Shown here: piece after piece, positions 1-64,000 of the stretch
Layout: the number at the start of each line of letters is the position of its first letter
How positions within the stretch are numbered: the first letter of the stretch is position 1
Origin: Acidobacteriota bacterium
Lineage (GTDB): Bacteria; Acidobacteriota; Terriglobia; Terriglobales; SCQP01
Direction: 5' to 3'
DNA length: 64,000 bases
Assembly: GCA_027451805.1 (NCBI GenBank)
Contig: DAIDIF010000023.1
Span: 268-64,267, forward strand
Program-made: the position numbers and the translations under genes
The notes under the pieces: model-generated
The model's database searches: none
What the model was told of the DNA's origin: nothing
Seen by the model: the letters and a program-made list of their open reading frames with translations, nothing else

Positions 1-941
1 TCCAAACGGAGTTGGGCCCAGCGCGGCGCCTCCAGCCAGACCAGCGTCGCCAGGCGCTCGGCGGTGTGGAGGTGCAAGCGCAGCCGGGTGTGCGAGCGCG
101 GCGGCACGGCGCCGGGAAGCCACTCGAGCTCGGCCTCGAGCGCGGCCACGGGCGCGAACACGCCGGGCTCGACCAACTCCTGACCGCGCGCCAACTCGCC
201 GGCTTCGATGCCGGCGAGGTTGACGGCGGTACGCTGGCCGGCGCGGGCGGCGGCGGCGGGCGCGCCGTGAACCTGCAGACCGCGCACGCGCAGGCGGCGC
301 CCCGGCGGCGCCAGCTCGACTTCGGCTTCGGGCGTGAGCGTGCCCTGCAGCAGCGTGCCGGTGACGACGGGGCCGAAGCCGCGCAGGGCGAAGGCGCGGT
401 CGATGGGCAGACGCAGCGGGCGGTCGGCGGAGCGCGCGGGGACGACGACGGCGGCGGCGGCGAGGGCGGCGCGCAGCTCGCCGAGCCCTTCGCCGGTGCG
501 GGTGCTGACCGCCACGACGGGAGCCGATTCGAGGAAGGTGCCGGCGGCGAGCGCGGCGATCTCGCGGCGCACGATTTCGCGGCGCGCCGGCGGGGCGAGG
601 TCGGATTTGGTGAGGGCGATGACGCCCTGGCGCAGGCCGAGGAGCCGGCACACGGCGAGGTGCTCGACGGTTTGTGGACGGACTCCGTCGTCGGCGGCCA
701 CCACCAGCAGGACAAGATCGATGCCGGCGGCGCCGGCGAGCATGGTGCGGACGAAGCGCTCGTGCCCGGGCACGTCCACAAAGCCGAAGGCGATGCCCTG
801 CCAGCTCGCGTGGCCGAAGCCGAGGTCGAGCGTCATGCCGCGCCGCCGCTCTTCCGGCAGTCGATCGGGATGGACGCCGGTCAGCGCCTCCACCAGAGCG
901 CTCTTGCCGTGGTCAATGTGGCCGGCGGTACCGACGGTCAC
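1..941 (-). CDS. selB: Selenocysteine-specific translation elongation factor SelB, N-terminal part (3' end of gene lies beyond window start)
   Basis: The minus-strand frame is open to the window edge and is missing from the ORF track because it is truncated. GTG start at 939-941, with an in-frame TAA just upstream. My translation reads VTVGTAGHIDHGKSALVEALTGVHPDRLPEERRRGMTLDLGFG..FVDVPGHERF..ALTKSDL. It carries GTPase G1/G3/G4 motifs and aligns by eye with the E. coli SelB N-terminus (ATAGHVDHGKTTL..DRLPEEKKRGMTIDLGY). Confidence 0.8.
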   Translation of the reverse strand, partial: MTVGTAGHIDHGKSALVEALTGVHPDRLPEERRRGMTLDLGFGHASWQGIAFGFVDVPGHERFVRTMLAGAAGIDLVLLVVAADDGVRPQTVEHLAVCRLLGLRQGVIALTKSDLAPPARREIVRREIAALAAGTFLESAPVVAVSTRTGEGLGELRAALAAAAVVVPARSADRPLRLPIDRAFALRGFGPVVTGTLLQGTLTPEAEVELAPPGRRLRVRGLQVHGAPAAAARAGQRTAVNLAGIEAGELARGQELVEPGVFAPVAALEAELEWLPGAVPPRSHTRLRLHLHTAERLATLVWLEAPRWAQLRL

Positions 942-949
942 CGCCGCAC

Positions 950-1237
950 CTACCGTTTAAAGAGGTCGTCGAACCCGGCGCGGGCGTCGCCGGAGGGTTG
1001 CCGCAGGCCGCGGCCAGCCTCCGGAGCGGGATCGAAGTAGTCACAGCGATTGTTGCGCTCCTTGTCGCGCACCCATTCGGCCTGGTTTTCGCGGCACTCA
1101 TGGTGGGCGCCGGGGTCGTAATGGCGGCAGTTGCGACAGGTGTGCAGGTCGGCGTCGCAGCGCGGGCAGGACTCGCGCATGCCCACCCGCTGGCCCGAGG
1201 GCAGGGGGATTTCGGCGCCGCAATGCCTGCAGGTCAT
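950..1237 (-). CDS. Small multi-CxxC zinc-ribbon protein (95 aa), function unknown
   Basis: Track [31 protein letters not shown].. has three CxxC pairs plus extra Cys/His. Its ATG overlaps the stop of the upstream giant gene (ATGA at 1234-1237). Its stop lies 8 nt before the selB GTG. Confidence 0.6.
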
Positions 1238-4200
1238 GCCTTCAGGCTAGCACCGCTGGCGCCCAACACGATGCGGACCTGGTGGGTGCGGCCGTCGTCA
1301 GCGAGGGGAATCGCGCCGGCATCCACCGGGAGGCCGTCGAGTTCGGCCTGGCCCACGCCGCGGCAGCGGCGCTCGGGATTGAGAACCAGAATCTCATAGC
1401 GGCTGGCGCCGTAGCGCCAGGCGATGTGGAACTCCGGCCAGGATGCCGGGATGCAGGGATTGACGAGGAAGGCGGCGCCACGGCGCTGCAGGCCGAGGAT
1501 GCTTTCCAGCCCGGCGCGGTACATCCAGCCTGCCGAGCCGGTATACCAACTCCACCCTCCCCGCCCGGCGTGAGGCGGGTTGGCGTACACATCGCCGGCC
1601 ATGACGTAGGGTTCGACCAGGTAGCGGGCGGCGCCCGCCGCCGTGCGGGCGTGATTGGCGGGATTGAGCATGTGAAACAGCTCAGCGGCCTCGTCCCCGT
1701 TGCCCAACTGCGCCAGGGCGATGACCATCCAGACCGCGGCGTGGGTGTATTGACCGCCATTTTCGCGGACCCCGGGCGGGTAACCTTTGATGTAGCCCGG
1801 ATCCTGCGCGGTGTGGTCGAAGGGCGGCTGGAGCAACCGCAGAATCTGCGCTTCGCGGGCGATCAGCGCGGAGCGCACCGCATCCATCGCGCGCTCCGCG
1901 AGCGGCCGCGGCGCCACGCCGGAAAGCACCGCCCAGGTTTGCGCAATCGAATCCAGTTGGCAGGCGTCGTTTTGGGCGGATCCGAGCGGGCTGCCGTCGT
2001 CGTAATAACCGCGGCGGTACCAGTCGCCATCCCAGGCCAGCGCCAACGCGGCGGCAAGCCTGGAACTCGCGGCCTGGTAGCGCGCGACCCGAGCCTGGTC
2101 GTGGCGCGCCTCGCACAGCGGCGTGAAACGGGCGAGGACATGGAAGGCGAAGAATCCCAGCCAAACGCTTTCGCCGCGGCCGGCAGGGCCGACGCGATTC
2201 ATGCCATCGTTCCAGTCGCCGCTGCCGAACAGGGGCAACCCGTGCGCGCCTGCCGTCAGCCCCTTGTCCAAGGCGCGGACGCAATGTTCATAGAGGGAGG
2301 CGGCATCGGGCGCATGGCCGGGTTGGGCGTAGGCCTCAATCGCGTCCGGGGCCAGCGGAGGGGCTTGCAGGAACGGCGCCGGCGCGTCCAGGACGGCATC
2401 GTCCCCGGTCGCGCGGACGTACTTGGCGGCAGCGTAGGGCAGCCAGAACAGGTCATCCGAGCATCGCGTCCGGAGCCCGCGGCCGCTGGGCTCGTGCCAC
2501 CAATGCTGCACGTCGCCCTCGACGAATTGGCGGCCGGCCGCGCGCAGCAGGTGTGCGCGGGTCAAATCCGGGCGCGCCAGCACCAGCGCCAGCACGTCCT
2601 GCAGTTGGTCGCGAAAACCGAACGCCCCGCTCGGCTGGTAGTAGCCGGAGCGCGTCCAGAGGCGGCAGCTCTGGGTTTGGTAGAGCAGCCAGCGGTTCAT
2701 CAGCACATCGAACGAGTCATCGGGCGTTTTCACCTGGACCGTGTCGAGGCTGCGGCTCCAAGTCTCGCGTACGCGGCGCAGCGCGGCGGCGGCAGCCTCC
2801 GCGCCGCCGCACTCCTCAATCAGGCGGCGCGCATGATTGCGGTCCCGGCCTTGCCCCAACAGAAACGCCACGCGCCGGCTTTCCCCCGGCTGCAAGTCGA
2901 TCCGGAGCTGCATGGCGGCGCAGGGATCGAGGCCGGCGCCGAGTTGGCCGGAGAGTTGGACCTGCCGCAAGCCGGCGGGCGCGGCCAGCGAGCCATTCCG
3001 CCCGAGAAACGCCGCCCGGTCGCCGGTGACGGATACGACCGCCTCACTGGCCGCCAGGAAGGCGGCGCCGGGGAACTCCGGGGTGAACGCGTTGGTGGCG
3101 AAGATGGCGCCGGTGGCGGCGTCGCGCTCGGTGACCACGTCCATCCGCTGCCGGTCGCCGGGCGGGCCCAGCGCCAGTTCGGCATAAGCGAAAAGGCTCA
3201 GCGCCCGCGGCACCGGGCCCTCGTTCTGCAGGGTCAAGAGCGACACCTTCACCGGCAGCTCGACGTCCACGAACACGTCGAGCTCGTGCCGGAGGCCGCG
3301 CGCGCGGCGTGCAAAATGCGTGGCGCCGGGTTCGTGGCGAATGAGGAAGCGCCCGCTGCCGGGGTTGCGATCCATCGGCCCCGGGGTGGGCGTCCAGACC
3401 TCGCCGGTGGCTTCGTCACGCAGGTAGAGGACCTCGGCGGTCGGGTCCGTGACCGGATCGTTGGCGAACGGCGTGAGCCGGTTCTCGCGGCTGTTGTGCG
3501 CCCAAGTGTGGGCCGACCCGGAGGCGGTCACAATCGTCCCGAAGCCCGCATTGGCGATCACGTTCACCCACGGCATGGGGGTCTCGTCGGCGCCATCGAG
3601 CACGACCGTATAGGCGTGGCCCGCATCGGTGAAGCCGCCCCAAGCGTTACCCAACGCAACCGCGGGTGCCTCCGGGGGGGAGGCTGGGGGGGGGATGGAC
3701 CGAGGCGGCTTCCAGCGTCCGGCGGTGGTGGGCAAGGCGGGGGCTGGCGTGGGGGCGGCATAGGGGCGATCCAGGTGGGTCTGCAAATCGCCGTGCGCGC
3801 CGCGGAGAATCGCGGAGGCGACCGTTTCGAGCAGGATGCGCTCGGCGGGCGCCAGCCGGTCCTGCCGCAGAAGATAGGCGCCGCCGGGGCGATGCTTCCA
3901 CATGCTCCAGGGGCCGTTGTCGAGCATGGCGGTGAGCTGCGCGTGCACGTCGTCGCGATAGCCGCCGGATTGCTGATTCACGATCACCACGTCCGCGCTC
4001 AAGCCTTTCATGCGCCAGTACTCCTGCGCCTGCAGCGCCTGCCGCGCCAGATCCATGTCGCCGGCGCTGCCGTCGGCGCAGACCAACAGGATGGGCAGAT
4101 CGCCGGAGATGGCGTGCGGCCAGAGGCCAGCCTGGCCGAGTTGGTTGGCAGCCAGCGTGGCGGGTCCGGCCCGCAAGGACGCATCGGCGTAGAGCACACG

Positions 4201-7200
4201 GGAGGCCAGGCGCTCGAACAGCAACGCCTGGTCGGCCGAGATGCCCAGATGCAGCAGGCCGCTCTGGAAGCGAAAGCGCGCCAGCGCGAAGGTCTGGGCG
4301 ATGGCGGCGGGGGCATGATACTTTCGCGCCAGCGCCTCGGCGGTCTCGCGATCCGGCGCCACCCCGGTGGCAAAGGCGATCCGCAGGCTGCCGCCGGGCG
4401 GCAGCCGGATGCGTTGGCGCAGGCTGACGATCGGATCGAGCACCACGCCGGTGGTACCGGAGAGCGCGCCTCCATCGAGCGCGGCCGGCCGGTTCATGCC
4501 GCGTCCCCGCCCCAGAAAGCGCGCCCGGTCGGTTTCCCACTCCACCGGGCCCTGGGTCGGCCCCTCGGGGCACAGCACGTGCAGCGCCCACAGCTCCGGC
4601 TCTTCCGCATCGCGCCGGCGCCGATGGCAGAGCAGGGCGGTGCAAGCGGGCACATACTCGGTCGCGACGAAGAGCTTGCCGAAGGCGGGGTGGGCGAGGT
4701 CGCTCGCGGGGCTGGCGAGCACGACTTCGGCGTAGCTGGTGAGTTCGATTTCGCGCATGCGCAGGCCGTGGTTGCGCAGCGTGACGCGGCGCACCTCGAC
4801 GTCGTCCTCGGTGGAGACGGCGATGTCGAGCCGGGTGGAAATGTCGTCGTCACGGCGCCGAAAGGTGGCGGAGTCGGGGGCCAGGGTGACGTCGTATTCG
4901 GCCGGCTCCGGGGGCATCGGGTTGGCGGTGGCCGACCACACCGCGCCACTACGCACATCGCGCAGATACAGGCACTGTCCGGCGGGATCACGCGTGGCGT
5001 CGCGCCGCGAGCGCGTCACCGCCATGCCGCGGCGGAAGCTGCTGCCGCCGCCCGCGTTGGTGACCACGGTGGCATAGTTGCCGTTGGAGAGAAACTGCGC
5101 GTGCGGGTAGACGGTGTGCGCGGTGCGGAAATGGCGCATCCGGCCGGCGACCGGCGGCGGCGCGGCGCGAAGGCTCTCGGGCGGGCGCGACTCGAACTCG
5201 GGGCGCTGGCGCGGCACGCGCTCCTGCAGCAACAACTCGGTGGCCTGCACCCGGGGATCGGCATGAAACCGTTCCACCATCCGATTGCCCTGCAAGGCAT
5301 TGGCGATGGCGACCAGCGTCATGCCCTGGTGGTGGGCCAGATACGTGCGCACCACCACGCCCGCCGGCGGCGCCGGCGGCGCGGTGTCGGGGTCGCGGTG
5401 GGTGTAGTCCACCGCGTCAAACAGGCCGTACGCACCCGCCAGGCCGGCGCGCGCCAATCGGCGCAGATTCGCCACGCTGGCGGCCGGGTCCGCCATGATC
5501 GCGAGCGCGGTCGCATAGGGCGCCACCACGAGCTCATCGCCCAAGCCGCGTTTCAGTCCCAGACCGGGAACGCCAAAGGCCTTGTACTGATAGGTGTCGT
5601 GCCGATCCACCACGTTATACGCGGATTCGGAGATGCCCCAAGGCGTGCCGCGCACGGCGCCGTAATCGCGCTGGCGGCGCGCCGCCATGCGGCAGGATTC
5701 GTCCAACAGGGTCTCCGGATAACTCCGCATGAGCAGCAGCGGCATCAGGTATTCGAACATCGTCCCGCTCCAGGACAGGAGCACCGGCGCGCCATGCACG
5801 CTGGTCAAGGACCGCCCCAAGTGGAACCAGTGCATCTCCGGCACGTCGCCCTTGGCAATGGCGAAAAAACTGGCGAGCCGCGCCTCCGACGCCAACAGAT
5901 CGTAGTAGGCCGCATCCGGCCGGCCCGGTCCGTCGGCATCGGCGAGGCGATAGCCGACGACGAACAAGCGGCGCGGCGGATCGTAGAGCAGGCGGAAGTC
6001 CATCTCCCCGGCCAGCGTCTCGGCGCGCGCGGCCAGGGCGGGCGCCAGGCTGCGCAGCCCCGCCGCCAGCGTGAGCAGCGCGCCGGCGAGGTTGCCGCTA
6101 TCCACCGTGGACACATAGCGCGGCAACAGGGGCGCCAGCGTCAGCGTGTCGTACCAGTTCAGCAGGTGGCCTTCGAACCGCTCCAGCCGGCCGAGGGTGG
6201 CGAGGGCCGCCTCGACGCGGGCGAGGAGTTCGCCGGTGGGGATGAAACCGAGGTCGTGGGCCGCCAGCGCCGCCAGCAGGCCCATGCCGATGTTGGTGGG
6301 CGAGGTGCGATGCGCGATGGTCAAGGCCGGAACGGTCTGCACGCTGTCGGGCGGCAGCGCGTGATCCGGCTCGCCCGCAAAGGTGGCAAAGAACTGCCAG
6401 GTGCTGCGCGCCACGCTGGTGAGATAGTCACGATCGGCTGCCGACAAGGGGGGCGGGGTTCTGGCGTGCGGGCGGCTGAGGCGGCAGGCGATTGCCGGCG
6501 CCAGCGCCCACAGAGCGCAAATCGGGACCGCCTCCGGCCAGGCGCCGGGACGCACGGCGGCGACCAGCGCCAATCCGCCGGCGGCGATGGCGGGGCTGGC
6601 GATCATGCCCACCCAGCACGCCCGCCATCCCGGCGGACCGCCGCCGCGTGCGCCGGCCGCGGCGGTTTCCCACTCCAGCAATCCGCGGTGGGTGAGGCTC
6701 ATGCGGACCAGGGTGACGGCGACCGCGTGCAAGCGCTGCCAGGCGTCATTGGCGACAAACGCCAGTTGCAGCAGGGCGTGCGCGGCCGCCGCCTGCACCT
6801 CCGCGGCCTGGACGCGGAAGGCGAGGGACCAGGATTGCTTCCGCCGCAGCGCGGCCAGGGCGCCCGCCAGCTCGGTGGCAACCGGAAAGGCGAGCGCCGC
6901 CAGCGCCACGGCGGTCCAGCCCAGCACCGGCCCGGGCAGCACGCTCCAACCCAGCAGCAGCAACGCCACCGTGGCCGGCGGCAGCAAGCTGCGGCGGAGG
7001 TTGTCGAGCAACTTCCAGCGCGAGATCACCGGCAGCTGGTTGCGGGCGAGTCCGGAACGCGAGGGCACCCACGGCAGCAGCCACAGCAGGAGCTGCCAGT
7101 CGCCCCGCACCCAGCGATGCTGGCGGCGAGCGTGCGCGAGCACGCTCGAAGGATAGTCGTCCACCACCTCGAGGTCGCTCACCAGCGCCGTGCGCGCATA

Positions 7201-9297
7201 GAGGCCTTCGAACAAGTCATGCGACAAGAGGGCGTTTTCCGGCGCGCGGCCGTCGAGCGCGGCCACGAAGGCATCCACATCGTACATACCCTTGCCGGTG
7301 TAGATGCCTTCGCCGAAGAGGTCTTGGTAAACGTCCGAGACCGCAGTGGTATAAGGATCAACGCCGGTGTGGCCGGCATACGCGCGCGCGAACAGCGAGC
7401 CCGCCGCGCTGGCCATGGTCACGCTGACGCGGGGCTGCAGAATGGCGTAGCCCTCGGTGACGCGACCCAGGCGTGGGTCGAAGACGGGGCGGTTCAACGG
7501 GTGCGCCAGGATGCCGGCCAGCTTGCGGGCGGTGTCGCGCGGCAGTCGGGTGTCGGAATCGAGGGTGAGGCAATAGCGCACCGAGGCCAGCACGCCCAGT
7601 TCGCCGGCCTGCACGGTAAAACCGCTGTCGCCGGCGCAACGCAGCCGGCGGTTGAACTCTTCGAGTTTGCCGCGCTTGCGTTCCCATCCCATCCACACGC
7701 GTTCGCGCGGATTCCATTGCCGCTCACGGTGGAAGAGGAAGAACAAGTCGCGGCGCTCGGCGGCGTGGCGCCGGTTCAGCGCCTCGATCCCGACCCGCAC
7801 CTGCGCCAGAAGCGCCGCATCCTGGGGCAGGTCGCGCGCGGCGGCGTCGGTGAAATCGGTGAGCAGAGCGAAGTGCAGGTGCGGGTCCAGGTTGCCCAGC
7901 GCCAGCACCTCAATATGCTCGAGCAACGCCGCCACGCCCGCCGAACTGGTCAGCAGTGTGGGCACCACCACGATCGTCCGCGCCACCGCCGGAATCCCAG
8001 CCGTGAAATCGAGGCGCGGCAGGCGGCGCGGCGCCACCAGCAGCGGCGTCAGCCGCTGCACGCAAGCCAGCGCCACATCGGCGGCGGGAATCGCCAGCAG
8101 CAGCACGGTCACGGCCAGCCCGGCGGCAGCCATGCCCCGCTGCCGCAGATACCAGCCGGCGGCGGCGAGCAACGGCATGGCGATTAAGGAGAGTAGGCCG
8201 AAATACAGCCCGGCCGGGTGGCCGAGCAGCCAGTGGCGCACCCGCCGGCCCAGGCGCGGGCGGCAGCCTACTTCCGCCTCCAGCCCGCGGCGCCCGCGGT
8301 CAATCAGGTAATAGCCCACGTGGGCCGCGCGCCCGCCGCCGGGCCGGTCCGCCGCCGCGCGCGCGCACTCGACCGCGCGCAGCGCCACGCGGAGCTGCGC
8401 CTCGCCGCTCGCCGCCGCGATCGCCTCCACCGCTTGCCGCTGCTGGTCGCGGCTGAGGAAGTCCATCGCCCCATACACGCCACCGGGATCGCGCCGCAAG
8501 GCCTGCTCCACCAGGCTGACGCTCTCGAAGAACTCCTGCCAGTCCAGCGTGGCGCACAGTCGCAGGCTGGTGATGGCGTTCGCCACCGAAGCCTGCGTGA
8601 TTGCCTGCCGCTGATGCTCGCCGCGAATCGCCTCCTCAGCCGTCGTCTCCGTGGCCTGCAGGTACCGCTCGATCGCCGTGCGCGCCGGCAACATCCGCAG
8701 GCCGTATTCGCGCAGGCGATGCAGCAGCTGCACCAGATAGGCCGCCGCCGGATGCGCCAATGGTGGCAGCGGCCCCGGATGCGCGGCGAAGCCGGCGATC
8801 CAATCGTCCGCGGCCTGGCGTTCGCCCCGCGCCGCCATGATCTCCTCCGCCAGGCGGCGCAGGTTCTCGATCAGCGCCAGCTTCAGCATGCTGGGCCACG
8901 CCCACAACTCGCCGATGGTCAGCGGGGCGACGCGCTGGTAGCTTTGCAAGAACAACGCCAACTGCTGCGGGTCGAGGCGGCTGTCGCTATGGCGAATCAG
9001 CTCAATGGCGATGACATAGATGCGGGCATGGCCCCGGTGGCCGGGCGAGGTCAGCGTGGGCAGCCCACGATAGTAGGTGCGGGGCAGATTCCGCTGGACC
9101 GACCGGATCTCGGCGCTCACCACGTGGAAGTTGTCGAGCAGCCACTCCGCGGCCGCAGTCGCAGCCCGGCGCGCACGCACATCGCCGGCCAGGACGCGGT
9201 ACGCCTCGCGCAGCACGCGCGCGTTCTCGGCGTAGCGCGGGTAAATGTTGAGGGCGCGCCGGCGCGCCGTTGGCGCCACGGCGAAGGTGGCGGCCAA
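1234..9297 (-). CDS. Cyclic beta-1,2-glucan synthase-like giant protein (NdvB/Cgs/ChvB family: membrane glycosyltransferase plus C-terminal GH94 phosphorylase-like region), 2687 aa
   Basis: Single 8-kb ORF with hydrophobic membrane segments. It has a GT core with [28 protein letters not shown] and ILQPRVS motifs, and a long C-terminal glycoside-hydrolase/phosphorylase-like region (..[26 protein letters not shown]..). Size and domain order match my recollection of NdvB-type synthases. Confidence 0.8.
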
Positions 9298-9531
9298 GGC
9301 CTGGGCGCGCGCTTCCAGCCGCTCGTTGCCGAGCAGCTCGTCCCGCAGCGGCTTGTCCGCCTCCGCTCCGCGGCGCGTCCACGCGCGCCCCTCGGGCCCG
9401 ACGCCGGGCCCCTCTCCGGACGACCAGCCGGCGCCGGGGTCTCCGTTGCCGCCCGCCGTGTTCGGCCGGCGCGTGGCTGCCGGCTGCAGGTCCGGTGCGG
9501 AGCCGCCGCTCGAGGTGTGGCGCGGCAGCGG

Positions 9532-10251
9532 CTACTCGCTTAAGACAATGTCGGTTAAAAGTGCGGGGTGAATCCGAACTTCGCCGTTGTATTCGATCAG
9601 CCCGAGGCGGCGGAATTTGTTCATGAAAAAATTGACGCGGCTACGCGTGGTGCCGATCATCTCCGCCAAGAACTCCTGGCTGACCTTGGGGGTGATCAGA
9701 TGCCCCTCGGCACCGCCGGCGTCCAGGCCAAAGCGGGAAAGCTTCAGCAGAGCGCGGGCCAGACGTTTCTCGCTGTGGTTGAAGAGCTGGTCGCAAATGT
9801 CCTCTTCGAAGGCCAAGTTGCGAATGAGCAACTGCGCGAGAAATGCCTCCGAAAGCGGGTGTTGGTCATGCAGGGCCTGCACCAGCGCCGCCTTTTGCAC
9901 CCGCGTCGCGGTGACTGTGCTGAGCGCGACCGCCGAACCGATGCGCAGCGGCTGGGCCGCCAGACATCCCTCGCCACAAAACCCTCCCGCCTCCAGGATG
10001 CCGAGGATCGCCTCCTTGCCGCTACTCGACAACACCGACAAGCGCACCTTGCCGCGATCGAGAAAGAACACCGCATCGGCCTTCTCGCCCTGGGAGTAAA
10101 GGCATGCGCCCTTGCGCAGCACCACTTCGCTCTTGCCGCGCTCAATCTTCTGCAGCAGCGGGGCAAACCAGGAAACCGGGGGGACCGGCACGACGACCAC
10201 CTTCGTGGCTGCAGGTGCGTCGCGTCGTTGGGTCCGCGGTTTGACCGCCAT
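9532..10251 (-). CDS. Crp/Fnr family transcriptional regulator
   Basis: I trimmed the 382-aa track ORF to the internal ATG (10249-10251), giving MAVKPRT... The protein has a cNMP-binding-like domain (LYSQGEKADAVFFLDRGKVRLS..GKEAILGILEAGGFCGE) and a C-terminal HTH (SQEFLAEMIGTTRSRVNFFMNKFRRLGLI). The longer N-terminus is Arg/Pro-rich and would overlap the next gene. Confidence 0.85.
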   Translation of the reverse strand: MAVKPRTQRRDAPAATKVVVVPVPPVSWFAPLLQKIERGKSEVVLRKGACLYSQGEKADAVFFLDRGKVRLSVLSSSGKEAILGILEAGGFCGEGCLAAQPLRIGSAVALSTVTATRVQKAALVQALHDQHPLSEAFLAQLLIRNLAFEEDICDQLFNHSEKRLARALLKLSRFGLDAGGAEGHLITPKVSQEFLAEMIGTTRSRVNFFMNKFRRLGLIEYNGEVRIHPALLTDIVLSE

Positions 10252-10300
10252 TTCGTGCCTCTCTAGATCAACACAGTATAGCGCATGCAAGGTTGAGTGC

Positions 10301-11146
10301 TTACTTCCGCAGCGCGGATTCACGCAGCAGAGTAAGGGCATCCTTGGCATTGAAGGGATACCGGCGCAGCGACTTCTGGCCGGTGGCATTGAGGAGACTG
10401 TCGGCCCGGCGGTTCTGCGCCAGCGCGATCGATGGAAGGTTGGCAAGCAGCGTCCGCCGCTGCGCGGAATCAAGGCTGGGGTCACTTTCGATCGCCGTAT
10501 GCACCTGGGCGGCGTCCAGCTCGTCGCGTTTGCCGAAGGAGTGGGTTTCGATGTTAGCCGCCGGCACGCCCTGCGCCACCAGGTAGCGCTTACTGATGGC
10601 GACGCGCCGCTGGGCGAGCGCTTGGTTGTATGCCGCCGAGGCGCGGTCGTCGGTGTGGCCTTCGAGGGTGATGCGGGCATCAGGCGCCAGTCCGGTCGCC
10701 CCGTAGGCGGGCGTGGTCGCGATCACTGCCAGCGGAGCCAGGCTGGTGAAGGGCACGGCGCCGGTGGTCCGCCCCGCGCTGGTGACGCTGATCTCGGCCG
10801 CCCCGGGCGCGGCGCTGGCGGCGATGGCGAAGGCGGCGGTAATCTGGCGGCTGCTCACCACCACGGTCCGGGACGCCCCCAGTCGCGCCCCGCCGACATT
10901 CACCGTGGCGCCATTGGCGAAGTTGGCGCCGGCCAGCGCGACCGCGACGGTCGCGCCCGTTGACGGGCGCGGGCCCCAGCGCGGCTGCGCCGCGCGTCCC
11001 GCTTGTGCTCCCGGACCGGGGCTGATCGCAGTCAAGGTCGGGGCGAGCACGCTCTGCTCGCGGCCGCACCCGGCGGCAAGCAGGCCGAGCAGGGCGAGCG
11101 GTACCCGCCGTAACGGCGACAAGCGGTTGGCGGCGGCGCGAGGCAT
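10301..11146 (-). CDS. OmpA/MotB-domain lipoprotein with IPT/TIG-like beta-sandwich
   Basis: Start chosen at M22 (ATG 11144-11146). Lipoprotein signal LALLGLLAAGC. C-terminal OmpA-like motif TLEGHTDDRASAAYNQALAQRRVAISKRYLV. Confidence 0.75.
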   Translation of the reverse strand: MPRAAANRLSPLRRVPLALLGLLAAGCGREQSVLAPTLTAISPGPGAQAGRAAQPRWGPRPSTGATVAVALAGANFANGATVNVGGARLGASRTVVVSSRQITAAFAIAASAAPGAAEISVTSAGRTTGAVPFTSLAPLAVIATTPAYGATGLAPDARITLEGHTDDRASAAYNQALAQRRVAISKRYLVAQGVPAANIETHSFGKRDELDAAQVHTAIESDPSLDSAQRRTLLANLPSIALAQNRRADSLLNATGQKSLRRYPFNAKDALTLLRESALRK

Positions 11147-11356
11147 GTTCTGGTTCCGTGAAGTCCGCGGCATTACGGGCAATCCTTGGTGGGCGGAGCA
11201 CGCCAACAACCCACAGCTACCTTCGCGCTCCTGTGACAGATTATCCGGCCTGATGCCGCGTATCTGTGCAGTAACGCACAGCAGATTAGCCGCTGGTTGG
11301 TTAGCTTGGGGTGCAGATGAGTGGCGCCTGCCGCTCAGACTCCAAGGAGACTGGTT

Positions 11357-11503
11357 ATGCTCTGGACCCTGATCGTAGTTATACTGGTGCTATGGCTTCT
11401 CGGCTTCAGCCTGCACTTCGCAGGCGGCCTGATTCACATTCTGCTGGTGGTGGCATTGATCATGATCGTGTACGACCTGATCGTCCGTCGTCGCCGCATC
11501 TAA
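11357..11503 (+). CDS. Small (48 aa) two-TM membrane protein, lmo0937-like family
   Basis: Internal ATG at 11357 is preceded by AAGGAGA. Sequence MLWTLIVVILVLWLLGFSLHFAGGLIHILLVVALIMIVYDLIVRRRRI is typical of this widespread small-protein family, as far as I recall. Confidence 0.6.
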   Translation: MLWTLIVVILVLWLLGFSLHFAGGLIHILLVVALIMIVYDLIVRRRRI

Positions 11504-11547
11504 TCTTTCGCGGGCGCCGCCGTTCCCACGCGCGAGCCGCCGCAAGC

Positions 11548-11591
11548 CAATGCGCCCGCGCCCCGTGCGACCACGGGGCGCGGGCGCATTG
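11548..11591. terminator. Perfect 20-bp-stem / 4-nt-loop hairpin between convergent genes (candidate bidirectional terminator or protein-binding palindrome)
   Basis: CAATGCGCCCGCGCCCCGTG-cgac-CACGGGGCGCGGGCGCATTG read directly from the sequence. No clear U-tract on either side. Confidence 0.5.
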
Positions 11592-11619
11592 CCAACCCGG
11601 AGCCGGCGACCGATGCCGG

Positions 11620-12312
11620 CTACTTGCCGGTGGCGGTGTAATGGTTCAGGCTGGCCAGCAGGGCGCGACTGGCGGCCGGCGGCGCCACGCGGCCATCGAG
11701 GATTTCAAGCCAGGGACGATTCCCGTACATGGCCCGATTGCCGCTGTCATCGGGTTGGACGATATCGCCGTTGAGGCTGACGCCGGCAAAGGCGCCGCGA
11801 CTGCGCGAGTAGGTCAGAATCTCCGCGTGCATGGAGGCGTCGGTGGAAGCCGTAGCCTGGCGGCCGACCGGTCCCGCCGCCGCGCCGGCGTCGGCGCCGA
11901 GCTTCACTTTGTTTGACAAAAGCTTGTTCAGGCCGACGCGAGTGCGGAACACCATGATCACGTCGGTGGATTGACCGCCCAACTGCAGCCCCCAACTGCC
12001 GCCTCCGACCTGAATATAGATCGGAGCGCTCCAGAAGCTGCCGTGACGGCAACTCACGATGCCCTTCCCGTAGGTGCCGCCGAAGATGAAGGCAAGCGCC
12101 TTCTCGCTGGGCACGATAGCGACGCACTGCGCCCCTTCCAGAATCTCGCGCGGAATGCCCTTGTCGGGAGTACGCATGACTTCGACGAACACCTGGTTGG
12201 CGCGCACCACGCGGGAGACGTCATCGGAATGGGGAGAAGCAAAGGCCGGTGCCAGCATACCCAGCAACATGGCGGAGGCCAACCTGCGGTAAGTCATGAT
12301 CCATCCTTTCAC
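11620..12312 (-). CDS. SYLF (Ysc84/DUF500) lipid-binding domain protein, secreted
   Basis: Signal peptide (..LASAMLLGMLAPAFASP) and a SYLF-like core (..GAQCVAIVPSEKALAFIFGGTYGKGIVSCR..WSAPIYIQVGGGSWGLQLGGQSTDVIMVF..). The start may instead be the ATG at 12297. Confidence 0.7.
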   Translation of the reverse strand: MKGWIMTYRRLASAMLLGMLAPAFASPHSDDVSRVVRANQVFVEVMRTPDKGIPREILEGAQCVAIVPSEKALAFIFGGTYGKGIVSCRHGSFWSAPIYIQVGGGSWGLQLGGQSTDVIMVFRTRVGLNKLLSNKVKLGADAGAAAGPVGRQATASTDASMHAEILTYSRSRGAFAGVSLNGDIVQPDDSGNRAMYGNRPWLEILDGRVAPPAASRALLASLNHYTATGK

Positions 12313-12427
12313 TGCCTCATCCAGGATCAGCGACTATGGCAAGAAAGGACTGTGCAAATGCAGACACCGCGGCGCGGGGGGCGCGAAGCCCGGCGCCCCG
12401 CGCCCCTCGCAAGCCACGCCGCGCGCG

Positions 12428-13258
12428 TTACGCGGCCCGGTCGGCCGGCCGCAGCAGACGGCGCTGCAATCCGCCGCCGCCGCCGATGGCGCCGCCCAGC
12501 AGCGCGCACCCGAGCCCGATGAGCGCGATCCAGAACAAGCCCCACGCCGCGCGGGCGCCGCCGGTCCTGACGGCCTCGCCGGCGGTGGAAGCGGCGCCGA
12601 GCGCAGGCGCGGGCGGCACCTGGTTGAGCAGCGCCTGCGCGCGTGTGGTGGTGATGTTGGCGTCAGCCGCCAGGGTGGCGGCCGCGCCGGCGCGGTCGCC
12701 GCCCATCCACTGACTGGAGAGGGTCGCGGCCTGCGCGCTGGTGAGGCTGATCCCGTTGGCCTGCAGCGTGCTTTGCACCGCGGCGGCGTGACTGCCGGCG
12801 ACGGTGCTGAGCGCCGAGCCGGCCAAACCGCCGGCGGTGCTCAGCGCCACGCCCGCCGCGCCGCCCGCCACCCACAGCATCGTCGCCAGGATCATGCCCC
12901 AGAGCACCATGCCCCGCATCATGCCGTCTTGCCGCGAGGTGCGCGGGGTGCGGCCGGCAACCCAGGCGCCGAGGAAGGTGGCGGCGAGCAGCATGACCAC
13001 GCCCCACACCATGGTTCCGGAGCCCACCCCGGCCCACGAACTAGCAACGGCGGGATTCAGCGTGGAAAAGCCAATGCCGAGAACGAACGACACCAGCAAT
13101 ACGGCGAAACCCACAAAGGCGAGATATCCAGTCCAAATTCCATTCCACTCCATGTGGCGCGGCGCTTCGCCGGTGGCGACCGCCATCTGCGACGCCGCGT
13201 CGCGATCGGTCTGCCGGCGGACGTAGAGCCGGCGTTCGATGCTGCGAACCGTACTCAT
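12428..13258 (-). CDS. Hypothetical Gly/Ala-rich multi-pass membrane protein
   Basis: Trimmed to the internal ATG (13256-13258), giving MSTVRSIERR... Several hydrophobic helices. I do not recognise a family. Confidence 0.5.
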   Translation of the reverse strand: MSTVRSIERRLYVRRQTDRDAASQMAVATGEAPRHMEWNGIWTGYLAFVGFAVLLVSFVLGIGFSTLNPAVASSWAGVGSGTMVWGVVMLLAATFLGAWVAGRTPRTSRQDGMMRGMVLWGMILATMLWVAGGAAGVALSTAGGLAGSALSTVAGSHAAAVQSTLQANGISLTSAQAATLSSQWMGGDRAGAAATLAADANITTTRAQALLNQVPPAPALGAASTAGEAVRTGGARAAWGLFWIALIGLGCALLGGAIGGGGGLQRRLLRPADRAA

Positions 13259-13341
13259 TGCATGCCTCCTCCGCAACCTTGCTCTACACCGGTGCGATGC
13301 TTTCGGGGCGAGGAGGGTGTGTTGCCGCCGGGAAAGAATCT

Positions 13342-14244
13342 TCACTTTGGAAGCTGGGGTTCCGGCTCCGCCGCGGGGAGAAATCGGTACTGATTGCCGT
13401 CTTTTTCCACGTGACCCCAGGGGCACTCGGGATCGTGGGTGAACACCAGCAGCCAGCGCTCGCGCACCGCCTGATCCAGGACACGGTGTTTGTTGTCAAT
13501 CGTGTCCAGCGGGAACAGGTCGAACCCCATGACCCAGGTGGGCTTGAGGTGCCAGTGGGTGGGCATCAGGTCGGAGACATAGCATGCGGTCTCGCCGCCG
13601 GAGCGGAGGACGACCCCCTGCAAGCCGCGGGTATGGCCGGGCAGCGGCACCAGCTCGAGGCCGGGCAGCAGTTCGCGCCGGCCCTCGACCAGCTCCATGC
13701 GGCCGGCGGCGACCAGGGGTTCGTAGTTGTCGGCGAGATAGCTGACGCGGTCGCGCTCGTGCTGTTGGCGGGCGTGTTCCCACTCCTGGCGCTGCACGAA
13801 ATAGCGGGCGTTGGGAAAGGCGGGGGCGAGGGCGCCGCCGGGGAGGCGGATGGTGTTCCAGCCGCAATGATCGTAGTGCAGATGGGTATTGATGACCAGG
13901 TTCACCGACTCGGGGGGGAAGCCGGCGGCGCGCAAGCGCTCGAGATAGTCGCGGCGCGGGTCCACGCCCCAAATCGCCATTTGCTTTTCGCTGAGCTTGT
14001 TGCCGCAGCCGGTTTCGATCAGCACCAGCGCGCCCTGATGGCGGACGAGCAGCGAGTTGAGGCCGGTGCGGACGCGATTCTGTTCATCCGCCGCCGCCAC
14101 GCGGCTCCACATCGGCTTGGGGACGGCGCCGAAGAAGGCGCCGCCGTCGAGGAAATAGGTGCGATCCGTGATCACTGTCAGCTCGCTGTCGCCGAGGCGA
14201 CGGCGGAAGGGGCCGGTCCATTCCGAGGGCGAAGGTTGGGTCAT
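13342..14244 (-). CDS. MBL-fold metallo-hydrolase
   Basis: Trimmed to MTQPSPSEW (ATG 14242-14244, overlapping the DedA stop as ATGA). Contains the metallo-beta-lactamase motif NTHLHYDHCGWN and a downstream GHTRG. Confidence 0.8.
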   Translation of the reverse strand: MTQPSPSEWTGPFRRRLGDSELTVITDRTYFLDGGAFFGAVPKPMWSRVAAADEQNRVRTGLNSLLVRHQGALVLIETGCGNKLSEKQMAIWGVDPRRDYLERLRAAGFPPESVNLVINTHLHYDHCGWNTIRLPGGALAPAFPNARYFVQRQEWEHARQQHERDRVSYLADNYEPLVAAGRMELVEGRRELLPGLELVPLPGHTRGLQGVVLRSGGETACYVSDLMPTHWHLKPTWVMGFDLFPLDTIDNKHRVLDQAVRERWLLVFTHDPECPWGHVEKDGNQYRFLPAAEPEPQLPK

Positions 14245-14834
14245 GCGGCATCTCCGCGCCGTACACGGCGCCACAGCCACCAGAATACGAGCACGGCGGC
14301 GAGCACGAGCAAAACATCCAGCCGGCCGGCGAGGCGCAGCAGCCGCCGCCAGTGGTTGCCGAGCAGCCAGCCGGCGGCGCCGGCGGCGCCGGCCCAAGCC
14401 AGGGCGCCGAGCGCGTTGTAGATCATAAACGGGCGCCAGGGCATGTGCGCCAGGCCGGCGATGACGCCGGCGAGCATGCGCAGCCCGGCGATGAAGCGGG
14501 AGACGAAGAGGGCGGGCGGACCGTGGCGGGCGACGAAGGCGGTGACATGGGCCTGGCGGGCGGGCGAAAACGGCAGCGTACGCCGCACCCAGGGGCGGGC
14601 GTAGCGGCCGAGGGCGAAGCCGGCGGCCTGGCCGAGCATCGAGGCCAGGCTGCCCACCAGGATCAGGGCGAGGAGGCCGATGTCGCCGCGGGTGCGCGCC
14701 TGGAATCCGCCATAGAAGAGCGCCAGCTCGCCGGGCACGGGGAGGCCGAAGTTCTCCAGCAAGAGCACGCCGAAGACGGCCCAGAGGCCGTAGCGCGCGA
14801 ACCAGAGCTGGAAATCCGCAAACAGGGCGTGCAT
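14241..14834 (-). CDS. DedA family membrane protein
   Basis: Trimmed to MHALFADFQ (ATG 14832-14834). Contains ENFGLPVPGE and FVSRFIAGLR motifs typical of DedA/SNARE-associated proteins. Confidence 0.8.
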   Translation of the reverse strand: MHALFADFQLWFARYGLWAVFGVLLLENFGLPVPGELALFYGGFQARTRGDIGLLALILVGSLASMLGQAAGFALGRYARPWVRRTLPFSPARQAHVTAFVARHGPPALFVSRFIAGLRMLAGVIAGLAHMPWRPFMIYNALGALAWAGAAGAAGWLLGNHWRRLLRLAGRLDVLLVLAAVLVFWWLWRRVRRGDAA

Positions 14835-14835
14835 G

Positions 14836-15657
14836 TCAGGCCAGGAAGCCGCGCGTGGCGGCGACGAAGGCGTCCGGATCCTCGGCGAAGGCGAGGTGGC
14901 CAAGGCCGGGCAGGACGCTCAGGCGGCAATCGGGCAAGGCGGCGCACAGGGCGGCGGCGGTGGCCACCGGCACGACCGGATCGCGATCGCCCCACAGCAA
15001 CCCTACCGGGGTGCGGCAGGCCGGGAGCTGGGAGCGAAGCGCCGCCTGTTGGCGGGCCCAGTGGCGGCAGTAGGCGGCGACGGAGGCGCCCAGGCCGCGG
15101 CGGCGGAGGGTAGCGGTGTAGGCCGGGACGAGCGCGGGATCGAGGCGGGCAGGATCGCCATAGATGGCGGCGAGCAGCTCGCGATGGAGGCGCACCGGCA
15201 GGCGGGCGCCCGCCCAGGCGCCGGCGCGGGCGCCGGGGGCGCTCATCAGGCAGCGCTGGCGGCGGCTGGGCGTCCAGAAGGGATGAGCGGGCGCGGCCAA
15301 CACCAGGCGGCGCAGGCGGCTCGCGCCTGTGGACGTCGCCGCGAAAGCGAGGGCGAGGGCGCCGCCCCAGGAGGAAGCGGCCAGGGAGAAGCGCTCGAGT
15401 CCGAGCGCGGCGACGGCGGTTGCGAGCCACTGGCGCAGGCCGGAAAGCGTGAGGTCGGGATATCCGTCGGAGGCGCCGATGCCGGGAAGCTCGAGACTCC
15501 AGCAGGTGAACGCCGACGCCCAGCGGGCGGCGGCGGCCGACCACTGCGCCGCGTTGCCGAGCAGGCCGTGCAGGAGCACCAGATCGGGGCCGCGGCCGGT
15601 GCGGATAAACTGCAGCCGGCCGGTGGGCAGCGCGACAGCCTCCAGCGGACGCGGCAT
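14836..15657 (-). CDS. Alpha/beta-fold hydrolase
   Basis: Trimmed to MPRPLEAV (ATG 15655-15657). Contains LVLLHGLLGN, a nucleophile-elbow-like SSWGG and a C-terminal GLGHLAFAEDPD. Confidence 0.7.
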   Translation of the reverse strand: MPRPLEAVALPTGRLQFIRTGRGPDLVLLHGLLGNAAQWSAAAARWASAFTCWSLELPGIGASDGYPDLTLSGLRQWLATAVAALGLERFSLAASSWGGALALAFAATSTGASRLRRLVLAAPAHPFWTPSRRQRCLMSAPGARAGAWAGARLPVRLHRELLAAIYGDPARLDPALVPAYTATLRRRGLGASVAAYCRHWARQQAALRSQLPACRTPVGLLWGDRDPVVPVATAAALCAALPDCRLSVLPGLGHLAFAEDPDAFVAATRGFLA

Positions 15658-15662
15658 GCGCG

Positions 15663-16364
15663 CTAGCCGATCTTCTCCGGCAGGTTCATGTCGAACTGGG
15701 TCTCCGGCTGGATCAGGGCGGCCCAAGGCTGGGCGACCTCGGCGGGCGTGAGGATGCCGGCGGAGGTCCATTGATCGGCGGTGGCGGACAGCACGCGCGC
15801 CGGCATGGGATCCATGGCGGAGTGGGAGACACGAATCACCGAGAGGCCGCTTTTGGGATGCGCACCGGCGGCGAAGCCGTTGAGGCGATGGGTGAGAAAG
15901 TGCACCGCCTCCGCGGCGGAGGCGAAGCCGGGGTAGCTGTCGCGCGGCTCCGCGGTGGCCTCGAGATGAAGCCGGTGGTCGCCCGATTGCGCCTCCACCT
16001 GGTAGCGGGCGTAGGGGCGCTCGGCGTTGTCAATCGCGAGTTCCACGGTGGCGTGCTCGGTGGGTATCGCCAGGCTCAGCACGGCGGCGTCGGCGCGCGC
16101 CGAGACCCAGGAGCGGATGAAGAGGACGCCGGGTTCGGAGGCGTGGCGGACGTAGACGCGATAGTTGACCTGGCGGAAGCCGCTGAGGATGTAGGGGAAC
16201 GCGGCCCCGCTCTCGAGCGTGACCGTGGCCAGAAAGGCGCGCGGACCGGCTGGGGTATCGCGCAGATCGAGGTCAATGCCGGCCGGCAGCAACGCCGCCA
16301 GCCGCTCGGGCGGCACGGTGTGGATGACGTAGAGCAGGTTGCGGAGCTTGAGACCGATCGCCAT
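15663..16364 (-). CDS. Hypothetical protein, DUF2071-like
   Basis: 233-aa ORF with ordinary amino-acid composition, 5 nt upstream of the hydrolase gene. The DUF2071 assignment is from memory of family features and is weak. Confidence 0.45.
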   Translation of the reverse strand: MAIGLKLRNLLYVIHTVPPERLAALLPAGIDLDLRDTPAGPRAFLATVTLESGAAFPYILSGFRQVNYRVYVRHASEPGVLFIRSWVSARADAAVLSLAIPTEHATVELAIDNAERPYARYQVEAQSGDHRLHLEATAEPRDSYPGFASAAEAVHFLTHRLNGFAAGAHPKSGLSVIRVSHSAMDPMPARVLSATADQWTSAGILTPAEVAQPWAALIQPETQFDMNLPEKIG

Positions 16365-16390
16365 AGGGATGTTTCCAGCTTAGCGGGAAA

Positions 16391-17536
16391 TCACGGCGCG
16401 GCGTCGAGAGCGAGCTGCGGGCTGGCCGCCAGGGCGGCACCGGCGCGTTCGCCGCGGCAGAAGCGGGGGTAGGCGGCGGCGGCGATCATGGCGGCGTTGT
16501 CGGTGCACAGCGCCAAGGCGGGGGCGAATAGGCCCAGGCCGCGGCGGTCGGCCTCGGCCTGCAGGCGGCGGCGCAGTGCGCGGTTGGCGGCCACGCCGCC
16601 GGTGAGGAACAGGCTGGCGGGCGGATCGCCGGCGGCGGTCAACTGTTCGACGGCGGCGAAAGTGCGTTGCGCCAGGTCGGCGACCACGGCAGCCTGGAAG
16701 GAAGCGATCAGGTCCAGGGTGGCCGGCTCGCACAGCAAGCCCCATTCGTGCAGCGAAGGGGCGCGGCCGAGCTCGGCCACGGCGCGGCGGCGGGTGGCGA
16801 TGCCGGACTCCAGGCCGGCGGCCTGGACGTGGCGCAGCACCGCCGTCTTGAGGCCGCTGAAGGAAAAATCCAGGGGATTGCCCTTGAGGTGAATGCGGCC
16901 GAAGCGCACCGCCTCGGGGTTGCCGTGGATCGAGAGCTGATCCAGCAGCGGGCCGCCGGGATAGCCCAGGCCCAACAGCTTGGCGACCTTGTCGTAGGCC
17001 TCGCCAGCGGCGTCGTCGCGCGTATGGCCGAGCAGGCGGTAGCGGAAATCGTGCTCGCCGTGGCGTTCGAGCCGCATCAGTTGGGTGTGGCCGCCGGAAA
17101 CGACCAACGCCACGGCGGGAAATGACGGATCCGGGCGCCCCTGGCTGCGCTCCTCGAGCAGCACCGCGTGGAGATGGCCCTCGAGATGGTTCACGCCCAG
17201 CAGCGGTATGCCCGCCGCTCCGGCCAGCGCCTTGGCGTAGGCGATGCCGACCAGCAGGGCGCCGGCCAGGCCCGGGCCGCAGGTGACCGCGACCGCGTCC
17301 ATCTGCGCCAGCGGCCGGCCGGCGCGCTCCAGCGCCTGGCGCACGATGGGGACGACGCCGCGCAGATGCTCGCGGCTGGCCAGCTCGGGAACCACACCGC
17401 CATACAGCTGGTGCACCGGCACCTGCGAGAGGACGACATTGGACAGGATGCGGCGGCCGGCTTCCACCACGGCGGCGGCGGTCTCGTCGCACGAGGTTTC
17501 GAGGCCGAGGATCAGCGCACCTGCCATGGCATTCAT
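16391..17536 (-). CDS. tsaD: tRNA N6-adenosine threonylcarbamoyltransferase TsaD
   Basis: N-terminus LILGLETSCDETAAAVV..GGVVPELASREHL and GVNHLEGH motifs. The start could be the second ATG at 17527. Confidence 0.9.
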   Translation of the reverse strand: MNAMAGALILGLETSCDETAAAVVEAGRRILSNVVLSQVPVHQLYGGVVPELASREHLRGVVPIVRQALERAGRPLAQMDAVAVTCGPGLAGALLVGIAYAKALAGAAGIPLLGVNHLEGHLHAVLLEERSQGRPDPSFPAVALVVSGGHTQLMRLERHGEHDFRYRLLGHTRDDAAGEAYDKVAKLLGLGYPGGPLLDQLSIHGNPEAVRFGRIHLKGNPLDFSFSGLKTAVLRHVQAAGLESGIATRRRAVAELGRAPSLHEWGLLCEPATLDLIASFQAAVVADLAQRTFAAVEQLTAAGDPPASLFLTGGVAANRALRRRLQAEADRRGLGLFAPALALCTDNAAMIAAAAYPRFCRGERAGAALAASPQLALDAAP

Positions 17537-17599
17537 TGTAAGGCCCGGAGCCGGGGCGCACGGCTGCGGCGGAGGCGGAGTTCCGGCTAAGATTCAAGG

Positions 17600-18469
17600 A
17601 TGGGGACCTGGTTCAGGCGGCTGCGGCAGACGCTGGAGATGATCAAGTTCGAGCACTCGGTGTTCGCGCTGCCGTTCGCGCTGCTGGGGGCGCTGTTGGC
17701 GGCCGATGGCTGGCCGCGCTGGGCAACGCTGGGGTGGATCGTGGTGGCGATGGTGGGTGCGCGCAGCGCGGCCATGACCTTCAACCGCATCGCCGACCGC
17801 AAGCTGGACGCGCTCAACCCGCGCACGCGCGGGCGGGCGCTGGCGGCGGGCACGCTGCCGCTGGGGTTTGCCTGGGGCTTTCTGGCGGCGAGTGCGGCGG
17901 GGTTCGAGCTGGCGGCCTGGCGGCTGAACCCGCTGTGCCTCGAGTTGTCGCCGCTGGCGCTGGGATGGGTGCTGCTGTATTCCTACACCAAGCGCTTCAC
18001 CTGGCTGTCGCACTGGGTGCTGGGGGCGGGGCTGGGGATCGCGCCGGCGGCCGCCTGGATCGCGGTGCGGGGAACGCTGGCGCCGCGCATTCTGCTGCTG
18101 AGCGGAGCGGTGACGCTGTGGGTGGCGGGCTTCGACCTGCTCTACGCCTGCCAGGACATTGCGTTCGACCGCAGCCGGCCGGAACTGCACTCGCTGCCCA
18201 AGCGCATCGGCGTCGCGCCGACGCTGCGGCTGGCGCAGCTCTGCCACGCACTCATGCTGGGGCTGCTGGCGAGCCTGCTGCTGGCCAGCGGGCTGGGCGC
18301 GCTGGCGTGGATCGGGCTGGCGGCGGTGGCGGGGCTGCTGGTCTATGAGCACGCGCTGCTGTCCCCGACCGACCTGTCGCGCATGAACGCGGCGTTCTTC
18401 ACGGTGAACGGCTACATCGGGGTGGTGCTGCTGGTGTTCTGGGGCGCGGCAATTCTGGTGAGCAACTGA
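17600..18469 (+). CDS. UbiA-family aromatic prenyltransferase (4-hydroxybenzoate polyprenyltransferase-like)
   Basis: Multi-TM protein with FEHSVFALPFAL and the Asp-rich NRIADRKLDALNPRT motif characteristic of UbiA enzymes. Confidence 0.8.
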   Translation: MGTWFRRLRQTLEMIKFEHSVFALPFALLGALLAADGWPRWATLGWIVVAMVGARSAAMTFNRIADRKLDALNPRTRGRALAAGTLPLGFAWGFLAASAAGFELAAWRLNPLCLELSPLALGWVLLYSYTKRFTWLSHWVLGAGLGIAPAAAWIAVRGTLAPRILLLSGAVTLWVAGFDLLYACQDIAFDRSRPELHSLPKRIGVAPTLRLAQLCHALMLGLLASLLLASGLGALAWIGLAAVAGLLVYEHALLSPTDLSRMNAAFFTVNGYIGVVLLVFWGAAILVSN

Positions 18470-18900
18470 TGCGGGCGGCGCTGCTGTTGACGCTGGCGCT
18501 GGGCTGGGGCGCGGCGGCGCAATTCGCGCCGCTCCCGGGACAAAGGCCGGGACTGAGCTACACCCGTGAAACCCCGCCCAACCGGGCGCGGCTGGCGGTG
18601 CCGCGGATTCAAGGCCGGGCGCTGGACCACATCGGCATGGCGGTGCCGGAGGTGGTGCTGGGCTTGTACTCCGATCCCGCGCCGCACCAGCTGCTGGCGC
18701 GCGCCATGACCGGGCCCAACGGGCACTTCGACTTCGGCAAGAAGATCCCGCCCGGCAATTACCGGCTGATCGCGATGTATCCGGGCACCTGCACCGCCAA
18801 CATTCCACTGCAGGTGAATCCGCGGGCGAAGCACAAGAAACTGCAGTTGCGGATGGAGTATCCCGGGTTGGGCGTGTGCAGCTACGCGCTGCTGCGCTAG
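18469..18900 (+). CDS. Secreted hypothetical protein with carboxypeptidase-regulatory-like beta-sandwich
   Basis: Signal peptide MRAALLLTLALGWGAAAQ and a ..TGPNGHFDFGKKIPPGNYRLIA.. motif. Its ATG overlaps the ubiA-like stop (TGATG). Confidence 0.55.
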   Translation: MRAALLLTLALGWGAAAQFAPLPGQRPGLSYTRETPPNRARLAVPRIQGRALDHIGMAVPEVVLGLYSDPAPHQLLARAMTGPNGHFDFGKKIPPGNYRLIAMYPGTCTANIPLQVNPRAKHKKLQLRMEYPGLGVCSYALLR

Positions 18901-18948
18901 CTCCGCAGGGGCGCGCTTGGGCGCCCGCACTCGAAGTTGCACCGCGCC

Positions 18949-19773
18949 TCAATACCGCGCGTACTTGGGATTGAGCGCCGGATGCGGATGGGCATGGACG
19001 TAGGCCGCGAGATCGTAGGCTTGCTGTGGGCTGAGGCTGCCGGCGCCACCCAGCGGCATGAAGCGATGCACAAAGGCCGCCATGGTGCGCACTTGATTCA
19101 TCCCGGCGCCCTGGTTATAGGCCTGCGCGCCCCACAGGGGCGGAATGGAGGGCGGATCCCCGGCGCCGCCGCTGCCGTGGCAGGCGGCGCAGCGCAGCCG
19201 GTACAGCGCCGAACCGGCGAGCGCGCTGGGCCGCCGGGCGGGTGGCGGCAAGGGCGGGAACCCGCGCCCGATCACGCGATCCCCCGCCGGCACCCCGCGC
19301 GAGAGCCAGGCCACGTACGCCAATAGCGCCGTCATGCGCCGCCCCAAGGGCGGCAGCGGCGTGCCGTTTTCGCTGCGCACGAAGCACTCGTCAATGCGCT
19401 CCGCGAGCGGGATGACCCGGCCGGCGCGCCGGTTCCAGGCGGGAAACTCGCCGCTCAGTCCGGCGAAGGGCGCCGCATCCTGCTGCTGACCGTCGCGCAA
19501 ATGACAGTCGGCACAGCTCAAGGCGTTGCCGACGTAGGCGCCGGCGAGCTGCGGCGTCGCGTGGACCAACTCCTGGCCCAACCGGATGCTGGCCCCCAGC
19601 CGTCCGTCCGGCAGCGGGGCGACGGCCGGGGCCGGCACCGTGGCCGCCACGAACCCCCGCGCGTGCGCCCGGGACGCCACCAGATAGTTGCCCAGAGCGA
19701 GAAGCGCCAGCAGGCAGGTGGTGATCGCCGGCAACCATTCCGACTGGAAGCGGCGCCGCGGTCCGGCAGTCAC
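18949..19773 (-). CDS. Dihaem c-type cytochrome, TsdA/SoxA-like (putative His/Cys-ligated first haem)
   Basis: Two CxxCH motifs (CADCH, CAACH). A conserved-looking Cys lies 39 residues after the first haem His, in ERIDECFVRSENG (compare TsdA ..RINGCFERSMNG.., from memory). An ..RFMP.. Met follows haem 2. I chose the GTG start at 19771-19773 because it overlaps the upstream stop as GTGA. The track ATG at 19860 would overlap the upstream gene by 91 nt. Confidence 0.65.
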   Translation of the reverse strand: MTAGPRRRFQSEWLPAITTCLLALLALGNYLVASRAHARGFVAATVPAPAVAPLPDGRLGASIRLGQELVHATPQLAGAYVGNALSCADCHLRDGQQQDAAPFAGLSGEFPAWNRRAGRVIPLAERIDECFVRSENGTPLPPLGRRMTALLAYVAWLSRGVPAGDRVIGRGFPPLPPPARRPSALAGSALYRLRCAACHGSGGAGDPPSIPPLWGAQAYNQGAGMNQVRTMAAFVHRFMPLGGAGSLSPQQAYDLAAYVHAHPHPALNPKYARY

Positions 19774-20747
19774 GGTGCAACCGCCTTCGCGACCGGAGGT
19801 CCGAACCCAAACGCCGTATAGATCCGCCGGGCGGCAGGGGACGCCAGGAAGTTGAGCCATGCCGCCGCCGCGCGCGGGTGCGGCGCGTGCGCCATCAGGC
19901 CCGCCACATAGATCGCCGTCACGTTTTGCCGCGGGGGGATGCGAATACCGGCGATGGGGTGGCCGAGGCGCTCCTGGAACCGCACCTCGGAAGCCCAGGT
20001 CACGCCGGCATCGCTCTCGCCCAGCAGGATGCGCAGCGGCGTTTGCCGATGGTGGATATGGGTCAGGGCGGTCGTGCCGGCCCGCAGCTTGGTCACCATC
20101 ACCTGCGTCACCAGGCTGGGCCCGCCGGCCCGGCGCAGCGCGGACGCAATTTGCCGCTCCACGCCTTCCCAGGCCGGATTCGGCATGGATACGCGCACGT
20201 CCGGCCGGCCGAGATCGCTCAGCCCCCGCAGGCGCAGCGGGTTGCCCTGCCGCACCATGATTTCCAAGTCATTACTGGCGTAGGCCACGATGCGGCGGAT
20301 CTGCCCCTGGCGGCGCAAGGCGTGCACCTTGCGCGCGCCCGCCTCGTAGACGTCCGGCGCGGCCTGAATCGTCAGGTTCCCGAGCGTAAGCGTGTTGTCC
20401 TGCTGCATCTGCCGCAGCAAGATGCCCGGCGGCAGCGTCTCGTAGAAGATGCGGCCACGCAGCCGGGGATGCAGCCGCACGAACGCACGGATGAGCCGGG
20501 GCATCACCATGAACTGGTTGCCGCCGACAAACAGGGTGAGCCCCGGATCGAGGGGATTGCCGTGCAGATCCGGCACATTGTCCACGGTCGCGACGCGGAA
20601 GACGTACCCTTGCCGGGCCGGGTCGTTGCCCCGGCTCCAGGGCGGAAACAGGCCCGCCCGCGGCCGCGGCCCCGCCGCCGCAACCGTCAACGCCAGCGCC
20701 AACCCTCCGCCCAACGCCTGCAGGCCCGCCCGTAGCGCCATGGTCAT
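19770..20747 (-). CDS. Periplasmic solute-binding protein (ModA/oxyanion-binding PBP2-like), no cognate permease or ATPase nearby
   Basis: Signal peptide and PBP-like segments (LTLFVGGNQFMVMPRLIRAF..IFYETLPPGILLRQM..VAYASNDLEIMVRQGNP). Overlaps both neighbours by 4 nt. Confidence 0.6.
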   Translation of the reverse strand: MTMALRAGLQALGGGLALALTVAAAGPRPRAGLFPPWSRGNDPARQGYVFRVATVDNVPDLHGNPLDPGLTLFVGGNQFMVMPRLIRAFVRLHPRLRGRIFYETLPPGILLRQMQQDNTLTLGNLTIQAAPDVYEAGARKVHALRRQGQIRRIVAYASNDLEIMVRQGNPLRLRGLSDLGRPDVRVSMPNPAWEGVERQIASALRRAGGPSLVTQVMVTKLRAGTTALTHIHHRQTPLRILLGESDAGVTWASEVRFQERLGHPIAGIRIPPRQNVTAIYVAGLMAHAPHPRAAAAWLNFLASPAARRIYTAFGFGPPVAKAVAP

Positions 20748-21436
20748 GCCACCGTGATGTAGCTGAAATGGCCGTCGGTCTGCAGCACCGCCACCGCCAT
20801 CACCATGGCCGCCACGACCAAGGTGCCGGGCAGCAAATGGCCGAGCAGCGCCTGCACCAGGTGCTCCGGCGTGCCCTGCAACCGGAACCGGGCGATCATC
20901 GCGCGCGACTGCTCCTCCAGCGCGGTATGGCAGGCCAGGAAATTCACGCCCCGGGCCTTCAGCCCGGTGATGCTCTTGTCTTGATAGATGGATCGCTCAC
21001 TATCCGGATTGCGGTCCCCGGCCGCCGCATCGCTGGCCAGGAACAGATTGCGCCGCGCCCAGGTGCCGGTCTTCGGATCCTTCAGGCCGATGAACTCCCC
21101 CAACGGATAGCCGGCCCAGGCCGCGTCGTCCAGGTTGAGCAGGTTCGAGGGCCCATGCAACGCCGCCACCACATGGAACTCGCGCGGCGCCAGGCCCAAG
21201 CCGAACTGAAACCCATTGAGCGAGTTCTTGATGTTGTTGAGGAAGATGCCGTTGTTGACGGCGATGATGTCGTAGACCTGGCGGTAGCGGGCCGGGCGCG
21301 CCAGCAAACGGCGGAAATCCCGCTCCCGCCAATCGGCGTGGGTATCCACCAGTTGCCCCGCGGCCAGCGTCCCCGCCGCCAGCGCTGCGGCGCCAGCCAG
21401 GCTACGAACGAGAAACTGCTTGCGATCCAGGTTCAT
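20744..21436 (-). CDS. Tat-signal periplasmic protein, possibly DsrE/DsrF-like fold
   Basis: N-terminus MNLDRKQFLVRSLAGAAALAAG is a Tat-like RK variant. The pattern YRQVYDI..HVVAALHGPS..GVNFLACHTAL resembles COG1416/DsrE-like proteins. The assignment is tentative. Confidence 0.4.
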   Translation of the reverse strand: MNLDRKQFLVRSLAGAAALAAGTLAAGQLVDTHADWRERDFRRLLARPARYRQVYDIIAVNNGIFLNNIKNSLNGFQFGLGLAPREFHVVAALHGPSNLLNLDDAAWAGYPLGEFIGLKDPKTGTWARRNLFLASDAAAGDRNPDSERSIYQDKSITGLKARGVNFLACHTALEEQSRAMIARFRLQGTPEHLVQALLGHLLPGTLVVAAMVMAVAVLQTDGHFSYITVA

Positions 21437-21525
21437 TCTCAGGCTCCTGTCCTACCTGAGAACCAGCCTAGGGAGCCGCCGCCGCGGCTGTCCAATCAGA
21501 ATCCACTATGGCGGATGAGCGCGCC

Positions 21526-22440
21526 TCATGCCCCCGCTTCGGCGCCGTGCCGGCGCGCGCGCAGCGTCCGGCGCAGAAACGTCAGGAACTGCCCGGCGAG
21601 CCCGGACGGCGCCGGCCCCTGCGGGTACAGCGTATAGAGTTGCCGCCGCAGCTCCAGGCCGCGCACCTCCACCGCCAGCAACGTGCCCAGCCGGAGTTCT
21701 TTCTCCGCCGCCCAGCGCGAGACCACCGCCAGCCCGATGCCCAACTCCACCGCGGTCTTCACGGCTTCCGTGCTGCCCAGCTCCATGGCCACTTGCGGCC
21801 TGCGCCCCGGCGCGGCGGCGCGCAGCGCGGCTTCCAGCGTTTCGCGCGTACCGGAGCCTGGCTCCCGCATCACCAGCGGCAAGCTCAACAGGTCCGCCAC
21901 CGAAAACGGCTGCCGCAGCGCGGCAAAACGCCGGCCGCGCACCACCACCAGCGCGTCGTGCATCAGCGGTTGCACCTTCAGCCCGGGCAGCGCACAGGGC
22001 CCCTCGATGAAGCCCAGCGGCGCCGACTGCTCGCGCACCCACTGCGCCACCTGCCGGGTGTTGCCGCTTTCCAGCACCAGGCGCACCTTCGGCCGCTCGC
22101 TCTGGAACTCAGCCAGCACCGCCGGCAAGAGATAGCTGGCCACGGTCGAGCTGGCCGCCAGGCGCAATTCCCCGGTCGCCAGCGGCGGCGCCATCAGCTC
22201 GGCCTCCACTTCCTCGTAGAGCTGCAGGATCCGCCGCGCCTGCGTATAGAGGCGCTGGCCCGCCGCCGTGAGGCGCGCGCCGCGCGGCGTGCGATCCAGC
22301 AAACGCTGTCCGTACTCCTCCTCCAGCGCCCGGATCTGCAAACTGACCGCCGGCTGGGTGAGGCCCAACTCCGCGGCCGCGCGGGAAAAGCTCCCTTCGC
22401 GCGCCACGATGTAAAACGCGCGCAGCCGGTAGTCGCCCAT
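21526..22440 (-). CDS. LysR family transcriptional regulator
   Basis: N-terminal HTH LRAFYIVAREGSFSRAAAELGLTQPAVSLQIRALEEEYGQRLLDR and a typical LysR substrate-binding domain length. Confidence 0.9.
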   Translation of the reverse strand: MGDYRLRAFYIVAREGSFSRAAAELGLTQPAVSLQIRALEEEYGQRLLDRTPRGARLTAAGQRLYTQARRILQLYEEVEAELMAPPLATGELRLAASSTVASYLLPAVLAEFQSERPKVRLVLESGNTRQVAQWVREQSAPLGFIEGPCALPGLKVQPLMHDALVVVRGRRFAALRQPFSVADLLSLPLVMREPGSGTRETLEAALRAAAPGRRPQVAMELGSTEAVKTAVELGIGLAVVSRWAAEKELRLGTLLAVEVRGLELRRQLYTLYPQGPAPSGLAGQFLTFLRRTLRARRHGAEAGA

Positions 22441-22477
22441 GGCCGGGACGGCCTAGCGCGGGGCCACCCGCCCCGAA

Positions 22478-23302
22478 CTAGTGCGATTGGAACAGATACA
22501 GGGAGAAGAAAAGAAAGACCCAGACAATGTCGACGAAGTGCCAGTAGTACTCGGCGGCCTTCAGCGACATGTGGTACTGCTGGTTGTACTCGCCCTTCTC
22601 CATGCGCCAGTACACCAGCGCCAGCATGAGCAAACCGACGGTGACGTGGGCGCCGTGGAAGCCGGTCATGAGGAAGTAGGCGGAACTGTAGGCGCCGGTG
22701 GTCAGGGTGAAGCCGAGGACGCCATTGAGGAAGCCCCACTCGAAGCCCTGCATGCCGAGGAAGGTGATGCCCATCGCGATGGTGAGCAACATCCAGTTCT
22801 TGGCGGCGGTCTTCTTGCCGTGCAGCAGCGCGTGCACCGCCCAATTCAGGGTGAAGCTGGAGCCAACCAGGATCAGGGTCGCGATCGCCGGCAGCGTGGT
22901 CTCCAGCGTGGGCATGCCGGCGGGCGGCCAGTGCGCGCTGGTGAAGCGGCTGTAGTAGAGGTACTCGAAGTAGGAGACGAAGATCATCCCCTCGGAGGCG
23001 AGGAAGAAGAAAAAGCCGCGGGTCAGGTCCTTGTTGGTCTGGACCTGGTCCATGTGGCGGCGCTCCACGGCGATGGTATTGGCCCAGCCGGAGGCGGCAA
23101 CCAGGGTGTAGAGGACGGCGGCGGCGAGCAGCACGCCGGCCAGCGGCACGCCCAGGTAGACCAGAAACACCAGGAAGACCACGGCGCCCATGCCGCCGGC
23201 GAGCAGGATGGGCCAGAAGCTGGGCGCGGGCGTGTGCGCGCTGGGATCGGCGTGCATGCCGGCGTGTGCGGCGGCGGGCGAAGCGAGGCTGGCGTGTTCC
23301 AT
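22478..23302 (-). CDS. coxC: Haem-copper oxidase subunit III
   Basis: Seven-TM protein ending ..GFHGAHVTVGLLML..YWHFVDIVWVFLFFSLY, the canonical subunit III signature. Confidence 0.9.
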   Translation of the reverse strand: MEHASLASPAAAHAGMHADPSAHTPAPSFWPILLAGGMGAVVFLVFLVYLGVPLAGVLLAAAVLYTLVAASGWANTIAVERRHMDQVQTNKDLTRGFFFFLASEGMIFVSYFEYLYYSRFTSAHWPPAGMPTLETTLPAIATLILVGSSFTLNWAVHALLHGKKTAAKNWMLLTIAMGITFLGMQGFEWGFLNGVLGFTLTTGAYSSAYFLMTGFHGAHVTVGLLMLALVYWRMEKGEYNQQYHMSLKAAEYYWHFVDIVWVFLFFSLYLFQSH

Positions 23303-23482
23303 CTACTTGATCCAGTGCGGAAAGGCGAACTTGGTGTCCTCGGGATAGATCCAGCCGCGGCGCGCGGCCCAAGGCGTCCAGAGGGCGCAGGCAAGCGCCA
23401 GGAACGCCAGCAGCCAGCCGAGGCGGCGGTTGCGGCGGCGGATCCCGGGCGAAAGCTGCTTCAACTGTGCCGTGCGGTCCAT
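23303..23482 (-). CDS. Unannotated 59-aa single-TM ORF inside the oxidase operon
   Basis: Below the 60-aa cut-off of the track. My translation is MDRTAQLKQLSPGIRRRNRRLGWLLAFLALACALWTPWAARRGWIYPEDTKFAFPHWIK. Its ATG lies 5 nt after the ctaG stop, and its TAG directly abuts the coxC ATG. Codons are GC3-rich like the neighbours. Confidence 0.55.
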   Translation of the reverse strand: MDRTAQLKQLSPGIRRRNRRLGWLLAFLALACALWTPWAARRGWIYPEDTKFAFPHWIK

Positions 23483-23486
23483 GGGG

Positions 23487-24050
23487 CTATTGTCCTCCGG
23501 CGCCGAAGGCGGGGGGCGCGCCCGGGGCCAGCGGCTCGAGGGTGTACATGACGCTGACGCGCTTGATCCGCGGGTCGAGGCCCTGGTTGAGCTGATAGAT
23601 GACCGGCAGGGTCTTGGTCTCGTGCGGCTTCATGGTCTGATCGCTGAAGCAGAAGCACTGAATCAGGGCCAGGTGGGTGGCGGCGTCGGCGGGATAGATG
23701 TCGTGGATGGCGCGAAAGCGCACGGTGTGGTCGCTGGTGTTGGTAAAGGTGAAGTTGTTCTGGCTGCGCTGGTCGAGGTGCACGGTTTGCAGCATGTCGC
23801 CGGGCTGCAGCGTCACCGCCAAGCCGGGGGCGGTGATGGTGCTGAAGCTGATGTTGATGGCGCGATGCAGGTCCACCGGGCCGGTGGAGGCGGCCAGCTT
23901 CTCGTCCGGCGGCACGTAGAGCCCGTAATGGGCGCAGAAGACGCGGAACAGGGGCACGTTGATGAAGGCGAAGCCCACCATGCCCAGCGCGATGAGCAAC
24001 AGCTTCCAGCCGTGGCGCTTGCGGCGTTCAAACCCTGGAACGATTGCCAT
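23487..24050 (-). CDS. ctaG: Cytochrome c oxidase assembly protein CtaG/Cox11 (CuB insertion)
   Basis: N-terminal TM then VPLFRVFCAHYGL (Cox11 CFCF-type region ..LIQCFCFSDQ..). Confidence 0.85.
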   Translation of the reverse strand: MAIVPGFERRKRHGWKLLLIALGMVGFAFINVPLFRVFCAHYGLYVPPDEKLAASTGPVDLHRAINISFSTITAPGLAVTLQPGDMLQTVHLDQRSQNNFTFTNTSDHTVRFRAIHDIYPADAATHLALIQCFCFSDQTMKPHETKTLPVIYQLNQGLDPRIKRVSVMYTLEPLAPGAPPAFGAGGQ

Positions 24051-24057
24051 GATGCTG

Positions 24058-25653
24058 CTAGTCGACCTCCGGAATCTCGGCGAAGTTGTAGGCGGGCGGC
24101 GGGCTCGAGGTGGCCCACTCCAGATGCAGCTCGATGTCGTTGGCCTGCCAGGGATCGTCCCCCGCCGTCTTGGGCTCCCGCAGCGCCTTGATGATGCTGT
24201 AGGTGAACAGGATGCCGGCGAGGAGCATGAAGATGAAGCCCTCGGAGATGAACTGGTTGAGCGGGCGGAATTCGATGCGGTAGTTGGCGACGCGCCGCGC
24301 CATGCCCTCGATGCCGAGCAGGTGCATGGGCATGAAGACCCAGTTCATGCCGATGAAGAAGAGCCAGAACACCCAGCTGCCGAGCTTTTCGCTGAGCATG
24401 CGGCCCGTAATCTTGGGAAACCAGTAGTAGGTGCCGGCGAACAGCGTCATCACCGAGCCGCCGACCAGCACATAGTGGAAGTGGGCGACGACGAAGTAGG
24501 TGTTGTGCACCAGGATGTCGAAGGGCACGACCGCGAGCATGAGGCCGCTGAGGCCGCCGAGCACGAAGGTGAAGATGAAACCCAGGGCAAACTTCATGGC
24601 GGTGGTGAAGCGGATCACGCCGCCCCACACCGAGGCCAGCCAGGAGTAGATCTTCACGCCAGTCGGCACCGAGATGAACATGCTGGCCATCGAGAAGAAG
24701 ACGCGCGCGCTGGCGGAGATGCCGGCGGTGAACATGTGGTGCGCCCAGACCATGAAGCCGATGACGCCGATCGACCAGATCGCCATCACCATGCCCTTAT
24801 AGCCGAACAGCTTCTTGCGGGCCATGGAGGGGATGATGTGGGAGATCATGCCGAAACCCGGCAGGATCATGATGTAGACCTCGGGATGGCCGAAGAACCA
24901 GAACAGGTGCTGGTAGAGAAGCGGGTCACCGCCGAGCGCGGGGCGATAAAAGCCGGTGTTGAGCCAGCGGTCGCTGAGGAGCATGAAGAGCGCGCCGGAG
25001 AGGACGGGCACGGCGAGCACCAGCATCCAGGCGGTGACCACCCAGCTCCAGACGAACAAAGGCAGCTTCATCCAGTTCATGCCCGGGGCGCGCATGTCAA
25101 TCACGGTGACCAGGAAGTTGATGGCGCCCATGATCGAGCTGATGCCGAGCAGGATGACAGCCAGGATCCAGAGGTCCTCGCCATGGCCGGCGGAGAACTG
25201 GGCGGTGCTCAGCGGCGGGTAGCTCCACCAGCCGTCGGCGGCGGCGCCGCCCACCACGAAGAAGCTGCCGTAGAGCATCATCGCGGCGGGGATGAGCAGC
25301 CAGAAGGCGAAGGCGTTGAGCTTGGGGAACGCCATGTCGCGGGCCCCGATCATCAGCGGCACCAGGTAGTTGCCGAAGCCCGCGAACGCCGTCATCAGGG
25401 TCAGGAAGATCATGATGGTGGCGTGCATCGTCATGAGCTGGTTGTACAGCGCGGGCGAGACGATGTGCCAGTCTGGGTTATAGAGGTTGAGCCGGATCAG
25501 GCCGGCGAGGGAACCGCCCAGCCAGCCGTTGATCAGGGCAAAAACGATGTACATGATACCGATCTTCTTGTGATCGGTGGTGGTGATCCAGTCGAGGACG
25601 CCGTGGTACTGGCGGGGCTGGGTCACCCCGGCGGTGGCTACGTGGGTGCTCAT
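24058..25653 (-). CDS. coxA: Haem-copper oxidase subunit I
   Basis: 531 aa with [15 protein letters not shown] and VAHFHYV signatures. Confidence 0.95.
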
Positions 25654-26459
25654 GCTTTTCCTCGCGCCTTGCGGGCGGCCGTCGGCGCCACGGGTAAAGC
25701 GGCGGGCGGGGCGGCGGGTAGGGAGGCCGACTGCGTACGGTGTTTCGCCAGCCAGGCCTGGAACTGGTCGTTCGGCACCACCTGCACGTCAATCAGCATC
25801 TGCGCGTGGTTGACGCCGCACAATTGCGTGCACTGGCCCTTGTAGTAACCGGGCTTGGCCTTAAACCAAAGGTTGGTGATGCGGCCGGGCAGGGCGTCCA
25901 TCTGAATGCCCAGGCCGGGGACGTAGAAACCGTGGATCACGTCCACGCTGGTGAGATCGAGATCCACCACCGCGTTGGCGGGAACCACCAGGGTGTCGTT
26001 GGAGATATCAATGCCGTACTGCGGGTATTTGTATTCCCAGAAGAACTGGTGGCCAACCACGTCAATGGTGAGCGCGGGATTATTGCCGCCGAATTCCATG
26101 AACGTCAGGGTGGGGTAGGAGTGCAGGGCGACGGTGATGACGACGATCAGGGGAATGATGGTCCACAGGAACTCGAGCGGGTTGTTTTCGTGGAAGGTGG
26201 CGGGCTTGCGGCCGTCGCCCTTGTCGCGGAACTTGATGATGACGTAGGCCAGCAGGATATAAGCGATGAGGATGAAGGGGATGACCCAGACGAAGGCGCG
26301 CAGGCTCGCGGCGGCGGCGCGGATGGCGACGATGCCGCCCGGCTGGCTGAAGGCGTTGCGCACCGGCGCGGCGCTGCCCTTGGCGGCCGCCTGGGCCATG
26401 GCCTGGGCCATGGACGTTCCGGCCTGCTGGGCGTAACTAGACAGCAGCGCCAAACTCAT
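25650..26459 (-). CDS. coxB: Haem-copper oxidase subunit II (CuA), without a fused cytochrome c domain
   Basis: Two TM helices and a cupredoxin domain with DVIHGFYVP and [12 protein letters not shown] CuA ligands. There is no CxxCH motif. Confidence 0.9.
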
Positions 26460-27475
26460 TGCGAACCTCCGTTTGCGGTTCCCTGCCCCGCCGACAGCGC
26501 CTGCACGAGCTGCTGTTCATAGGCGTAGAGGGAGCCGAGTTGGGGGACGGTCAGGGTCCCCTGGCCGGGCATCATATGGCCGGGCAGGCCGTGCAGCACG
26601 ACGTGGGAAAAGCTGGCGAAGTCGCTGGGCGAGGAGAGGATGAGCGGCTGGAGAAAGCTCTGGGCGCGGACCTCGACGTAGGGGTCGGAGTCGACCATCT
26701 CCACCGGGATGCCGCCCTGGCCGAGCAGGCCGTGGCAGGTTTGGCAATGGAGCTGGTAGAGGGCCTTGCCCTGGGCGAGATCGGGCGCCGCCTTACCGGG
26801 CAGCGCGGCGGGCGGGGACGGCGGCGGCACTTGGGCGGCGGCGGCGGCCGCCTCGGAGGCAAAGATCCGCATCGCCACCGCGATCGGAATGCGGGGGCCG
26901 GTGGGCACCGGCTGGAGCGGCGGTAGCGCGGCCGGGGCCTCGGAGGCGGGACTCTCGATCGCTTCCAACTGCGCTGGGGTGTTGTGCTGCAGCGCGCTCT
27001 TGGGGATGAAGTTCTGGCGGATGTAGTGGATCACCGCCATGCGTTCCTCGGGTGTGAGCGCCACGAAGCTGGGCATGGAGGTGCCCGGCGAGCCGTTGGT
27101 CACCGTGTGGTACATGGTGAGCACCGAGGTTCCGAAACGGAAGACGCCGGTGTGGTAGTTGCGCGGCGGCGGGTTGAGGCCAGCGGCGCGCGGGCCGTTG
27201 CCGTAGCCGTCGATGCCGTGGCAGGGGGCGCAGTTGGCCACGAACACCTGCTGGCCCTCGGCCAGCAGCTTGGGCGTGGGCTTGAGCAGCGGGCGCAGGT
27301 CCACCACGGTGGCGGCGCCGGGCGGCGGCGGCTTGTGAAAGTCGAACCGGGCCTGAAAGAGCGCCCGGCCGTATTCCCCACCGAAGGCCGAGTAGATCAG
27401 GAAACCGGCCGCCATCACCACCAGAGCGAAGCCGATCAGCGACTTGAGCGAGGGCTGGGCCGGCGGCTGGCTCAC
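26456..27475 (-). CDS. Membrane-anchored dihaem cytochrome c (likely electron link between ACIII and the oxidase)
   Basis: N-terminal TM helix and two CxxCH motifs (CAPCHG, CQTCHG). Overlaps both neighbours by 4 nt. Confidence 0.8.
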   Translation of the reverse strand: MSQPPAQPSLKSLIGFALVVMAAGFLIYSAFGGEYGRALFQARFDFHKPPPPGAATVVDLRPLLKPTPKLLAEGQQVFVANCAPCHGIDGYGNGPRAAGLNPPPRNYHTGVFRFGTSVLTMYHTVTNGSPGTSMPSFVALTPEERMAVIHYIRQNFIPKSALQHNTPAQLEAIESPASEAPAALPPLQPVPTGPRIPIAVAMRIFASEAAAAAAQVPPPSPPAALPGKAAPDLAQGKALYQLHCQTCHGLLGQGGIPVEMVDSDPYVEVRAQSFLQPLILSSPSDFASFSHVVLHGLPGHMMPGQGTLTVPQLGSLYAYEQQLVQALSAGQGTANGGSQ

Positions 27476-28692
27476 AGGTACCTCCCCGCAACCGAATTCA
27501 GAAACTTGGGATCGCCCACCGGCACCATCGGATGGCGGCTGAGGTAGCGGGTCGCGAGCAGCCCGAAGATGCCGAGGAAACCCAGGAAGACGCCGAGCTC
27601 GACCCAGTTCGGCATGTAGAAGCTGGGATGGATGACGGGCATGATCAGCCAGTAGCAGTCAAACCACTCCGCCACCAGGATCAGGCTCGACATGGCGATG
27701 AGCACTTTCTCGTTGGTGCGCACCTTCTGGTTCATCAGGATGGTGAAGGGCAGCACCCACTTGGCGATCAGCAGGGCGAGGAAGAGGTAGCCCCAGCCGT
27801 GGACGATGCGCTGGTGAAAATAGATGGTCTCCTCGCGGTAGTTGGCGTACCAGATCAGCATGTACTGGGCGAAGCCGATGTAGACCATGAAGATGCTGAA
27901 GGCGTGCACGATGCGCGCCAAGTCCACGTAGTGGTAATCCTTCACCGCGCCGCCGAACATGTTGTGGCGGCGTAGCAGCACGGTGAACAGCAGCACCAGC
28001 GCCAAGCTGGCCTGGAGGAGGCCGGCGAAGCCGTAGACGCCCCACATGGTGGTGTCCCAGTGGGGCTCGAGCGACATTACCCAGTCCACGAAACACCAGG
28101 TGAAGCTATAGCCGAAAAAGATCAGAAACCCGGCGGCGACGCGTCCGCGGATGGTGGGCTTCTTGCCGAAGGTGGGGCGGGGCGCCAGCACCGCGGGGTG
28201 GGTGTCCTGATAGGTGGAGTTGCGGAGGAACCAGTAGCCAAACAGGCACCAGACGCCGAGCGCCAGCAGCGTGCGCGCGCTGTAGAAGGGCATGGCGAAG
28301 TAGGCGCGCTTGCCGGCGGTGATGAAGCCGGAGTAGCCGGCGACGGCCCAGGGATAAATGTGGGGGACGCCGAGCAGCAGCACGATGGCGAGCAGGAAGG
28401 CGGCCGGCAAATAGTTGGCGGCGGCTTCGGGCAGGCGGCGGAAGACCACCGTCCAGGTGGCGCTGGTGATGTACTCCAGCGCGACCAGAAAGACGCCGCC
28501 CAGGCCGAGCACCAGGAAGAACAGGTAGTTGGTCAGGAAACTGTACCAGGCGCGCTGGGGGCTGACCGCGAGCGCGATCAGAAACACCATCACGCCGATG
28601 GCGGTGGACGCCATCAGCCAAGTGCGCACGCGGCGGGGGAAGACCGCGGGGCCCGGTTGGGGAATTTCGACGACTTGCTGGTGTGCGTCCAT
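27472..28692 (-). CDS. actF: Alternative Complex III subunit ActF (polytopic membrane subunit)
   Basis: 406-aa multi-TM protein in the canonical position after actE. Assigned by operon order and NrfD-related membrane character. Confidence 0.75.
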   Translation of the reverse strand: MDAHQQVVEIPQPGPAVFPRRVRTWLMASTAIGVMVFLIALAVSPQRAWYSFLTNYLFFLVLGLGGVFLVALEYITSATWTVVFRRLPEAAANYLPAAFLLAIVLLLGVPHIYPWAVAGYSGFITAGKRAYFAMPFYSARTLLALGVWCLFGYWFLRNSTYQDTHPAVLAPRPTFGKKPTIRGRVAAGFLIFFGYSFTWCFVDWVMSLEPHWDTTMWGVYGFAGLLQASLALVLLFTVLLRRHNMFGGAVKDYHYVDLARIVHAFSIFMVYIGFAQYMLIWYANYREETIYFHQRIVHGWGYLFLALLIAKWVLPFTILMNQKVRTNEKVLIAMSSLILVAEWFDCYWLIMPVIHPSFYMPNWVELGVFLGFLGIFGLLATRYLSRHPMVPVGDPKFLNSVAGRYL

Positions 28693-28694
28693 GG

Positions 28695-29378
28695 TTAGTG
28701 AGGAATGGCCTCCGAGCCGGGGATGGGGCCGTTGGGGCCCTCGGCGGGGGGCAGATCGTGGGAGAAGTCCATCCCCGCGCGTTGCGCGCGCGCCATGTCG
28801 GAGGGCGAGGGGTTGGCGGCAAGTTGCAGCACGCGCACGTAATGGATGATGGCCCAGCGCTGCGCCGAGTCGAGTTCGGTCTGGTAGGGAGGCATGTTGC
28901 CCTGGCCCTGGGTGACGATGGTGAAGATGCGTCCGTCGCTGAACTGGAGCGGGGCGCCGGCGATCAGCGGCGGCGGCTGCGTCATCTTGGGCACGATGTA
29001 GCCCAATCCATTGGCGAGCGGGCCATGGCAGACGATGCAGTAGTTGTCAAACAACTGCCGGCCCTTGGCCAGCACCGCGGGCGTGATCGGCAGCGGATCC
29101 ACGATGCTGTCCACGCCGCTGACGTCGGAGGGCTGGGGAAAGGGAGTGTAGTTGACGGGCACGGTGTGCGCGGGCGGCACGCGCATGGCGGGCAGGCTGG
29201 CATCGACGTGGTCGGTGCCCAGGGGACGCACGCTCTGCTGCACGTACATGTCGGGCTGGTACTCGATCTGGGTCGTGGTCGTGGTGCCGGGGCCGGCGCA
29301 GCCGAACAGCAGCAGGCCCAGCGCGGCGGCGACGATCCAGACGAGACAGCCGGGCAGCATCGGGGTGACTTTAGGCAA
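28695..29378 (-). CDS. actE: Alternative Complex III subunit ActE (monohaem lipoprotein cytochrome c)
   Basis: Lipobox LLLFGCAG and a single CIVCHG haem motif. Confidence 0.8.
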   Translation of the reverse strand: MPKVTPMLPGCLVWIVAAALGLLLFGCAGPGTTTTTQIEYQPDMYVQQSVRPLGTDHVDASLPAMRVPPAHTVPVNYTPFPQPSDVSGVDSIVDPLPITPAVLAKGRQLFDNYCIVCHGPLANGLGYIVPKMTQPPPLIAGAPLQFSDGRIFTIVTQGQGNMPPYQTELDSAQRWAIIHYVRVLQLAANPSPSDMARAQRAGMDFSHDLPPAEGPNGPIPGSEAIPH

Positions 29379-29892
29379 GATCGCGCACCTCCACGGCGCC
29401 GAGCTCCTTCAGCATCGCCTGCACGTTGCCGCTCTCGTAGGGGCGGACCGGCACGTAGAGGCCGAAGTGGTCATTGGTGAGCTCCCGATCGAGCGGGACG
29501 AAGTTGGGCGCCGGCCGCAGCCGGGCGGCGATAAACACGGCGGTGAAGGTGGAGATACCGGCGATGAGAATGCCGCTCTCGAACGTGATGGGCATATAGG
29601 CGGGCACCGAGATGAAGGGCTTGCCGGCGATGTTGAGCGGCCAAGCCCAGGCCATGGTCCAGGCTTCGAAGGTGAACCCGAGCGTGGCGCCGACAAAAAA
29701 CATGGTTTTGGTGACGCGCGGCATCCAACTCATCTTGAGGCCGAGCGCCTTGTCCATGCCGTGGACGGCGTAGGGGGTATAGGCGTCCAGCCCGCGGTAG
29801 CCTTTCTCGCGCACCGCCGCGATCGCCCGCAGCAGGTGCTGGGGATCGAGGAACAGGGCCAGCACGGCCGGCGGCCGGTACTTGTCAGACAT
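29371..29892 (-). CDS. actD: Alternative Complex III subunit ActD (DUF3341)
   Basis: 173 aa, beginning ..[24 protein letters not shown].., with two TM helices. Has 8-nt overlaps with actC and actE. Confidence 0.75.
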
Positions 29893-31306
29893 GGCTCTCC
29901 TCCAGCGGCGCGGCTTCGGCCACCTGATGCTTGAGCACGCTCTTGACCTCCGCGATCGAGATCACCGGGACGAAGCGCGAGAACACCAGGAAAAGGGTGA
30001 AGAACAGGCCCAGCGAACCGACGAAGGTGCCCACGTCATAGATGGTGGGGGCGTAGTAGCGCCAGTTCGAGGGCATATAGTCCTGCGAGAGCGAGCTGAT
30101 GATGATGACGTACCGCTCAAACCACATGCCGATGTTGATGATGATGCTCATGATGAACAGCACCACCAGATTGCGCCGCGCCCGCCGAAACCAGAAGATG
30201 AGCGGTGCGATGCAGTTGCAGAACACCGTCAGCCAACCCGCCCAGGCATAGGGGCCGAAGAAGCGCAGCCAGATGTAGATGTGGGTCTCGAACGGGTTCT
30301 CGCTGTACCAGGCCATGAAGATCTCGACCAGGTAGGCGTAGGAGACCATCATCGAGGTGGCGAGGATGATCTTCGCCATCAGCTCCATGTGGTCAATGGT
30401 GATGTAGTGCTCCAGCGAGAAGGCCTTGCGCATGATCGTGACCACGGTGATCACCATGGCAAAACCGCTGAAGATCGCGCCGGCGACGAAGTAGGGCGGG
30501 AAGATGGTGTCGTGCCAGCCGGGCATGGAGGAGACGGCGAAGTCGCTGGAGACGACGCTGTGCACGGAGAGCACCAGCGGCGTGCAGATGGCGGCGAACA
30601 AGCCGTAGGCGGCCTCGTAATGATGCCAGTCGCGCGCGGTGCCCTTCCAGCGCTGCGCAACCGCCCCGTAGACCTTGCGCGCGAACTTGCCGGGGTGCAT
30701 GTCGCGCACCGTGGCTAGGTCGGGGATCATGCCCAGGTACCAGAACAGCAGCGACGTGGTGGCGTAGGTCGAAACCGCGAACACGTCCCAGATCAGCGGC
30801 GAACGGAAGTTGACCCAGAGGTGGCGGCTATTGGGATAGGGGATGAGCCAGTAGGCGATCAGGGTGCGGCCGATGTGGATCAGCGGGAAAATGCCGGCGC
30901 AGATCACGGCGAAGATGGTCATCGCCTCGGCGGAGCGATTGATGGCGGTGCGCCAGCGCTGGCGGAAGAGATAGAGGATGGCGGAGATGAGGGTGCCGGC
31001 GTGGGCGATACCGACCCAGAACACGAAGTCGGTGATATAGGTGCCCCACATCACCGGCCGTTCCAACCCGAGAATGCCGAGGCCGACGTGGAGCTGGACC
31101 CAGATGACATAGACCCCGATGTTGAGCATCCCCAGCGCCACCAGCAGTCCGCCCCACCACCAGGCGTTGGGGCGGCGGAAGATGGCGGCGGTGAGCTCGC
31201 GGTTGACCTGGGTGAGGTTGATATCGGCGCGGTAGATGGGCGGCTCCTCCGCCACGACGGGGCCCGGGCCGAGCTGCGCCGGATGCAGGTTCACGTCGTC
31301 GCTCAT
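29885..31306 (-). CDS. actC: Alternative Complex III subunit ActC (NrfD/PsrC-like quinol-interacting membrane subunit)
   Basis: 473-aa polytopic NrfD-like protein immediately after actB. Confidence 0.8.
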
Positions 31307-34300
31307 GCCTTTGCCTCCGGGTCGCCGGCGCCGAGGTTGCGCACCTTGGTGAGGTAGACGATGCTGGGCTGGAAATTCAGCTCCTCCAACACCTTGTAGC
31401 CGCGCGCGGAGCGCTGCCGCATCATCACCGAATTCTTGTCATCCATATTGCCGAAGTAGATCGCCTGCGCCGGGCAGGTCTGCTGGCAGGCGGTGCGGAT
31501 GTCGCCGTCGCGCACCGGCAGGCCGCGCTCCTTGGCGCGATAGTGGGCGGCATGGATGCGCTGCACGCAGAAGGTGCACTTTTCCATGATGCCGCGCGAG
31601 CGGACGGTCACCAGCGGGTTGAGCGCCAACTCCAGCGGCGCCGCACGGACGGTGCTGTAGTTGTAGAAGTTGAAGCGGCGGACCTTGTAGATGCAGTTGT
31701 TGGAGCAGAAGCGGGTGCCGACACAGCGGTTGTAGACCTGCACGTTGAGGCCCTCGGCGTCGGTGACGGTGGCGATCACCGGGCAGACGCTCTCGCAGCC
31801 GGCGTTGGCGCACTGCTGGCAGAGCATGGGCAACTGGGTGACGTCGGGGTTGTCCTCGGGTCCGCTGAAGTAGCGGTCGATGCGGATCCAGGCCATTTCG
31901 CGGCCGCGCCAGACCTGATCCTTGCCTACCACCGGAACGTTGTTCTCGGCGTAGCAGGCTACTGCGCAGGCGTTGCAGCCGATGCAGGCGTTGAGATCGA
32001 TGGTCATGCCCCAGTGGTAGGTGGGGTAGGTGTGCTCGCTGGGGCCGCCGTTGTCCCACAAGCTGGCGGGCGGCTCCTGCGGCGGGTTTCCGGCGCTGGG
32101 GTTGGCCTGGATCTGGACCAGCGTGGTGTCGCGCACGATGGTCGCGGCGCGGCCCTGGCTCTGCTCGGGGGTGATGGTATCGCTGTTGAAGCTGGCGTAA
32201 TTGTTGCCCTGGGGCGAAGCGATAAGATAGCGCCCGCCCACCTTGCGTAGCGTCACCTTGCTGCCGGAGGGAACGATGCCCTGGCCCCCGGGGGCGAGTT
32301 GGGCGAGGCGGTAGGCGTTGGCGCCGACATCGGTGCCCACCTCGCCGACGGAGGCGCGGCCGTAGCCGACGTAAATGGCGGCTACGCCGGGGTGGACGCC
32401 GATCTGGACGTAGACCGGCGCGCGCAGGGTGGCGTTGCCCACCGTGGCTTCGGCCACGGCGTAGGTTTCGTCGCTATCGGGCTCCAGGCCGAGTTGCTTG
32501 GCGGTGCTGGGGGCGATGGTGAAGAAATTGTCCCAGCAACTCTTCCACACCGGGTCGGGGATTTCCAGCAGAAACGCATTGTTGCCCCACCAGCCGTCGC
32601 CCAGCATGGGGGGCACGGCGAGCGAGAGCTCGAGTTCGCCCGCAGCGGCGGGCGCGGACGCGGCGGACGGCAAGGCGGCCAGCGCAGCCGTCTTGAAGGC
32701 GCGCGCGGCGCCGGGCTGCCGCCGCTTGGGGTTGGGATCGAACACGCCCGCCTGGAGCGCGCCGGTCCAGAAGTCGTCGAAACTGGCGGCCGGGTTGTTC
32801 TTGGGGTAGATCTGCGTCTGCCAATGCTCCCGCAGATAGCCGTAGAAGGTGTAGGCGACCGCCGGCGGCTGCGGCGGGGTCGGGGGCGCGGCGGCCGCCG
32901 CTGCGGCCGCGGCGCCGGCCGCCGGAGCGGCCGATAACGCCGGCGTGGCCGCGGCCCCCGGCGCCGGCGGCAACACCGGCGGAGCCGGGGGCGGAGGCGC
33001 GGTGAATTTCGCCTTACCCGCGGGGGTGAGGTAGGCAAGCTGGATCAGGGCGTCCTCGAAACTGCGGCCGCCAAAGAGCGGCTCGATGGTGGGCTGCACC
33101 AGGCTGTACAGGCCGGCCTGCGGCTCGGCGTCGCCCCAGCTCTCCATCCCGTGCAGCGCCGGCAGCGCGAGGTTGCCGAGCTGCGCGGTTTCATCCAGCC
33201 GCTCCGCCAGCACCACCACGTGGGGAACCTTGGCCAGCGCGGGCAGGAAGCCGGCCGCCTCGGGCAGGCTGTAGGCCGGGTTGGTGCCGTAGACGAACAG
33301 CGTCTCCACCTTGCCCGCTTGCATGTCCTGAATCAGTTGCAGCATGGCAGCGTTGCTGCCCTGCGCCTGCAGGCTGGGACTGCCGGTACCGTCAATCGTC
33401 GCGCCTTCATTCTCCAGCGCCGAGTTCAGGAAGGCGACGGCGAGCTCGAGCATGACCTGGTCCTCGGTGGCGCCGGCCATGCCGCCACCGCAGACAATGC
33501 TCTTGCCGCGCTGCTGCCACAACTCGCCCGCGAGCCGGCCGAGGGCGCCGGCGGGCAATCCCGTCTGATGCTCGACCGCGGCCGGCTCGAAGGGCGCGAG
33601 CGCCTTGGCCACGGTGGCATCGCCGGCGAACCTCGACACCTTGTTCACCAGCACGAGCTGGTGGGCCAACGCCAGCGCCGCCGGCAGCAACTGCGACGGC
33701 GGCAGCAAATAGCGGGTGTCGGCGCTGAGGCCGACCAGACTCATCGCCGGCTCGAACGCCACCACCCGCGACATGGTGTTGCCGCGCAGTTTGCGCTGGT
33801 GGCCGAAGCCCCAGGAGTACTCCTGGCGCGAAATGCCGGAGCCGATGGGGTCGGCGCCGAAGGTCACGATCATCTCGGCGCGGTCGAAGAAGTAGCGCGG
33901 CGTCGCGCCGGGCCGCGCAGGCGCGCCGTAGGCGGCGGCCTGGCCGGCGACGACCGCATCCGGATTGATCGAGTCGTAGACGACGTGGCGCAGCGGGTAG
34001 ACGGAGAGGAAATCGGCCAGGAGCGCGGTGCGCGCGGGTCCGTGGATGGTGCCGGTGAGCAGCACGCCACGGCTGCCGGCGGCGCCCAGCCAGGCGCCGA
34101 CCTGCTTGTCGGCCGCGTCCCAGGTGATGGGGTTGAGCGCGCGCAGGATGGGATGCTGATTGTTGCGGAAGGGCGTACCCGTCTTCCAAACGTTGGTCGG
34201 AAAGTGCAGTCTGTACTTGGGCTGGGGCGCGTTGCCCACCAGCCCGGCCAAGCTGTGCACGCGATCGAGCGCCACCGGCTGGCGCAGGCGGTCGGGATCG

Positions 34301-34728
34301 TAGAGGTTCAGCAGCGCCGCCTGGCCGATGGGGCAGGCGGTGCCGTGATTCAGGGGATGCAGCGGATTGCCCTCGACCTTGGTCGGCCGGCCCTCGTGCG
34401 TGGTGAGTACGATGCCGCATCCGGCGGCGCACTCGCGGCAGGTGGAGGCGTAGTAGTTCGCGATGCCAGGCGTGATGTCGGGCGGCTGCTGGGCGTAGGG
34501 GATGATCTGCTGGACCGGCTTGCGCGAGCAGGCGGTGGCGGCCACCGCGAGCGCCGCGGTCGACCACTTCATGAAGTCACGGCGCCCGAAGCGGAGGCCC
34601 TCTTTGCCACTCTCCACCGCGTCGAAATGTTCCTGCGGCTTGGACTTGAACTCCTCCTGCCGCAGTTTCTCGACCGCCGGCGATCCCTGCAGTTCCGGCA
34701 GCGTCGTCCAGTAGCGTGGTTTGCTCAT
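31303..34728 (-). CDS. actB: Alternative Complex III subunit ActB (molybdopterin-oxidoreductase-like B1 fused to 4Fe-4S ferredoxin-like B2), 1141 aa
   Basis: Tat signal [20 protein letters not shown], a molybdopterin-like N-terminal part and C-terminal Cys clusters ([43 protein letters not shown]). Confidence 0.9.
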
Positions 34729-34738
34729 AATCTGAAGC

Positions 34739-35311
34739 TCAGTTGTGGCACACGTCGCAGTCCTGGGGCGCGTTCGCCGGACGGTCGTGGAAGGTGGCCG
34801 GATCGCGGTGGTACTTGTCGTTGGGCCCGGGCAGGTAATTGTCGTTGCGGTGGCAGTTCAGGCACTCGGCCATCGTCCACTGCTTCACCTGGACGATCTG
34901 ATCCATGTCCTGCACCTGGCCGTGGCAGGTCTGGCAGGCGATACCGGCGGCGATGTGCCAGCGGTGCTGGAAGTAGACGAACTGCGGCAATTGATAAACG
35001 CGGATGAACTTGATGGGCTTGAGGGCGGCGTAGTCGGCGGCGATCTGCTTGATGGGCGCGGTGCCGCTCGCCACCACGGCATGGCATCCCATGCAGACGT
35101 TCAGCGGCGGAATCGGCGCGTAGGCGTCGCGGTCCACGCCGGCGTGGCAGTACTCGCACGGAATATGGTTAATGCCGGCGTGCAGCTTGTGGCTGAAGGG
35201 CACCGGCTGGGCGGGCGAATAGCCCACGTTCTCTCCCATGCCGAGCAGCTTCCAGGCTCCAAACCCCAGCAACGCCAGCACAATGAGCGTCAGCCGCCAA
35301 TGTTCTCTCAT
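34739..35311 (-). CDS. actA: Alternative Complex III subunit ActA (pentahaem cytochrome c)
   Basis: N-terminal TM helix and five CxxCH motifs (CEYCH, CMGCH, CQTCH, CLNCH, CDVCH). Confidence 0.9.
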   Translation of the reverse strand: MREHWRLTLIVLALLGFGAWKLLGMGENVGYSPAQPVPFSHKLHAGINHIPCEYCHAGVDRDAYAPIPPLNVCMGCHAVVASGTAPIKQIAADYAALKPIKFIRVYQLPQFVYFQHRWHIAAGIACQTCHGQVQDMDQIVQVKQWTMAECLNCHRNDNYLPGPNDKYHRDPATFHDRPANAPQDCDVCHN

Positions 35312-36129
35312 GTCGCGAACTCGCGGTTAAACCCTTCCCTGGGCGCGACCACGCGCCACTCGCGGGCGATCGCGCTGGCGCGCGTGTCGCCCCATCCGAC
35401 TGAACCATTCGAGGGCGGGAACCAGTCCGCGTCCGCAAAACGAGGAACCAGACAAGGATATAGAAGGAAAGAGGTGCCTACTGCGTGAACCGATAAATCC
35501 GAAGATGAAACCGGCGGCGCCGTTCCCCTGAGCTCCCCCCAATGGCTGTCAGCAATTTTCCAAGGATAGGGATTTTGACTGGCGAGGTCAAGCGCGATTT
35601 GATGCCGCCGGCAGGAACTCCGGCGCCAGAATATCGCGCGGCCGCGCGGTCTGTTTCTTGCCAGGCCCTCCGCCGCCGCTGGCCGGCGCCCCGGGCCGCT
35701 GCCTGCAGGCAAGAGGCGCCCGCGTCTGGGTTGCGACGCCATTTAATGACTGGCACGGGCCCCAGCGCGGCTGCCGGTCCCGGCTGTAACGGCGCCGGGA
35801 CACGTGCGCCGCGCGTCCCGCTTATGCCCACGCCGGCTTTGCCCGCAGGCAAACGGCGCCGCCCCGGCGATTGGCGTTGGTCCCGAGTCGCGCCAGCCTG
35901 ACCGGAGCGAGACCGCAGAGACAGGGGGGCTGCGAAGTGGGGAAGAGCGGCTCGCTGCCGGGGTCCAACCCTCTGGGGACATTTCCTGATTTGTGATGGT
36001 CGTACGGGCGGGGCGTGATCCACAACACGACAATTGCGGGTTTTTCCCCATGCCTTGTGGAATTTAACGCAATGTTCCTGGCGTTTATGAAGGCGAGGGC
36101 AATTGCAACTGCGTGATTTTCCAAGGGGT

Positions 36130-36145
36130 TCGTGATTGCCATCAC
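36130..36145. promoter_or_regulatory. CRP-type palindromic box CGTGA-N6-TCACA upstream of the cupredoxin gene
   Basis: CGTGATTGCCATCACA matches the TGTGA-N6-TCACA core at 9 of 10 positions. It lies 71-86 bp upstream of the ATG at 36216. A Crp/Fnr-family regulator is encoded in the same window (9532-10251). Confidence 0.35.
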
Positions 36146-36215
36146 AGTTGGCCAACCGCGTGCATTTCGAAGGATGAGTTCCGCAATTCATTTTCACCAT
36201 TCGACTGGAGGACCC

Positions 36216-36839
36216 ATGAAAAGCTCGTTCCTGTTCGCTGCAGTTCTGATGACCGGCATGGCCGCAGTAGCCCAAAGCGGCGCGATCAGCGGCCAAGTCT
36301 CGGGGATTCCCCGGGCAAAGGCGCTGCCGGGCGCCTTCCCGCCGCCGCCCACGCCGGCGGTTGTCTATGCCGTACCGCTGTCGGGCAAGGCGCTGACCCC
36401 CATCGCCGACAAGACCTATACGGTGGACCAGAAGTGGACCCAGTTCGTGCCGGGCGTGTCCGTGGTCCCGGTGGGCGCGACGGTCGAATTCACGAACGAC
36501 GACACAGTGAAGCACGACGTCATGTGGAAAGCGATCGGCAACGACACGGCGCTGGGCCGCAACTTGGGCGTCCACAATCCCGACCAGACGGTGTCGTATC
36601 GTTTCACGCGCGCCGGCGCGATCCATCTACAGTGCTTGGTGCACCCGAGCATGAGCGCTTGGCTCTATGTGGCGCCGACGGGATATTCCACCGTCACCAG
36701 CACGAGCGGCAAATACAGCCTATCGAACCTGCCCGACGGCCGCTATCGCGTGGTGGTTTGGCATCCCGGCGTGGCGACGCAGTCGCAAATCGTGTCGGTC
36801 ACCGGCCATGCCAAGCTGAATTTCAACCTGAAGAAGTAA
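36216..36839 (+). CDS. Periplasmic type-1 copper (cupredoxin) protein fused to a carboxypeptidase-regulatory-like domain
   Basis: Trimmed to MKSSFLFAAVLMTGMAAVAQS (ATG 36216, GGAGGA 6 nt upstream). Cupredoxin ligand pattern: TVEFTNDDTVKHDV .. HLQCLVHPSM (H, C-x2-H-x2-M). C-terminal ..GKYSLSNLPDGRYRVVVWHPG.. beta-sandwich. Confidence 0.7.
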   Translation: MKSSFLFAAVLMTGMAAVAQSGAISGQVSGIPRAKALPGAFPPPPTPAVVYAVPLSGKALTPIADKTYTVDQKWTQFVPGVSVVPVGATVEFTNDDTVKHDVMWKAIGNDTALGRNLGVHNPDQTVSYRFTRAGAIHLQCLVHPSMSAWLYVAPTGYSTVTSTSGKYSLSNLPDGRYRVVVWHPGVATQSQIVSVTGHAKLNFNLKK

Positions 36840-37111
36840 GCTCCACGTCTGGCGCGGTTGCGCCCGGCCGGGGATTGCATGTTTGGATACCCGGCCGGCG
36901 CGCCGGCAGCCGCAAGCGCCAGCGTATCGCTCCAGCATCAACTCGGCGGAATGGCACCGGGCGCAGATGCGCCACGTCGGAATGCTGCCCGGTCACCGCC
37001 TGCCTGGGTTAGTCATCGCATCGGCGGAGCGGCGGCCGCAGCTGGCAGCCGGTCGCACGCGGACCCGGGCGGGTATCGCCGCTCCCTGCCCACTCGCGCG
37101 AGAATTAAAAT

Positions 37112-38467
37112 ATGAATCGCAACAAGACTCTTCTTCTAGCCGCAGCCAGCGCATTGCTCGGCCTCCTGACAGGGGCGCCATCGCGGGCTTGGGCGGTCCC
37201 GAGTTTTGCCCGCCAGACCGGCTTGCCGTGCAGCCGCTGCCACATCACCTTCCCCGAGTTGACGGAGTTCGGCCGCGAATTCAAGCTCAACGGCTATACC
37301 TTGAGCGGTCCGGATACCAAGAAAATCTACACGCCGGGCAAGGGCAACGCCTCGGGCGTCTGGATCAACGCCAACTTGCCGATCTCGGTCATGTTCCAGA
37401 TCGCCGACACGCTGATGAACAAAACCGCGCCCGGGACGCAGTCCGGCAACGTGGAATTCCCGCAGCAGCTCAGCCTCTTCATGGCGGGCGAGATCGCGAC
37501 GCATCTCGGCACCTTCATGCAGGCCACCTACACCGCCGCCAGCGATCGTCTGTCGCTGGACAACACCGATATCCGGTACACCAATTTCGCCACCTGGGCG
37601 GGCAAGCAACTGGTCTACGGCGTGGACATGAACAACAACCCCACCGTCGAGGACCTCTGGAATGACACGCCTGCCTGGGGCTGGCCCTGGGCCTCGCCCG
37701 ATTCCACGCCCACCCCGATGGCCGCGCCGTTGGTGGACGGCGGCTTGGCCCAGGACGTGGGCGGCGTGGGGGCCTACGCCATGTGGAACCACCACTGGTA
37801 CGGCGACTTCGCGCTCTACCGCTCGATGCACCTGGGCGGTCCGCAGCCGCCGACCGGGGCGAATTACGGGATCAATATCGCCGGAGCGGCGCCGTACTGG
37901 CGCGGCGCCTACCAAACCAGCTGGGGCGGAGGGAAAAACTACCTCGAGGCCGGCACCTTCGGCATGTGGGTCAACAGCTTCCCCAACGCCGTGGCGGGCG
38001 CGGAAGACCACTATACCGACAACGCCGCCGACCTGCAGTATGACCGGCATTTCGGCGCCAATGAGCTGACCACGCACGTCTCCTTCATTGACGAGCGGTC
38101 GCAGCTCAACGCGGCCTACGCCGCCAACCTCGCCGCGCAAGCCGCCCACTCGCTGAAGACAGTGTCGGCGAACGGCATCTTTCACTTCGGCAACCGCTAC
38201 AGCCTGGGCGCCGGCCCGTTTGCCACCTGGGGCACCAGCGACCCGCTGCTCTATGCCGCCGCGCCGGTCAGCGGCAGCGCGAACGGCAGCCCCAACTCCA
38301 GCGGCTATCTGCTCCAGGCCGGATTCTGGCCGGCGCAAAATGTCGAGCTGTCGGCGGCCTACCAGGGCTATCTGAAGTTCAACGGCGCCGGCGCCAACTA
38401 CGACGGTGCGGGCCGCAGCGCCTCGCAGAACAACACCGTCTATCTGAACGTCTGGCTGATGTTCTAG
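37112..38467 (+). CDS. Cyc2-like fused monohaem cytochrome c / outer-membrane beta-barrel porin (451 aa)
   Basis: Signal peptide ..GAPSRAWA|VP. A single CxxCH sits near the mature N-terminus (VPSFARQTGLPCSRCH). The remaining ~400 aa are rich in Gly/Tyr/Trp/Asn/Ala with alternating-strand character and end ..VYLNVWLMF (C-terminal Phe, an OMP beta-signal). Confidence 0.6.
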   Translation: MNRNKTLLLAAASALLGLLTGAPSRAWAVPSFARQTGLPCSRCHITFPELTEFGREFKLNGYTLSGPDTKKIYTPGKGNASGVWINANLPISVMFQIADTLMNKTAPGTQSGNVEFPQQLSLFMAGEIATHLGTFMQATYTAASDRLSLDNTDIRYTNFATWAGKQLVYGVDMNNNPTVEDLWNDTPAWGWPWASPDSTPTPMAAPLVDGGLAQDVGGVGAYAMWNHHWYGDFALYRSMHLGGPQPPTGANYGINIAGAAPYWRGAYQTSWGGGKNYLEAGTFGMWVNSFPNAVAGAEDHYTDNAADLQYDRHFGANELTTHVSFIDERSQLNAAYAANLAAQAAHSLKTVSANGIFHFGNRYSLGAGPFATWGTSDPLLYAAAPVSGSANGSPNSSGYLLQAGFWPAQNVELSAAYQGYLKFNGAGANYDGAGRSASQNNTVYLNVWLMF

Positions 38468-38485
38468 CCGGCGCGCCGGGCGGCC

Positions 38486-38854
38486 TTACCAGCGCGGTTC
38501 GCGGGGCTGACGGACGTGGCCGCGGTAGTCGTCGCGGTTGCCGCCGCCACCGCCGCCGCGCGGGCCGCCGGCGCCCGGACCGCGGCCAAAGCCGCCGGCC
38601 GGACGCTCGGGACGCGGGCGGGCTTCGTTCACGTTGAGCGTGCGGCCGCCGAGACTGCTGCCGTTGACGCCGGAGATGGCGGACTCCGCCTCCTCATCGT
38701 TGGGCATTTCCACGAACGCGAAGCCGCGGGAGCGGCCGGTCTCGCGGTCCATCATGATGCTCACACGGGCGACCGAACCGTAATTCGCAAACACCGAGCG
38801 CAGCTCGTCTTCGCCGGTGCCAAATGCCAAGTTCCCCACGAAAATACTCTTCAA
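38486..38854 (-). CDS. RRM-type RNA-binding protein with Gly/Arg-rich tail
   Basis: TTG start with GGAGAA upstream. RNP motifs IFVGNL and RGFAFVEM. Confidence 0.9.
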   Translation of the reverse strand: MKSIFVGNLAFGTGEDELRSVFANYGSVARVSIMMDRETGRSRGFAFVEMPNDEEAESAISGVNGSSLGGRTLNVNEARPRPERPAGGFGRGPGAGGPRGGGGGGNRDDYRGHVRQPREPRW

Positions 38855-38953
38855 GCAGTTCTCCTGCGCCTGCAGCTATCCGGGCGCGACTTTAGCTTAC
38901 ACGAATCCGCGGGCGCGGGCGCAAGCGCCGCTTGCCCCCCCGGGGGGGCGGCC

Positions 38954-39967
38954 TCAATCGAGCTCGACCCGGCGCAGGACGATGCCGGCTTGCTCCAGCA
39001 GGCGGGCGGCGGTGTCGGCCAACGGATAGTGGGCATTGAACACGACTTCGCGGATGCCGGCGTTGAGAATCATCTTGGTGCACTGCAGGCAGGGCGAAAG
39101 TGTGGTGTAGAGGGTGGAGTCCTTGATGGCGATGCCGTGATAGGCGGCTTGGACGATGGCGTTCTCCTCGCCGTGGCTGCAGAGACATTCGTCGAGGCGG
39201 GTGCCGCTGGGGGCGAGCGAGCTGCAGCGCGGGCAGCCGCCCTGGTTACAGTTGACGGTGCCGCGCGGCGTGCCGTTGTAGCCAGTGGAGATGATGCGGC
39301 GGTCGCGCACGATGATGGCGGCGACTTTGCGCTTGATGCAGTTGCTGCGCAGGGCGACGATGCGCGCGATGTGGAGAAAATACTCGTCCCAGCCGGGGCG
39401 CGGATCGGACTGCGCCGCCTGCTGCAGCCAGCCCTGCACCACGGCGTCGACCCGCGCGCGCAACTGGGCGCGGTCGCCGTCGTTGGCCAGCACCGCATCC
39501 GCCAGCGCCGCGACGGCGGGCAGGTTCTGCGCCTCGGGATCGAACCCGGCGGTCTCCAGGCGCTCCAGATTGACGAACTGGTCGAAGCTGGCGGGGGCGC
39601 GGGCGTCGCCGCGCTCGCGCGCGCGCTGATAGCGCAGTTCGAGCGGCGCTTCCAGATGGAGCAGGTGGAAATCGGGCAGGGCGCGCAGGGCGCGGACTTC
39701 GTCGGGATGGCGAATGGAATCCACGACGTAGTTGCGCTCGGGCGTGATGCGGGCACGGGTGCGGACGGCGAGCGCGTCGCGGCCGAAGCTGCGGCGGAGT
39801 TCGTTGCCGCGGGCGATGAGATTCTCACGCGTGGGCGGTAGCCCGGCGCGCTCCAGCTCGGCGCGGATCTCGTCGGAGAGGGAAAGATAGGCAAACCCGG
39901 CGGCTTGCAGATATTCGGCGACGGTGGTCTTGCCCGAGCCGTTCGCGCCTGTCAGTCCGATGACCAT
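38954..39967 (-). CDS. Fusion protein: N-terminal P-loop nucleotide-kinase-like domain plus C-terminal dCMP/CMP deaminase zinc-binding domain (337 aa)
   Basis: I trimmed the 508-aa track ORF to the ATG at 39965-39967, giving MVIGLTGANGSGKTTVAEYL (Walker A). The C-terminal half has HGEENA ... SPCLQCTKMI (H-x-E and PC-x2-C deaminase zinc motifs) and YNGTPRG. Confidence 0.8.
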   Translation of the reverse strand: MVIGLTGANGSGKTTVAEYLQAAGFAYLSLSDEIRAELERAGLPPTRENLIARGNELRRSFGRDALAVRTRARITPERNYVVDSIRHPDEVRALRALPDFHLLHLEAPLELRYQRARERGDARAPASFDQFVNLERLETAGFDPEAQNLPAVAALADAVLANDGDRAQLRARVDAVVQGWLQQAAQSDPRPGWDEYFLHIARIVALRSNCIKRKVAAIIVRDRRIISTGYNGTPRGTVNCNQGGCPRCSSLAPSGTRLDECLCSHGEENAIVQAAYHGIAIKDSTLYTTLSPCLQCTKMILNAGIREVVFNAHYPLADTAARLLEQAGIVLRRVELD

Positions 39968-40015
39968 GGGATTGAGGATTGCCAGCGGCAGCCGGCTAGG
40001 GTAGTGTAACGCGAC

Positions 40016-40660
40016 ATGGCGCGCGCGGAAGACGTGCTGGCGGTGGAGGCGGCGGAGCTGTTCCGGCCGGGGCGGTTCCAGGGGCTGCAATTGGGCGGGG
40101 AGGCGTGGCTGGCGATCATCTTCGAGCCGCGGCACGGCCGGTTTCTGCCCCGGGCGGCAGCGGAGACCGACACCGCCTGGAAGCAGGTGATCCCCTACGT
40201 GATCCTGGCGTGCGGCGAGCGGGTATTCTGCTACCGGCGCGGCCAGGCGAGCGGCGAAGCGCGACTGCGGGCGCTGCATTCGGTGGGCCTGGGCGGGCAC
40301 ATCGCGCGCGGCGACGAGGGGCTGTTCGCGGCGCCGGGCTGGCCCAGCTACCAGGCGGCGCTGGCGCGCGAGCTGGACGAGGAAGTGACGATCGGCGCGG
40401 CGGTGCGGGAGCGCAAGCTGGCGGGCCTGATCAACGACGACGGCACGGCGGTGGGCCGGGTGCATATCGGGCTGGTGCACGTCTGGCGGCTGGCGGCGGA
40501 AGCGGTGCGGGCGCGGGAGGCGAAGATCGCCGCCGGGCGGTTCGCCACGCCGCGCGAGTTGCTGGCCGCGGGCGCGGCGGAGCTGGAAAGCTGGTCGCGC
40601 TTCTGCCTGGAGCGCTGGGACGAGCTGGCCGCGCAGCCGGGCTGGACGCCGGCCGACTGA
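40016..40660 (+). CDS. Nudix-like hydrolase / phosphoesterase
   Basis: KQVIPYVILACGERVFCYRRG..SVGLGGHI..ALARELDEEV resembles a Nudix box (G-x5-E-x7-REUxEE). Divergent from the kinase-deaminase gene across a 48-bp intergenic region. Confidence 0.6.
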   Translation: MARAEDVLAVEAAELFRPGRFQGLQLGGEAWLAIIFEPRHGRFLPRAAAETDTAWKQVIPYVILACGERVFCYRRGQASGEARLRALHSVGLGGHIARGDEGLFAAPGWPSYQAALARELDEEVTIGAAVRERKLAGLINDDGTAVGRVHIGLVHVWRLAAEAVRAREAKIAAGRFATPRELLAAGAAELESWSRFCLERWDELAAQPGWTPAD

Positions 40661-41086
40661 TTACTCAGCCGCCGGGCGCAGCGGCAGGCGCATGTAGGTG
40701 ACCTGGGCGACCGCCACCAGGGCGCCCGCGGCGTCGCGCAGATCCACCGCCACCGGGCACAAAGTGCGGCCGATCTTGATGACGCGCGCCTCGGCGGTGG
40801 CGTCGGAGCGGCAGGCGGCGAGGAAGCGGATGTTCATGTCGGTGGTGGTGATCACCGCGTCGGCGCCGATGCGGGTGAGGATGGCCACGCAGGCGCAGGT
40901 ATCGGCGAGGGTCATGAGCAGGCCGCCGTGGAAGGACTCGAAGATGCCGTCGTAGCCGCGGACGTAGGGCGCGGTGAGCGAGGCGGCCCCGTCGGCGGCG
41001 GCCTCGAGACGCAGGTGCAGGGTGCGGAAGATGGGGATGGCGGCGAGGCGGGCGCGCAGCGCGGCGGCGGGATCGGGGGCAGACAT
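40661..41086 (-). CDS. PaaI/hotdog-fold thioesterase
   Basis: 141 aa with ..FHGGLLMTLADTCACVAI.. typical of the PaaI family. Confidence 0.75.
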   Translation of the reverse strand: MSAPDPAAALRARLAAIPIFRTLHLRLEAAADGAASLTAPYVRGYDGIFESFHGGLLMTLADTCACVAILTRIGADAVITTTDMNIRFLAACRSDATAEARVIKIGRTLCPVAVDLRDAAGALVAVAQVTYMRLPLRPAAE

Positions 41087-41107
41087 GGGGATTATGCTAC
41101 CAGCCGC

Positions 41108-42529
41108 TCAATGGGCGGAGAAGCCGCACAACTGCCAGCCCGAGCTGGGCACCGGCAGGCCCAGGCGGATGGCGCGCCAGTTGCCCGGCGGTAGCGGCAG
41201 CGCCAGCCGGCGGGCGGCGGGCGGGTCGGCGAGCGGGGTCCAGTGCGCGCCATCGGGCGAGGCGGCGAGGGTGAACGCCACCGGGCGGCCGTCGGCGCCG
41301 GGACCAAACGCCAGGTGGAGCGAGCGCACCGGCTGCGCGCGGCGCAGATCGAGCCGCAGGCGGGCGCCGCCGCGCATCAGGACGGGCGCGCGCCAGCAGG
41401 TGCCGGCGGCCAGCGGCACCAGCTCGGCGGCCGGCTCGACGGCGGCGGGCGGAGAGCGGAAAAACACCGCCTGATCGGCGCCGGGATCGTGCGCCGGCAG
41501 CGCCGCCAGACGCCGGGCGGTGGCGCTCGCGAACCGGTCGGTGGAAAGCTGGTAATGCTTGCGCAGCGCCGCCGCCTTGATCAGATTCATCAGCACCAGG
41601 CGGGCGCGGACATCCTGAAAGTGCTGCAGCAGGGGCAGCGTGGAGACGGTAATCCAGCCGTGGCCATAGCGCAGGCTGAAGACCGCGCGGCATGCGCCGG
41701 CATCCGCCAGGCGGGTACCGTTCCAGGCGTACACGCGGGGCGCGGCGGGCGCCAGCGCAAACGCCAGCGACGGGCCCAGCAGGGCCCGCAGCGCGGCGCC
41801 GGGGTGCACCCCGGCGTAGAGCGGCGGGTCGTCGGCAGGCGCCGGCGGGCAGGCGCCGGGTGCGGGCACGAGCGGACCGATCGCCGGCCAATAGGCGGCG
41901 ACGCCCGGCGGAGGCGGCTCCAGCGCCAGCGCCTGCGCGCCGAACGCCACCTGCTTCCAGATCCAGCGGTACTGCATCGCCAGCGCCCTCCCATCGAGGC
42001 GCGCATCGCCGATGAGGATCAGGCCGGGCGGCGAAGGCGGGGCGACGCCGTGCAGTTGGGTGACGGCAAAGCCATGCTGGCGCAGGTAATCGGCCGCACC
42101 CGGTGGCAGGCCCACACTGGCCAGCGCCAGCACGCCGCCGTAGCCGCCCTCCGGCTCGGGCAGGGCGTGAAGCGGAATGGATTGGGTGATCTTGCCGGAA
42201 CGGGCGCGTAGCACGAAGGCGCCGGGGCGGGGCAGCGCCAGCGGAGCGGCGACCGCCGGGGCCGACGGAGCCAGCGCGAGCCGCTGGGTGGCGAGAACCC
42301 GGCCGCCTGCGCTGAGGAGCGTGAGGGTGACGGCGGCCGGCAGCGTGGCGGCCGCGCCCGCCAAACTCACCAGGCGCGGCTCAAATTGCTGGCCGACGCT
42401 AAGATAGCTGGCAGGCACCTGAAGCTGAAATCCGCCGGGGCCGGCAACGCCGACGGTGGTGATCGCCATCCAGGCGCCGAGCAGGGCGACCGCCGTGCCA
42501 CACAGCACCCCGTGCAAGGGAAAACGCAT
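41108..42529 (-). CDS. Secreted hypothetical protein, C-terminal discoidin (F5/8 type C)-like region
   Basis: Signal peptide MRFPLHGVLCGTAVALLGAWMA. C-terminus ..FTLAASPDGAHWTPLAD..WRAIRL.. resembles carbohydrate-binding discoidin domains. Weak call. Confidence 0.45.
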   Translation of the reverse strand: MRFPLHGVLCGTAVALLGAWMAITTVGVAGPGGFQLQVPASYLSVGQQFEPRLVSLAGAAATLPAAVTLTLLSAGGRVLATQRLALAPSAPAVAAPLALPRPGAFVLRARSGKITQSIPLHALPEPEGGYGGVLALASVGLPPGAADYLRQHGFAVTQLHGVAPPSPPGLILIGDARLDGRALAMQYRWIWKQVAFGAQALALEPPPPGVAAYWPAIGPLVPAPGACPPAPADDPPLYAGVHPGAALRALLGPSLAFALAPAAPRVYAWNGTRLADAGACRAVFSLRYGHGWITVSTLPLLQHFQDVRARLVLMNLIKAAALRKHYQLSTDRFASATARRLAALPAHDPGADQAVFFRSPPAAVEPAAELVPLAAGTCWRAPVLMRGGARLRLDLRRAQPVRSLHLAFGPGADGRPVAFTLAASPDGAHWTPLADPPAARRLALPLPPGNWRAIRLGLPVPSSGWQLCGFSAH

Positions 42530-43640
42530 GATCAGGCTTCAGTATTTCACACTGGTGGCGTGGGCACTGGCCGCCGGGGCGAGCCTGGCGGCGCAGGCAG
42601 GCGGCGCGGTCCCCGCCTTTCGTGCGGCCGAGCGCGGCGGCCGTGCGGTGCTGACGGCGCCGGGCGGAGGCACGCTCTGGGTGCGCGCGCTCAACCACGT
42701 TCATCTGATTGCCGCCAGCGCGCCGCGCACCGATCTGGCGCCGGCGTATGTGGACCAACGCAGCGCGGCGATCCTGGCGGGCATGCAGCGCGACGGGTTC
42801 AACGCCCTGGGCGGCGATGCCGACGCCGAGCTGTGGCATCGCGGCCTGCCCTATCTCGAGTCGCTGCACCTCAGCGATCTGCTCGCCAGCCGCCAGGCCG
42901 AGCCCCTGGTGGATGTCTATGCCCCGGGTTTTGCCGCGCAGGTGGAGCAGTTGGCGATGGATGCGTGCGCGCCGCGCGCCAAGGATCCCGACCTGATCGG
43001 CTACTTCAGAGACGACGCCCTGCCCTGGGATCCAACCACGCACGCGGGCGCGGTGCTGGGGTTTTACTTGAGCCTGCGGCCGGGGGCGCCGGGGCGGCAG
43101 CGGGCGGTGGAGTATCTGCAAGACCTCTACGGCGGCGACATCCAGCGGCTGGACCGGCGCTGGGGGCTGAAGGCGAAGCTGTTTGTCGACGTCCAGGCGC
43201 CGCCGCACCCATCCGCGGCGGCGCAGCACGCGGTGGATGCGGATGCGGCGCGTTTTGCCGACGACGTGCTGGCGCGCTACCTGCAGACCGCGGCGGACGC
43301 CATCCACGCGGCCGACCCGAACCACTTGTTTCTGGGCGCGAATCTGGAGTTCAACCCGGCACGGCCGCCGGCGCCGGGCTCGGCCGCGGCCGCGGCCTGG
43401 ATGATCGCGGACGTGAATTCGGTGCTGATCCGGAAGGGGCAGGACGCGGCGGCGGTGCTGGCGGCGCTGGGCCGGATCACGCCGCGGCCCGTGCTGGCGC
43501 AGTGGACCGGATGCGGGGCGGTGCCGGCGGCGGCGGCGCGGGCATGGCCGCGGCTGCTCGGCTTTCTCTGGTCGCCAACGAGCGATTGGGAGCGCGGGCG
43601 CTGCGCCACGGCCGCGGCGGCGTGGGGACGGATACGCTGA
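42528..43640 (+). CDS. Secreted hypothetical protein, possibly TIM-barrel glycoside-hydrolase-like
   Basis: Trimmed to MIRLQYFTLVAWALAAGASLAAQAGG (ATG 42528). Segments such as DGFNALGG and DPNHLFLG recall glycosidases. The assignment is weak. Confidence 0.4.
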   Translation: MIRLQYFTLVAWALAAGASLAAQAGGAVPAFRAAERGGRAVLTAPGGGTLWVRALNHVHLIAASAPRTDLAPAYVDQRSAAILAGMQRDGFNALGGDADAELWHRGLPYLESLHLSDLLASRQAEPLVDVYAPGFAAQVEQLAMDACAPRAKDPDLIGYFRDDALPWDPTTHAGAVLGFYLSLRPGAPGRQRAVEYLQDLYGGDIQRLDRRWGLKAKLFVDVQAPPHPSAAAQHAVDADAARFADDVLARYLQTAADAIHAADPNHLFLGANLEFNPARPPAPGSAAAAAWMIADVNSVLIRKGQDAAAVLAALGRITPRPVLAQWTGCGAVPAAAARAWPRLLGFLWSPTSDWERGRCATAAAAWGRIR

Positions 43641-43691
43641 CGCGGCGGTCCGGCTCGGGGCAGTGGTTCGGCCGCGTTCTGGCTCGGAACC

Positions 43692-44105
43692 CTAGCGCAG
43701 GAACAGGCTGTAGGTCAGCACGGTGAGGACGAAGGCGGTGAACAGGGAGTACTTCCAGTTGCGAAGAAACCCGATGAAATACACCATCGAGGCCGCCACG
43801 CGGACCAGGGGAGTCAGCAGCAGGGTGATGATGCCCAAATTGATCAGCAGGCGGGGACCGAAGGCGCCGTGCAAAGTCAAGCGCAACTCCGCGACCACAA
43901 AATCAAACAGATTCATGTTGGTGATGCGGTAGTCGAGCGCCAGTTGGCCGGTGCGAATCCGTTCCCAAACCAGCCCGGCGGCGACCAGCACCATGCTGAG
44001 CAGCACCCCCACCTGCAGGATGTAGCCCACAAGTTCATCCATCTCCAGTTCGGCCTTCGTTTCCGGAGCCACGCCACCTCCGCCGCTCGATCCGTTTGCG
44101 CCCAT
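43692..44105 (-). CDS. DUF1634 membrane protein (usual partner of TauE/SafE exporters)
   Basis: 137 aa with 3-4 TM helices. Its stop lies directly downstream of the TauE-like gene (2-nt gap). Confidence 0.65.
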   Translation of the reverse strand: MGANGSSGGGGVAPETKAELEMDELVGYILQVGVLLSMVLVAAGLVWERIRTGQLALDYRITNMNLFDFVVAELRLTLHGAFGPRLLINLGIITLLLTPLVRVAASMVYFIGFLRNWKYSLFTAFVLTVLTYSLFLR

Positions 44106-44106
44106 T

Positions 44107-44934
44107 TTAGATACCCCTCAATCCCCGGAACAGCATTTCGACCGCCAGCACCAGCAAGACGACCAGGAAGAACCGGCGGATGGCCTGATTGGTCAACCGG
44201 ACCAGCAGCCGGGTGCCGAGAAACGCGCCGGCCACGACCCCGAGCACGACCGGGGCGACCAACCCCGGATTGATCAAGCCCGCCATCAGATACACGCTGG
44301 TTCCCGCCAAGGCGGTCACCCCGATGATCAAGTTGCTGGTGGTGGTGGAAACCTTGGGAGGGAGCCCCATGATCAGATCGTGGATCAGGACTTTGACCGC
44401 GCCCGCGCCGATGCCGAGCAGGCCGGCGATCATCCCCGCCCCGAACATCGCCGGGGCGCCGAAGTAAGCGCGCCGGGCCTTGTACTCGATCACCGTCCCC
44501 GTGGCCTTGTCTGGATAGCTGCCTTCCAGCTCCAGCCATCGCGTGAAGGCGTCCTGCCGGCCCTCATGCCAGGTGACGTGACCGGCGAACAGCAGCGCAA
44601 TCCACGAGCCCAGCAGCACCGCCCCGAAAGCGATATAGAGCGGTTTGGTCGAGGAAACGATGGTGATGCTCGCCCCCGCAATCGCGCCGACGATGGTGAA
44701 CATCTCGAGGAACATCCCGACCTTGAGGTTGGTGATGTGGTCGCGCGCGTAGGCGGAAGCCGAGCCGCTTGAGGTCGCGATGATGGAAACGATGCTGACC
44801 GCGATGGCGTGCTTGATGTCCACGCCCAGCAGGGTCAGGGCGGGGATGAGCACCACGCCGCCGCCCATGCCGCTCATGGCGCCGACAAAACCGGCGGCGA
44901 TGGAAACGAGTAAAAGCAGTTCAAAGGAGACCAT
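44107..44934 (-). CDS. TauE/SafE family sulfite/anion exporter
   Basis: Trimmed to MVSFELLLLVSIAAGFVGAMSGMGGGVVLIPAL (ATG 44932-44934). Has the duplicated 4-TM architecture typical of the family. Confidence 0.8.
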   Translation of the reverse strand: MVSFELLLLVSIAAGFVGAMSGMGGGVVLIPALTLLGVDIKHAIAVSIVSIIATSSGSASAYARDHITNLKVGMFLEMFTIVGAIAGASITIVSSTKPLYIAFGAVLLGSWIALLFAGHVTWHEGRQDAFTRWLELEGSYPDKATGTVIEYKARRAYFGAPAMFGAGMIAGLLGIGAGAVKVLIHDLIMGLPPKVSTTTSNLIIGVTALAGTSVYLMAGLINPGLVAPVVLGVVAGAFLGTRLLVRLTNQAIRRFFLVVLLVLAVEMLFRGLRGI

Positions 44935-44951
44935 GGAAGTTCCGCGAAGGG

Positions 44952-46346
44952 TTACAGCGTTTGCTCCATCAGAGCCGCCTCCCGTTCGCCCAGGAGGGCG
45001 TTCAAGGCGGGGGCGGTCATGAGCGTAGTGGCCACCGCCATGATCACCAACATCGTGAACAGCGTAGGCGTCAGCACGCCCAGGTCGAGGCCGAGGTTGA
45101 GGACAATGAGCTCCACCAGGCCGCGCGCATTCATGAGCGCGCCCAGGGACAGGGCCTGGCGCCAACGCAAGCCGGTGAGGCGGGCCGCCGCCGCGCCGCT
45201 CAGGAACTTGCTCAGCGAGGCGACCAGGATGATGACCAGGCACACGCCCCAGTCGCTCCAGCGATGGATCAAGCCGATCTGGGTGCGGAGGCCGGTGAAG
45301 ACGAAAAAGGCAGGCAGGAAGAGCACCACGACCAGGTCTTCCAGCCGTTGCACCAGGTCGCGCGCCAACAGCGAGTCATGGGGAACGATCACGCCGACCA
45401 GAAAAGCGCCAAACAGGGCTTGGATCCCGATGCCCTCGGTGACCACGGAGGCCAGCAGCAGCGCGGCGCAAGCCACCAGCATGGCATCCTGGCCGCCGCC
45501 TCCGCGGCGGGAGTAGCGCCCGGCATACCAGCGCGCGACGGGGCTAAGGATGAGGAAGACGGCGGCGATGAAGACGGCGGTGAGCAGCAGGGTCATCAGC
45601 ACGCGCGCCGGCTGCGCGTGGGCGACGCTGACCACAAACGCGAGCAGGCACCAGGCGGTGACATCATCCACGGCAGCGCAGGCCAAGGCGACGGCGCCGA
45701 GGCGGCTGGTGTGCATGCCGCGATCGCTGAGAATGCGGGCGAGCACCGGAAAGGCGGTGATGGACATGGCGACGCCCAGGAGCAGGGCGAACACCGTGAA
45801 CGGGACCGCGCTGGTGGAATACAGCGGATACAGCCAGAGGGCGAGCGCGCTGCCCAGCAGGAACGGGCCCAGGATGCTGGCGTGGGAAATGGCAATCGAG
45901 GTGTGCGCGCGATTGCGGAGCAGACCGGTGTCCAGCTCCACGCCCATGAGGAACATATAGAGGATCACCCCGACTTGCGCCAGCACCGAGATGTAGGGCG
46001 CCACCGGCGCGGGCAAGACGAAGGCGAACGCGGCCGGGGCGAACCGCCCCAGCAGCGACGGGCCGAGCAAGATGCCGGCGATCATCTCGCCAACCACCGG
46101 CGGCTGATGCAGCAGGCGGAACAGTGCGCCGACGGAATGGGCGGCGATCAGGATCACCAGCAAGGCGAGCAGGACATGGGCGAGCGTACCCGGGGCGGCG
46201 GTGGCGGCAGAGGAAGAGGGGGCGCCCGCGGCCGGGGCGGCGAGATGGAGGCCGATCAGGCGGATCACGGCGAACAGGCTCCCTGCGCCCGCCAGCATCA
46301 AGCCATAACCGAGAATTGTCCTCCTTCTTGTCGGCGGGAGCAGCAT
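44952..46346 (-). CDS. Cation:proton antiporter (CPA2/Kef-type membrane domain)
   Basis: 464-aa polytopic protein with ..PPVVGEMIAGILLGPS.. and ..FLMGVELD.. motifs. Confidence 0.8.
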   Translation of the reverse strand: MLLPPTRRRTILGYGLMLAGAGSLFAVIRLIGLHLAAPAAGAPSSSAATAAPGTLAHVLLALLVILIAAHSVGALFRLLHQPPVVGEMIAGILLGPSLLGRFAPAAFAFVLPAPVAPYISVLAQVGVILYMFLMGVELDTGLLRNRAHTSIAISHASILGPFLLGSALALWLYPLYSTSAVPFTVFALLLGVAMSITAFPVLARILSDRGMHTSRLGAVALACAAVDDVTAWCLLAFVVSVAHAQPARVLMTLLLTAVFIAAVFLILSPVARWYAGRYSRRGGGGQDAMLVACAALLLASVVTEGIGIQALFGAFLVGVIVPHDSLLARDLVQRLEDLVVVLFLPAFFVFTGLRTQIGLIHRWSDWGVCLVIILVASLSKFLSGAAAARLTGLRWRQALSLGALMNARGLVELIVLNLGLDLGVLTPTLFTMLVIMAVATTLMTAPALNALLGEREAALMEQTL

Positions 46347-46534
46347 GGAGCAGTTGGGGTGAGCGGTTCAGACACACTGCCAACGCGCCGCGCCGCCAAG
46401 GTGTTGATTGTATCAAATCGATGCCGCTTGCCGGACAGCAGCCGACGCAGCAACCCCGCCGCCGATGGGCGTTGCCGGCCACGGCGCGCGGGACGCGCGG
46501 CGCAGTGGCGCTGGCCTGGCCGGGTCGCCGCGGG

Positions 46535-47251
46535 CTAGTGCTTTAAGGCGGCGAGCTGCTGCTGCGCTTCCTGGGCGGTTTGGGTGCTGGGATAGTCCTG
46601 CTGCAACTGCTGGTAGTACTGGACGGCTTCCTTGGGGTTATAGGTGCGGTCGAGATCGGCCAGCTCCATCAGCGCCACGGCGCGGGGCAGGGTGGGGGAG
46701 TTCTGCTGGGTGAGCTTGAGCAGCAGAGCATGAGCGGCGGCCAGGTTGCCGTGCTGGATGTCGTAATTGGCCAGCGCGTGCTGGGCGGCGGTGGCCACCA
46801 CCTTGTCGCCCGAGGTGGCCGCGGCCTGCAGCGTGGCAGCCGCCTGCGGATTATTTTCATCCTGCTGGGCCAAGCCAAGATAGAGGCGCGCCATTTGGCC
46901 GGCGCCAGTGGAGGGATAACCCTGGATCACGGCCTGCAGCTGCTGCCCGGCGGCGGAGGCGCGGTCGGCGGCATTGGCGAAGGTCGGCACGCCGGGAGCG
47001 GGAGGCGTGGCGTTGGGCCCGGTCTGCAGGGGCGCGTGCAGCGTGTTCAGCGCCGCGGTGAGCAGGGCGGAGGCGGCGCGGTTGCGGCTGTTTTGCCAGG
47101 CGATGTAACTGTAGACGGCGCCGGCAATCACCACGACGGCGATGGCCACGGTGATGATGCGCTGGCGGTGCTGGAGAAAGAACTCGTAGGCGGCGTCCAT
47201 CCCGCTGACGAATTCATCGCTCTTCAATTCCTTGCGGCTGATCTGCGCCAA
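46535..47251 (-). CDS. Membrane-anchored tetratricopeptide-repeat protein (YfgM-like)
   Basis: I chose the TTG start at 47249-47251, preceded by GGAGAAGGAG. N-terminus (M)AQISRKELKSDEFVSG.., one TM helix, then TPR-like helices. The 302-aa track version has an Arg/Pro-rich extension. Confidence 0.65.
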   Translation of the reverse strand: MAQISRKELKSDEFVSGMDAAYEFFLQHRQRIITVAIAVVVIAGAVYSYIAWQNSRNRAASALLTAALNTLHAPLQTGPNATPPAPGVPTFANAADRASAAGQQLQAVIQGYPSTGAGQMARLYLGLAQQDENNPQAAATLQAAATSGDKVVATAAQHALANYDIQHGNLAAAHALLLKLTQQNSPTLPRAVALMELADLDRTYNPKEAVQYYQQLQQDYPSTQTAQEAQQQLAALKH

Positions 47252-47486
47252 TGCTGCTCCTTCTCCGGAAGCCGGGGTACGCGCCCAAGTACGCGCCGGC
47301 GGCGCGGAAGTGCGGCGGCGAACGCCACCGCGGGTCCGCCGGCGGAACTGCGGACTGGGGATAATGCTACCACGGGTTGGTGAAGGAGCGGGCCGGGGCC
47401 AGCCGCGAAAACTTGTACCCCGGCCGCGGGCCACAGCATCCAAGCCTCATGCCGCCACGACCGGCAAGGCCCGGAGGCTGGGGCAT

Positions 47487-47514
47487 TTGACAAGTGGCGG
47501 CCCGTGCCGATAAT
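47487..47514 (+). promoter_or_regulatory. Sigma70-type promoter candidate for the dksA-like gene
   Basis: TTGACA (47487-47492), a 16-nt spacer, then GATAAT (47509-47514). The ATG is at 47559, with GGGAG upstream. Confidence 0.5.
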
Positions 47515-47558
47515 GTTAAAGGCTTTCCGGCGGACGTGGACGCAGGGAGTGAACGCTG

Positions 47559-47915
47559 ATGGATCGCAAACGGCTAGAACAGTTTCACAAGAAGCTCCTG
47601 CAGAAACAGCAAGAGCTCATGCAGGCGGTGGCGCGCAACGAACAGGACGGCCGCGCCGCCGACGAAGAGGCGACACAGGATATCGCCGACAAGGCCACCA
47701 ACTCCTATACCAAGGAGTTCCTTTTCCACCAGAGCAACGCCGACCGTAGCCAACTGCAGATGGTGAACGACGCCTTGGCGCGCATCCGGGATGGAACCTT
47801 CGGCGAGTGCACGGCCTGTGGCGAGGAGCTGAATTTGAAACGGCTGGAAGCGGTGCCGTGGGCCAGCATGTGCATCAACTGCCAGGAGAAAGTCGAGCAA
47901 GGCGTGGTCGCCTAG
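47559..47915 (+). CDS. DksA/TraR family C4 zinc-finger protein
   Basis: Coiled-coil N-terminal part and C-x2-C-x17-C-x2-C (CTACGEELNLKRLEAVPWASMCINC). Confidence 0.85.
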   Translation: MDRKRLEQFHKKLLQKQQELMQAVARNEQDGRAADEEATQDIADKATNSYTKEFLFHQSNADRSQLQMVNDALARIRDGTFGECTACGEELNLKRLEAVPWASMCINCQEKVEQGVVA

Positions 47916-48138
47916 GCCGGGAGGCGGCCGGCTGCGCCCGGGCGACGCCGTCACAATGCTATGATCGGGGCAGACATGCACCGCTGGGAGGGATATCTTC
48001 AGCAGTTCGCCCCATGCCAGCCCCGGCAGCCTCGCCACGAGGCCTGAGCAGGATCGGGATCGCGCCCGCCCTGAGATCGGCCGGGCTGCGCGTTTCATCG
48101 CAAATCTAAGCGTTACGGCCGCGGCCGCCGCCGTAAGC

Positions 48139-48846
48139 CTGCTGTTCCCTTCCCCGTGTAGGATTTGCGGGGCCCGGCTGCGGCAGGCAAGCCGGCTCCC
48201 TGTCTGCGCGGACTGCCTGGCGACGGTGGGCGATGCGGTAGCGGGAGTTTGCGCGCGCTGCGGGCAGGTATCCTCGTACGTGGAAGCGACAGGCGGGGAA
48301 TGCCCCAAGTGCCGAGTTGCGCCACCCCCCTACGTCGCGGCCATCAGCGCCGCCGACTACCAGGGCGTGGCGCGGGCATTGATCCTTTTATTGAAGTTCG
48401 GCGGCGTCGTGCCGGTGGCCTCCTTCTGGGCGCAGCGGCTGGCGGAGCGGGCGCCGCAATTGCCGGCCTGGCCCGAGGTGGTGGTGCCCGTTCCGCTGGG
48501 AGCGGCGCGGCGGCGACAGCGCGGTTACAACCAAGGCGGGGAGATCGGCCGGCGGCTGGCGCGACGCCTGGGCTGCGCCTATGCAGCCGACGGACTGCGG
48601 CGGGTGCGGGAAACGGCGCCGCAGTCGGGTCTGACCGCCGCGGAGCGGGAACGCAACGTGGCCGGCGCGTTTGCGGCCGCGGGCAAGCGGGTGCAAGGCA
48701 AGCAGGTGTTGCTGGTGGACGATGTTCTGACCACCGGGGCGACGGCGCGGGCGGCAGCCGCGGCGCTGCGGCGCGCCGGCGCGCGCCAGGTGATGGTGAT
48801 GACCGCCGTGCGGGCAGCGCGCGAACTGTGCGCGGAGGCGGCATGA
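48139..48846 (+). CDS. comF: ComF family phosphoribosyltransferase-domain protein (5' end uncertain)
   Basis: C-terminal PRTase motif [13 protein letters not shown]. The N-terminal zinc-finger motif [15 protein letters not shown] lies upstream of the track start (GTG 48226), in the same open frame. No canonical start precedes it, so the CTG at 48139 is only a placeholder. Confidence 0.7.
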
Positions 48847-49370
48847 GCGCGCAGGCGCCGCTACTGAGCCCGGTGCTGGTGCTGAACGCCAGCTACGAGC
48901 CGATCAACGTGTGCGCCGCGCGGCGCGCGCTGGTGCTGGTGCTGAAGGGGGTGGCGCGGGCGGAAGAGGTGCACAGCCACCACCTGCGCGCCAGCCGCGC
49001 GCACTACCCGGTGCCGTCGGTCATCCGGCTGCTGCATTACCGCCGCATTCCACACCGCACGCGCGCGCTTTCGCGCAAGAACATCCTGTTGCGCGACCGT
49101 AACACCTGCCAGTATTGCGGCACGGTGTGCCCGGCGCAGGCGCTGACGCTCGATCACGTGGTGCCGCGCTCGCGGGGCGGGCGCAGCTCGTGGGAAAACC
49201 TGGTGGCCTGCTGCCGCGCCTGCAACCACCGCAAGAGCGACCGGCTGCTGAGCGAGGCGGAGCTGACGTTGCTGCGCGATCCGCGGCCGTTCAACCTGCA
49301 TACCAGCCGCCACCTGATCCGGATGATGGGCCGCAGCGACGAGAAGTGGCGCAAGTATTTGTTCTTTTAG
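48843..49370 (+). CDS. HNH endonuclease (175 aa)
   Basis: I trimmed the 401-aa track ORF to the ATG at 48843, which overlaps the comF stop as ATGA. Contains [36 protein letters not shown]. Confidence 0.85.
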
Positions 49371-49430
49371 CGCGGCGCCGGCCGTGCCGGCGCCAAGGGC
49401 AGCCTGCCCGGCGGCTGCTAGAATCCGGGG

Positions 49431-49952
49431 ATGGACTTCCTGTTCTCGCCCTGGCGTTACCGCTACCTCACCGAGGCACGCACGCCGGCGGGCCAAGCGG
49501 CGGACGGCTGCGTGCTGTGCGCGCAGCTCGCCGCCGGCGATGACCGCCAGGCGCTGGTGGTGTATCGCGGGCGGCTGGCGGCGGTGATGCTAAACCGCTA
49601 TCCCTACACCGTCGGCCATCTCATGGTGCTGCCGTACGCGCATTGCGCCACGCTGCGCACGTGCGGCGCGGAGGCGCGGCACGAGATCATGGAACTGGCC
49701 GCGCAGGGGGAAGCGGCGTTGGAGGCGGAGTATCACCCGGAAGGCTTGAACGTGGGCGTCAATCTGGGCGCGGCGGCGGGCGCGGGCATCGCCGGCCACC
49801 TGCACCTGCACGTGGTGCCACGCTGGATGGGCGATGCCAATTTCATCAGCGTCGTGGGCGAGACGCGGGTGCTGCCGGAACGGCTGGAGGACACCTACGG
49901 GCGGCTGGAGCGCGCCTTTGCCGCGCTCCAGCCCGCAAGCGGCAAGGTGTGA
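49431..49952 (+). CDS. HIT family nucleotide hydrolase/transferase
   Basis: Histidine triad GHLHLHVVPR, preceded by NRYPYTVGHLMVLP. Confidence 0.85.
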   Translation: MDFLFSPWRYRYLTEARTPAGQAADGCVLCAQLAAGDDRQALVVYRGRLAAVMLNRYPYTVGHLMVLPYAHCATLRTCGAEARHEIMELAAQGEAALEAEYHPEGLNVGVNLGAAAGAGIAGHLHLHVVPRWMGDANFISVVGETRVLPERLEDTYGRLERAFAALQPASGKV

Positions 49953-49982
49953 TCGGCCGGGGCGAATCGGCGCGGTTTGCGC

Positions 49983-51212
<1,230 letters not shown>

Positions 51213-51304
51213 CCGGCGCCGGGGGACGGAGCCACCCGAACCGGCGCGCGCCGCGTCCTCCGCGGCTGGCCCGGCGGGGCGGTGCGAACTGCTGCCGGAA
51301 GGGG

Positions 51305-51559
51305 TCAGGCGGGCTCTCCCGCCTTGGCGCGGATGTAGTCCACGGCATCCTGCACGCGGCGGATCTTTTCCGTGTCTTCATCCGGAATCTGGACGTTGAA
51401 CACGCTTTCAAACTCCATCACCAGCTCGACCAGATCCAGCGAATCGGCGCCCAAGTCGTCCACGAAAGAAGCGGTGGAAGTGACTTCGCCCGGCTCAACG
51501 CCGAGCTTCTCGACCACGATGGAGCGTACCTTAGCTTCGATGTCATCGTTCTGGGGCAT
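51305..51559 (-). CDS. acpP: Acyl carrier protein
   Basis: Trimmed to [15 protein letters not shown].. (ATG 51557-51559). Contains the phosphopantetheine site DLGADSLD. Confidence 0.95.
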
Positions 51560-51609
51560 TCGCTTCGTCCTCCGGCCGTTCGGCCACGGCGCATAGCGCG
51601 CGAAAAACC

Positions 51610-52257
51610 TTATGATACACGATGCTCGCGCCAAGCCGCTTCCAGCCGCGCGGCGGGGATGGCGCCCGGGCGCAGGACGCGCGGCTCGGGGCCGCAGAGA
51701 TCAACCACGGTGGAGGGCAGGGCGGACGGGGTGGGGCCACCGTCGGCCAGCAGCGGGCAATCCGCGCCGAATTGGGCGGCCACCTCCGCGGCGGTACGGC
51801 AGGCGGGTTGGCCACTGCGGTTGGCGCTGGTGAGCGTGAGCGGCACGCCGGCGAGGCGCAGCAGCTCGGCGAGCAAGGGCAGATCGGGCTGGCGCAGGCC
51901 GACCGCGCCGCGGCCGGCGGTGACGGCAGCCGCCAGGTGCGGGCCGGCAGGCACCACCAGGGTGAGCGCCCCCGGCCAAAACGCCTGGACGAGGCGGTCG
52001 AAGAGCGGGGGCAGCGATGCCGCCAGCGCCGCCGCCTGCGCGCGGCCACGCACCGCCACCGGCAGCGGCTGATCGAACCCGCGCCCCTTGAGCGCGAACA
52101 CGCGCGCCACGGCGGCGGGGTCGAGCGCGTTGGCGGCAAGACCGTAGACGGTGTCGGTGGGCAGCGCCACCACGGCGCCGGCGGCGATGGCGGCGGCGAG
52201 AGCGGCAACCACCGCCGGGTCGGGATGGTGCACATCAAGGGCGAGCACGTTCGGCAT
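51610..52257 (-). CDS. tsaC: L-threonylcarbamoyladenylate synthase (TsaC/YrdC type)
   Basis: ..[23 protein letters not shown].. and ..SANRSG.. motifs. The 215-aa length fits the short YrdC form. Confidence 0.85.
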
Positions 52258-52281
52258 GGTTGATCAGTTTGCCACCCGGCC

Positions 52282-52322
52282 GGGAAAAATAACGAAGGGG
52301 GACGATGTCTCGCCCCCCTTCG
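52282..52322 (-). terminator. Rho-independent terminator (minus strand)
   Basis: On the minus strand, a 9-bp GC-rich stem (CGAAGGGGG/CCCCCTTCG) with a 12-nt loop is followed by TTATTTTTCCC. It lies 25 nt after the micro-ORF stop and 25 nt before the tsaC ATG. Confidence 0.65.
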
Positions 52323-52347
52323 CCCAATTCCCGAAGAACTTGCGTTG

Positions 52348-52419
52348 CTACTTTTTCTTCGAGGTCTTCTTCGCCGCCGGCTTCTTCGCAGCCTTCTTGG
52401 CGGGTTTCTTCGTTGCCAT
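52348..52419 (-). CDS. Candidate 23-aa Lys/Ala-rich micro-protein MATKKPAKKAAKKPAAKKTSKKK
   Basis: Not in the track because it is too short. ATG at 52417-52419 with GGAGAATAGTC upstream. Flanked by a promoter-like element and an intrinsic terminator. It could alternatively be a non-coding sRNA. Confidence 0.4.
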   Translation of the reverse strand: MATKKPAKKAAKKPAAKKTSKKK

Positions 52420-52475
52420 GACTATTCTCCAATCGAACAGAATCTGCGCGAGCGAACCCGCGCAGGATAAGTGCA

Positions 52476-52504
52476 TGTATAGAATTTGCGCGCGCGGGTG
52501 TCAA
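52476..52504 (-). promoter_or_regulatory. Sigma70-type promoter candidate driving the micro-ORF unit
   Basis: Minus strand: TTGACA (52504-52499), a 17-nt spacer, then TATACA (52481-52476). A predicted ~55-nt leader contains a CTGCGCG/CGCGCAG hairpin. Confidence 0.45.
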
Positions 52505-52663
52505 GCGAAAAAGTGAACCGCGGCGGCGCACGGTCGCGCGGCGAGCGTGAAGCGCGGCGCGCAGCGCAGCACGTGCGGCCATGGTGGCGGCGGCCGGCGC
52601 CGGCGCCGCAACCCGCGCACCGCGCGCAACGTCCTAGACTATAGGCGCAGCCGCCGCTCCTTC

Positions 52664-53740
52664 ATGAAGCCCTCGATTCTCCGCATTATCCTTTGCTCCG
52701 CACTGTTCGCGGTTGCGGCCGTGGCGCAGGAGCTGCCGGGAGCGCGCATCGCACCGATCACGCCCGGACGCGGCGCCCCGCCGGCCGCACCGGCCGCGGG
52801 CAGGCGGGCGGCGGCGCAGATTCCGACCATCGTCGCCAACACCAACCTGGTAAACATGGTCTTCAGCGTGGAGGGCAAGCACCACGCCTTCCTCTCCCAC
52901 CTGCAGCGCGGCGACTTCCGCGTGCTGGAGGACGGGCGCCCGCAGCGCATCCGGTTCTTCTCGGTGGAGGACCAGCTCCCGCTGACGCTGGGCCTGCTGC
53001 TGGACACCAGCCCCAGCCAGGCGGGCGTGCTCAGCGAAGAGCAGGCCATCAGCGATGCGTTCTTCCGCCAGGTGATCACGCCCAAGGACCTGGCGTTCGT
53101 CGTGGGCTTCGATGTGAGCGCGATGCTGCTGCAGGATTTGACCTCGTCGCCGGCGCTGCTCAGCCACGCGGTCAATCACGCCCACATCGGAGGCACCGAC
53201 GCCAGCAGCATCGGCATCCTCAATCCGGGACCGTTCCCCAACCAGGGGGCGCAGGGCGCGACCCACCTGTGGGATGCGATCTACCTTGCCTGCCACGACG
53301 AGCTGGCGCACCAGGTGGGGCGCAAGGCGATCATCGTGGTGACCGACGGCGGCGAGCAGGGCAGCACCTATACCCACACCGACGCGCTGCGGGCGGCGCT
53401 GGACAGCAACACGGTGGTCTTCGCGGTGATCGCCTACGACCGCCATTTCAACGGCTACGGCTTCGGCGGCATGGGCCCGGGGCCGGGGCAGTTGCGGCAG
53501 ATCGCCAAGGAGACCGGCGGGCGGACGATCAACGCCGGCCGGAACCTGCAGCCGGCGTTCGCGCAGATCGAGCAGGAGCTGCGCAGCCAGTACACGCTGG
53601 GCTATCAGTCCGACCGGCGGAGGTTCGACGGCAAGTTCCGGCGGGTGCAGATCGAGCTGGCCGGCGCGGCCAAGAAGCAGCATCCCGGAGCGAAGGTGCG
53701 GGCGCGCAGCGGCTACTTCGCCGTCCCGCCCGGGAACTAG
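52664..53740 (+). CDS. Secreted von Willebrand factor A (VWA) domain protein
   Basis: Trimmed to MKPSILRIILCSALFAVAAVAQ (ATG 52664). VWA-like core LTLGLLLDTSPSQ (MIDAS-like D-x-S-x-S) and ..IIVVTDGGEQGS... Confidence 0.75.
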   Translation: MKPSILRIILCSALFAVAAVAQELPGARIAPITPGRGAPPAAPAAGRRAAAQIPTIVANTNLVNMVFSVEGKHHAFLSHLQRGDFRVLEDGRPQRIRFFSVEDQLPLTLGLLLDTSPSQAGVLSEEQAISDAFFRQVITPKDLAFVVGFDVSAMLLQDLTSSPALLSHAVNHAHIGGTDASSIGILNPGPFPNQGAQGATHLWDAIYLACHDELAHQVGRKAIIVVTDGGEQGSTYTHTDALRAALDSNTVVFAVIAYDRHFNGYGFGGMGPGPGQLRQIAKETGGRTINAGRNLQPAFAQIEQELRSQYTLGYQSDRRRFDGKFRRVQIELAGAAKKQHPGAKVRARSGYFAVPPGN

Positions 53741-53745
53741 CGGGT

Positions 53746-54330
53746 TCAGGGGTGGAACAACGCGAGCTGGCGCTGCGCGCCCGCCAGGGCCGCGCCCACC
53801 GGGGCATAGCTGCGGCGGTGCAGGGGCGAGGGTCCGCAACGCTGCAAGGCAGCGAGGTGCTCGGGCGAGGCGTAGCCCTTGTTGCCGGCGAGGCGGTAGG
53901 CGGGGAAGACCGGGTCCCAGGCGCGCAGCAGCGCGTCGCGGTGCACCTTGGCGAGGATCGAGGCGGCGGCGATCGAGATGGAGCGGGCATCGCCGTGGAT
54001 CAGGGCGCGCTGCTCGCCCGGCCAGTCGAGCGCGACCGCATCCACCAGCAGGCAATCGGGGCGCAGAGGCAGCGCGGCGACGGCGGCGCGCATGGCGCGG
54101 CGGGACGCCTGCAGGATGTTCACCGCGTCAATGGCGGCGGCGTCCTCGGCGGCGACCGCCCAGGCCAGGGCGCGGGCGCGGATGGCGCGGTCCAGGCGCT
54201 CGCGCGTGGGCGCATCGAGCAGCTTGGAATCGTTGAGGCCGCGGATGCGATCGGCGGGATTCAGCACCACCGCGGCCGCCACCACCGCCCCGAAGAGCGA
54301 ACCGCGTCCGGCCTCGTCCACCCCGGCCAC
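53746..54330 (-). CDS. rnhB: Ribonuclease HII (annotated from the GTG; the true N-terminus is probably further upstream, see findings)
   Basis: GVDEAGRGSLFGAVVAAAVVL, ..LNDSKLL.. and ..HGDA..SIAAASILAK.. motifs. Confidence 0.85.
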   Translation of the reverse strand: MAGVDEAGRGSLFGAVVAAAVVLNPADRIRGLNDSKLLDAPTRERLDRAIRARALAWAVAAEDAAAIDAVNILQASRRAMRAAVAALPLRPDCLLVDAVALDWPGEQRALIHGDARSISIAAASILAKVHRDALLRAWDPVFPAYRLAGNKGYASPEHLAALQRCGPSPLHRRSYAPVGAALAGAQRQLALFHP

Positions 54331-54402
54331 GCAGGCGAAACCCTGCGCCCAAGCCTCGCGCTCAAAGCTGGCGTCGCAGCGCGTGGGAGCCTCGGCGCGC
54401 GG

Positions 54403-54783
54403 TCAGGACTTGGCCGGAGCCTTTTTGACGGCGGACTCGACTTCGCGGATGCGGGCGGCTTTGCCGCGCAGGCCGCGCAGGTAGTACAGCTTGGCGCGGC
54501 GGACGCGGCCGGTGCGCACCAGCTCGACGCGGTCAATCACGCGCGCGTTGACCGGGAAGATGCGCTCGACGCCCTGGCCAAAGGAGATTTTGCGGACGGT
54601 GAAGGAGCGGCGGGCGCCGCGGTCGTTGCGGGCGATGCAGACCCCCTCGAACGCCTGCACGCGCTCCTTGTCGCCTTCGCGGATTTTGACGTGGACGCGA
54701 ATGGTGTCGCCGGGGTGAAAGGCGGGCAGGGGCGAACCGGCTTGCTGGTCGGCAAATTTCTGGATGGCAGGCTTCAGACTCAT
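54403..54783 (-). CDS. rplS: 50S ribosomal protein L19
   Basis: ..[50 protein letters not shown].. is the canonical L19 sequence. Confidence 0.95.
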
Positions 54784-54842
54784 GGGGGCTCTCCGCGGCC
54801 AAACCGCCGCCGGGAATAGACCAACAGTTTAGCAGACGTGCG

Positions 54843-55586
54843 TCAGATCCGGTCCGGATGCCGGGCGAACCAGGCTTCGGCCTGAGCCAAATCCTCGGGT
54901 GTGTCGATGCCGAGGGTGTTGCAGTCGGTGGCCGCCATGGCGATGCGGATCCCGTGGTCGAGGAAGCGCAACTGCTCCAGGCGTTCCGCCAACTCCAGCG
55001 CCGAGGGCGGCCAGGCGTGGAAGGCCTCGAGCGCGGCGCGCGAATAGGCGTAGTAGCCGAGGTGCTTGAGGTACTGCGGCGCGGCCTCGCGCGGGTAGGG
55101 GATTACGGCGCGGGAAAAATACAGGGCGCGGCCGTTGGCTTCAATCACCACCTTGCAGACGCTCGGCGGCTGGGCCTCTTCGGCGGCGACCGGGGTGTAG
55201 AGCGAGGCGACCTCGACCTCGGGCGCGGCAAAAAGCGCTTCCACCAGCGTGGTGAGCATTTCGGGACGGACCATCGGCTCATCGCCCTGAATGTTCACCG
55301 CGGCATCGGCGCCCAGCTCGCGCGCCACTTGCCACACCCGATCCGTACCCGATGCGTGCGCCGGCGACGTCAGATACACGGGAATACCGGCGCCGCGGCA
55401 GAAGCCGGCAATCTCCTCGCCGTCGGTGGCCACGACCACGGATTGCAGCAGGGAGCAGCCGGCGGCGCCCTGGTAGACCCGTTGGATCATCGGGACACCG
55501 GCGATGTGGCGCAGCGGCTTGCCGGGCAGGCGGGTGGCGCCCATGCGGGCGGGAATCACGCCGACGATGTTGGACGTAGGGCGCAT
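54843..55586 (-). CDS. kdsB: 3-deoxy-manno-octulosonate cytidylyltransferase (CMP-Kdo synthetase)
   Basis: VIPARMGATRLPGKPL, ..SGTDRV.. and ..NIQGDEP.. motifs. Confidence 0.9.
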   Translation of the reverse strand: MRPTSNIVGVIPARMGATRLPGKPLRHIAGVPMIQRVYQGAAGCSLLQSVVVATDGEEIAGFCRGAGIPVYLTSPAHASGTDRVWQVARELGADAAVNIQGDEPMVRPEMLTTLVEALFAAPEVEVASLYTPVAAEEAQPPSVCKVVIEANGRALYFSRAVIPYPREAAPQYLKHLGYYAYSRAALEAFHAWPPSALELAERLEQLRFLDHGIRIAMAATDCNTLGIDTPEDLAQAEAWFARHPDRI

Positions 55587-55622
55587 GGACTTTAGGGTAC
55601 CGTAGGCTGGAGGTCACATCGC

Positions 55623-56525
55623 ATGCGGATGGCGCAGATTGCGGGCGCGGTGATGCTGGCGGCGGGCCTGGCCTGGGGACAGGCGGCGACGCTGCACGGC
55701 AAGGTGGCGGAGTCGTCGGGCGCGGCGATTCCGAACGCGCAGGTGGAGGCCACCAGCATGGCCACCGGGATGGCGCGGCGGGCGCAGAGCGATGCCACGG
55801 GCGGCTACACCCTGCCCGGGCTGGCAGCCGGCAGCTACACCGTGACCTTTAGTGCGGCCGGCTTCACCAGCCGCAGCCGGCAGGTCAGGCTGACGGCGGG
55901 CGCGGAGCAGGCGCTCAACGCCGCGCTCACGCCGGCGCTCTCGCTGGGAAGCCTGGGCTTTCCCGCGTCGGAGACCCAGGGCAACGCGCAAGAGCAGGCG
56001 CTGCTCAACCGGCGCTCGCACATGCTGCACATCCATCAGAACCTGGGGCTGATCACCATGATTCCGCTGGTGGCGACGGTGGTGTCGGGCGGCTTCGCCG
56101 GCGGACGCGCCAGCCACACCGGGTCGCGCAACCTGCACGCCATTCTGGGAACCACCACGGCGGCGCTGTACGCCGCCACCGCCTACTACGCGATCGCGGC
56201 GCCCAAGATCAAGGGCGTGAAGAAGAAAGGGCCGATCAAGCTGCACGAGGCGATGGCGTGGATCCACGTGCCGGGGATGATTCTGACCCCGATTCTGGGC
56301 GCCATGGCCTATTCGCAGCGCAGCAAGGGCGAGCGCGTGCACGGCATCGCGCGGCTGCACGGACAGGTGGCGGTGATCACGCTGGCGGCGTACACGATCG
56401 CGTTGCTGGCGGTAACGGTGCATTCCGGGCCGGTCGGGCACGCGGCGGCGCACTCGCTCCACGCCGCCTTGCATCTGTTCGGGCGCCGCCGGCCGAACGC
56501 TCCGGTGGAGGGGGCGCAACTATGA
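55623..56525 (+). CDS. Fusion of a carboxypeptidase-regulatory-like domain with a His-rich 4-TM domain (possible b-type cytochrome)
   Basis: Signal peptide, then LHGKVAESSGAAIPNAQVEATS..GGYTLPGLAAGSYTVTFSAAGF (CarboxypepD_reg-like). Four predicted TM helices follow, each with or next to a His (HMLHIH.., ..LHAILG.., ..HEAMAWIHVPG.., ..HGIARLHGQ..). Its stop overlaps the yceI-like ATG (ATGA). Confidence 0.5.
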   Translation: MRMAQIAGAVMLAAGLAWGQAATLHGKVAESSGAAIPNAQVEATSMATGMARRAQSDATGGYTLPGLAAGSYTVTFSAAGFTSRSRQVRLTAGAEQALNAALTPALSLGSLGFPASETQGNAQEQALLNRRSHMLHIHQNLGLITMIPLVATVVSGGFAGGRASHTGSRNLHAILGTTTAALYAATAYYAIAAPKIKGVKKKGPIKLHEAMAWIHVPGMILTPILGAMAYSQRSKGERVHGIARLHGQVAVITLAAYTIALLAVTVHSGPVGHAAAHSLHAALHLFGRRRPNAPVEGAQL

Positions 56526-57058
56526 AGAAGTGGCTTGGAGTTGCGGTACTGCTGCTGGCGGCGCCGGCAATGGCGCAGGCGCGGACCTGGCAACTGCAGA
56601 GCTCGACGCTGACCTACCATGTGGTGCATCCGCTGCATCACGCCGAGGGCGTGAGCCATGCGGCGCGCGGCAAGGGCGTGTGCCAGGCGGGCACGTGCAA
56701 CTTCCTGGTGGCGGCGCCGGTGAAGTCGTTCCAGTCGGGCGACACCAACCGCGACCTGCACATGCTGCAGGTCACGCGCGGCGCCCAGTACCCGATGGTG
56801 GTGGTGCGGGTGACGGTGCCTTTGGCCGAGCTGCATCCGGGGACGCTGAAAGCCGACCTGGAGGTGCAGTTCGCCGGCCAGGACGTGCACTATGCCCAGG
56901 TGCCGTTCCAGATCTCGGCGCAGGGGAAGGACCTTGTGCTCAGCGGCACTGTGCCGGCCACGCTCACTGATTTCAAGATCACGCCGCCGGAGCTGCTGAT
57001 GATGCCGATCCGGAACCAGATCCCGGTGACGGTGCGGATGACCTGGGCGCCAGGCTAA
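56522..57058 (+). CDS. YceI-like periplasmic polyisoprenoid-binding protein
   Basis: Trimmed to MKKWLGVAVLLLAAPAMAQA (ATG 56522). Has a YceI-like beta-barrel length and a ..SFQSGDTNRDLHM.. motif. Confidence 0.7.
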   Translation: MKKWLGVAVLLLAAPAMAQARTWQLQSSTLTYHVVHPLHHAEGVSHAARGKGVCQAGTCNFLVAAPVKSFQSGDTNRDLHMLQVTRGAQYPMVVVRVTVPLAELHPGTLKADLEVQFAGQDVHYAQVPFQISAQGKDLVLSGTVPATLTDFKITPPELLMMPIRNQIPVTVRMTWAPG

Positions 57059-57609
57059 GCCAGGCGCTCGAGCCAGGCGGCGCGGGTCAGCACCTCGGCC
57101 TGGCGGGGAAAGAGCTTCTGCATCAGCACCGCGTGGACTTCGGCGTCGAAGTCGGCGCAAACGTCGGATAAGACCGTGAGCTGAAAATCGCGGTCGGCGG
57201 CTTCGCGCAGCGTCGACAGCACCACGCCGCTGGTGGCGATGCCGGCGAGCACGAGATGGCGGAGCTCGCGGGCGCGCAGCACCACCTCGAGGTCGCTGCC
57301 GGCGAAGGCGCTGACGCGGCGCTTGACCACGACCACCTCGCCTTCGGCGGGCGCCAGGGACGGGCGCGCCTCGGTGAGCCCGGGCATGGCCAAGCGGGCG
57401 TTGCGGAACGCCTGGTTGCGCGGGCTGATCTCCGGAAAGCCGGGGCGGAAGCCGACCACGACGTGAAGGACGGGCAGCGCGGCGGCGCGCGCGGCCGCGA
57501 CGGCGTCAGCGGCGGCGGCGAGATAGGCGGCCGGGTCGGGCAGGCGGTCCACGATGCCGGGCTGCACGTCCATCAGCAGCAGCGCGGCGTCGGCGTAGTC
57601 GGAAGGCAT
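57055..57609 (-). CDS. Isochorismatase-family cysteine hydrolase
   Basis: ALLLMDVQ.., ..KRRVSAFAGSDL.. and ..LAGIATSGVVLST.. motifs. Confidence 0.8.
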   Translation of the reverse strand: MPSDYADAALLLMDVQPGIVDRLPDPAAYLAAAADAVAAARAAALPVLHVVVGFRPGFPEISPRNQAFRNARLAMPGLTEARPSLAPAEGEVVVVKRRVSAFAGSDLEVVLRARELRHLVLAGIATSGVVLSTLREAADRDFQLTVLSDVCADFDAEVHAVLMQKLFPRQAEVLTRAAWLERLA

Positions 57610-57612
57610 GAA

Positions 57613-58356
57613 TCAATTCTCGCTCAGGAACGCGCGATCCTGGGGCGAAAGCTCGAGCTGGGCGAACAGATCGGGGCGCAAGCGGCGGGTTTTCAGCAAC
57701 GCCTGGCCGCGGCGCCAGCGCGCGATGGCGGCGTGGTCGCCGCCGCGCAGCACCGCGGGCACGGCGCAGCCCTCGAACTCGAGCGGCCGGGTGTAATGCG
57801 GGCAGTCGAGCGTCAGCGGCGAGGAGAACGACTCGTTGACGGCGGACTGCTCATGGCCGAGCACGCCGGGCACCAGGCGGGCCACGGCATCGAGCACGAC
57901 CGCGGCCGCGAGTTCGCCGCCAGAGAGGATGAAGTCGCCGATCGAGATCTCCTCGTCCACCCAGTGCGCGGCGACCCGCTCGTCCACGCCCTCGTAGCGG
58001 CCGCAAATGAGGATCAGCCGGTCGAGCGCGGCGAAGGCGCGGGCATCGCTCTGACGAAAGGCGCGGCCCTGGGCGGAGAGCAGGCAGACGCGGGTGCGGC
58101 TTGCCGGCGGCTGCACGCCGGGCGGCGCGCCCAGCAGCGCGCCCAGGCAGGCGAAGATGGGCTCGGGTTTCATCACCATGCCCTCGCCGCCGCCGAAGGG
58201 ACGGTCGTCGGTGATGTGATGCGGGCCCGGAGCCCAGTCGCGCAGGTTGTGCACCGCGATCTCGAGCCGGCCGGCGGCGCGGGCGCGCGCCACCACGCCG
58301 TGAGCGAGGGGCGAGTCGAAGAAGGCGGGAAAGATGGTGACCAGATCGAAGCGCAT
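57613..58356 (-). CDS. trmD: tRNA (guanine37-N1)-methyltransferase
   Basis: MRFDLVTIFPAFF.., ..DDRPFGGGEGMVM.. and ..GRYEGVDERV.. motifs. An alternative TTG start at 58368 overlaps the rimM stop. Confidence 0.95.
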   Translation of the reverse strand: MRFDLVTIFPAFFDSPLAHGVVARARAAGRLEIAVHNLRDWAPGPHHITDDRPFGGGEGMVMKPEPIFACLGALLGAPPGVQPPASRTRVCLLSAQGRAFRQSDARAFAALDRLILICGRYEGVDERVAAHWVDEEISIGDFILSGGELAAAVVLDAVARLVPGVLGHEQSAVNESFSSPLTLDCPHYTRPLEFEGCAVPAVLRGGDHAAIARWRRGQALLKTRRLRPDLFAQLELSPQDRAFLSEN

Positions 58357-58364
58357 GGCAGGGT

Positions 58365-58907
58365 TCAAGGCTGATTGATCGCGGTCAGCCCATCGGGCAG
58401 GCGCAGCGCGAGACGGCGCTCAGCGAGCGAGACCGATTCGACGTAGGCGGCGGCGAAGGGGATGAGCAACTCGCCCGCGAGCGCGGCGACATGCAGGAGC
58501 GCGGCTGCCCCGGGCACCTCCTCGACCGCCGCGACTTCGCCCAGCGGCCGGCCATGGTCGAAGACCTGGCAGCCGACCAGATCGGAGACAAAGTAGGCGC
58601 CCGCCGGCGCGGGCGCGCGCTCGGCGGCGGGGACCTGGACTTCGGCGCCGACCCAGGCGGAGGCGGCGGTAAGATCGGCGATGCCGTCGAGCTCGAGCAC
58701 GACGCGGCCCTTATGCGGCCAGTGGTGGCGGAGGACGAAGGCGCGGCGCTCGCCCGAGCGGGCGAGCAGCCAGAGCCGGTCCAGGCCGGCAAAGCGGCCG
58801 GGGACGTCGGTGAGCAGGTCGGCGGCGAGCTCGCCCTTGCGGCCCTGGGTCTTGGCGACGCGCGCCACGGTGACCCAGGCCGGCGGGGATTCAGACGGGG
58901 CGGCCAT
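58365..58907 (-). CDS. rimM: 16S rRNA processing protein RimM
   Basis: ..VTVARVAKTQGRKGELAADLLTD.. plus a PRC-barrel C-terminal part. Canonical rpsP-KH-rimM-trmD-rplS neighbourhood. Confidence 0.85.
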   Translation of the reverse strand: MAAPSESPPAWVTVARVAKTQGRKGELAADLLTDVPGRFAGLDRLWLLARSGERRAFVLRHHWPHKGRVVLELDGIADLTAASAWVGAEVQVPAAERAPAPAGAYFVSDLVGCQVFDHGRPLGEVAAVEEVPGAAALLHVAALAGELLIPFAAAYVESVSLAERRLALRLPDGLTAINQP

Positions 58908-59178
58908 CGTCTTCCGGGTCCATGATGTTGAGCCCGGGGCGATCGTAGTCGCTGCCGCCTTGGGCGCGATAGCTGCCCTCCAGCAGGGCGCGCAGCGCGC
59001 GCGCGGTGCGGCCGCCGCGGCCGACGATGCGGGGAAAGTCCTCGGGCGCCACGCGCAGCTCCCAGCAGGGCGCCGGGGCGCGCTCCCCGGGACGCTGGCG
59101 CCGGACCACAGGGGCGATGCGCACGGCCTCGGGGTGCTGCACCAGGCCGCGCACCAGGTAGTTCAACAGCGATTCCAT
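58891..59178 (-). CDS. KH-domain RNA-binding protein (YlqC/UPF0109)
   Basis: ..LVRGLVQHPEAVRI.. and IVGRGGRTARALRALL (the GxxG KH loop). Confidence 0.8.
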   Translation of the reverse strand: MESLLNYLVRGLVQHPEAVRIAPVVRRQRPGERAPAPCWELRVAPEDFPRIVGRGGRTARALRALLEGSYRAQGGSDYDRPGLNIMDPEDDGRPV

Positions 59179-59200
59179 GGCATCCTCCGCCGGCGCCGGC

Positions 59201-59461
59201 TCAGGCGGCGGGCGCCGGGGCGGCGCGCTCGCGCTGCCGGCGCAGAAGCTGCGCGACCGTGGCCGAGACCTGGGCGCCGCGCGCGGTCCAATGCGCGATG
59301 CGGTCGGCGTTGAGCTCGATCAGGGCGGGATTGGGCACCGGGTTGTAGGTGCCGAGGATTTCGAGCGAGCGGCCGTTGCGGGCCGCGCTCTTCTCCAGCA
59401 GCACGACACGGTAGAACGGCTTCTTGCGGCTTCCTTCACGGGCGAGGCGGATGGCGAGCAC
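59201..59461 (-). CDS. rpsP: 30S ribosomal protein S16
   Basis: I chose the GTG start at 59459-59461, preceded by GAGGAG. (M)LAIRLAREGSRKKPFYRVV..GTYNP is canonical S16. The longer track start adds 10 atypical residues. Confidence 0.9.
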   Translation of the reverse strand: MLAIRLAREGSRKKPFYRVVLLEKSAARNGRSLEILGTYNPVPNPALIELNADRIAHWTARGAQVSATVAQLLRRQRERAAPAPAA

Positions 59462-59487
59462 GGGGGTCTCCTCAGACGAACGGGATT

Positions 59488-60849
59488 TCACTGCGGGGCG
59501 CCGGGCAAACGGGCGCTCATGAGCTTCTTGCTCAGGAACGGCGAGCCGGCCACGGACTTGAACATTTTGCGCATCTGCACATACTGCTTCAGCACCTGGT
59601 TGACTTCCTGCACGCTGACGCCCGAGCCGCGGGCGATACGCTTGCGGCGGCTGCCGTTGATGATCTGGTGGTGCTGGCGCTCCTGCTCGGTCATGGAGCA
59701 GATGATGGCTTCCGTACGGGTGATCTGGCCTTCGTCCACGGAGGCGGAGGCCTTGTGCAACTGCTGGAAGGGGCCGACGCGGGGCAGCATCTTGACCAGG
59801 TTCTCGAGCGAGCCCAGCTTCTTCACCTGGCGCAACTGGTCGCGGAAGTCGGCCAGGGTGAAGCTGTCGCTGCGCATCTTGCGCTCCAGCTCCTGCGCCT
59901 GCTTCTGGTCGACCGCCTGTTCGGCGCGCTCGATCAGGCTGAGGATGTCGCCCATGCCGAGGATGCGGCCGGCGATGCGGTCGGGATGGAAGACCTCGAG
60001 CCCGTCGAGGCGCTCGCTGGTGCCCATGAACTTGATCGGCTGGCCGGTGACGGCGCGGATGGAGAGCGCGGCGCCGCCGCGGCTGTCGCCATCCATTTTG
60101 GTCAGCACCACGCCGGTGAGGGCCAGCTCGCGGTGGAAGGCGGAGGCGGAGCGGACCGCATCCTGGCCGGTCATGGCGTCGGCGACGAAGAGGATCTCCT
60201 GGGGCGCGAGCAGCTCTTTGAGCTGCCGCATCTCGTCCATCAGGGCGGCATCCACGTGCAGGCGGCCGGCGGTGTCCACAATCAGGATGTCGCAGCCCTG
60301 GCGGACGGCCTCGCGGCGCGCGCCACGGGCCAACTCGAGCACCGCCTCAGTGGCGTCGGCGGCCTCGCCGGCGAACAGCGGCGTGGGAACCTGCTCGGCG
60401 AGCAGCGCCAACTGCTGGCGGGCGGCGGGGCGATAGACGTCCACCGAGACCAGCAGCGGGCGATGGCCCTGCTGCTTGAGCCAGCGCGCCAGCTTGGCGC
60501 TGGTGGTGGTCTTGCCCGAGCCCTGCAGGCCGGCCATGAGGATGGCGGCGGGCGGGCGGGCGGATTTGAGGTTGAGGCGGGCCTCGCCGCCCAGCACCTG
60601 CAGCAGCTCGTCACGCAGGATCTTGACCACCTGCTCGGCCGGCGACAGCGACTGCAGCACCTCCTGGCCCAAGGCGCGCTGGCGGATGGCGGCGACCAAA
60701 TCCTCGGCCACCTGCTGGCTGACGTCAGCCTCGAGCAGCGCCAGGCGGATCTCCGCCAGCGGCTCGGCGATGTTGGCTTCGCTCAGCCGGCCTTCGCCGC
60801 GCAGGGTCTTGAACACCCGCTGCAGCTTATCGGTAAGGGTCTCGAACAT
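59488..60849 (-). CDS. ffh: Signal recognition particle protein Ffh
   Basis: MFETLTDKLQRVFKTLRG.., GLQGSGKTTT, DTAGRL, and a Met-rich M domain. Confidence 0.95.
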   Translation of the reverse strand: MFETLTDKLQRVFKTLRGEGRLSEANIAEPLAEIRLALLEADVSQQVAEDLVAAIRQRALGQEVLQSLSPAEQVVKILRDELLQVLGGEARLNLKSARPPAAILMAGLQGSGKTTTSAKLARWLKQQGHRPLLVSVDVYRPAARQQLALLAEQVPTPLFAGEAADATEAVLELARGARREAVRQGCDILIVDTAGRLHVDAALMDEMRQLKELLAPQEILFVADAMTGQDAVRSASAFHRELALTGVVLTKMDGDSRGGAALSIRAVTGQPIKFMGTSERLDGLEVFHPDRIAGRILGMGDILSLIERAEQAVDQKQAQELERKMRSDSFTLADFRDQLRQVKKLGSLENLVKMLPRVGPFQQLHKASASVDEGQITRTEAIICSMTEQERQHHQIINGSRRKRIARGSGVSVQEVNQVLKQYVQMRKMFKSVAGSPFLSKKLMSARLPGAPQ

Positions 60850-60991
60850 GACGCTGTACGTTGATCTTGCCTATTTTAGCAGCAGCGGGCGATCGAGCCG
60901 GGAAGGGAGGGGGGCCAGTTGCGCGGCGGCGCGGGGTGCGGTATCGTTACTTGCGCGCAGGTTCCACCCTCGGCGCATCCCCTTGGAGGCA

Positions 60992-63499
<2,508 letters not shown>

Positions 63500-63549
63500 C
63501 TTAGCCGTCCCGCCCAGCCGCCTCCACAGCGCGGTGGCTGGGTGCGGCC

Positions 63550-64000
63550 TCACCAGATGATTGCCTTGATGCGCTCGGGGGGTGCCGCGCTTTGTTGGAT
63601 CCCAGCATTCCCGCGCACGGACCTCGCCCAAAAGCGGAGGTCGTCGACGGCGAAAATGAACCGTGGCACCTCCGATCGAGCGCTCTCGGGGAGATCGCCC
63701 TGGTGCGCAGCCGCTCCCCGCATATCGTAAAGCTCGCGGAGCTTCGCGCCGACATCCGGGGCTCGCCCGCTGAACTCGACCGCGCCGAGCTTGGAGTGCA
63801 GTTGGTCTAACGTCTTTTCCACAAGGTTTCGCTTTGCGACGCTGTTGGGCCCCAGCTGAGGAATGACTGGCGTGGACCCTCTGGCGACCCGGAGATCGTG
63901 AACGAGCGAGTTAAGCTCTAGCTCGACGGCCACGCCGAGGAGCAGAACGCAACGGCGGATGTCCCGCTCCATCGCGGCCCCAAGCGCGTCAACGAATATC
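63550..64000 (-). CDS. Hypothetical protein with an Rx4H (HEPN-like) motif, 5' end possibly beyond the window
   Basis: Track ORF 63550..63972. The frame stays open upstream to the window edge (..IFVDALGAA-MERDIRR..). Contains ..LYDMRGAAAHQGDL.. (R-x4-H). Local GC is about 55-67% per 60-nt line, against roughly 70% elsewhere, by my hand count. Confidence 0.4.
   Translation of the reverse strand, partial: IFVDALGAAMERDIRRCVLLLGVAVELELNSLVHDLRVARGSTPVIPQLGPNSVAKRNLVEKTLDQLHSKLGAVEFSGRAPDVGAKLRELYDMRGAAAHQGDLPESARSEVPRFIFAVDDLRFWARSVRGNAGIQQSAAPPERIKAIIW

Follow-up and report, generated by a model that had tools for sequence, protein, structure and literature searches.

Enzymes of the TsdA family are known from A. 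vinosum (crystal structures 4wq7 and 4v2k), Campylobacter jejuni and, as a TsdBA fusion, Marichromatium (5lo9). In A. vinosum, TsdA alone is sufficient. Another thiosulfate dehydrogenase, TSD of Acidithiobacillus ferrooxidans, was reportedly described by Kikumoto et al. in 2013. A review treats TSD and TsdA as alternatives and reports that Acidithiobacillus lacks TsdA homologues (PMC6335251). The A. ferrooxidans cluster has the order rhd-doxDA-sbp-tsd (AFE_0045 to AFE_0042), with a second copy around AFE_0050 (PMC6335251, Fig. 6; PMC2754497). It is induced by sulfur, and a 25-kDa thiosulfate dehydrogenase was traced to its AFE_0042, a 'Tat pathway signal protein' (PMC6335251; PMC2754497). According to a review, purified AFE_0042 converts thiosulfate to tetrathionate (PMC6335251); no physiological electron acceptor has been assigned to TSD (PMC10859504). 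In the Sox system, SoxAX oxidatively joins thiosulfate to a Cys of SoxY (PMC11582611). Moreover, DsrE3A of Metallosphaera cuprina, one of the DsrE/DsrF/TusD sulfurtransferases, reacts with tetrathionate, not with thiosulfate, and then carries a Cys-S-thiosulfonate (PMC4175335).

Here we describe a locus in a 64-kb stretch of DNA from a soil acidobacterium (the window) in which a tsdA gene and a gene for a TSD-like protein occur together. Four co-directional genes on the minus strand encode a LysR regulator, a Tat-signal protein, a solute-binding protein and a dihaem cytochrome (Table 1). We read the last three (the trio), with a probability of about 0.6, as a module for periplasmic interconversion of thiosulfate and tetrathionate that would feed a cytochrome c oxidase, with putative accessory roles for the first two proteins.

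Table 1. Features of the locus and of the respiratory genes upstream of it.
Feature	Position	Strand	Description or evidence
TsdA dihaem cytochrome c thiosulfate dehydrogenase/tetrathionate reductase (predicted)	18949-19773	minus	274 aa from GTG start
Orphan periplasmic solute-binding protein	19770-20747	minus	325 aa; ModA/Sbp/PEB3 class
Tat-signal periplasmic protein ('TatP')	20744-21436	minus	230 aa; TSD-like, weakly DsrE-like fold
LysR-trio intergenic region, likely promoter/operator	21437-21525	minus	89 nt
LysR-type transcriptional regulator	21526-22440	minus	304 aa
aa3-type cytochrome c oxidase genes, whole span	22478-27475	minus	
coxC	22478-23302	minus	Pfam COX3 on public gene calls
ctaG	23487-24050	minus	Pfam CtaG_Cox11 on public gene calls
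coxA	24058-25653	minus	Pfam COX1 on public gene calls
coxB	25650-26459	minus	Pfam COX2 on public gene calls
Dihaem cytochrome c	26456-27475	minus	Upstream context
Alternative Complex III (ActA-F-like) gene set, whole span	27472-35311	minus	
ORF in Alternative Complex III set	27472-28692		406 aa; no match
Monohaem c, Alternative Complex III set	28695-29378	minus	
ActD, Alternative Complex III set	29371-29892	minus	9e-48
NrfD, Alternative Complex III set	29885-31306	minus	
Molybdopterin/FeS subunit, Alternative Complex III set	31303-34728	minus	
Multihaem c7/c3, Alternative Complex III set	34739-35311	minus	

The sequence features named in the first-pass annotation are all found where it had placed them. 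These include the two 4-nt overlaps, which read ATGA between the Tat-protein and binding-protein genes (20747-20744) and GTGA between the binding-protein gene and tsdA (19773-19770). The latter requires that tsdA starts at GTG 19773. This start was chosen by public gene callers on three independent contigs and results in a plausible signal peptide; the longest tsdA ORF (303 aa) starts at ATG 19860.

The cytochrome had been called TsdA-like, which understated the relation: judged by its sequence, it is a true member of the TsdA family and hence a known enzyme. It shows full-length homology to the family, matching A. vinosum TsdA (4wq7) at E 9e-55 over residues 42-267 and the fusion 5lo9 at E 3e-44, and Pfam SoxA-TsdA_cyt-c scores 50.2 bits (cutoff 27). 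The SoxA equivalog was rejected (36 bits, cutoff 110). The two CxxCH motifs, CADCH and CAACH, are present, and a Cys, in ERIDECF, follows the haem-1 His at a distance of exactly 39 residues, as counted on the window protein. It aligns with the Cys in RIGDCF of A. vinosum TsdA, which we identify, following the published TsdA structures, with the haem-1 ligand Cys96. Conservation of this Cys, on which the proposed relation hinged, was borne out: across 58 TsdA orthologues there is no variation in either CxxCH motif, the haem-1 Cys ligand, the Arg/Ser flanking it or the haem-2 Met. Haem 1, the catalytic one, is His/Cys-ligated and haem 2 His/Met-ligated, so the enzyme is expected to carry out 2 thiosulfate <-> tetrathionate + 2 e-. 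The window tsdA has no adjacent tsdB, and it differs from the known systems in its translational coupling to two upstream genes. The locus resembles Sox in combining a cytochrome that carries a SoxA/TsdA-type His/Cys haem with a small periplasmic protein that has one conserved reactive Cys; however, that protein is unrelated to SoxYZ, and SoxB, SoxX and SoxCD are not among the annotated ORFs of the window.

The Tat-signal protein is matched over its full length by the NCBIfam model NF052225, 'thiosulfate dehydrogenase' (E 7.5e-21, 74.6 bits, cutoff 300), and BLASTP aligns it at 2e-25 with a protein (P0213) that itself scores 285 bits on this model. We take NF052225 to be the A. ferrooxidans TSD family and the window protein to be a distant homologue; its identity to the TSD subfamily is only 29-32%. 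In both organisms a Tat-signal protein of ~25 kDa is paired with a periplasmic sulfate/molybdate-type binding protein and linked to a thiosulfate-oxidising redox enzyme, a likeness drawn from the NCBIfam model name, PGAP naming and the published gene map. The redox partner is cytochrome TsdA in the window and quinone-reducing DoxDA in A. ferrooxidans, and the gene order is tsd-sbp-tsdA as compared to doxDA-sbp-tsd. The three-gene combination, first thought to be undescribed, is therefore only partly so, the tsd-sbp pair having already been drawn beside doxDA. Its union with tsdA in an operon is new as far as the literature was searched, where we found no paper linking the Tat-protein and binding-protein genes with tsdA.

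The first-pass annotation had also noted a Tat leader and a DsrE-like GVNFLACHTAL segment. Both are there, the Tat motif being RR in 55 of 77 orthologues, RK in 18 (window included) and KR in 1, whereas the relation to DsrE is reduced to a protein that models as weakly DsrE-like in fold. It has no Pfam match, DsrE included, and of 70 family members just 3 match Pfam DsrE even at E ~0.05; many carry the JGI label 'DsrE/DsrF family'. The AF2 model (pLDDT 93) has the DsrE-like structures 2pd2, 3pnx and 2qs7 as top Foldseek matches (E 7e-3 to 0.12), and the family profile matches 1l1s at E 0.002. Cys169 of the segment, the only conserved Cys, is kept in at least 90% of the 70-sequence family alignment. 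As in the DsrE proteins, DsrE3A in particular, the Cys sits at a strand-helix junction of a small alpha/beta fold. In contrast to these cytoplasmic proteins, the window protein is Tat-exported and periplasmic, and with 230 aa and large insertions it is about twice as long as the three DsrE-like PDB matches (108-160 aa). By analogy to DsrE3A with tetrathionate, its Cys might hold a sulfur oxyanion covalently as Cys-S-thiosulfonate, and the protein would then serve to recycle tetrathionate formed by TsdA or else to hand TsdA its substrate. The DsrE3A paper cites SSO1126, PDB 2QS7 (PMC4175335), the same structure as one of the Foldseek matches above.

The solute-binding protein matches Pfam SBP_bac_11 (5.1e-39) and has the type II periplasmic binding-protein fold of ModA, Sbp/CysP, SubI and PEB3. 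PDB profile matches are PEB3 (1.5e-8), SubI (2.1e-7) and Sbp (1.3e-6); the AF2 model (pLDDT 85) retrieves ModA, PEB3, SubI and WtpA by Foldseek at E ~1e-13 (TM 0.75-0.82, normalised to the target). As first described, it falls with the ModA-Sbp-PEB3 oxyanion class and not with sugar or amino-acid binders, and the ORFs annotated in the window include neither a permease nor an ATPase of the ABC type. The protein is 12-20% identical to its structural relatives and differs from them by this missing partner, by an invariant N-terminal extension of its own, a Trp-Glu-Gly loop and an HHRQT motif. NCBIfam models for CysP, Sbp and ModA score far under their cutoffs. Automated pipelines label it molybdate-binding, which the ModA equivalog score (17.8, cutoff 62.5) and the absence of modBC genes speak against. 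The invariant Trp-Glu-Gly aligns with a Ser/Gly-rich loop of SubI, presumably the sulfate-contact loop of Sbp, and being unlike a canonical sulfate/thiosulfate site it argues, at the level of sequence, against one here. The binding protein is the most conserved of the trio (57-66% identity across Acidobacteriota, 47-49% to proteobacterial trio copies). We suggest that it may capture the sulfur oxyanion substrate or product.

The trio was surveyed in 80 species-level acidobacterial genomes, including cultured Acidipila rosea. In 57 of the 70 informative genomes (81%) the order Tat protein, binding protein, TsdA is kept on one strand, which is not chance; in 6 of the 80 loci the Tat-protein/binding-protein pair is cut by a contig end, and in another 6 the Tat protein occurs without the other two genes. 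Four of six proteobacterial TSD loci (L093, L094, L095, L097) have the same order, the first being Noviherbaspirillum pedocola, whose Tat protein PGAP names 'thiosulfate dehydrogenase'. These carry true TSD-subfamily proteins and are 47-49% (binding protein), 37-42% (TsdA) and 29-31% (TSD) identical to the window. In Proteobacteria the partner of the pair is TsdA, TsdB-TsdA or a TsdBA fusion. The trio is thus strongly syntenic in relatives, and the Tat protein and the binding protein are a conserved accessory pair to tsdA. Since TsdA suffices by itself in A. vinosum, the pair may nevertheless lack mechanistic coupling to it.

Electrons had been expected to enter an adjacent cytochrome c/oxidase chain, and this chain is real: Alternative Complex III and aa3 oxidase genes lie directly upstream on the same strand. 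Among 80 relatives a fused CcoNOP (cbb3) oxidase directly precedes the trio in about 20, and a dihaem cytochrome c does so in 4 others. We propose that electrons would leave TsdA at haem 2 and, by way of c-type cytochromes that are soluble or tethered, reach the neighbouring oxidase, aa3 in the window and fused cbb3 in many relatives. If true, a heterotrophic acidobacterium would use thiosulfate as a supplementary donor of electrons for respiration.

The strongest competing explanation, which we regard as possible yet clearly less probable, is the reverse direction. As in C. jejuni, tetrathionate would be respired to thiosulfate with electrons from quinol via Alternative Complex III, c-type cytochromes and TsdA, and the binding protein and Cys protein would capture and pre-activate tetrathionate. 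TsdA is bifunctional, a quinol:cytochrome c oxidoreductase is encoded upstream, and it is tetrathionate with which DsrE3A reacts. The oxidising A. vinosum enzyme has Lys before the haem-2 Met and the reduction-biased C. jejuni enzyme has Asn (PMC5146829); Asn is found in 44 of 59 trio orthologues, Lys never and Phe in the window. However, an N254K exchange failed to turn CjTsdA into an oxidiser (PMC5146829), so this residue is a poor predictor, and with bidirectional enzymes and a Phe at this position the direction is not readable from the sequence. What speaks for oxidation is that terminal oxidase genes, and not just those of a quinol oxidoreductase, recur right next to the trio, and that the hosts are mostly aerobic soil Acidobacteriaceae.

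It is improbable that thiosulfate is oxidised by the Tat protein itself, which would leave TsdA to act mainly as its dedicated electron-accepting cytochrome and the binding protein as a subunit or substrate feeder. The family is called 'thiosulfate dehydrogenase' by both NCBIfam and PGAP, AFE_0042 reportedly forms tetrathionate, with no physiological acceptor assigned (PMC6335251; PMC10859504), and all partners that the Tat protein is found with transfer electrons (TsdA, TsdB-TsdA or, per the literature, DoxDA). Yet it has no recognisable redox cofactor site and one conserved Cys only, its distance from the TSD subfamily is large and its score lies far under the model cutoff, while all catalytic residues of TsdA are invariant, among them the haem-1 Cys ligand, for which a mere electron carrier would have no use. 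Least likely of all, the pair would serve metal or redox homeostasis, another anion or a phospho-compound and adjoin tsdA through shared regulation or respiratory co-localisation, as might be argued from L008 and L009, where a Tat protein of 50% identity has a multicopper oxidase and CopB as neighbours and cox and bc genes upstream, lone TSD-type proteins in housekeeping contexts (L090, L096), PEB3, described in the PDB with bound L-phospholactate, as best profile match, the invariant Glu in the putative anion loop and the molybdate label, but tsdA synteny in two phyla with proteins 29-49% identical would be difficult to account for if they had no link in function, the alternative Acidithiobacillus partner is another thiosulfate-oxidising enzyme (PMC6335251), and the ModA score and missing modBC disfavour molybdate.

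The locus had been described as LysR-headed, which is true for the window, where the regulator (Pfam HTH_1, 1.1e-23; LysR_substrate, 1.3e-46) starts 37 nt after coxC, but only 9 of 80 acidobacterial loci have a LysR gene immediately 5' of the trio. NCBIfam gave no equivalog at or above cutoff for it. A consensus promoter/terminator scan of 18400-22700 found nothing, which says little for a 70% GC acidobacterium; a GGAG ribosome-binding site lies 8 nt 5' of the Tat-protein ATG. Related LysR proteins occur at two proteobacterial trio loci (L094, 41% identity; L095, 39%), and trio expression is probably under LysR control in the lineage of the window.

The minus strand carries, at 18949-22440, four ORFs in head-to-tail arrangement, which encode a LysR regulator, a Tat-signal protein related to thiosulfate dehydrogenase (TatP), an orphan solute-binding protein (SBP) and a dihaem cytochrome (TsdA). 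The 4-nt overlaps between the last three genes that were claimed in the first-pass annotation can be read in the sequence as gcATGAcc at 20747-20744 and ccGTGAct at 19773-19770. The latter depends on a cytochrome start at GTG 19773, the start chosen in public gene calls for the same locus on three independent contigs; it gives a normal signal peptide (MTAGPRRRFQSEWLPAITTCLLALLALGNYLVASRAHA). A start at ATG 19860 was considered and rejected, as gene callers, GTGA coupling and signal peptide all favour the GTG. The end of the LysR gene is separated by 89 nt from the TatP gene, whose ATG is preceded by GGAG 8 nt upstream, and 37 nt lie between the coxC stop and the LysR start. An identical locus is present in the public acidobacterial MAG assembly GCA_027313965.1.

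Features of the TsdA locus, its respiratory neighbours and other annotated parts of the window
Feature	Position (nt)	Strand	Basis and remarks
Cyclic beta-1,2-glucan synthase-like protein, 2687 aa	1234-9297	minus	ORF; GH94 supersandwich and catalytic domains, glucoamylase-like domain
TsdA cytochrome, 274 aa from GTG start	18949-19773	minus	ORF
SBP, 325 aa	19770-20747	minus	ORF
TatP, 230 aa	20744-21436	minus	ORF
LysR-trio intergenic region	21437-21525		holds ccATAGTGGATTCTGATtgg
LysR regulator, 304 aa	21526-22440	minus	ORF; Pfam HTH_1 1.1e-23, LysR_substrate 1.3e-46
coxB, coxA, ctaG, coxC	22478-26459	minus	annotated genes
Dihaem cytochrome c	26456-27475	minus	annotated gene
Alternative Complex III (ACIII) gene set	27472-35311	minus	annotated genes
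SRP54 (Ffh)	59488-60849	minus	ORF
H+-pyrophosphatase, longest ORF	60476-63499	plus	ORF

Synteny of the trio was followed in a scan that took one genome from each species and used a close 19-sequence TatP alignment, from which the best 80 of 201 TatP relatives were kept. Because of this close alignment the 80 loci are biased toward Acidobacteriota, to which nearly all of them belong (Acidipila rosea DSM 103428 and Granulicella among them). As assigned by tblastn with the window proteins, 57/80 loci hold the trio with order and strand kept, six hold the pair of TatP and SBP followed by the contig end, in four the contig ends directly after TatP, seven hold the pair with no TsdA downstream (one of them with TsdA upstream) and six hold TatP alone. 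The trio is syntenic in 57/70 informative loci and the pair in 64/70. No DoxDA was found in the exceptional acidobacterial loci lacking TsdA, whose neighbours are unrelated. True genes of the TSD subfamily, i.e. the cofactor-less thiosulfate dehydrogenase of Acidithiobacillus ferrooxidans type, occur in proteobacterial loci as part of the same module: two-component system, TSD, SBP_bac_11, dihaem cytochrome c (TsdB-like) and TsdA in Noviherbaspirillum pedocola (locus L093); LysR, TSD, SBP and TsdA in L094; TSD, SBP, LysR and TsdA in L095; TSD, SBP and a 670-aa TsdB-TsdA fusion in L097. In the TSD loci L090 and L096 the gene stands alone in housekeeping contexts. Identity between window and proteobacterial copies amounts to 47-49% for SBP, 37-42% for TsdA, 29-31% for TSD and 39-41% for LysR. 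By these gene orders and identities the module is old and crosses phyla.

The cytochrome is the best defined member of the trio. In phmmer searches against all PDB chains it matched Allochromatium vinosum thiosulfate dehydrogenase 4wq7 (also 4v2k) with an E-value of 9e-55, residues 42-267 aligning with 6-237 of the chain, and the TsdBA fusion 5lo9 with 3e-44, SoxA reaching only 4e-7; Pfam SoxA-TsdA_cyt-c is above threshold. The downstream cytochromes of 58 related loci were aligned together with those of the window and of A. vinosum. The CxxCH motifs, CADCH and CAACH in the window, are kept in 59/59 and 57/57 aligned sequences. The window stretch ERIDECFVRSENG aligns with A. vinosum QRIGDCFERSLNG, RIDECF standing opposite RIGDCF, whose Cys we take to be Cys96, the distal ligand of catalytic haem 1. 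By this alignment the Cys 39 residues after the haem-1 His, to which the first-pass annotation had drawn attention as TsdA-like, corresponds to the haem-1 ligand; it is invariant (59/59), as are the flanking Arg and Ser. The haem-2 Met is found in 57/57 sequences (HRFMPLG in the window vs KHKMPLG in A. vinosum), preceded by N in 44, A in 5, T in 5 and F in 3, with Phe in the window's clade and Lys in A. vinosum. In Campylobacter jejuni TsdA, Cys138 is the haem-1 ligand; TsdAs, which interconvert thiosulfate and tetrathionate, strictly conserve the haem-2 Met with a variable preceding position, and the haem-2 environment tunes catalytic direction (PMC5146829). Judged from its sequence the window cytochrome is a TsdA with intact catalytic apparatus, the catalytic direction of which is not readable from the sequence.

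Upstream of the trio the ACIII set, the dihaem cytochrome c gene and the oxidase genes (aa3 type) follow one another with no change of strand. In about 20 of the 80 loci the gene that immediately precedes the trio, in the same orientation, encodes an 865-aa cbb3-type fusion of CcoN, CcoO and a dihaem CcoP-like part; in four further loci a dihaem cytochrome c alone takes this place. Together with the aa3 genes of the window, these cases show that the trio recurrently has a cytochrome c gene or a terminal cytochrome c oxidase gene as its neighbour, which fits electron flow from TsdA to oxygen. This neighbourhood is also compatible with the reverse flow, from ACIII through cytochrome c and TsdA to tetrathionate. 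The ACIII set itself looks complete, comprising a multihaem cytochrome c, a 1141-aa molybdopterin/FeS subunit, NrfD, ActD, a monohaem cytochrome c and a 406-aa ORF, the last with no Pfam match. ACIII, oxidase, LysR and trio form a 16-kb single-strand array that ends with the TsdA trio. In the Acidipila rosea locus (L054, 3202-5799) the 865-aa polypeptide consists of CcoN (COX1), CcoO (FixO) and two cytochrome c domains; the fusion is also seen, for example, at loci L025, L033, L036, L037, L053, L073 and L089.

TatP matched no Pfam family at E <= 0.1, DsrE PF02635 included, and no PDB entry by sequence. It is recognised by the NCBIfam model NF052225 'thiosulfate dehydrogenase' with 74.6 bits (E 7.5e-21), below the 300-bit cutoff, and its residues 29-226 cover profile positions 65-257 of 259, which is the whole mature protein. 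The TatP family counts 506 representatives at 50% identity (E <= 1e-3), mostly acidobacterial, and all 70 aligned representatives match NF052225 (best E 1.4e-32). The TatP homologue P0213 reaches 285 bits on this model and shares 32% identity with TatP (BLASTP 2e-25); a P0213 relative from N. pedocola is named 'thiosulfate dehydrogenase' by NCBI. According to PMC6335251, Kikumoto et al. (2013) identified A. ferrooxidans AFE_0042 as a tetrathionate-forming thiosulfate dehydrogenase of ~25 kDa; its gene neighbours doxDA and AFE_0043, annotated as a 'periplasmic solute-binding protein'. A further sbp copy adjoins AFE_0050, and AFE_0049 is listed as a periplasmic solute-binding protein in PMC2754497. 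We infer that NF052225 represents this A. ferrooxidans TSD family, an indirect link through NCBIfam name, PGAP naming and published maps. On the model scores, TatP is a distant relative of TSD and not an equivalog.

The leader of TatP is Tat-like, with DRKQFLV as an RK variant in the window; among 77 orthologues the motif is RR in 55, RK in 18 and KR in one, and Pfam TAT_signal matches 11/70 family members. In the 70-sequence family alignment W107 is invariant, and conservation is 90% or more at D104, N130, R162, G163, C169, P203, V208, P209 and Q219, C169 being the sole Cys of the window protein. In an AlphaFold2 model built from this alignment (pLDDT 93), C169 ends a strand (165-169) that is followed by a helix (170-184). 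The best Foldseek matches of the model in the PDB are the DsrE-like structures 2pd2, 3pnx ('putative sulfurtransferase DsrE') and 2qs7 ('DsrE/DsrF-like'), all weak (E 7e-3 to 0.12, target-normalised TM 0.48-0.62), and the family profile finds 1l1s with E 0.002 and 2pd2 with 0.19. The proposed DsrE likeness is therefore plausible at the level of the fold, while membership of the DsrE family is not established: PF02635 is detected in only 3/70 family members, with a best E of 0.048. Many family members are labelled 'DsrE/DsrF family' by JGI. TAL-effector repeats, the top PDB matches of the family profile, were set aside as spurious, and longer homologues (P0140, P0193, P0251 and others) were discarded as informative fusions, looking like mis-called or chimeric ORFs.

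The SBP is the most conserved member of the trio (57-66% identity across Acidobacteriota). It belongs to Pfam SBP_bac_11 (E 5.1e-39, 134.8 bits vs a cutoff of 25) and stays under the cutoff of each specific NCBIfam model (CysP 26.4/308, Sbp 24.3/155.5, ModA 17.8/62.5). A profile of 40 SBP sequences found PEB3 (1.5e-8), SubI (2e-7), Sbp (1.3e-6) and ModA-like proteins (5e-4) in the PDB, and the AF2 model (pLDDT 85) superposes on ModA, PEB3, SubI and WtpA structures with E ~1e-13. From these results it follows that SBP, taken for an oxyanion-type protein in the first-pass annotation, forms a subfamily of its own within the class of proteins that bind oxyanions and phospho-anions, and is not a sugar or amino-acid binder. 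Invariant motifs include GGNQF, YETLPPGIL, MPNPxWEG, LTHxHHRQT and GVTW..E. The SubI loop PSPLSSGSAKW, a Ser/Gly loop which we take to be the sulfate-contact loop in Sbp, aligns with PNPAWEGVERQ of SBP, where W193, E194 and G195 are invariant and stand in place of an uncharged Ser/Gly anion-binding loop. The binding-protein fold is preceded by an N-terminal extension, residues 36-65 (PPW..G.N.PA...G..F.V...D..PDLHG.P), in which P36, W37, N41, P43, P59, D60, L61, H62 and G63 are among the invariant positions and which is kept even in the proteobacterial copies. Both the Trp-Glu-Gly loop and the extension speak against a sulfate or molybdate site of the classical kind. The extension is modelled at pLDDT < 50 and may be a docking segment that folds only against a partner. 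The binding protein is an orphan, as had been noticed: the annotated ORFs of the 64-kb window include neither an ABC permease nor an ATPase, and none was seen among conserved neighbours at the 80 loci or in L093-L097. A role as ModA in molybdate uptake, the name given by automatic annotation, was rejected in view of scores far under the cutoffs, the lack of modBC and the conserved linkage to tsdA.

The A. ferrooxidans TSD makes tetrathionate, yet ubiquinone and horse cytochrome c are not reduced by it and no acceptor for it is known (PMC6335251, PMC10859504). With tetrathionate, DsrE3A forms a Cys-S-thiosulfonate (PMC4175335). The analysis shows the identity of TsdA, the homology of TatP to the TSD family, the class of SBP and a linkage of the three genes, with one another and with oxidases, that is kept among relatives. 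We propose that SBP would capture substrate or product, that the Cys of TatP would carry a thiosulfonate and that electrons would pass to the neighbouring oxidase. Since the TatP-SBP pair occurs with TsdA, TsdB-TsdA, TsdBA or DoxDA, an accessory or adaptor role is favoured over that of an independent dehydrogenase, this being the weakest step of the proposal. If the TSD-type protein and SBP are accessory to TsdA/DoxDA systems, two automatic annotations would need revision, namely 'thiosulfate dehydrogenase' for TatP and 'molybdate ABC transporter substrate-binding protein' for SBP, and the question of electron hand-over by TSD would become directly testable.

The accessory role could be taken further, to a minimal Sox-like, carrier-based system of thiosulfate oxidation in which TsdA loads Cys169 of TatP and SBP delivers the anion; we consider this improbable, at roughly one chance in eight. 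Instead of simply condensing two free thiosulfates, TsdA as a SoxA homologue would oxidatively couple thiosulfate to Cys169, or would swap thiosulfonate with TatP, and SBP would dock via its invariant N-terminal extension to hand over the anion. Proteins annotated as TSD would then be carriers or adaptors plugging into TsdA or DoxDA, the reported activity of the A. ferrooxidans enzyme would be a side reaction shown by a carrier of thiosulfonate, and a thiosulfate pathway that has so far gone unrecognised would be common among Acidobacteriota of soils.

In the sulfur cycle thiosulfate is a central intermediate; the Acidobacteriota, which rank with the most abundant bacteria of soils, are seldom counted as sulfur oxidisers. 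A conserved tsdA operon beside terminal oxidases would let them gain energy from thiosulfate in a simple way. TsdA is already known, as is the tsd-sbp pair beside doxDA in Acidithiobacillus. No description of tsd-sbp-tsdA as a unit was found in the literature searched, the coverage of which was incomplete. A peatland Acidobacteria study reports tsdA as absent from its MAGs (PMC6018796), and the Acidithiobacillus review explicitly keeps TSD and TsdA apart as distinct enzyme types that occur in different organisms (PMC6335251). The trio ties these two, regarded as alternatives in the literature, to each other.

The regulators vary from one version of the module to another. Only 9/80 loci have a co-directional LysR gene immediately 5' of the trio; the two-component system of the N. 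pedocola locus lies upstream at 3843-5827, and L095 has two LysR genes (3750-4661 and 6982-7860), one divergent and one between the SBP gene and tsdA. A scan of 18400-22700 for consensus promoters and terminators found none, which carries little weight in acidobacterial DNA of ~70% GC, the value measured for the window. The sequence ccATAGTGGATTCTGATtgg in the LysR-trio intergenic region shows a loose T-N11-A fit with imperfect dyad symmetry and might be a candidate LysR box. Loci L008/L009 (8001-11483) carry a 50%-identical TatP homologue, with neither SBP nor TsdA, directly before multicopper oxidase and CopB genes, with cox and Rieske/cytochrome b genes further upstream; the L008 setting with multicopper oxidase and CopB has no second example in the 80 genome loci. 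Elsewhere in the window, the 2687-aa ORF looks by its domains like a cyclic beta-1,2-glucan synthase (NdvB/ChvB-like). The SRP54 ORF overlaps the longest H+-pyrophosphatase ORF by ~370 nt; since the H_PPase domain begins only at residue 249 of the latter, the true pyrophosphatase start probably lies further downstream.

Follow-up and report, generated by a model that had tools for sequence, protein, structure and literature searches.

Fused cytochrome–porins of the Cyc2 type are described from At. ferrooxidans, Mariprofundus (Cyc2PV-1) and Leptospirillum (Cyt572), and the family criteria used here are those of McAllister 2020 and Keffer 2021. It has been reported that the motif AXPXFAR[Q/K][T/Y], with FAR five residues before CXXCH, is unique to Cyc2 and that a PXL four residues after CXXCH belongs to the family consensus; it has also been argued that a single haem and a narrow pore are well matched to Fe2+ in solution (Keffer et al. 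2021, PMC8406198). Homologues from Acidobacteria are placed in Cyc2 cluster 3 in the literature and adjoin Leptospirillum Cyt572 in a sequence-network study; the Cyc2 authors regard function outside Cluster 1 as uncertain, and they name Ralstonia among the genera with homologues (Keffer et al. 2021, PMC8406198). In the rus operon of Acidithiobacillus, the genes are ordered cyc2-cyc1-cup-coxBACD-rus. The MtrAB, MtoAB and PioAB systems likewise move electrons across the outer membrane via a cytochrome inside a barrel, but there the cytochrome is a decahaem protein of its own, inserted through a barrel of 26 strands (Keffer et al. 2021, PMC8406198).

The window, that is, the whole stretch of 64,000 nucleotides analysed here (Acidobacteriota bacterium, contig DAIDIF010000023.1), holds a two-gene module that, judging from its sequence, probably links dissolved iron to the respiratory chain by electron transfer. 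The features of the locus are as follows:

22478-35311, minus strand: ACIII and caa3-type oxidase cluster, 11 respiratory genes (Pfam)
35312..36215, no strand assigned: divergent intergenic region, 904 bp, from actA to the cupredoxin gene (sequence)
36216..36839, plus strand: predicted periplasmic type-1 copper protein, 207 aa (ORF and translation)
36840..37111, plus strand: spacer of 272 bp between the cupredoxin gene and the cytochrome–porin gene (sequence)
37112-38467, plus strand: cytochrome–porin gene, 451 aa (ORF and translation)
37112..37195, plus strand: predicted signal peptide of the cytochrome–porin, aa 1-28, ...SRAWA/VPS (sequence inspection, AF2 helix)
37196..37309, plus strand: predicted N-terminal monohaem cytochrome c domain, aa 29-66 (translation; matches the published Cyc2 consensus)
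37229-37243, plus strand: CXXCH of the cytochrome–porin (translation)
37382..38467, plus strand: predicted 16-strand outer-membrane beta-barrel, aa ~91-451 (AF2, Foldseek)

Both plus-strand ORFs lie at the coordinates given in the preliminary description, and the gap of 272 bp between them agrees with its figure. The cupredoxin gene starts with an ATG at 36216, with a GGAGG ribosome-binding site 6 nt upstream, and both ORFs show the coding signature of the genome, with GC3 of 0.78-0.88 against GC2 of about 0.50. The database search returned over 4,400 homologues of the 451-aa protein, so its ORF is not due to chance. A T-tract terminator was looked for in the spacer and not found, so co-transcription of the cupredoxin and Cyc2-like genes is likely. 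A search of 35.0-39.0 kb against Rfam, including the spacer and the divergent intergenic region, gave no match, and promoter and terminator scans of the same interval gave nothing that exceeds background. The 904-bp intergenic region, in which no GC3-supported ORF was found, contains a single weak sigma-70-like site, located on the minus strand, and no site that exceeds the shuffled expectation; it presumably holds the promoters of both flanking units.

The 451-aa protein begins MNRNKTLLLAAASALLGLLTGAPSRAWA/VPSFARQTGLPCSRCHITFPELT and finishes ...YLNVWLMF. By inspection, its N-terminus reads as a secretion signal, with a basic n-region, a hydrophobic core and a predicted AWA/V cleavage site (residues 26-29), and the AF2 model has an N-terminal helix at residues 3-21. 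The sole CXXCH is C40-S-R-C-H44, and C40 is the 12th residue past the cleavage site; translation thus bears out both the single motif 12 residues into the mature chain and the YLNVWLMF terminus noted earlier. The haem domain runs A-V-P-S-F-A-R-Q-T, then G-L-P, C40-S-R-C-H44, I-T-F and P-E-L, so that the Cyc2 motif is present with FAR five residues before CXXCH and the PXL four residues past it, as H44-I-T-F-P48-E-L50; the PxFARxxGxxCxxCH-type N-terminus given in the preliminary description agrees with this published family-defining motif. The length of 451 aa lies above the family minimum of 365 aa. Across 118 sequences, S31, R34, Q35, C40, C43, H44, E49 and L50 are invariant and P48 is conserved in at least 90%; in addition, exactly one CXXCH occurs in 239 of 239 full-length relatives, which upholds the proposed motif across these relatives.

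The barrel proposed for the rest of the chain is recovered in the predicted structure. The AF2 model built from 118 sequences (pLDDT 85.1, pTM 0.82) has 16 long strands, and Foldseek against the PDB returns solely outer-membrane porins, with OprO 4rjw and OprP 2o4v at the top query TM-score of 0.49, so that the predicted C-terminal fold is a 16-strand, OprO/OprP-like porin. The barrel ends in the outer-membrane protein signature ...VWLMF with its final Phe, and all of 120 close homologues likewise end in F, Y or W. Pfam, NCBIfam and PDB sequence searches with the 451-aa protein gave no useful match; there is no Cyc2 model among these libraries. Full-length homology is found to 'cytochrome C' genes of Proteobacteria (Ralstonia, Caballeronia, Paraburkholderia, Ideonella and Acidiphilium), at 30-38% identity, 92-95% coverage and E values of 1e-33 to 1e-68, with the same N-terminal motif. 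When the Ideonella homologue served as the query of a second search, all matches were Burkholderiales proteins that were either unnamed or called 'cytochrome C'. Judged on motif, length and fold as published for the family, the 451-aa product is a predicted Cyc2-type fused monohaem cytochrome–porin, and the Cyc2-like identity put forward in the preliminary description stands on the matched motif and the predicted 16-strand barrel.

The likeness to Cyc2, known here from sequence and predicted fold and compared with the characterised members through their published description, extends to the signal peptide, the single N-terminal CXXCH, the AXPXFAR[Q/K][T/Y]...CXXCH...PXL signature, the length of ~450 aa, the OprO/OprP-like 16-strand barrel and the aromatic C-terminus. 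Unlike the described Cyc2s, the host phylum is Acidobacteriota; the barrel of this clade is much better conserved (52-56% mean column identity) than is described for Cyc2 overall, and the partners are a cupredoxin–CarboxypepD_reg fusion or a bc-type complex, whereas characterised Cyc2 has cyc1. The cyc2-like pairs of Burkholderiales and Acidiphilium, whose products are the full-length homologues given above, share with the window's protein the C-terminal ...KFNGA..NYDG.GRNA.DNNT.Y...WF.F as well as the N-terminal motif, but their soluble partner is a c-type cytochrome or HiPIP gene instead of a cupredoxin, their hosts are Proteobacteria and the genes are frequently on megaplasmids. A complex of the MtrB/PioB/MtoB type, with ~26 strands and a separate multihaem partner, was considered and rejected, since the protein predicted here has a single haem fused to a 16-strand barrel.

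The upstream 207-aa protein contains, in the translation from 36216, the ligands VKHD ... CLVHPSM that had been noted before. It opens with a Sec signal peptide (about aa 1-20) and a long N-terminal linker rich in Pro, continues with an amicyanin-like cupredoxin domain (about aa 59-148; ligands H100, C140, H143 and M146) and closes with a C-terminal beta-sandwich; the fused beta-sandwich domain of the preliminary description is therefore present and can be specified as CarboxypepD_reg (aa 154-205, Pfam E 2e-9). The NCBIfam amicyanin model TIGR02657 matches at 23.4 bits (E 6e-5) against a cut-off of 110.2, and no PF00127 match was found in the window's protein at E <= 1 with Pfam. The profile match is weak, and the cupredoxin domain is recognised mainly by its ligand pattern and by alignment with amicyanin structures: the PDB sequence search returned amicyanins and the cupredoxin domain of NirK, with C-x2-H-x2-M aligned. 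Orthologues of the protein carry PF00127 Copper-bind, and the copper ligands are conserved in ~35 neighbour ORFs of related loci. Judged by its His/Cys/His/Met ligands, the 207-aa protein is a predicted secreted type-1 copper protein. Membership of the amicyanin equivalog was rejected on the score, and the protein is amicyanin-like in loop geometry only. With the amicyanin of methylotrophs it shares the His ... Cys-x2-His-x2-Met spacing, and its residues 59-148 align across the entire amicyanin fold; it differs in the added linker and CarboxypepD_reg domain, and in that the neighbourhood here has no methylamine dehydrogenase.

Across 81 related loci, a redox partner, counted as a Rieske/cytochrome b complex, an ACIII-like module, a cupredoxin or a cytochrome c, lies within 3.5 kb of the Cyc2-like gene in 73, which supports the redox-gene linkage claimed for the window. 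Rieske and/or cytochrome b fused to 4-5 haem c domains occurs at 47 of the 81 loci, a cytochrome c at 10, and ActA/B/C-like (ACIII-like) modules stand directly downstream in five. An adjacent co-oriented cupredoxin with all four ligands is found at 28/81 loci, the four closest relatives included, so the cupredoxin neighbour is conserved as well; cupredoxins were recounted for this purpose with C-x2-H-x2-M required, because neighbour cluster 0 had mixed true cupredoxins with an unrelated family. At the 47 loci with Rieske and/or cytochrome b, the typical order is Cyc2-like, Rieske, cytochrome b-c, with a median gap to Rieske of 11 bp, while the cupredoxin–Cyc2 order, with gaps of 140-210 bp, is also present in L001, L002, L003 and L077; the window's own clade has the cupredoxin only, without the bc-type operon. 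Neighbour clusters c4, c7, c17 and c24 were discarded as alternative-frame shadows of cytochrome b and Rieske genes. As a separate observation, the 47 loci in operon with a quinol-oxidising bc-type complex speak against inward electron flow; a heterotroph would run such a complex forward, towards the outer membrane.

The cluster divergent from the pair encodes, on the minus strand, ActA, B, C, D, E and F, a dihaem cytochrome c, CoxB, CoxA, CtaG and CoxC; a LysR regulator, a hypothetical protein and a solute-binding protein are encoded next on this strand. The cluster first counted as 13 genes is thus real, and its size was approximate: 11 respiratory genes and three others. The ACIII components sought were pentahaem ActA, Mo-pterin-like/FeS ActB, NrfD-like ActC, ActD, monohaem ActE and ActF; Pfam matches were obtained for ActA-E, with five CXXCH in ActA, while ActF is without a Pfam match and is an ActC paralogue at 22% identity. 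The ACIII–caa3 cluster is a possible inner-membrane partner of the cupredoxin–Cyc2 pair. Among the four closest relatives, only L001 (69%) and L003 (75%) retain a 10-kb upstream flank, and no ACIII or Cox genes were found within those 10 kb in either, so the adjacency is not conserved and was dropped as functional evidence. The lack of a conserved ACIII/oxidase adjacency also bears against inward flow.

The preliminary description had proposed the same wiring as in the rus operon, a claim that leans on this adjacency and cannot be kept in that form, as L001 and L003 lack it and the usual partner is Rieske/cytochrome b. As in the rus operon, an outer-membrane Cyc2-type protein, a periplasmic cupredoxin and a haem-copper oxidase are encoded at one locus. 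However, a rus-type system as one conserved unit was rejected: the cupredoxin and Cyc2-like genes form a separate two-gene unit divergent from ACIII–caa3, the cupredoxin is amicyanin-like and not rusticyanin, no cyc1 is adjacent, and the closest relatives with upstream sequence have no nearby oxidase.

The cupredoxin–Cyc2 pair may act as a single-electron carrier across the outer membrane with net inward flow, that is, in Fe(II) oxidation, a reading to which an about even chance is given. The route, modelled on the Cyc2 family, would run as follows: a small dissolved redox species, most likely Fe2+, would enter the pore and exchange an electron with the haem; the haem would be re-oxidised by the periplasmic cupredoxin, which would hand the electron to the inner-membrane chain, namely the neighbouring dihaem cytochrome c and caa3 oxidase, with ACIII supplying a quinone-level connection. 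Fe(II) oxidation would then serve a heterotroph as supplementary energy or as detoxification. Net inward flow is preferred as the most likely direction because the pair adjoins a caa3 oxidase that has a dihaem cytochrome c of its own and because the single haem and narrow pore have been argued to fit dissolved Fe2+; direction, which the preliminary description took as given, is the weakest step of the argument, and the wire formed by Cyc2 and cupredoxin is probably reversible. The hosts, among them Acidipila rosea, whose family has isolates reported to reduce Fe(III), and many soil Terriglobia, are not known to be iron oxidisers, which weighs against inward flow. Uptake of electrons from Fe(II) nevertheless appears plausible.

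Fe(III) reduction by reverse flow is a serious rival, judged less probable than inward flow. Electrons would pass from quinol through ACIII or a Rieske/cytochrome b–multihaem c complex to the cupredoxin, the Cyc2-like haem-porin and a soluble oxidant, dissolved Fe(III) or a different one, which would serve as an additional sink for electrons when oxygen is low. The Rieske and cytochrome b-c genes at 47/81 loci point in this direction, as do the ActA/B/C-like modules of the five further loci, and the haem c tail of the cytochrome b looks like a wire through the periplasm by which a quinol oxidase could send electrons outward. In the literature, At. ferrooxidans Cyc2 has been proposed to reduce Fe3+ as the terminal enzyme, with electrons arriving from bc1 by way of CycA and rusticyanin/Cyc1, and Acidobacteriaceae isolates have been reported to reduce Fe(III) in acidic sediments. 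Plasmids of Acidiphilium cryptum JF-5 and A. multivorum, both Fe(III) reducers, carry homologues. However, Fe(II) oxidation is the one activity for which the family has biochemical support (Keffer et al. 2021, PMC8406198). In addition, the solubility of Fe(III) is very low once soil pH exceeds ~3.5, organic Fe(III) complexes may not fit the narrow porin, and the window's clade, with its cupredoxin alone, is without the bc-type operon.

A non-respiratory role, in surface handling of iron or redox stress or with another small substrate (Mn, Cu or quinone-like humics), is considered unlikely; for instance, the protein could oxidise toxic Fe2+ before entry, condition iron for uptake or sense the external redox state. 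The family is spread over 3,359 clusters at 50% identity and more than 574 species genomes, far beyond the known iron-respiring taxa: it is common in Acidobacteriota and extends to ordinary soil bacteria and to the plant associates Ralstonia and Paraburkholderia. Several MAGs have two paralogues with different partner genes (L003/L004, L032/L068 and L044/L075), and additional functions are held possible by the Cyc2 authors (Keffer et al., PMC8406198). Against such a role, the Cyc2-like genes recur in close operon linkage with quinol oxidoreductases that conserve energy, which goes beyond what detoxification or sensing would need, and no iron-uptake regulator or transporter was found consistently adjacent to the Cyc2-like genes. 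An ordinary porin with an incidental or unused CXXCH and an unrelated copper-protein neighbour, a reading that could draw on the absence of Pfam, NCBIfam or PDB sequence matches and on a barrel that looks like general porins, is highly improbable and effectively refuted by the conservation pattern of CXXCH, which with its flanks is the most conserved part of the protein, and the redox-gene neighbourhood recurs across the related loci.

In soil, Acidobacteriota rank with the most abundant bacteria. Surveys score Acidobacteriota Cyc2 matches as 'iron oxidation' from the marker gene alone; the Cyc2-type sequence and predicted fold, the conserved blue-copper partner and the linkage to redox genes, quinol oxidoreductases above all, develop this marker-gene assignment into a specific hypothesis whose direction can be tested. 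Novelty for an Acidobacteriota-like lineage had been overstated, since FeGenie-type metagenome surveys already report Cyc2 in Acidobacteriota MAGs; no description of an Acidobacteriota Cyc2–cupredoxin or Cyc2–bc operon was found in the literature searched, whose incomplete coverage makes this weak evidence of absence. The operon link of Cyc2-like genes to bc complexes is the most useful lead. It is conceivable, though rather doubtful at present, that the Acidobacteriota Cyc2-type haem-porin is the outer-membrane end of an undescribed modular trans-envelope wire and not a stand-alone iron oxidase. Such a wire could be hard-wired to quinol oxidoreductases, either Rieske and cytochrome b with its tail of 4-5 haem c domains or ACIII-like ActABC, and also to amicyanin-like cupredoxins; a GltD-like NAD(P)H module could sometimes be added, and the window's cupredoxin–Cyc2 pair would be the minimal version. 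If so, an abundant soil phylum would have a widespread and possibly bidirectional extracellular iron redox route. Should flow prove to be outward, metagenomic counts of 'iron oxidisers' based on Cyc2 would need revision. Acidipila rosea DSM 103428, a cultured and sequenced carrier, is suited to testing direction; its locus (L033) has the order Cyc2-like, Rieske, cytochrome b-c.

The two genes of the pair lie on the forward strand, and translation placed both ORFs exactly where the preliminary description had put them:

36216-36839, + strand: secreted copper protein, 207 aa; ATG with GGAGG ahead, VKHD…CLVHPSM present
37112-38467, + strand: Cyc2-like cytochrome-porin, 451 aa, by ORF translation

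A spacer of 272 bp separates them, and a GC3 of 0.78–0.88 against a GC2 of about 0.5 gives both the coding signature of the genome. The 451-aa protein has a typical signal peptide (ending …SRAWA before V), a mature chain from VPSFARQTGLPCSRCHITFPELT, a single CXXCH (C40–H44), and the C-terminus …YLNVWLMF. It has no significant match in Pfam (best E 0.3, to an unrelated family) and none in searches of NCBIfam and of PDB sequences. Among 90%-identity clusters, it has more than 4,400 matches, the few named ones being "cytochrome C" from Terriglobia or Acidobacteriota; exhaustive phmmer (inclusion at E ≤ 1e-3) returned 3,359 clusters at 50% identity.

It has been reported that Cyc2 proteins are defined by a signal peptide, a single CXXCH and a length of at least 365 aa, with AXPXFAR[Q/K][T/Y] five residues before CXXCH, a motif the authors call unique to Cyc2, PXL four residues past it, and a 16-strand porin resembling OprO/OprP (Keffer et al. 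2021, PMC8406198). The N-terminus of the 451-aa protein reads A-V-P-S-F-A-R-Q-T / G-L-P / C-S-R-C-H / I-T-F / P-E-L, so all Cyc2 motif elements are present in register. S31, R34, Q35, C40, C43, H44, E49 and L50 are invariant across 118 aligned homologues, and CXXCH conservation holds throughout, with exactly one motif at the same position in 239 of 239 full-length relatives. Against plasmids, tblastn found full-length homologues (30–38% identity, 92–95% coverage, E to 1e-68) in Ralstonia, Caballeronia, Paraburkholderia, Ideonella and Acidiphilium, which share with it the N-terminal motif and a C-terminal …KFNGA..NYDG.GRNA.DNNT… block. Burkholderia, Ralstonia and Xanthomonas are genera with many Cyc2 homologues (Keffer et al., PMC8406198), and homologues from Acidobacteria have been placed in published analyses next to Leptospirillum Cyt572 and within Cyc2 cluster 3. 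One related locus, L083, on "plasmid unnamed1" of At. ferrooxidans YQ-N3, gave scores, identity and coverage identical to those of the Acidiphilium cryptum JF-5 plasmid NC_009469 (33.3%, E 1e-50), so that plasmid unnamed1 may be an Acidiphilium element or a contaminant; its Cyc2-like gene reads FAAQT in place of FARQT.

AlphaFold2 gave a moderate model from a 25-sequence alignment (pLDDT 68); with 118 sequences, pLDDT reached 85.1 and pTM 0.82, and a small helical N-terminal domain and a barrel of 16 long strands are predicted. Foldseek against the PDB retrieved outer-membrane porins exclusively, the highest query TM-score (0.49) being that for OprO (4rjw) and OprP (2o4v), both reported earlier as templates for Cyc2PV-1. 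Judged by the published criteria, and tied indirectly to biochemically characterised members through the homologues in other genera and the published placements, the 451-aa protein very probably belongs to the Cyc2 family, which it resembles in every feature tested and like which it would work; the earlier family identification is thus upheld in motif, length and fold. The barrel and loop histidines H131, H146, H228, H240, H322 and H358 are invariant or near-invariant, H240, within YRS.H.GGPQP, being invariant. Since these are conserved and the family's short cytochrome domain has no conserved Met or His past CXXCH, the sixth haem ligand may be supplied by a barrel loop.

The 207-aa partner is an amicyanin-like cupredoxin. 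Amicyanin structures align to residues 59–148, where H100 corresponds to the first copper histidine and C140-x2-H143-x2-M146 to the amicyanin C-T-P-H-P-F-M loop, and a CarboxypepD_reg beta-sandwich occupies residues 154–205; Pfam Copper-bind is reached by its orthologues. Amicyanin proper was rejected, as the score is far below the equivalog cut-off, and rusticyanin was rejected in favour of the amicyanin-like type. In the window's own clade (related loci L001, 69%; L002, 87%; L003, 75%; and L077, 67% identity), the order is always cupredoxin, then Cyc2-like gene, and nothing else; the pairing is therefore conserved.

On the opposite strand, 904 bp from the pair, lies a complete alternative complex III (ACIII) cluster (ActA-F). 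Genes for a dihaem cytochrome c, CoxB, CoxA, CtaG and CoxC come next, which brings the respiratory genes to 11, and a LysR regulator comes after them; neither a Rieske nor a cytochrome b gene occurs within the window. The preliminary description read this adjacency as the wiring of the rus operon, which overstates it: the 10 kb upstream in L001 and L003 contain no ACIII or oxidase genes, so the adjacency is not conserved. A rus-type operon was rejected because the window's oxidase lies in a divergent, non-conserved cluster, cyc1 is absent, and the cupredoxin type differs; an Mtr/Pio/Mto-type complex was rejected on the single haem and 16 strands. ActB (31303-34728, minus strand; 1,141 aa) has a long Ala/Pro-rich low-complexity insert separating its molybdopterin-like and FeS parts. 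The 3' end of the Cyc2-like gene faces a convergent gene for a glycine-rich RRM-type RNA-binding protein (38486-38854, minus strand; RGFAFVEM motif), a neighbour that recurs in L002 (91% identical).

With one genome taken per species, at least 574 genomes contain a relative; the best 80 of these are nearly all Acidobacteriota (Acidobacteriaceae, Terriglobales, Bryobacterales, Ca. Acidiferrales, Ca. Sulfotelmatobacter) and include a cultured carrier, Acidipila rosea DSM 103428. ORFs were called within 3.5 kb of the gene at 81 loci and clustered, and representatives were annotated. Linkage to redox genes proved general, a recognisable redox partner occurring in 73 of the 81. Rieske and/or cytochrome b fused to 4–5 c-type haem domains (880–1,030 aa) was found in 47 loci, most commonly in the order Cyc2-like, Rieske, cytochrome b-c, with the Rieske gene overlapping or at a median gap of 11 bp, an arrangement suggestive of a single operon; examples include L033 9995-14537 (A. 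rosea), L017 9992-14972, L043 and L021. An adjacent co-oriented cupredoxin with C-x2-H-x2-M occurs in 28 loci and a monohaem cytochrome c in 10. In five (L004, L006, L008 4388-7331, L009 and L011), ActA-like pentahaem and ActB/ActC-like genes with 29–51% identity to the window's ACIII subunits lie directly downstream; ActD or ActE was not detected there, and together they have the look of a minimal ACIII-like module sharing an operon with the Cyc2-like gene. Two paralogues that differ in their partners occur together in several MAGs (L003/L004 in ZJ1.bin67, L032/L068 in FK5.bin103, L044/L075 in Centralia_MAG_209), e.g., cupredoxin only versus ActA-like or Rieske plus cytochrome b-c; therefore, the window's genome may hold further copies.

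In L069 (12093-14051), L019, L028, L030 and L042, a GltD-like FeS flavoprotein (Fer4_20, Pyr_redox_2 and two Fer4) is inserted between the cupredoxin, or an ORF in its position, and Rieske/cytochrome b, which hints at a wire linked to NAD(P)H; the arrangement resembles the Rieske/cytochrome b complexes with an NAD(P) link that anammox bacteria possess. A Crp/Fnr-type regulator (cNMP-binding domain and HTH) lies just upstream of the Cyc2-like gene in L021, L023, L026 and L071, and sigma-54-type response regulators occur in L003 and L019; both kinds of regulator hint that the module is controlled by redox state or oxygen.

The locus thus encodes a conserved pair, a Cyc2-type haem-porin with a secreted blue-copper protein, and across the family the genes are linked to respiratory complexes that act at the quinone level. 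The haem would sit at the periplasmic mouth of the barrel and trade electrons with a small solute inside the pore; the cupredoxin would shuttle them between haem and inner-membrane chain, its beta-sandwich serving, speculatively, as a docking module. Net inward flow has about an even chance of being correct. Outward flow through the same module is possible but rather unlikely, and several observations favour it: a quinol-oxidising bc-type complex bearing a haem-c tail is the commonest partner, At. ferrooxidans Cyc2 has been proposed in the literature as a terminal Fe3+ reductase fed by bc1, Fe(III)-reducing Acidiphilium carry homologues on their plasmids, and Fe(III) reduction is reported for Acidobacteriaceae isolates. 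A non-respiratory role, or one with another substrate, is improbable, and an incidental porin is scarcely credible. Keffer et al. (PMC8406198) warn that it is uncertain what family members outside Cluster 1 do.

Cyc2 calls in Acidobacteriota MAGs have been published, so the novelty claimed in the preliminary description lapses for the phylum and stands for the gene arrangement, of which a literature search of incomplete coverage found no description; none was found for Cyc2-like with Rieske/cytochrome b-c either. Another Cyc2 homologue by itself would not surprise a specialist; the newest element is the phylum-wide operon link of Cyc2-like genes with bc-type/ACIII-like complexes and cupredoxins, which lies mostly outside the window. 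Conserved partners and a cultured carrier make the role of Cyc2 homologues in non-iron-oxidisers directly testable.

Elsewhere in the window, a giant 2,687-aa protein (1234-9297, minus strand) combines GH94 supersandwich and catalytic domains with a glucoamylase-like domain and might, at a guess, be a cyclic beta-1,2-glucan synthase or phosphorylase-type enzyme. In a 1,007-aa H+-translocating pyrophosphatase (60476-63499, plus strand) the Pfam domain begins only at residue 249, so either some 250 aa are added at its N-terminus or its start codon was set too far upstream.
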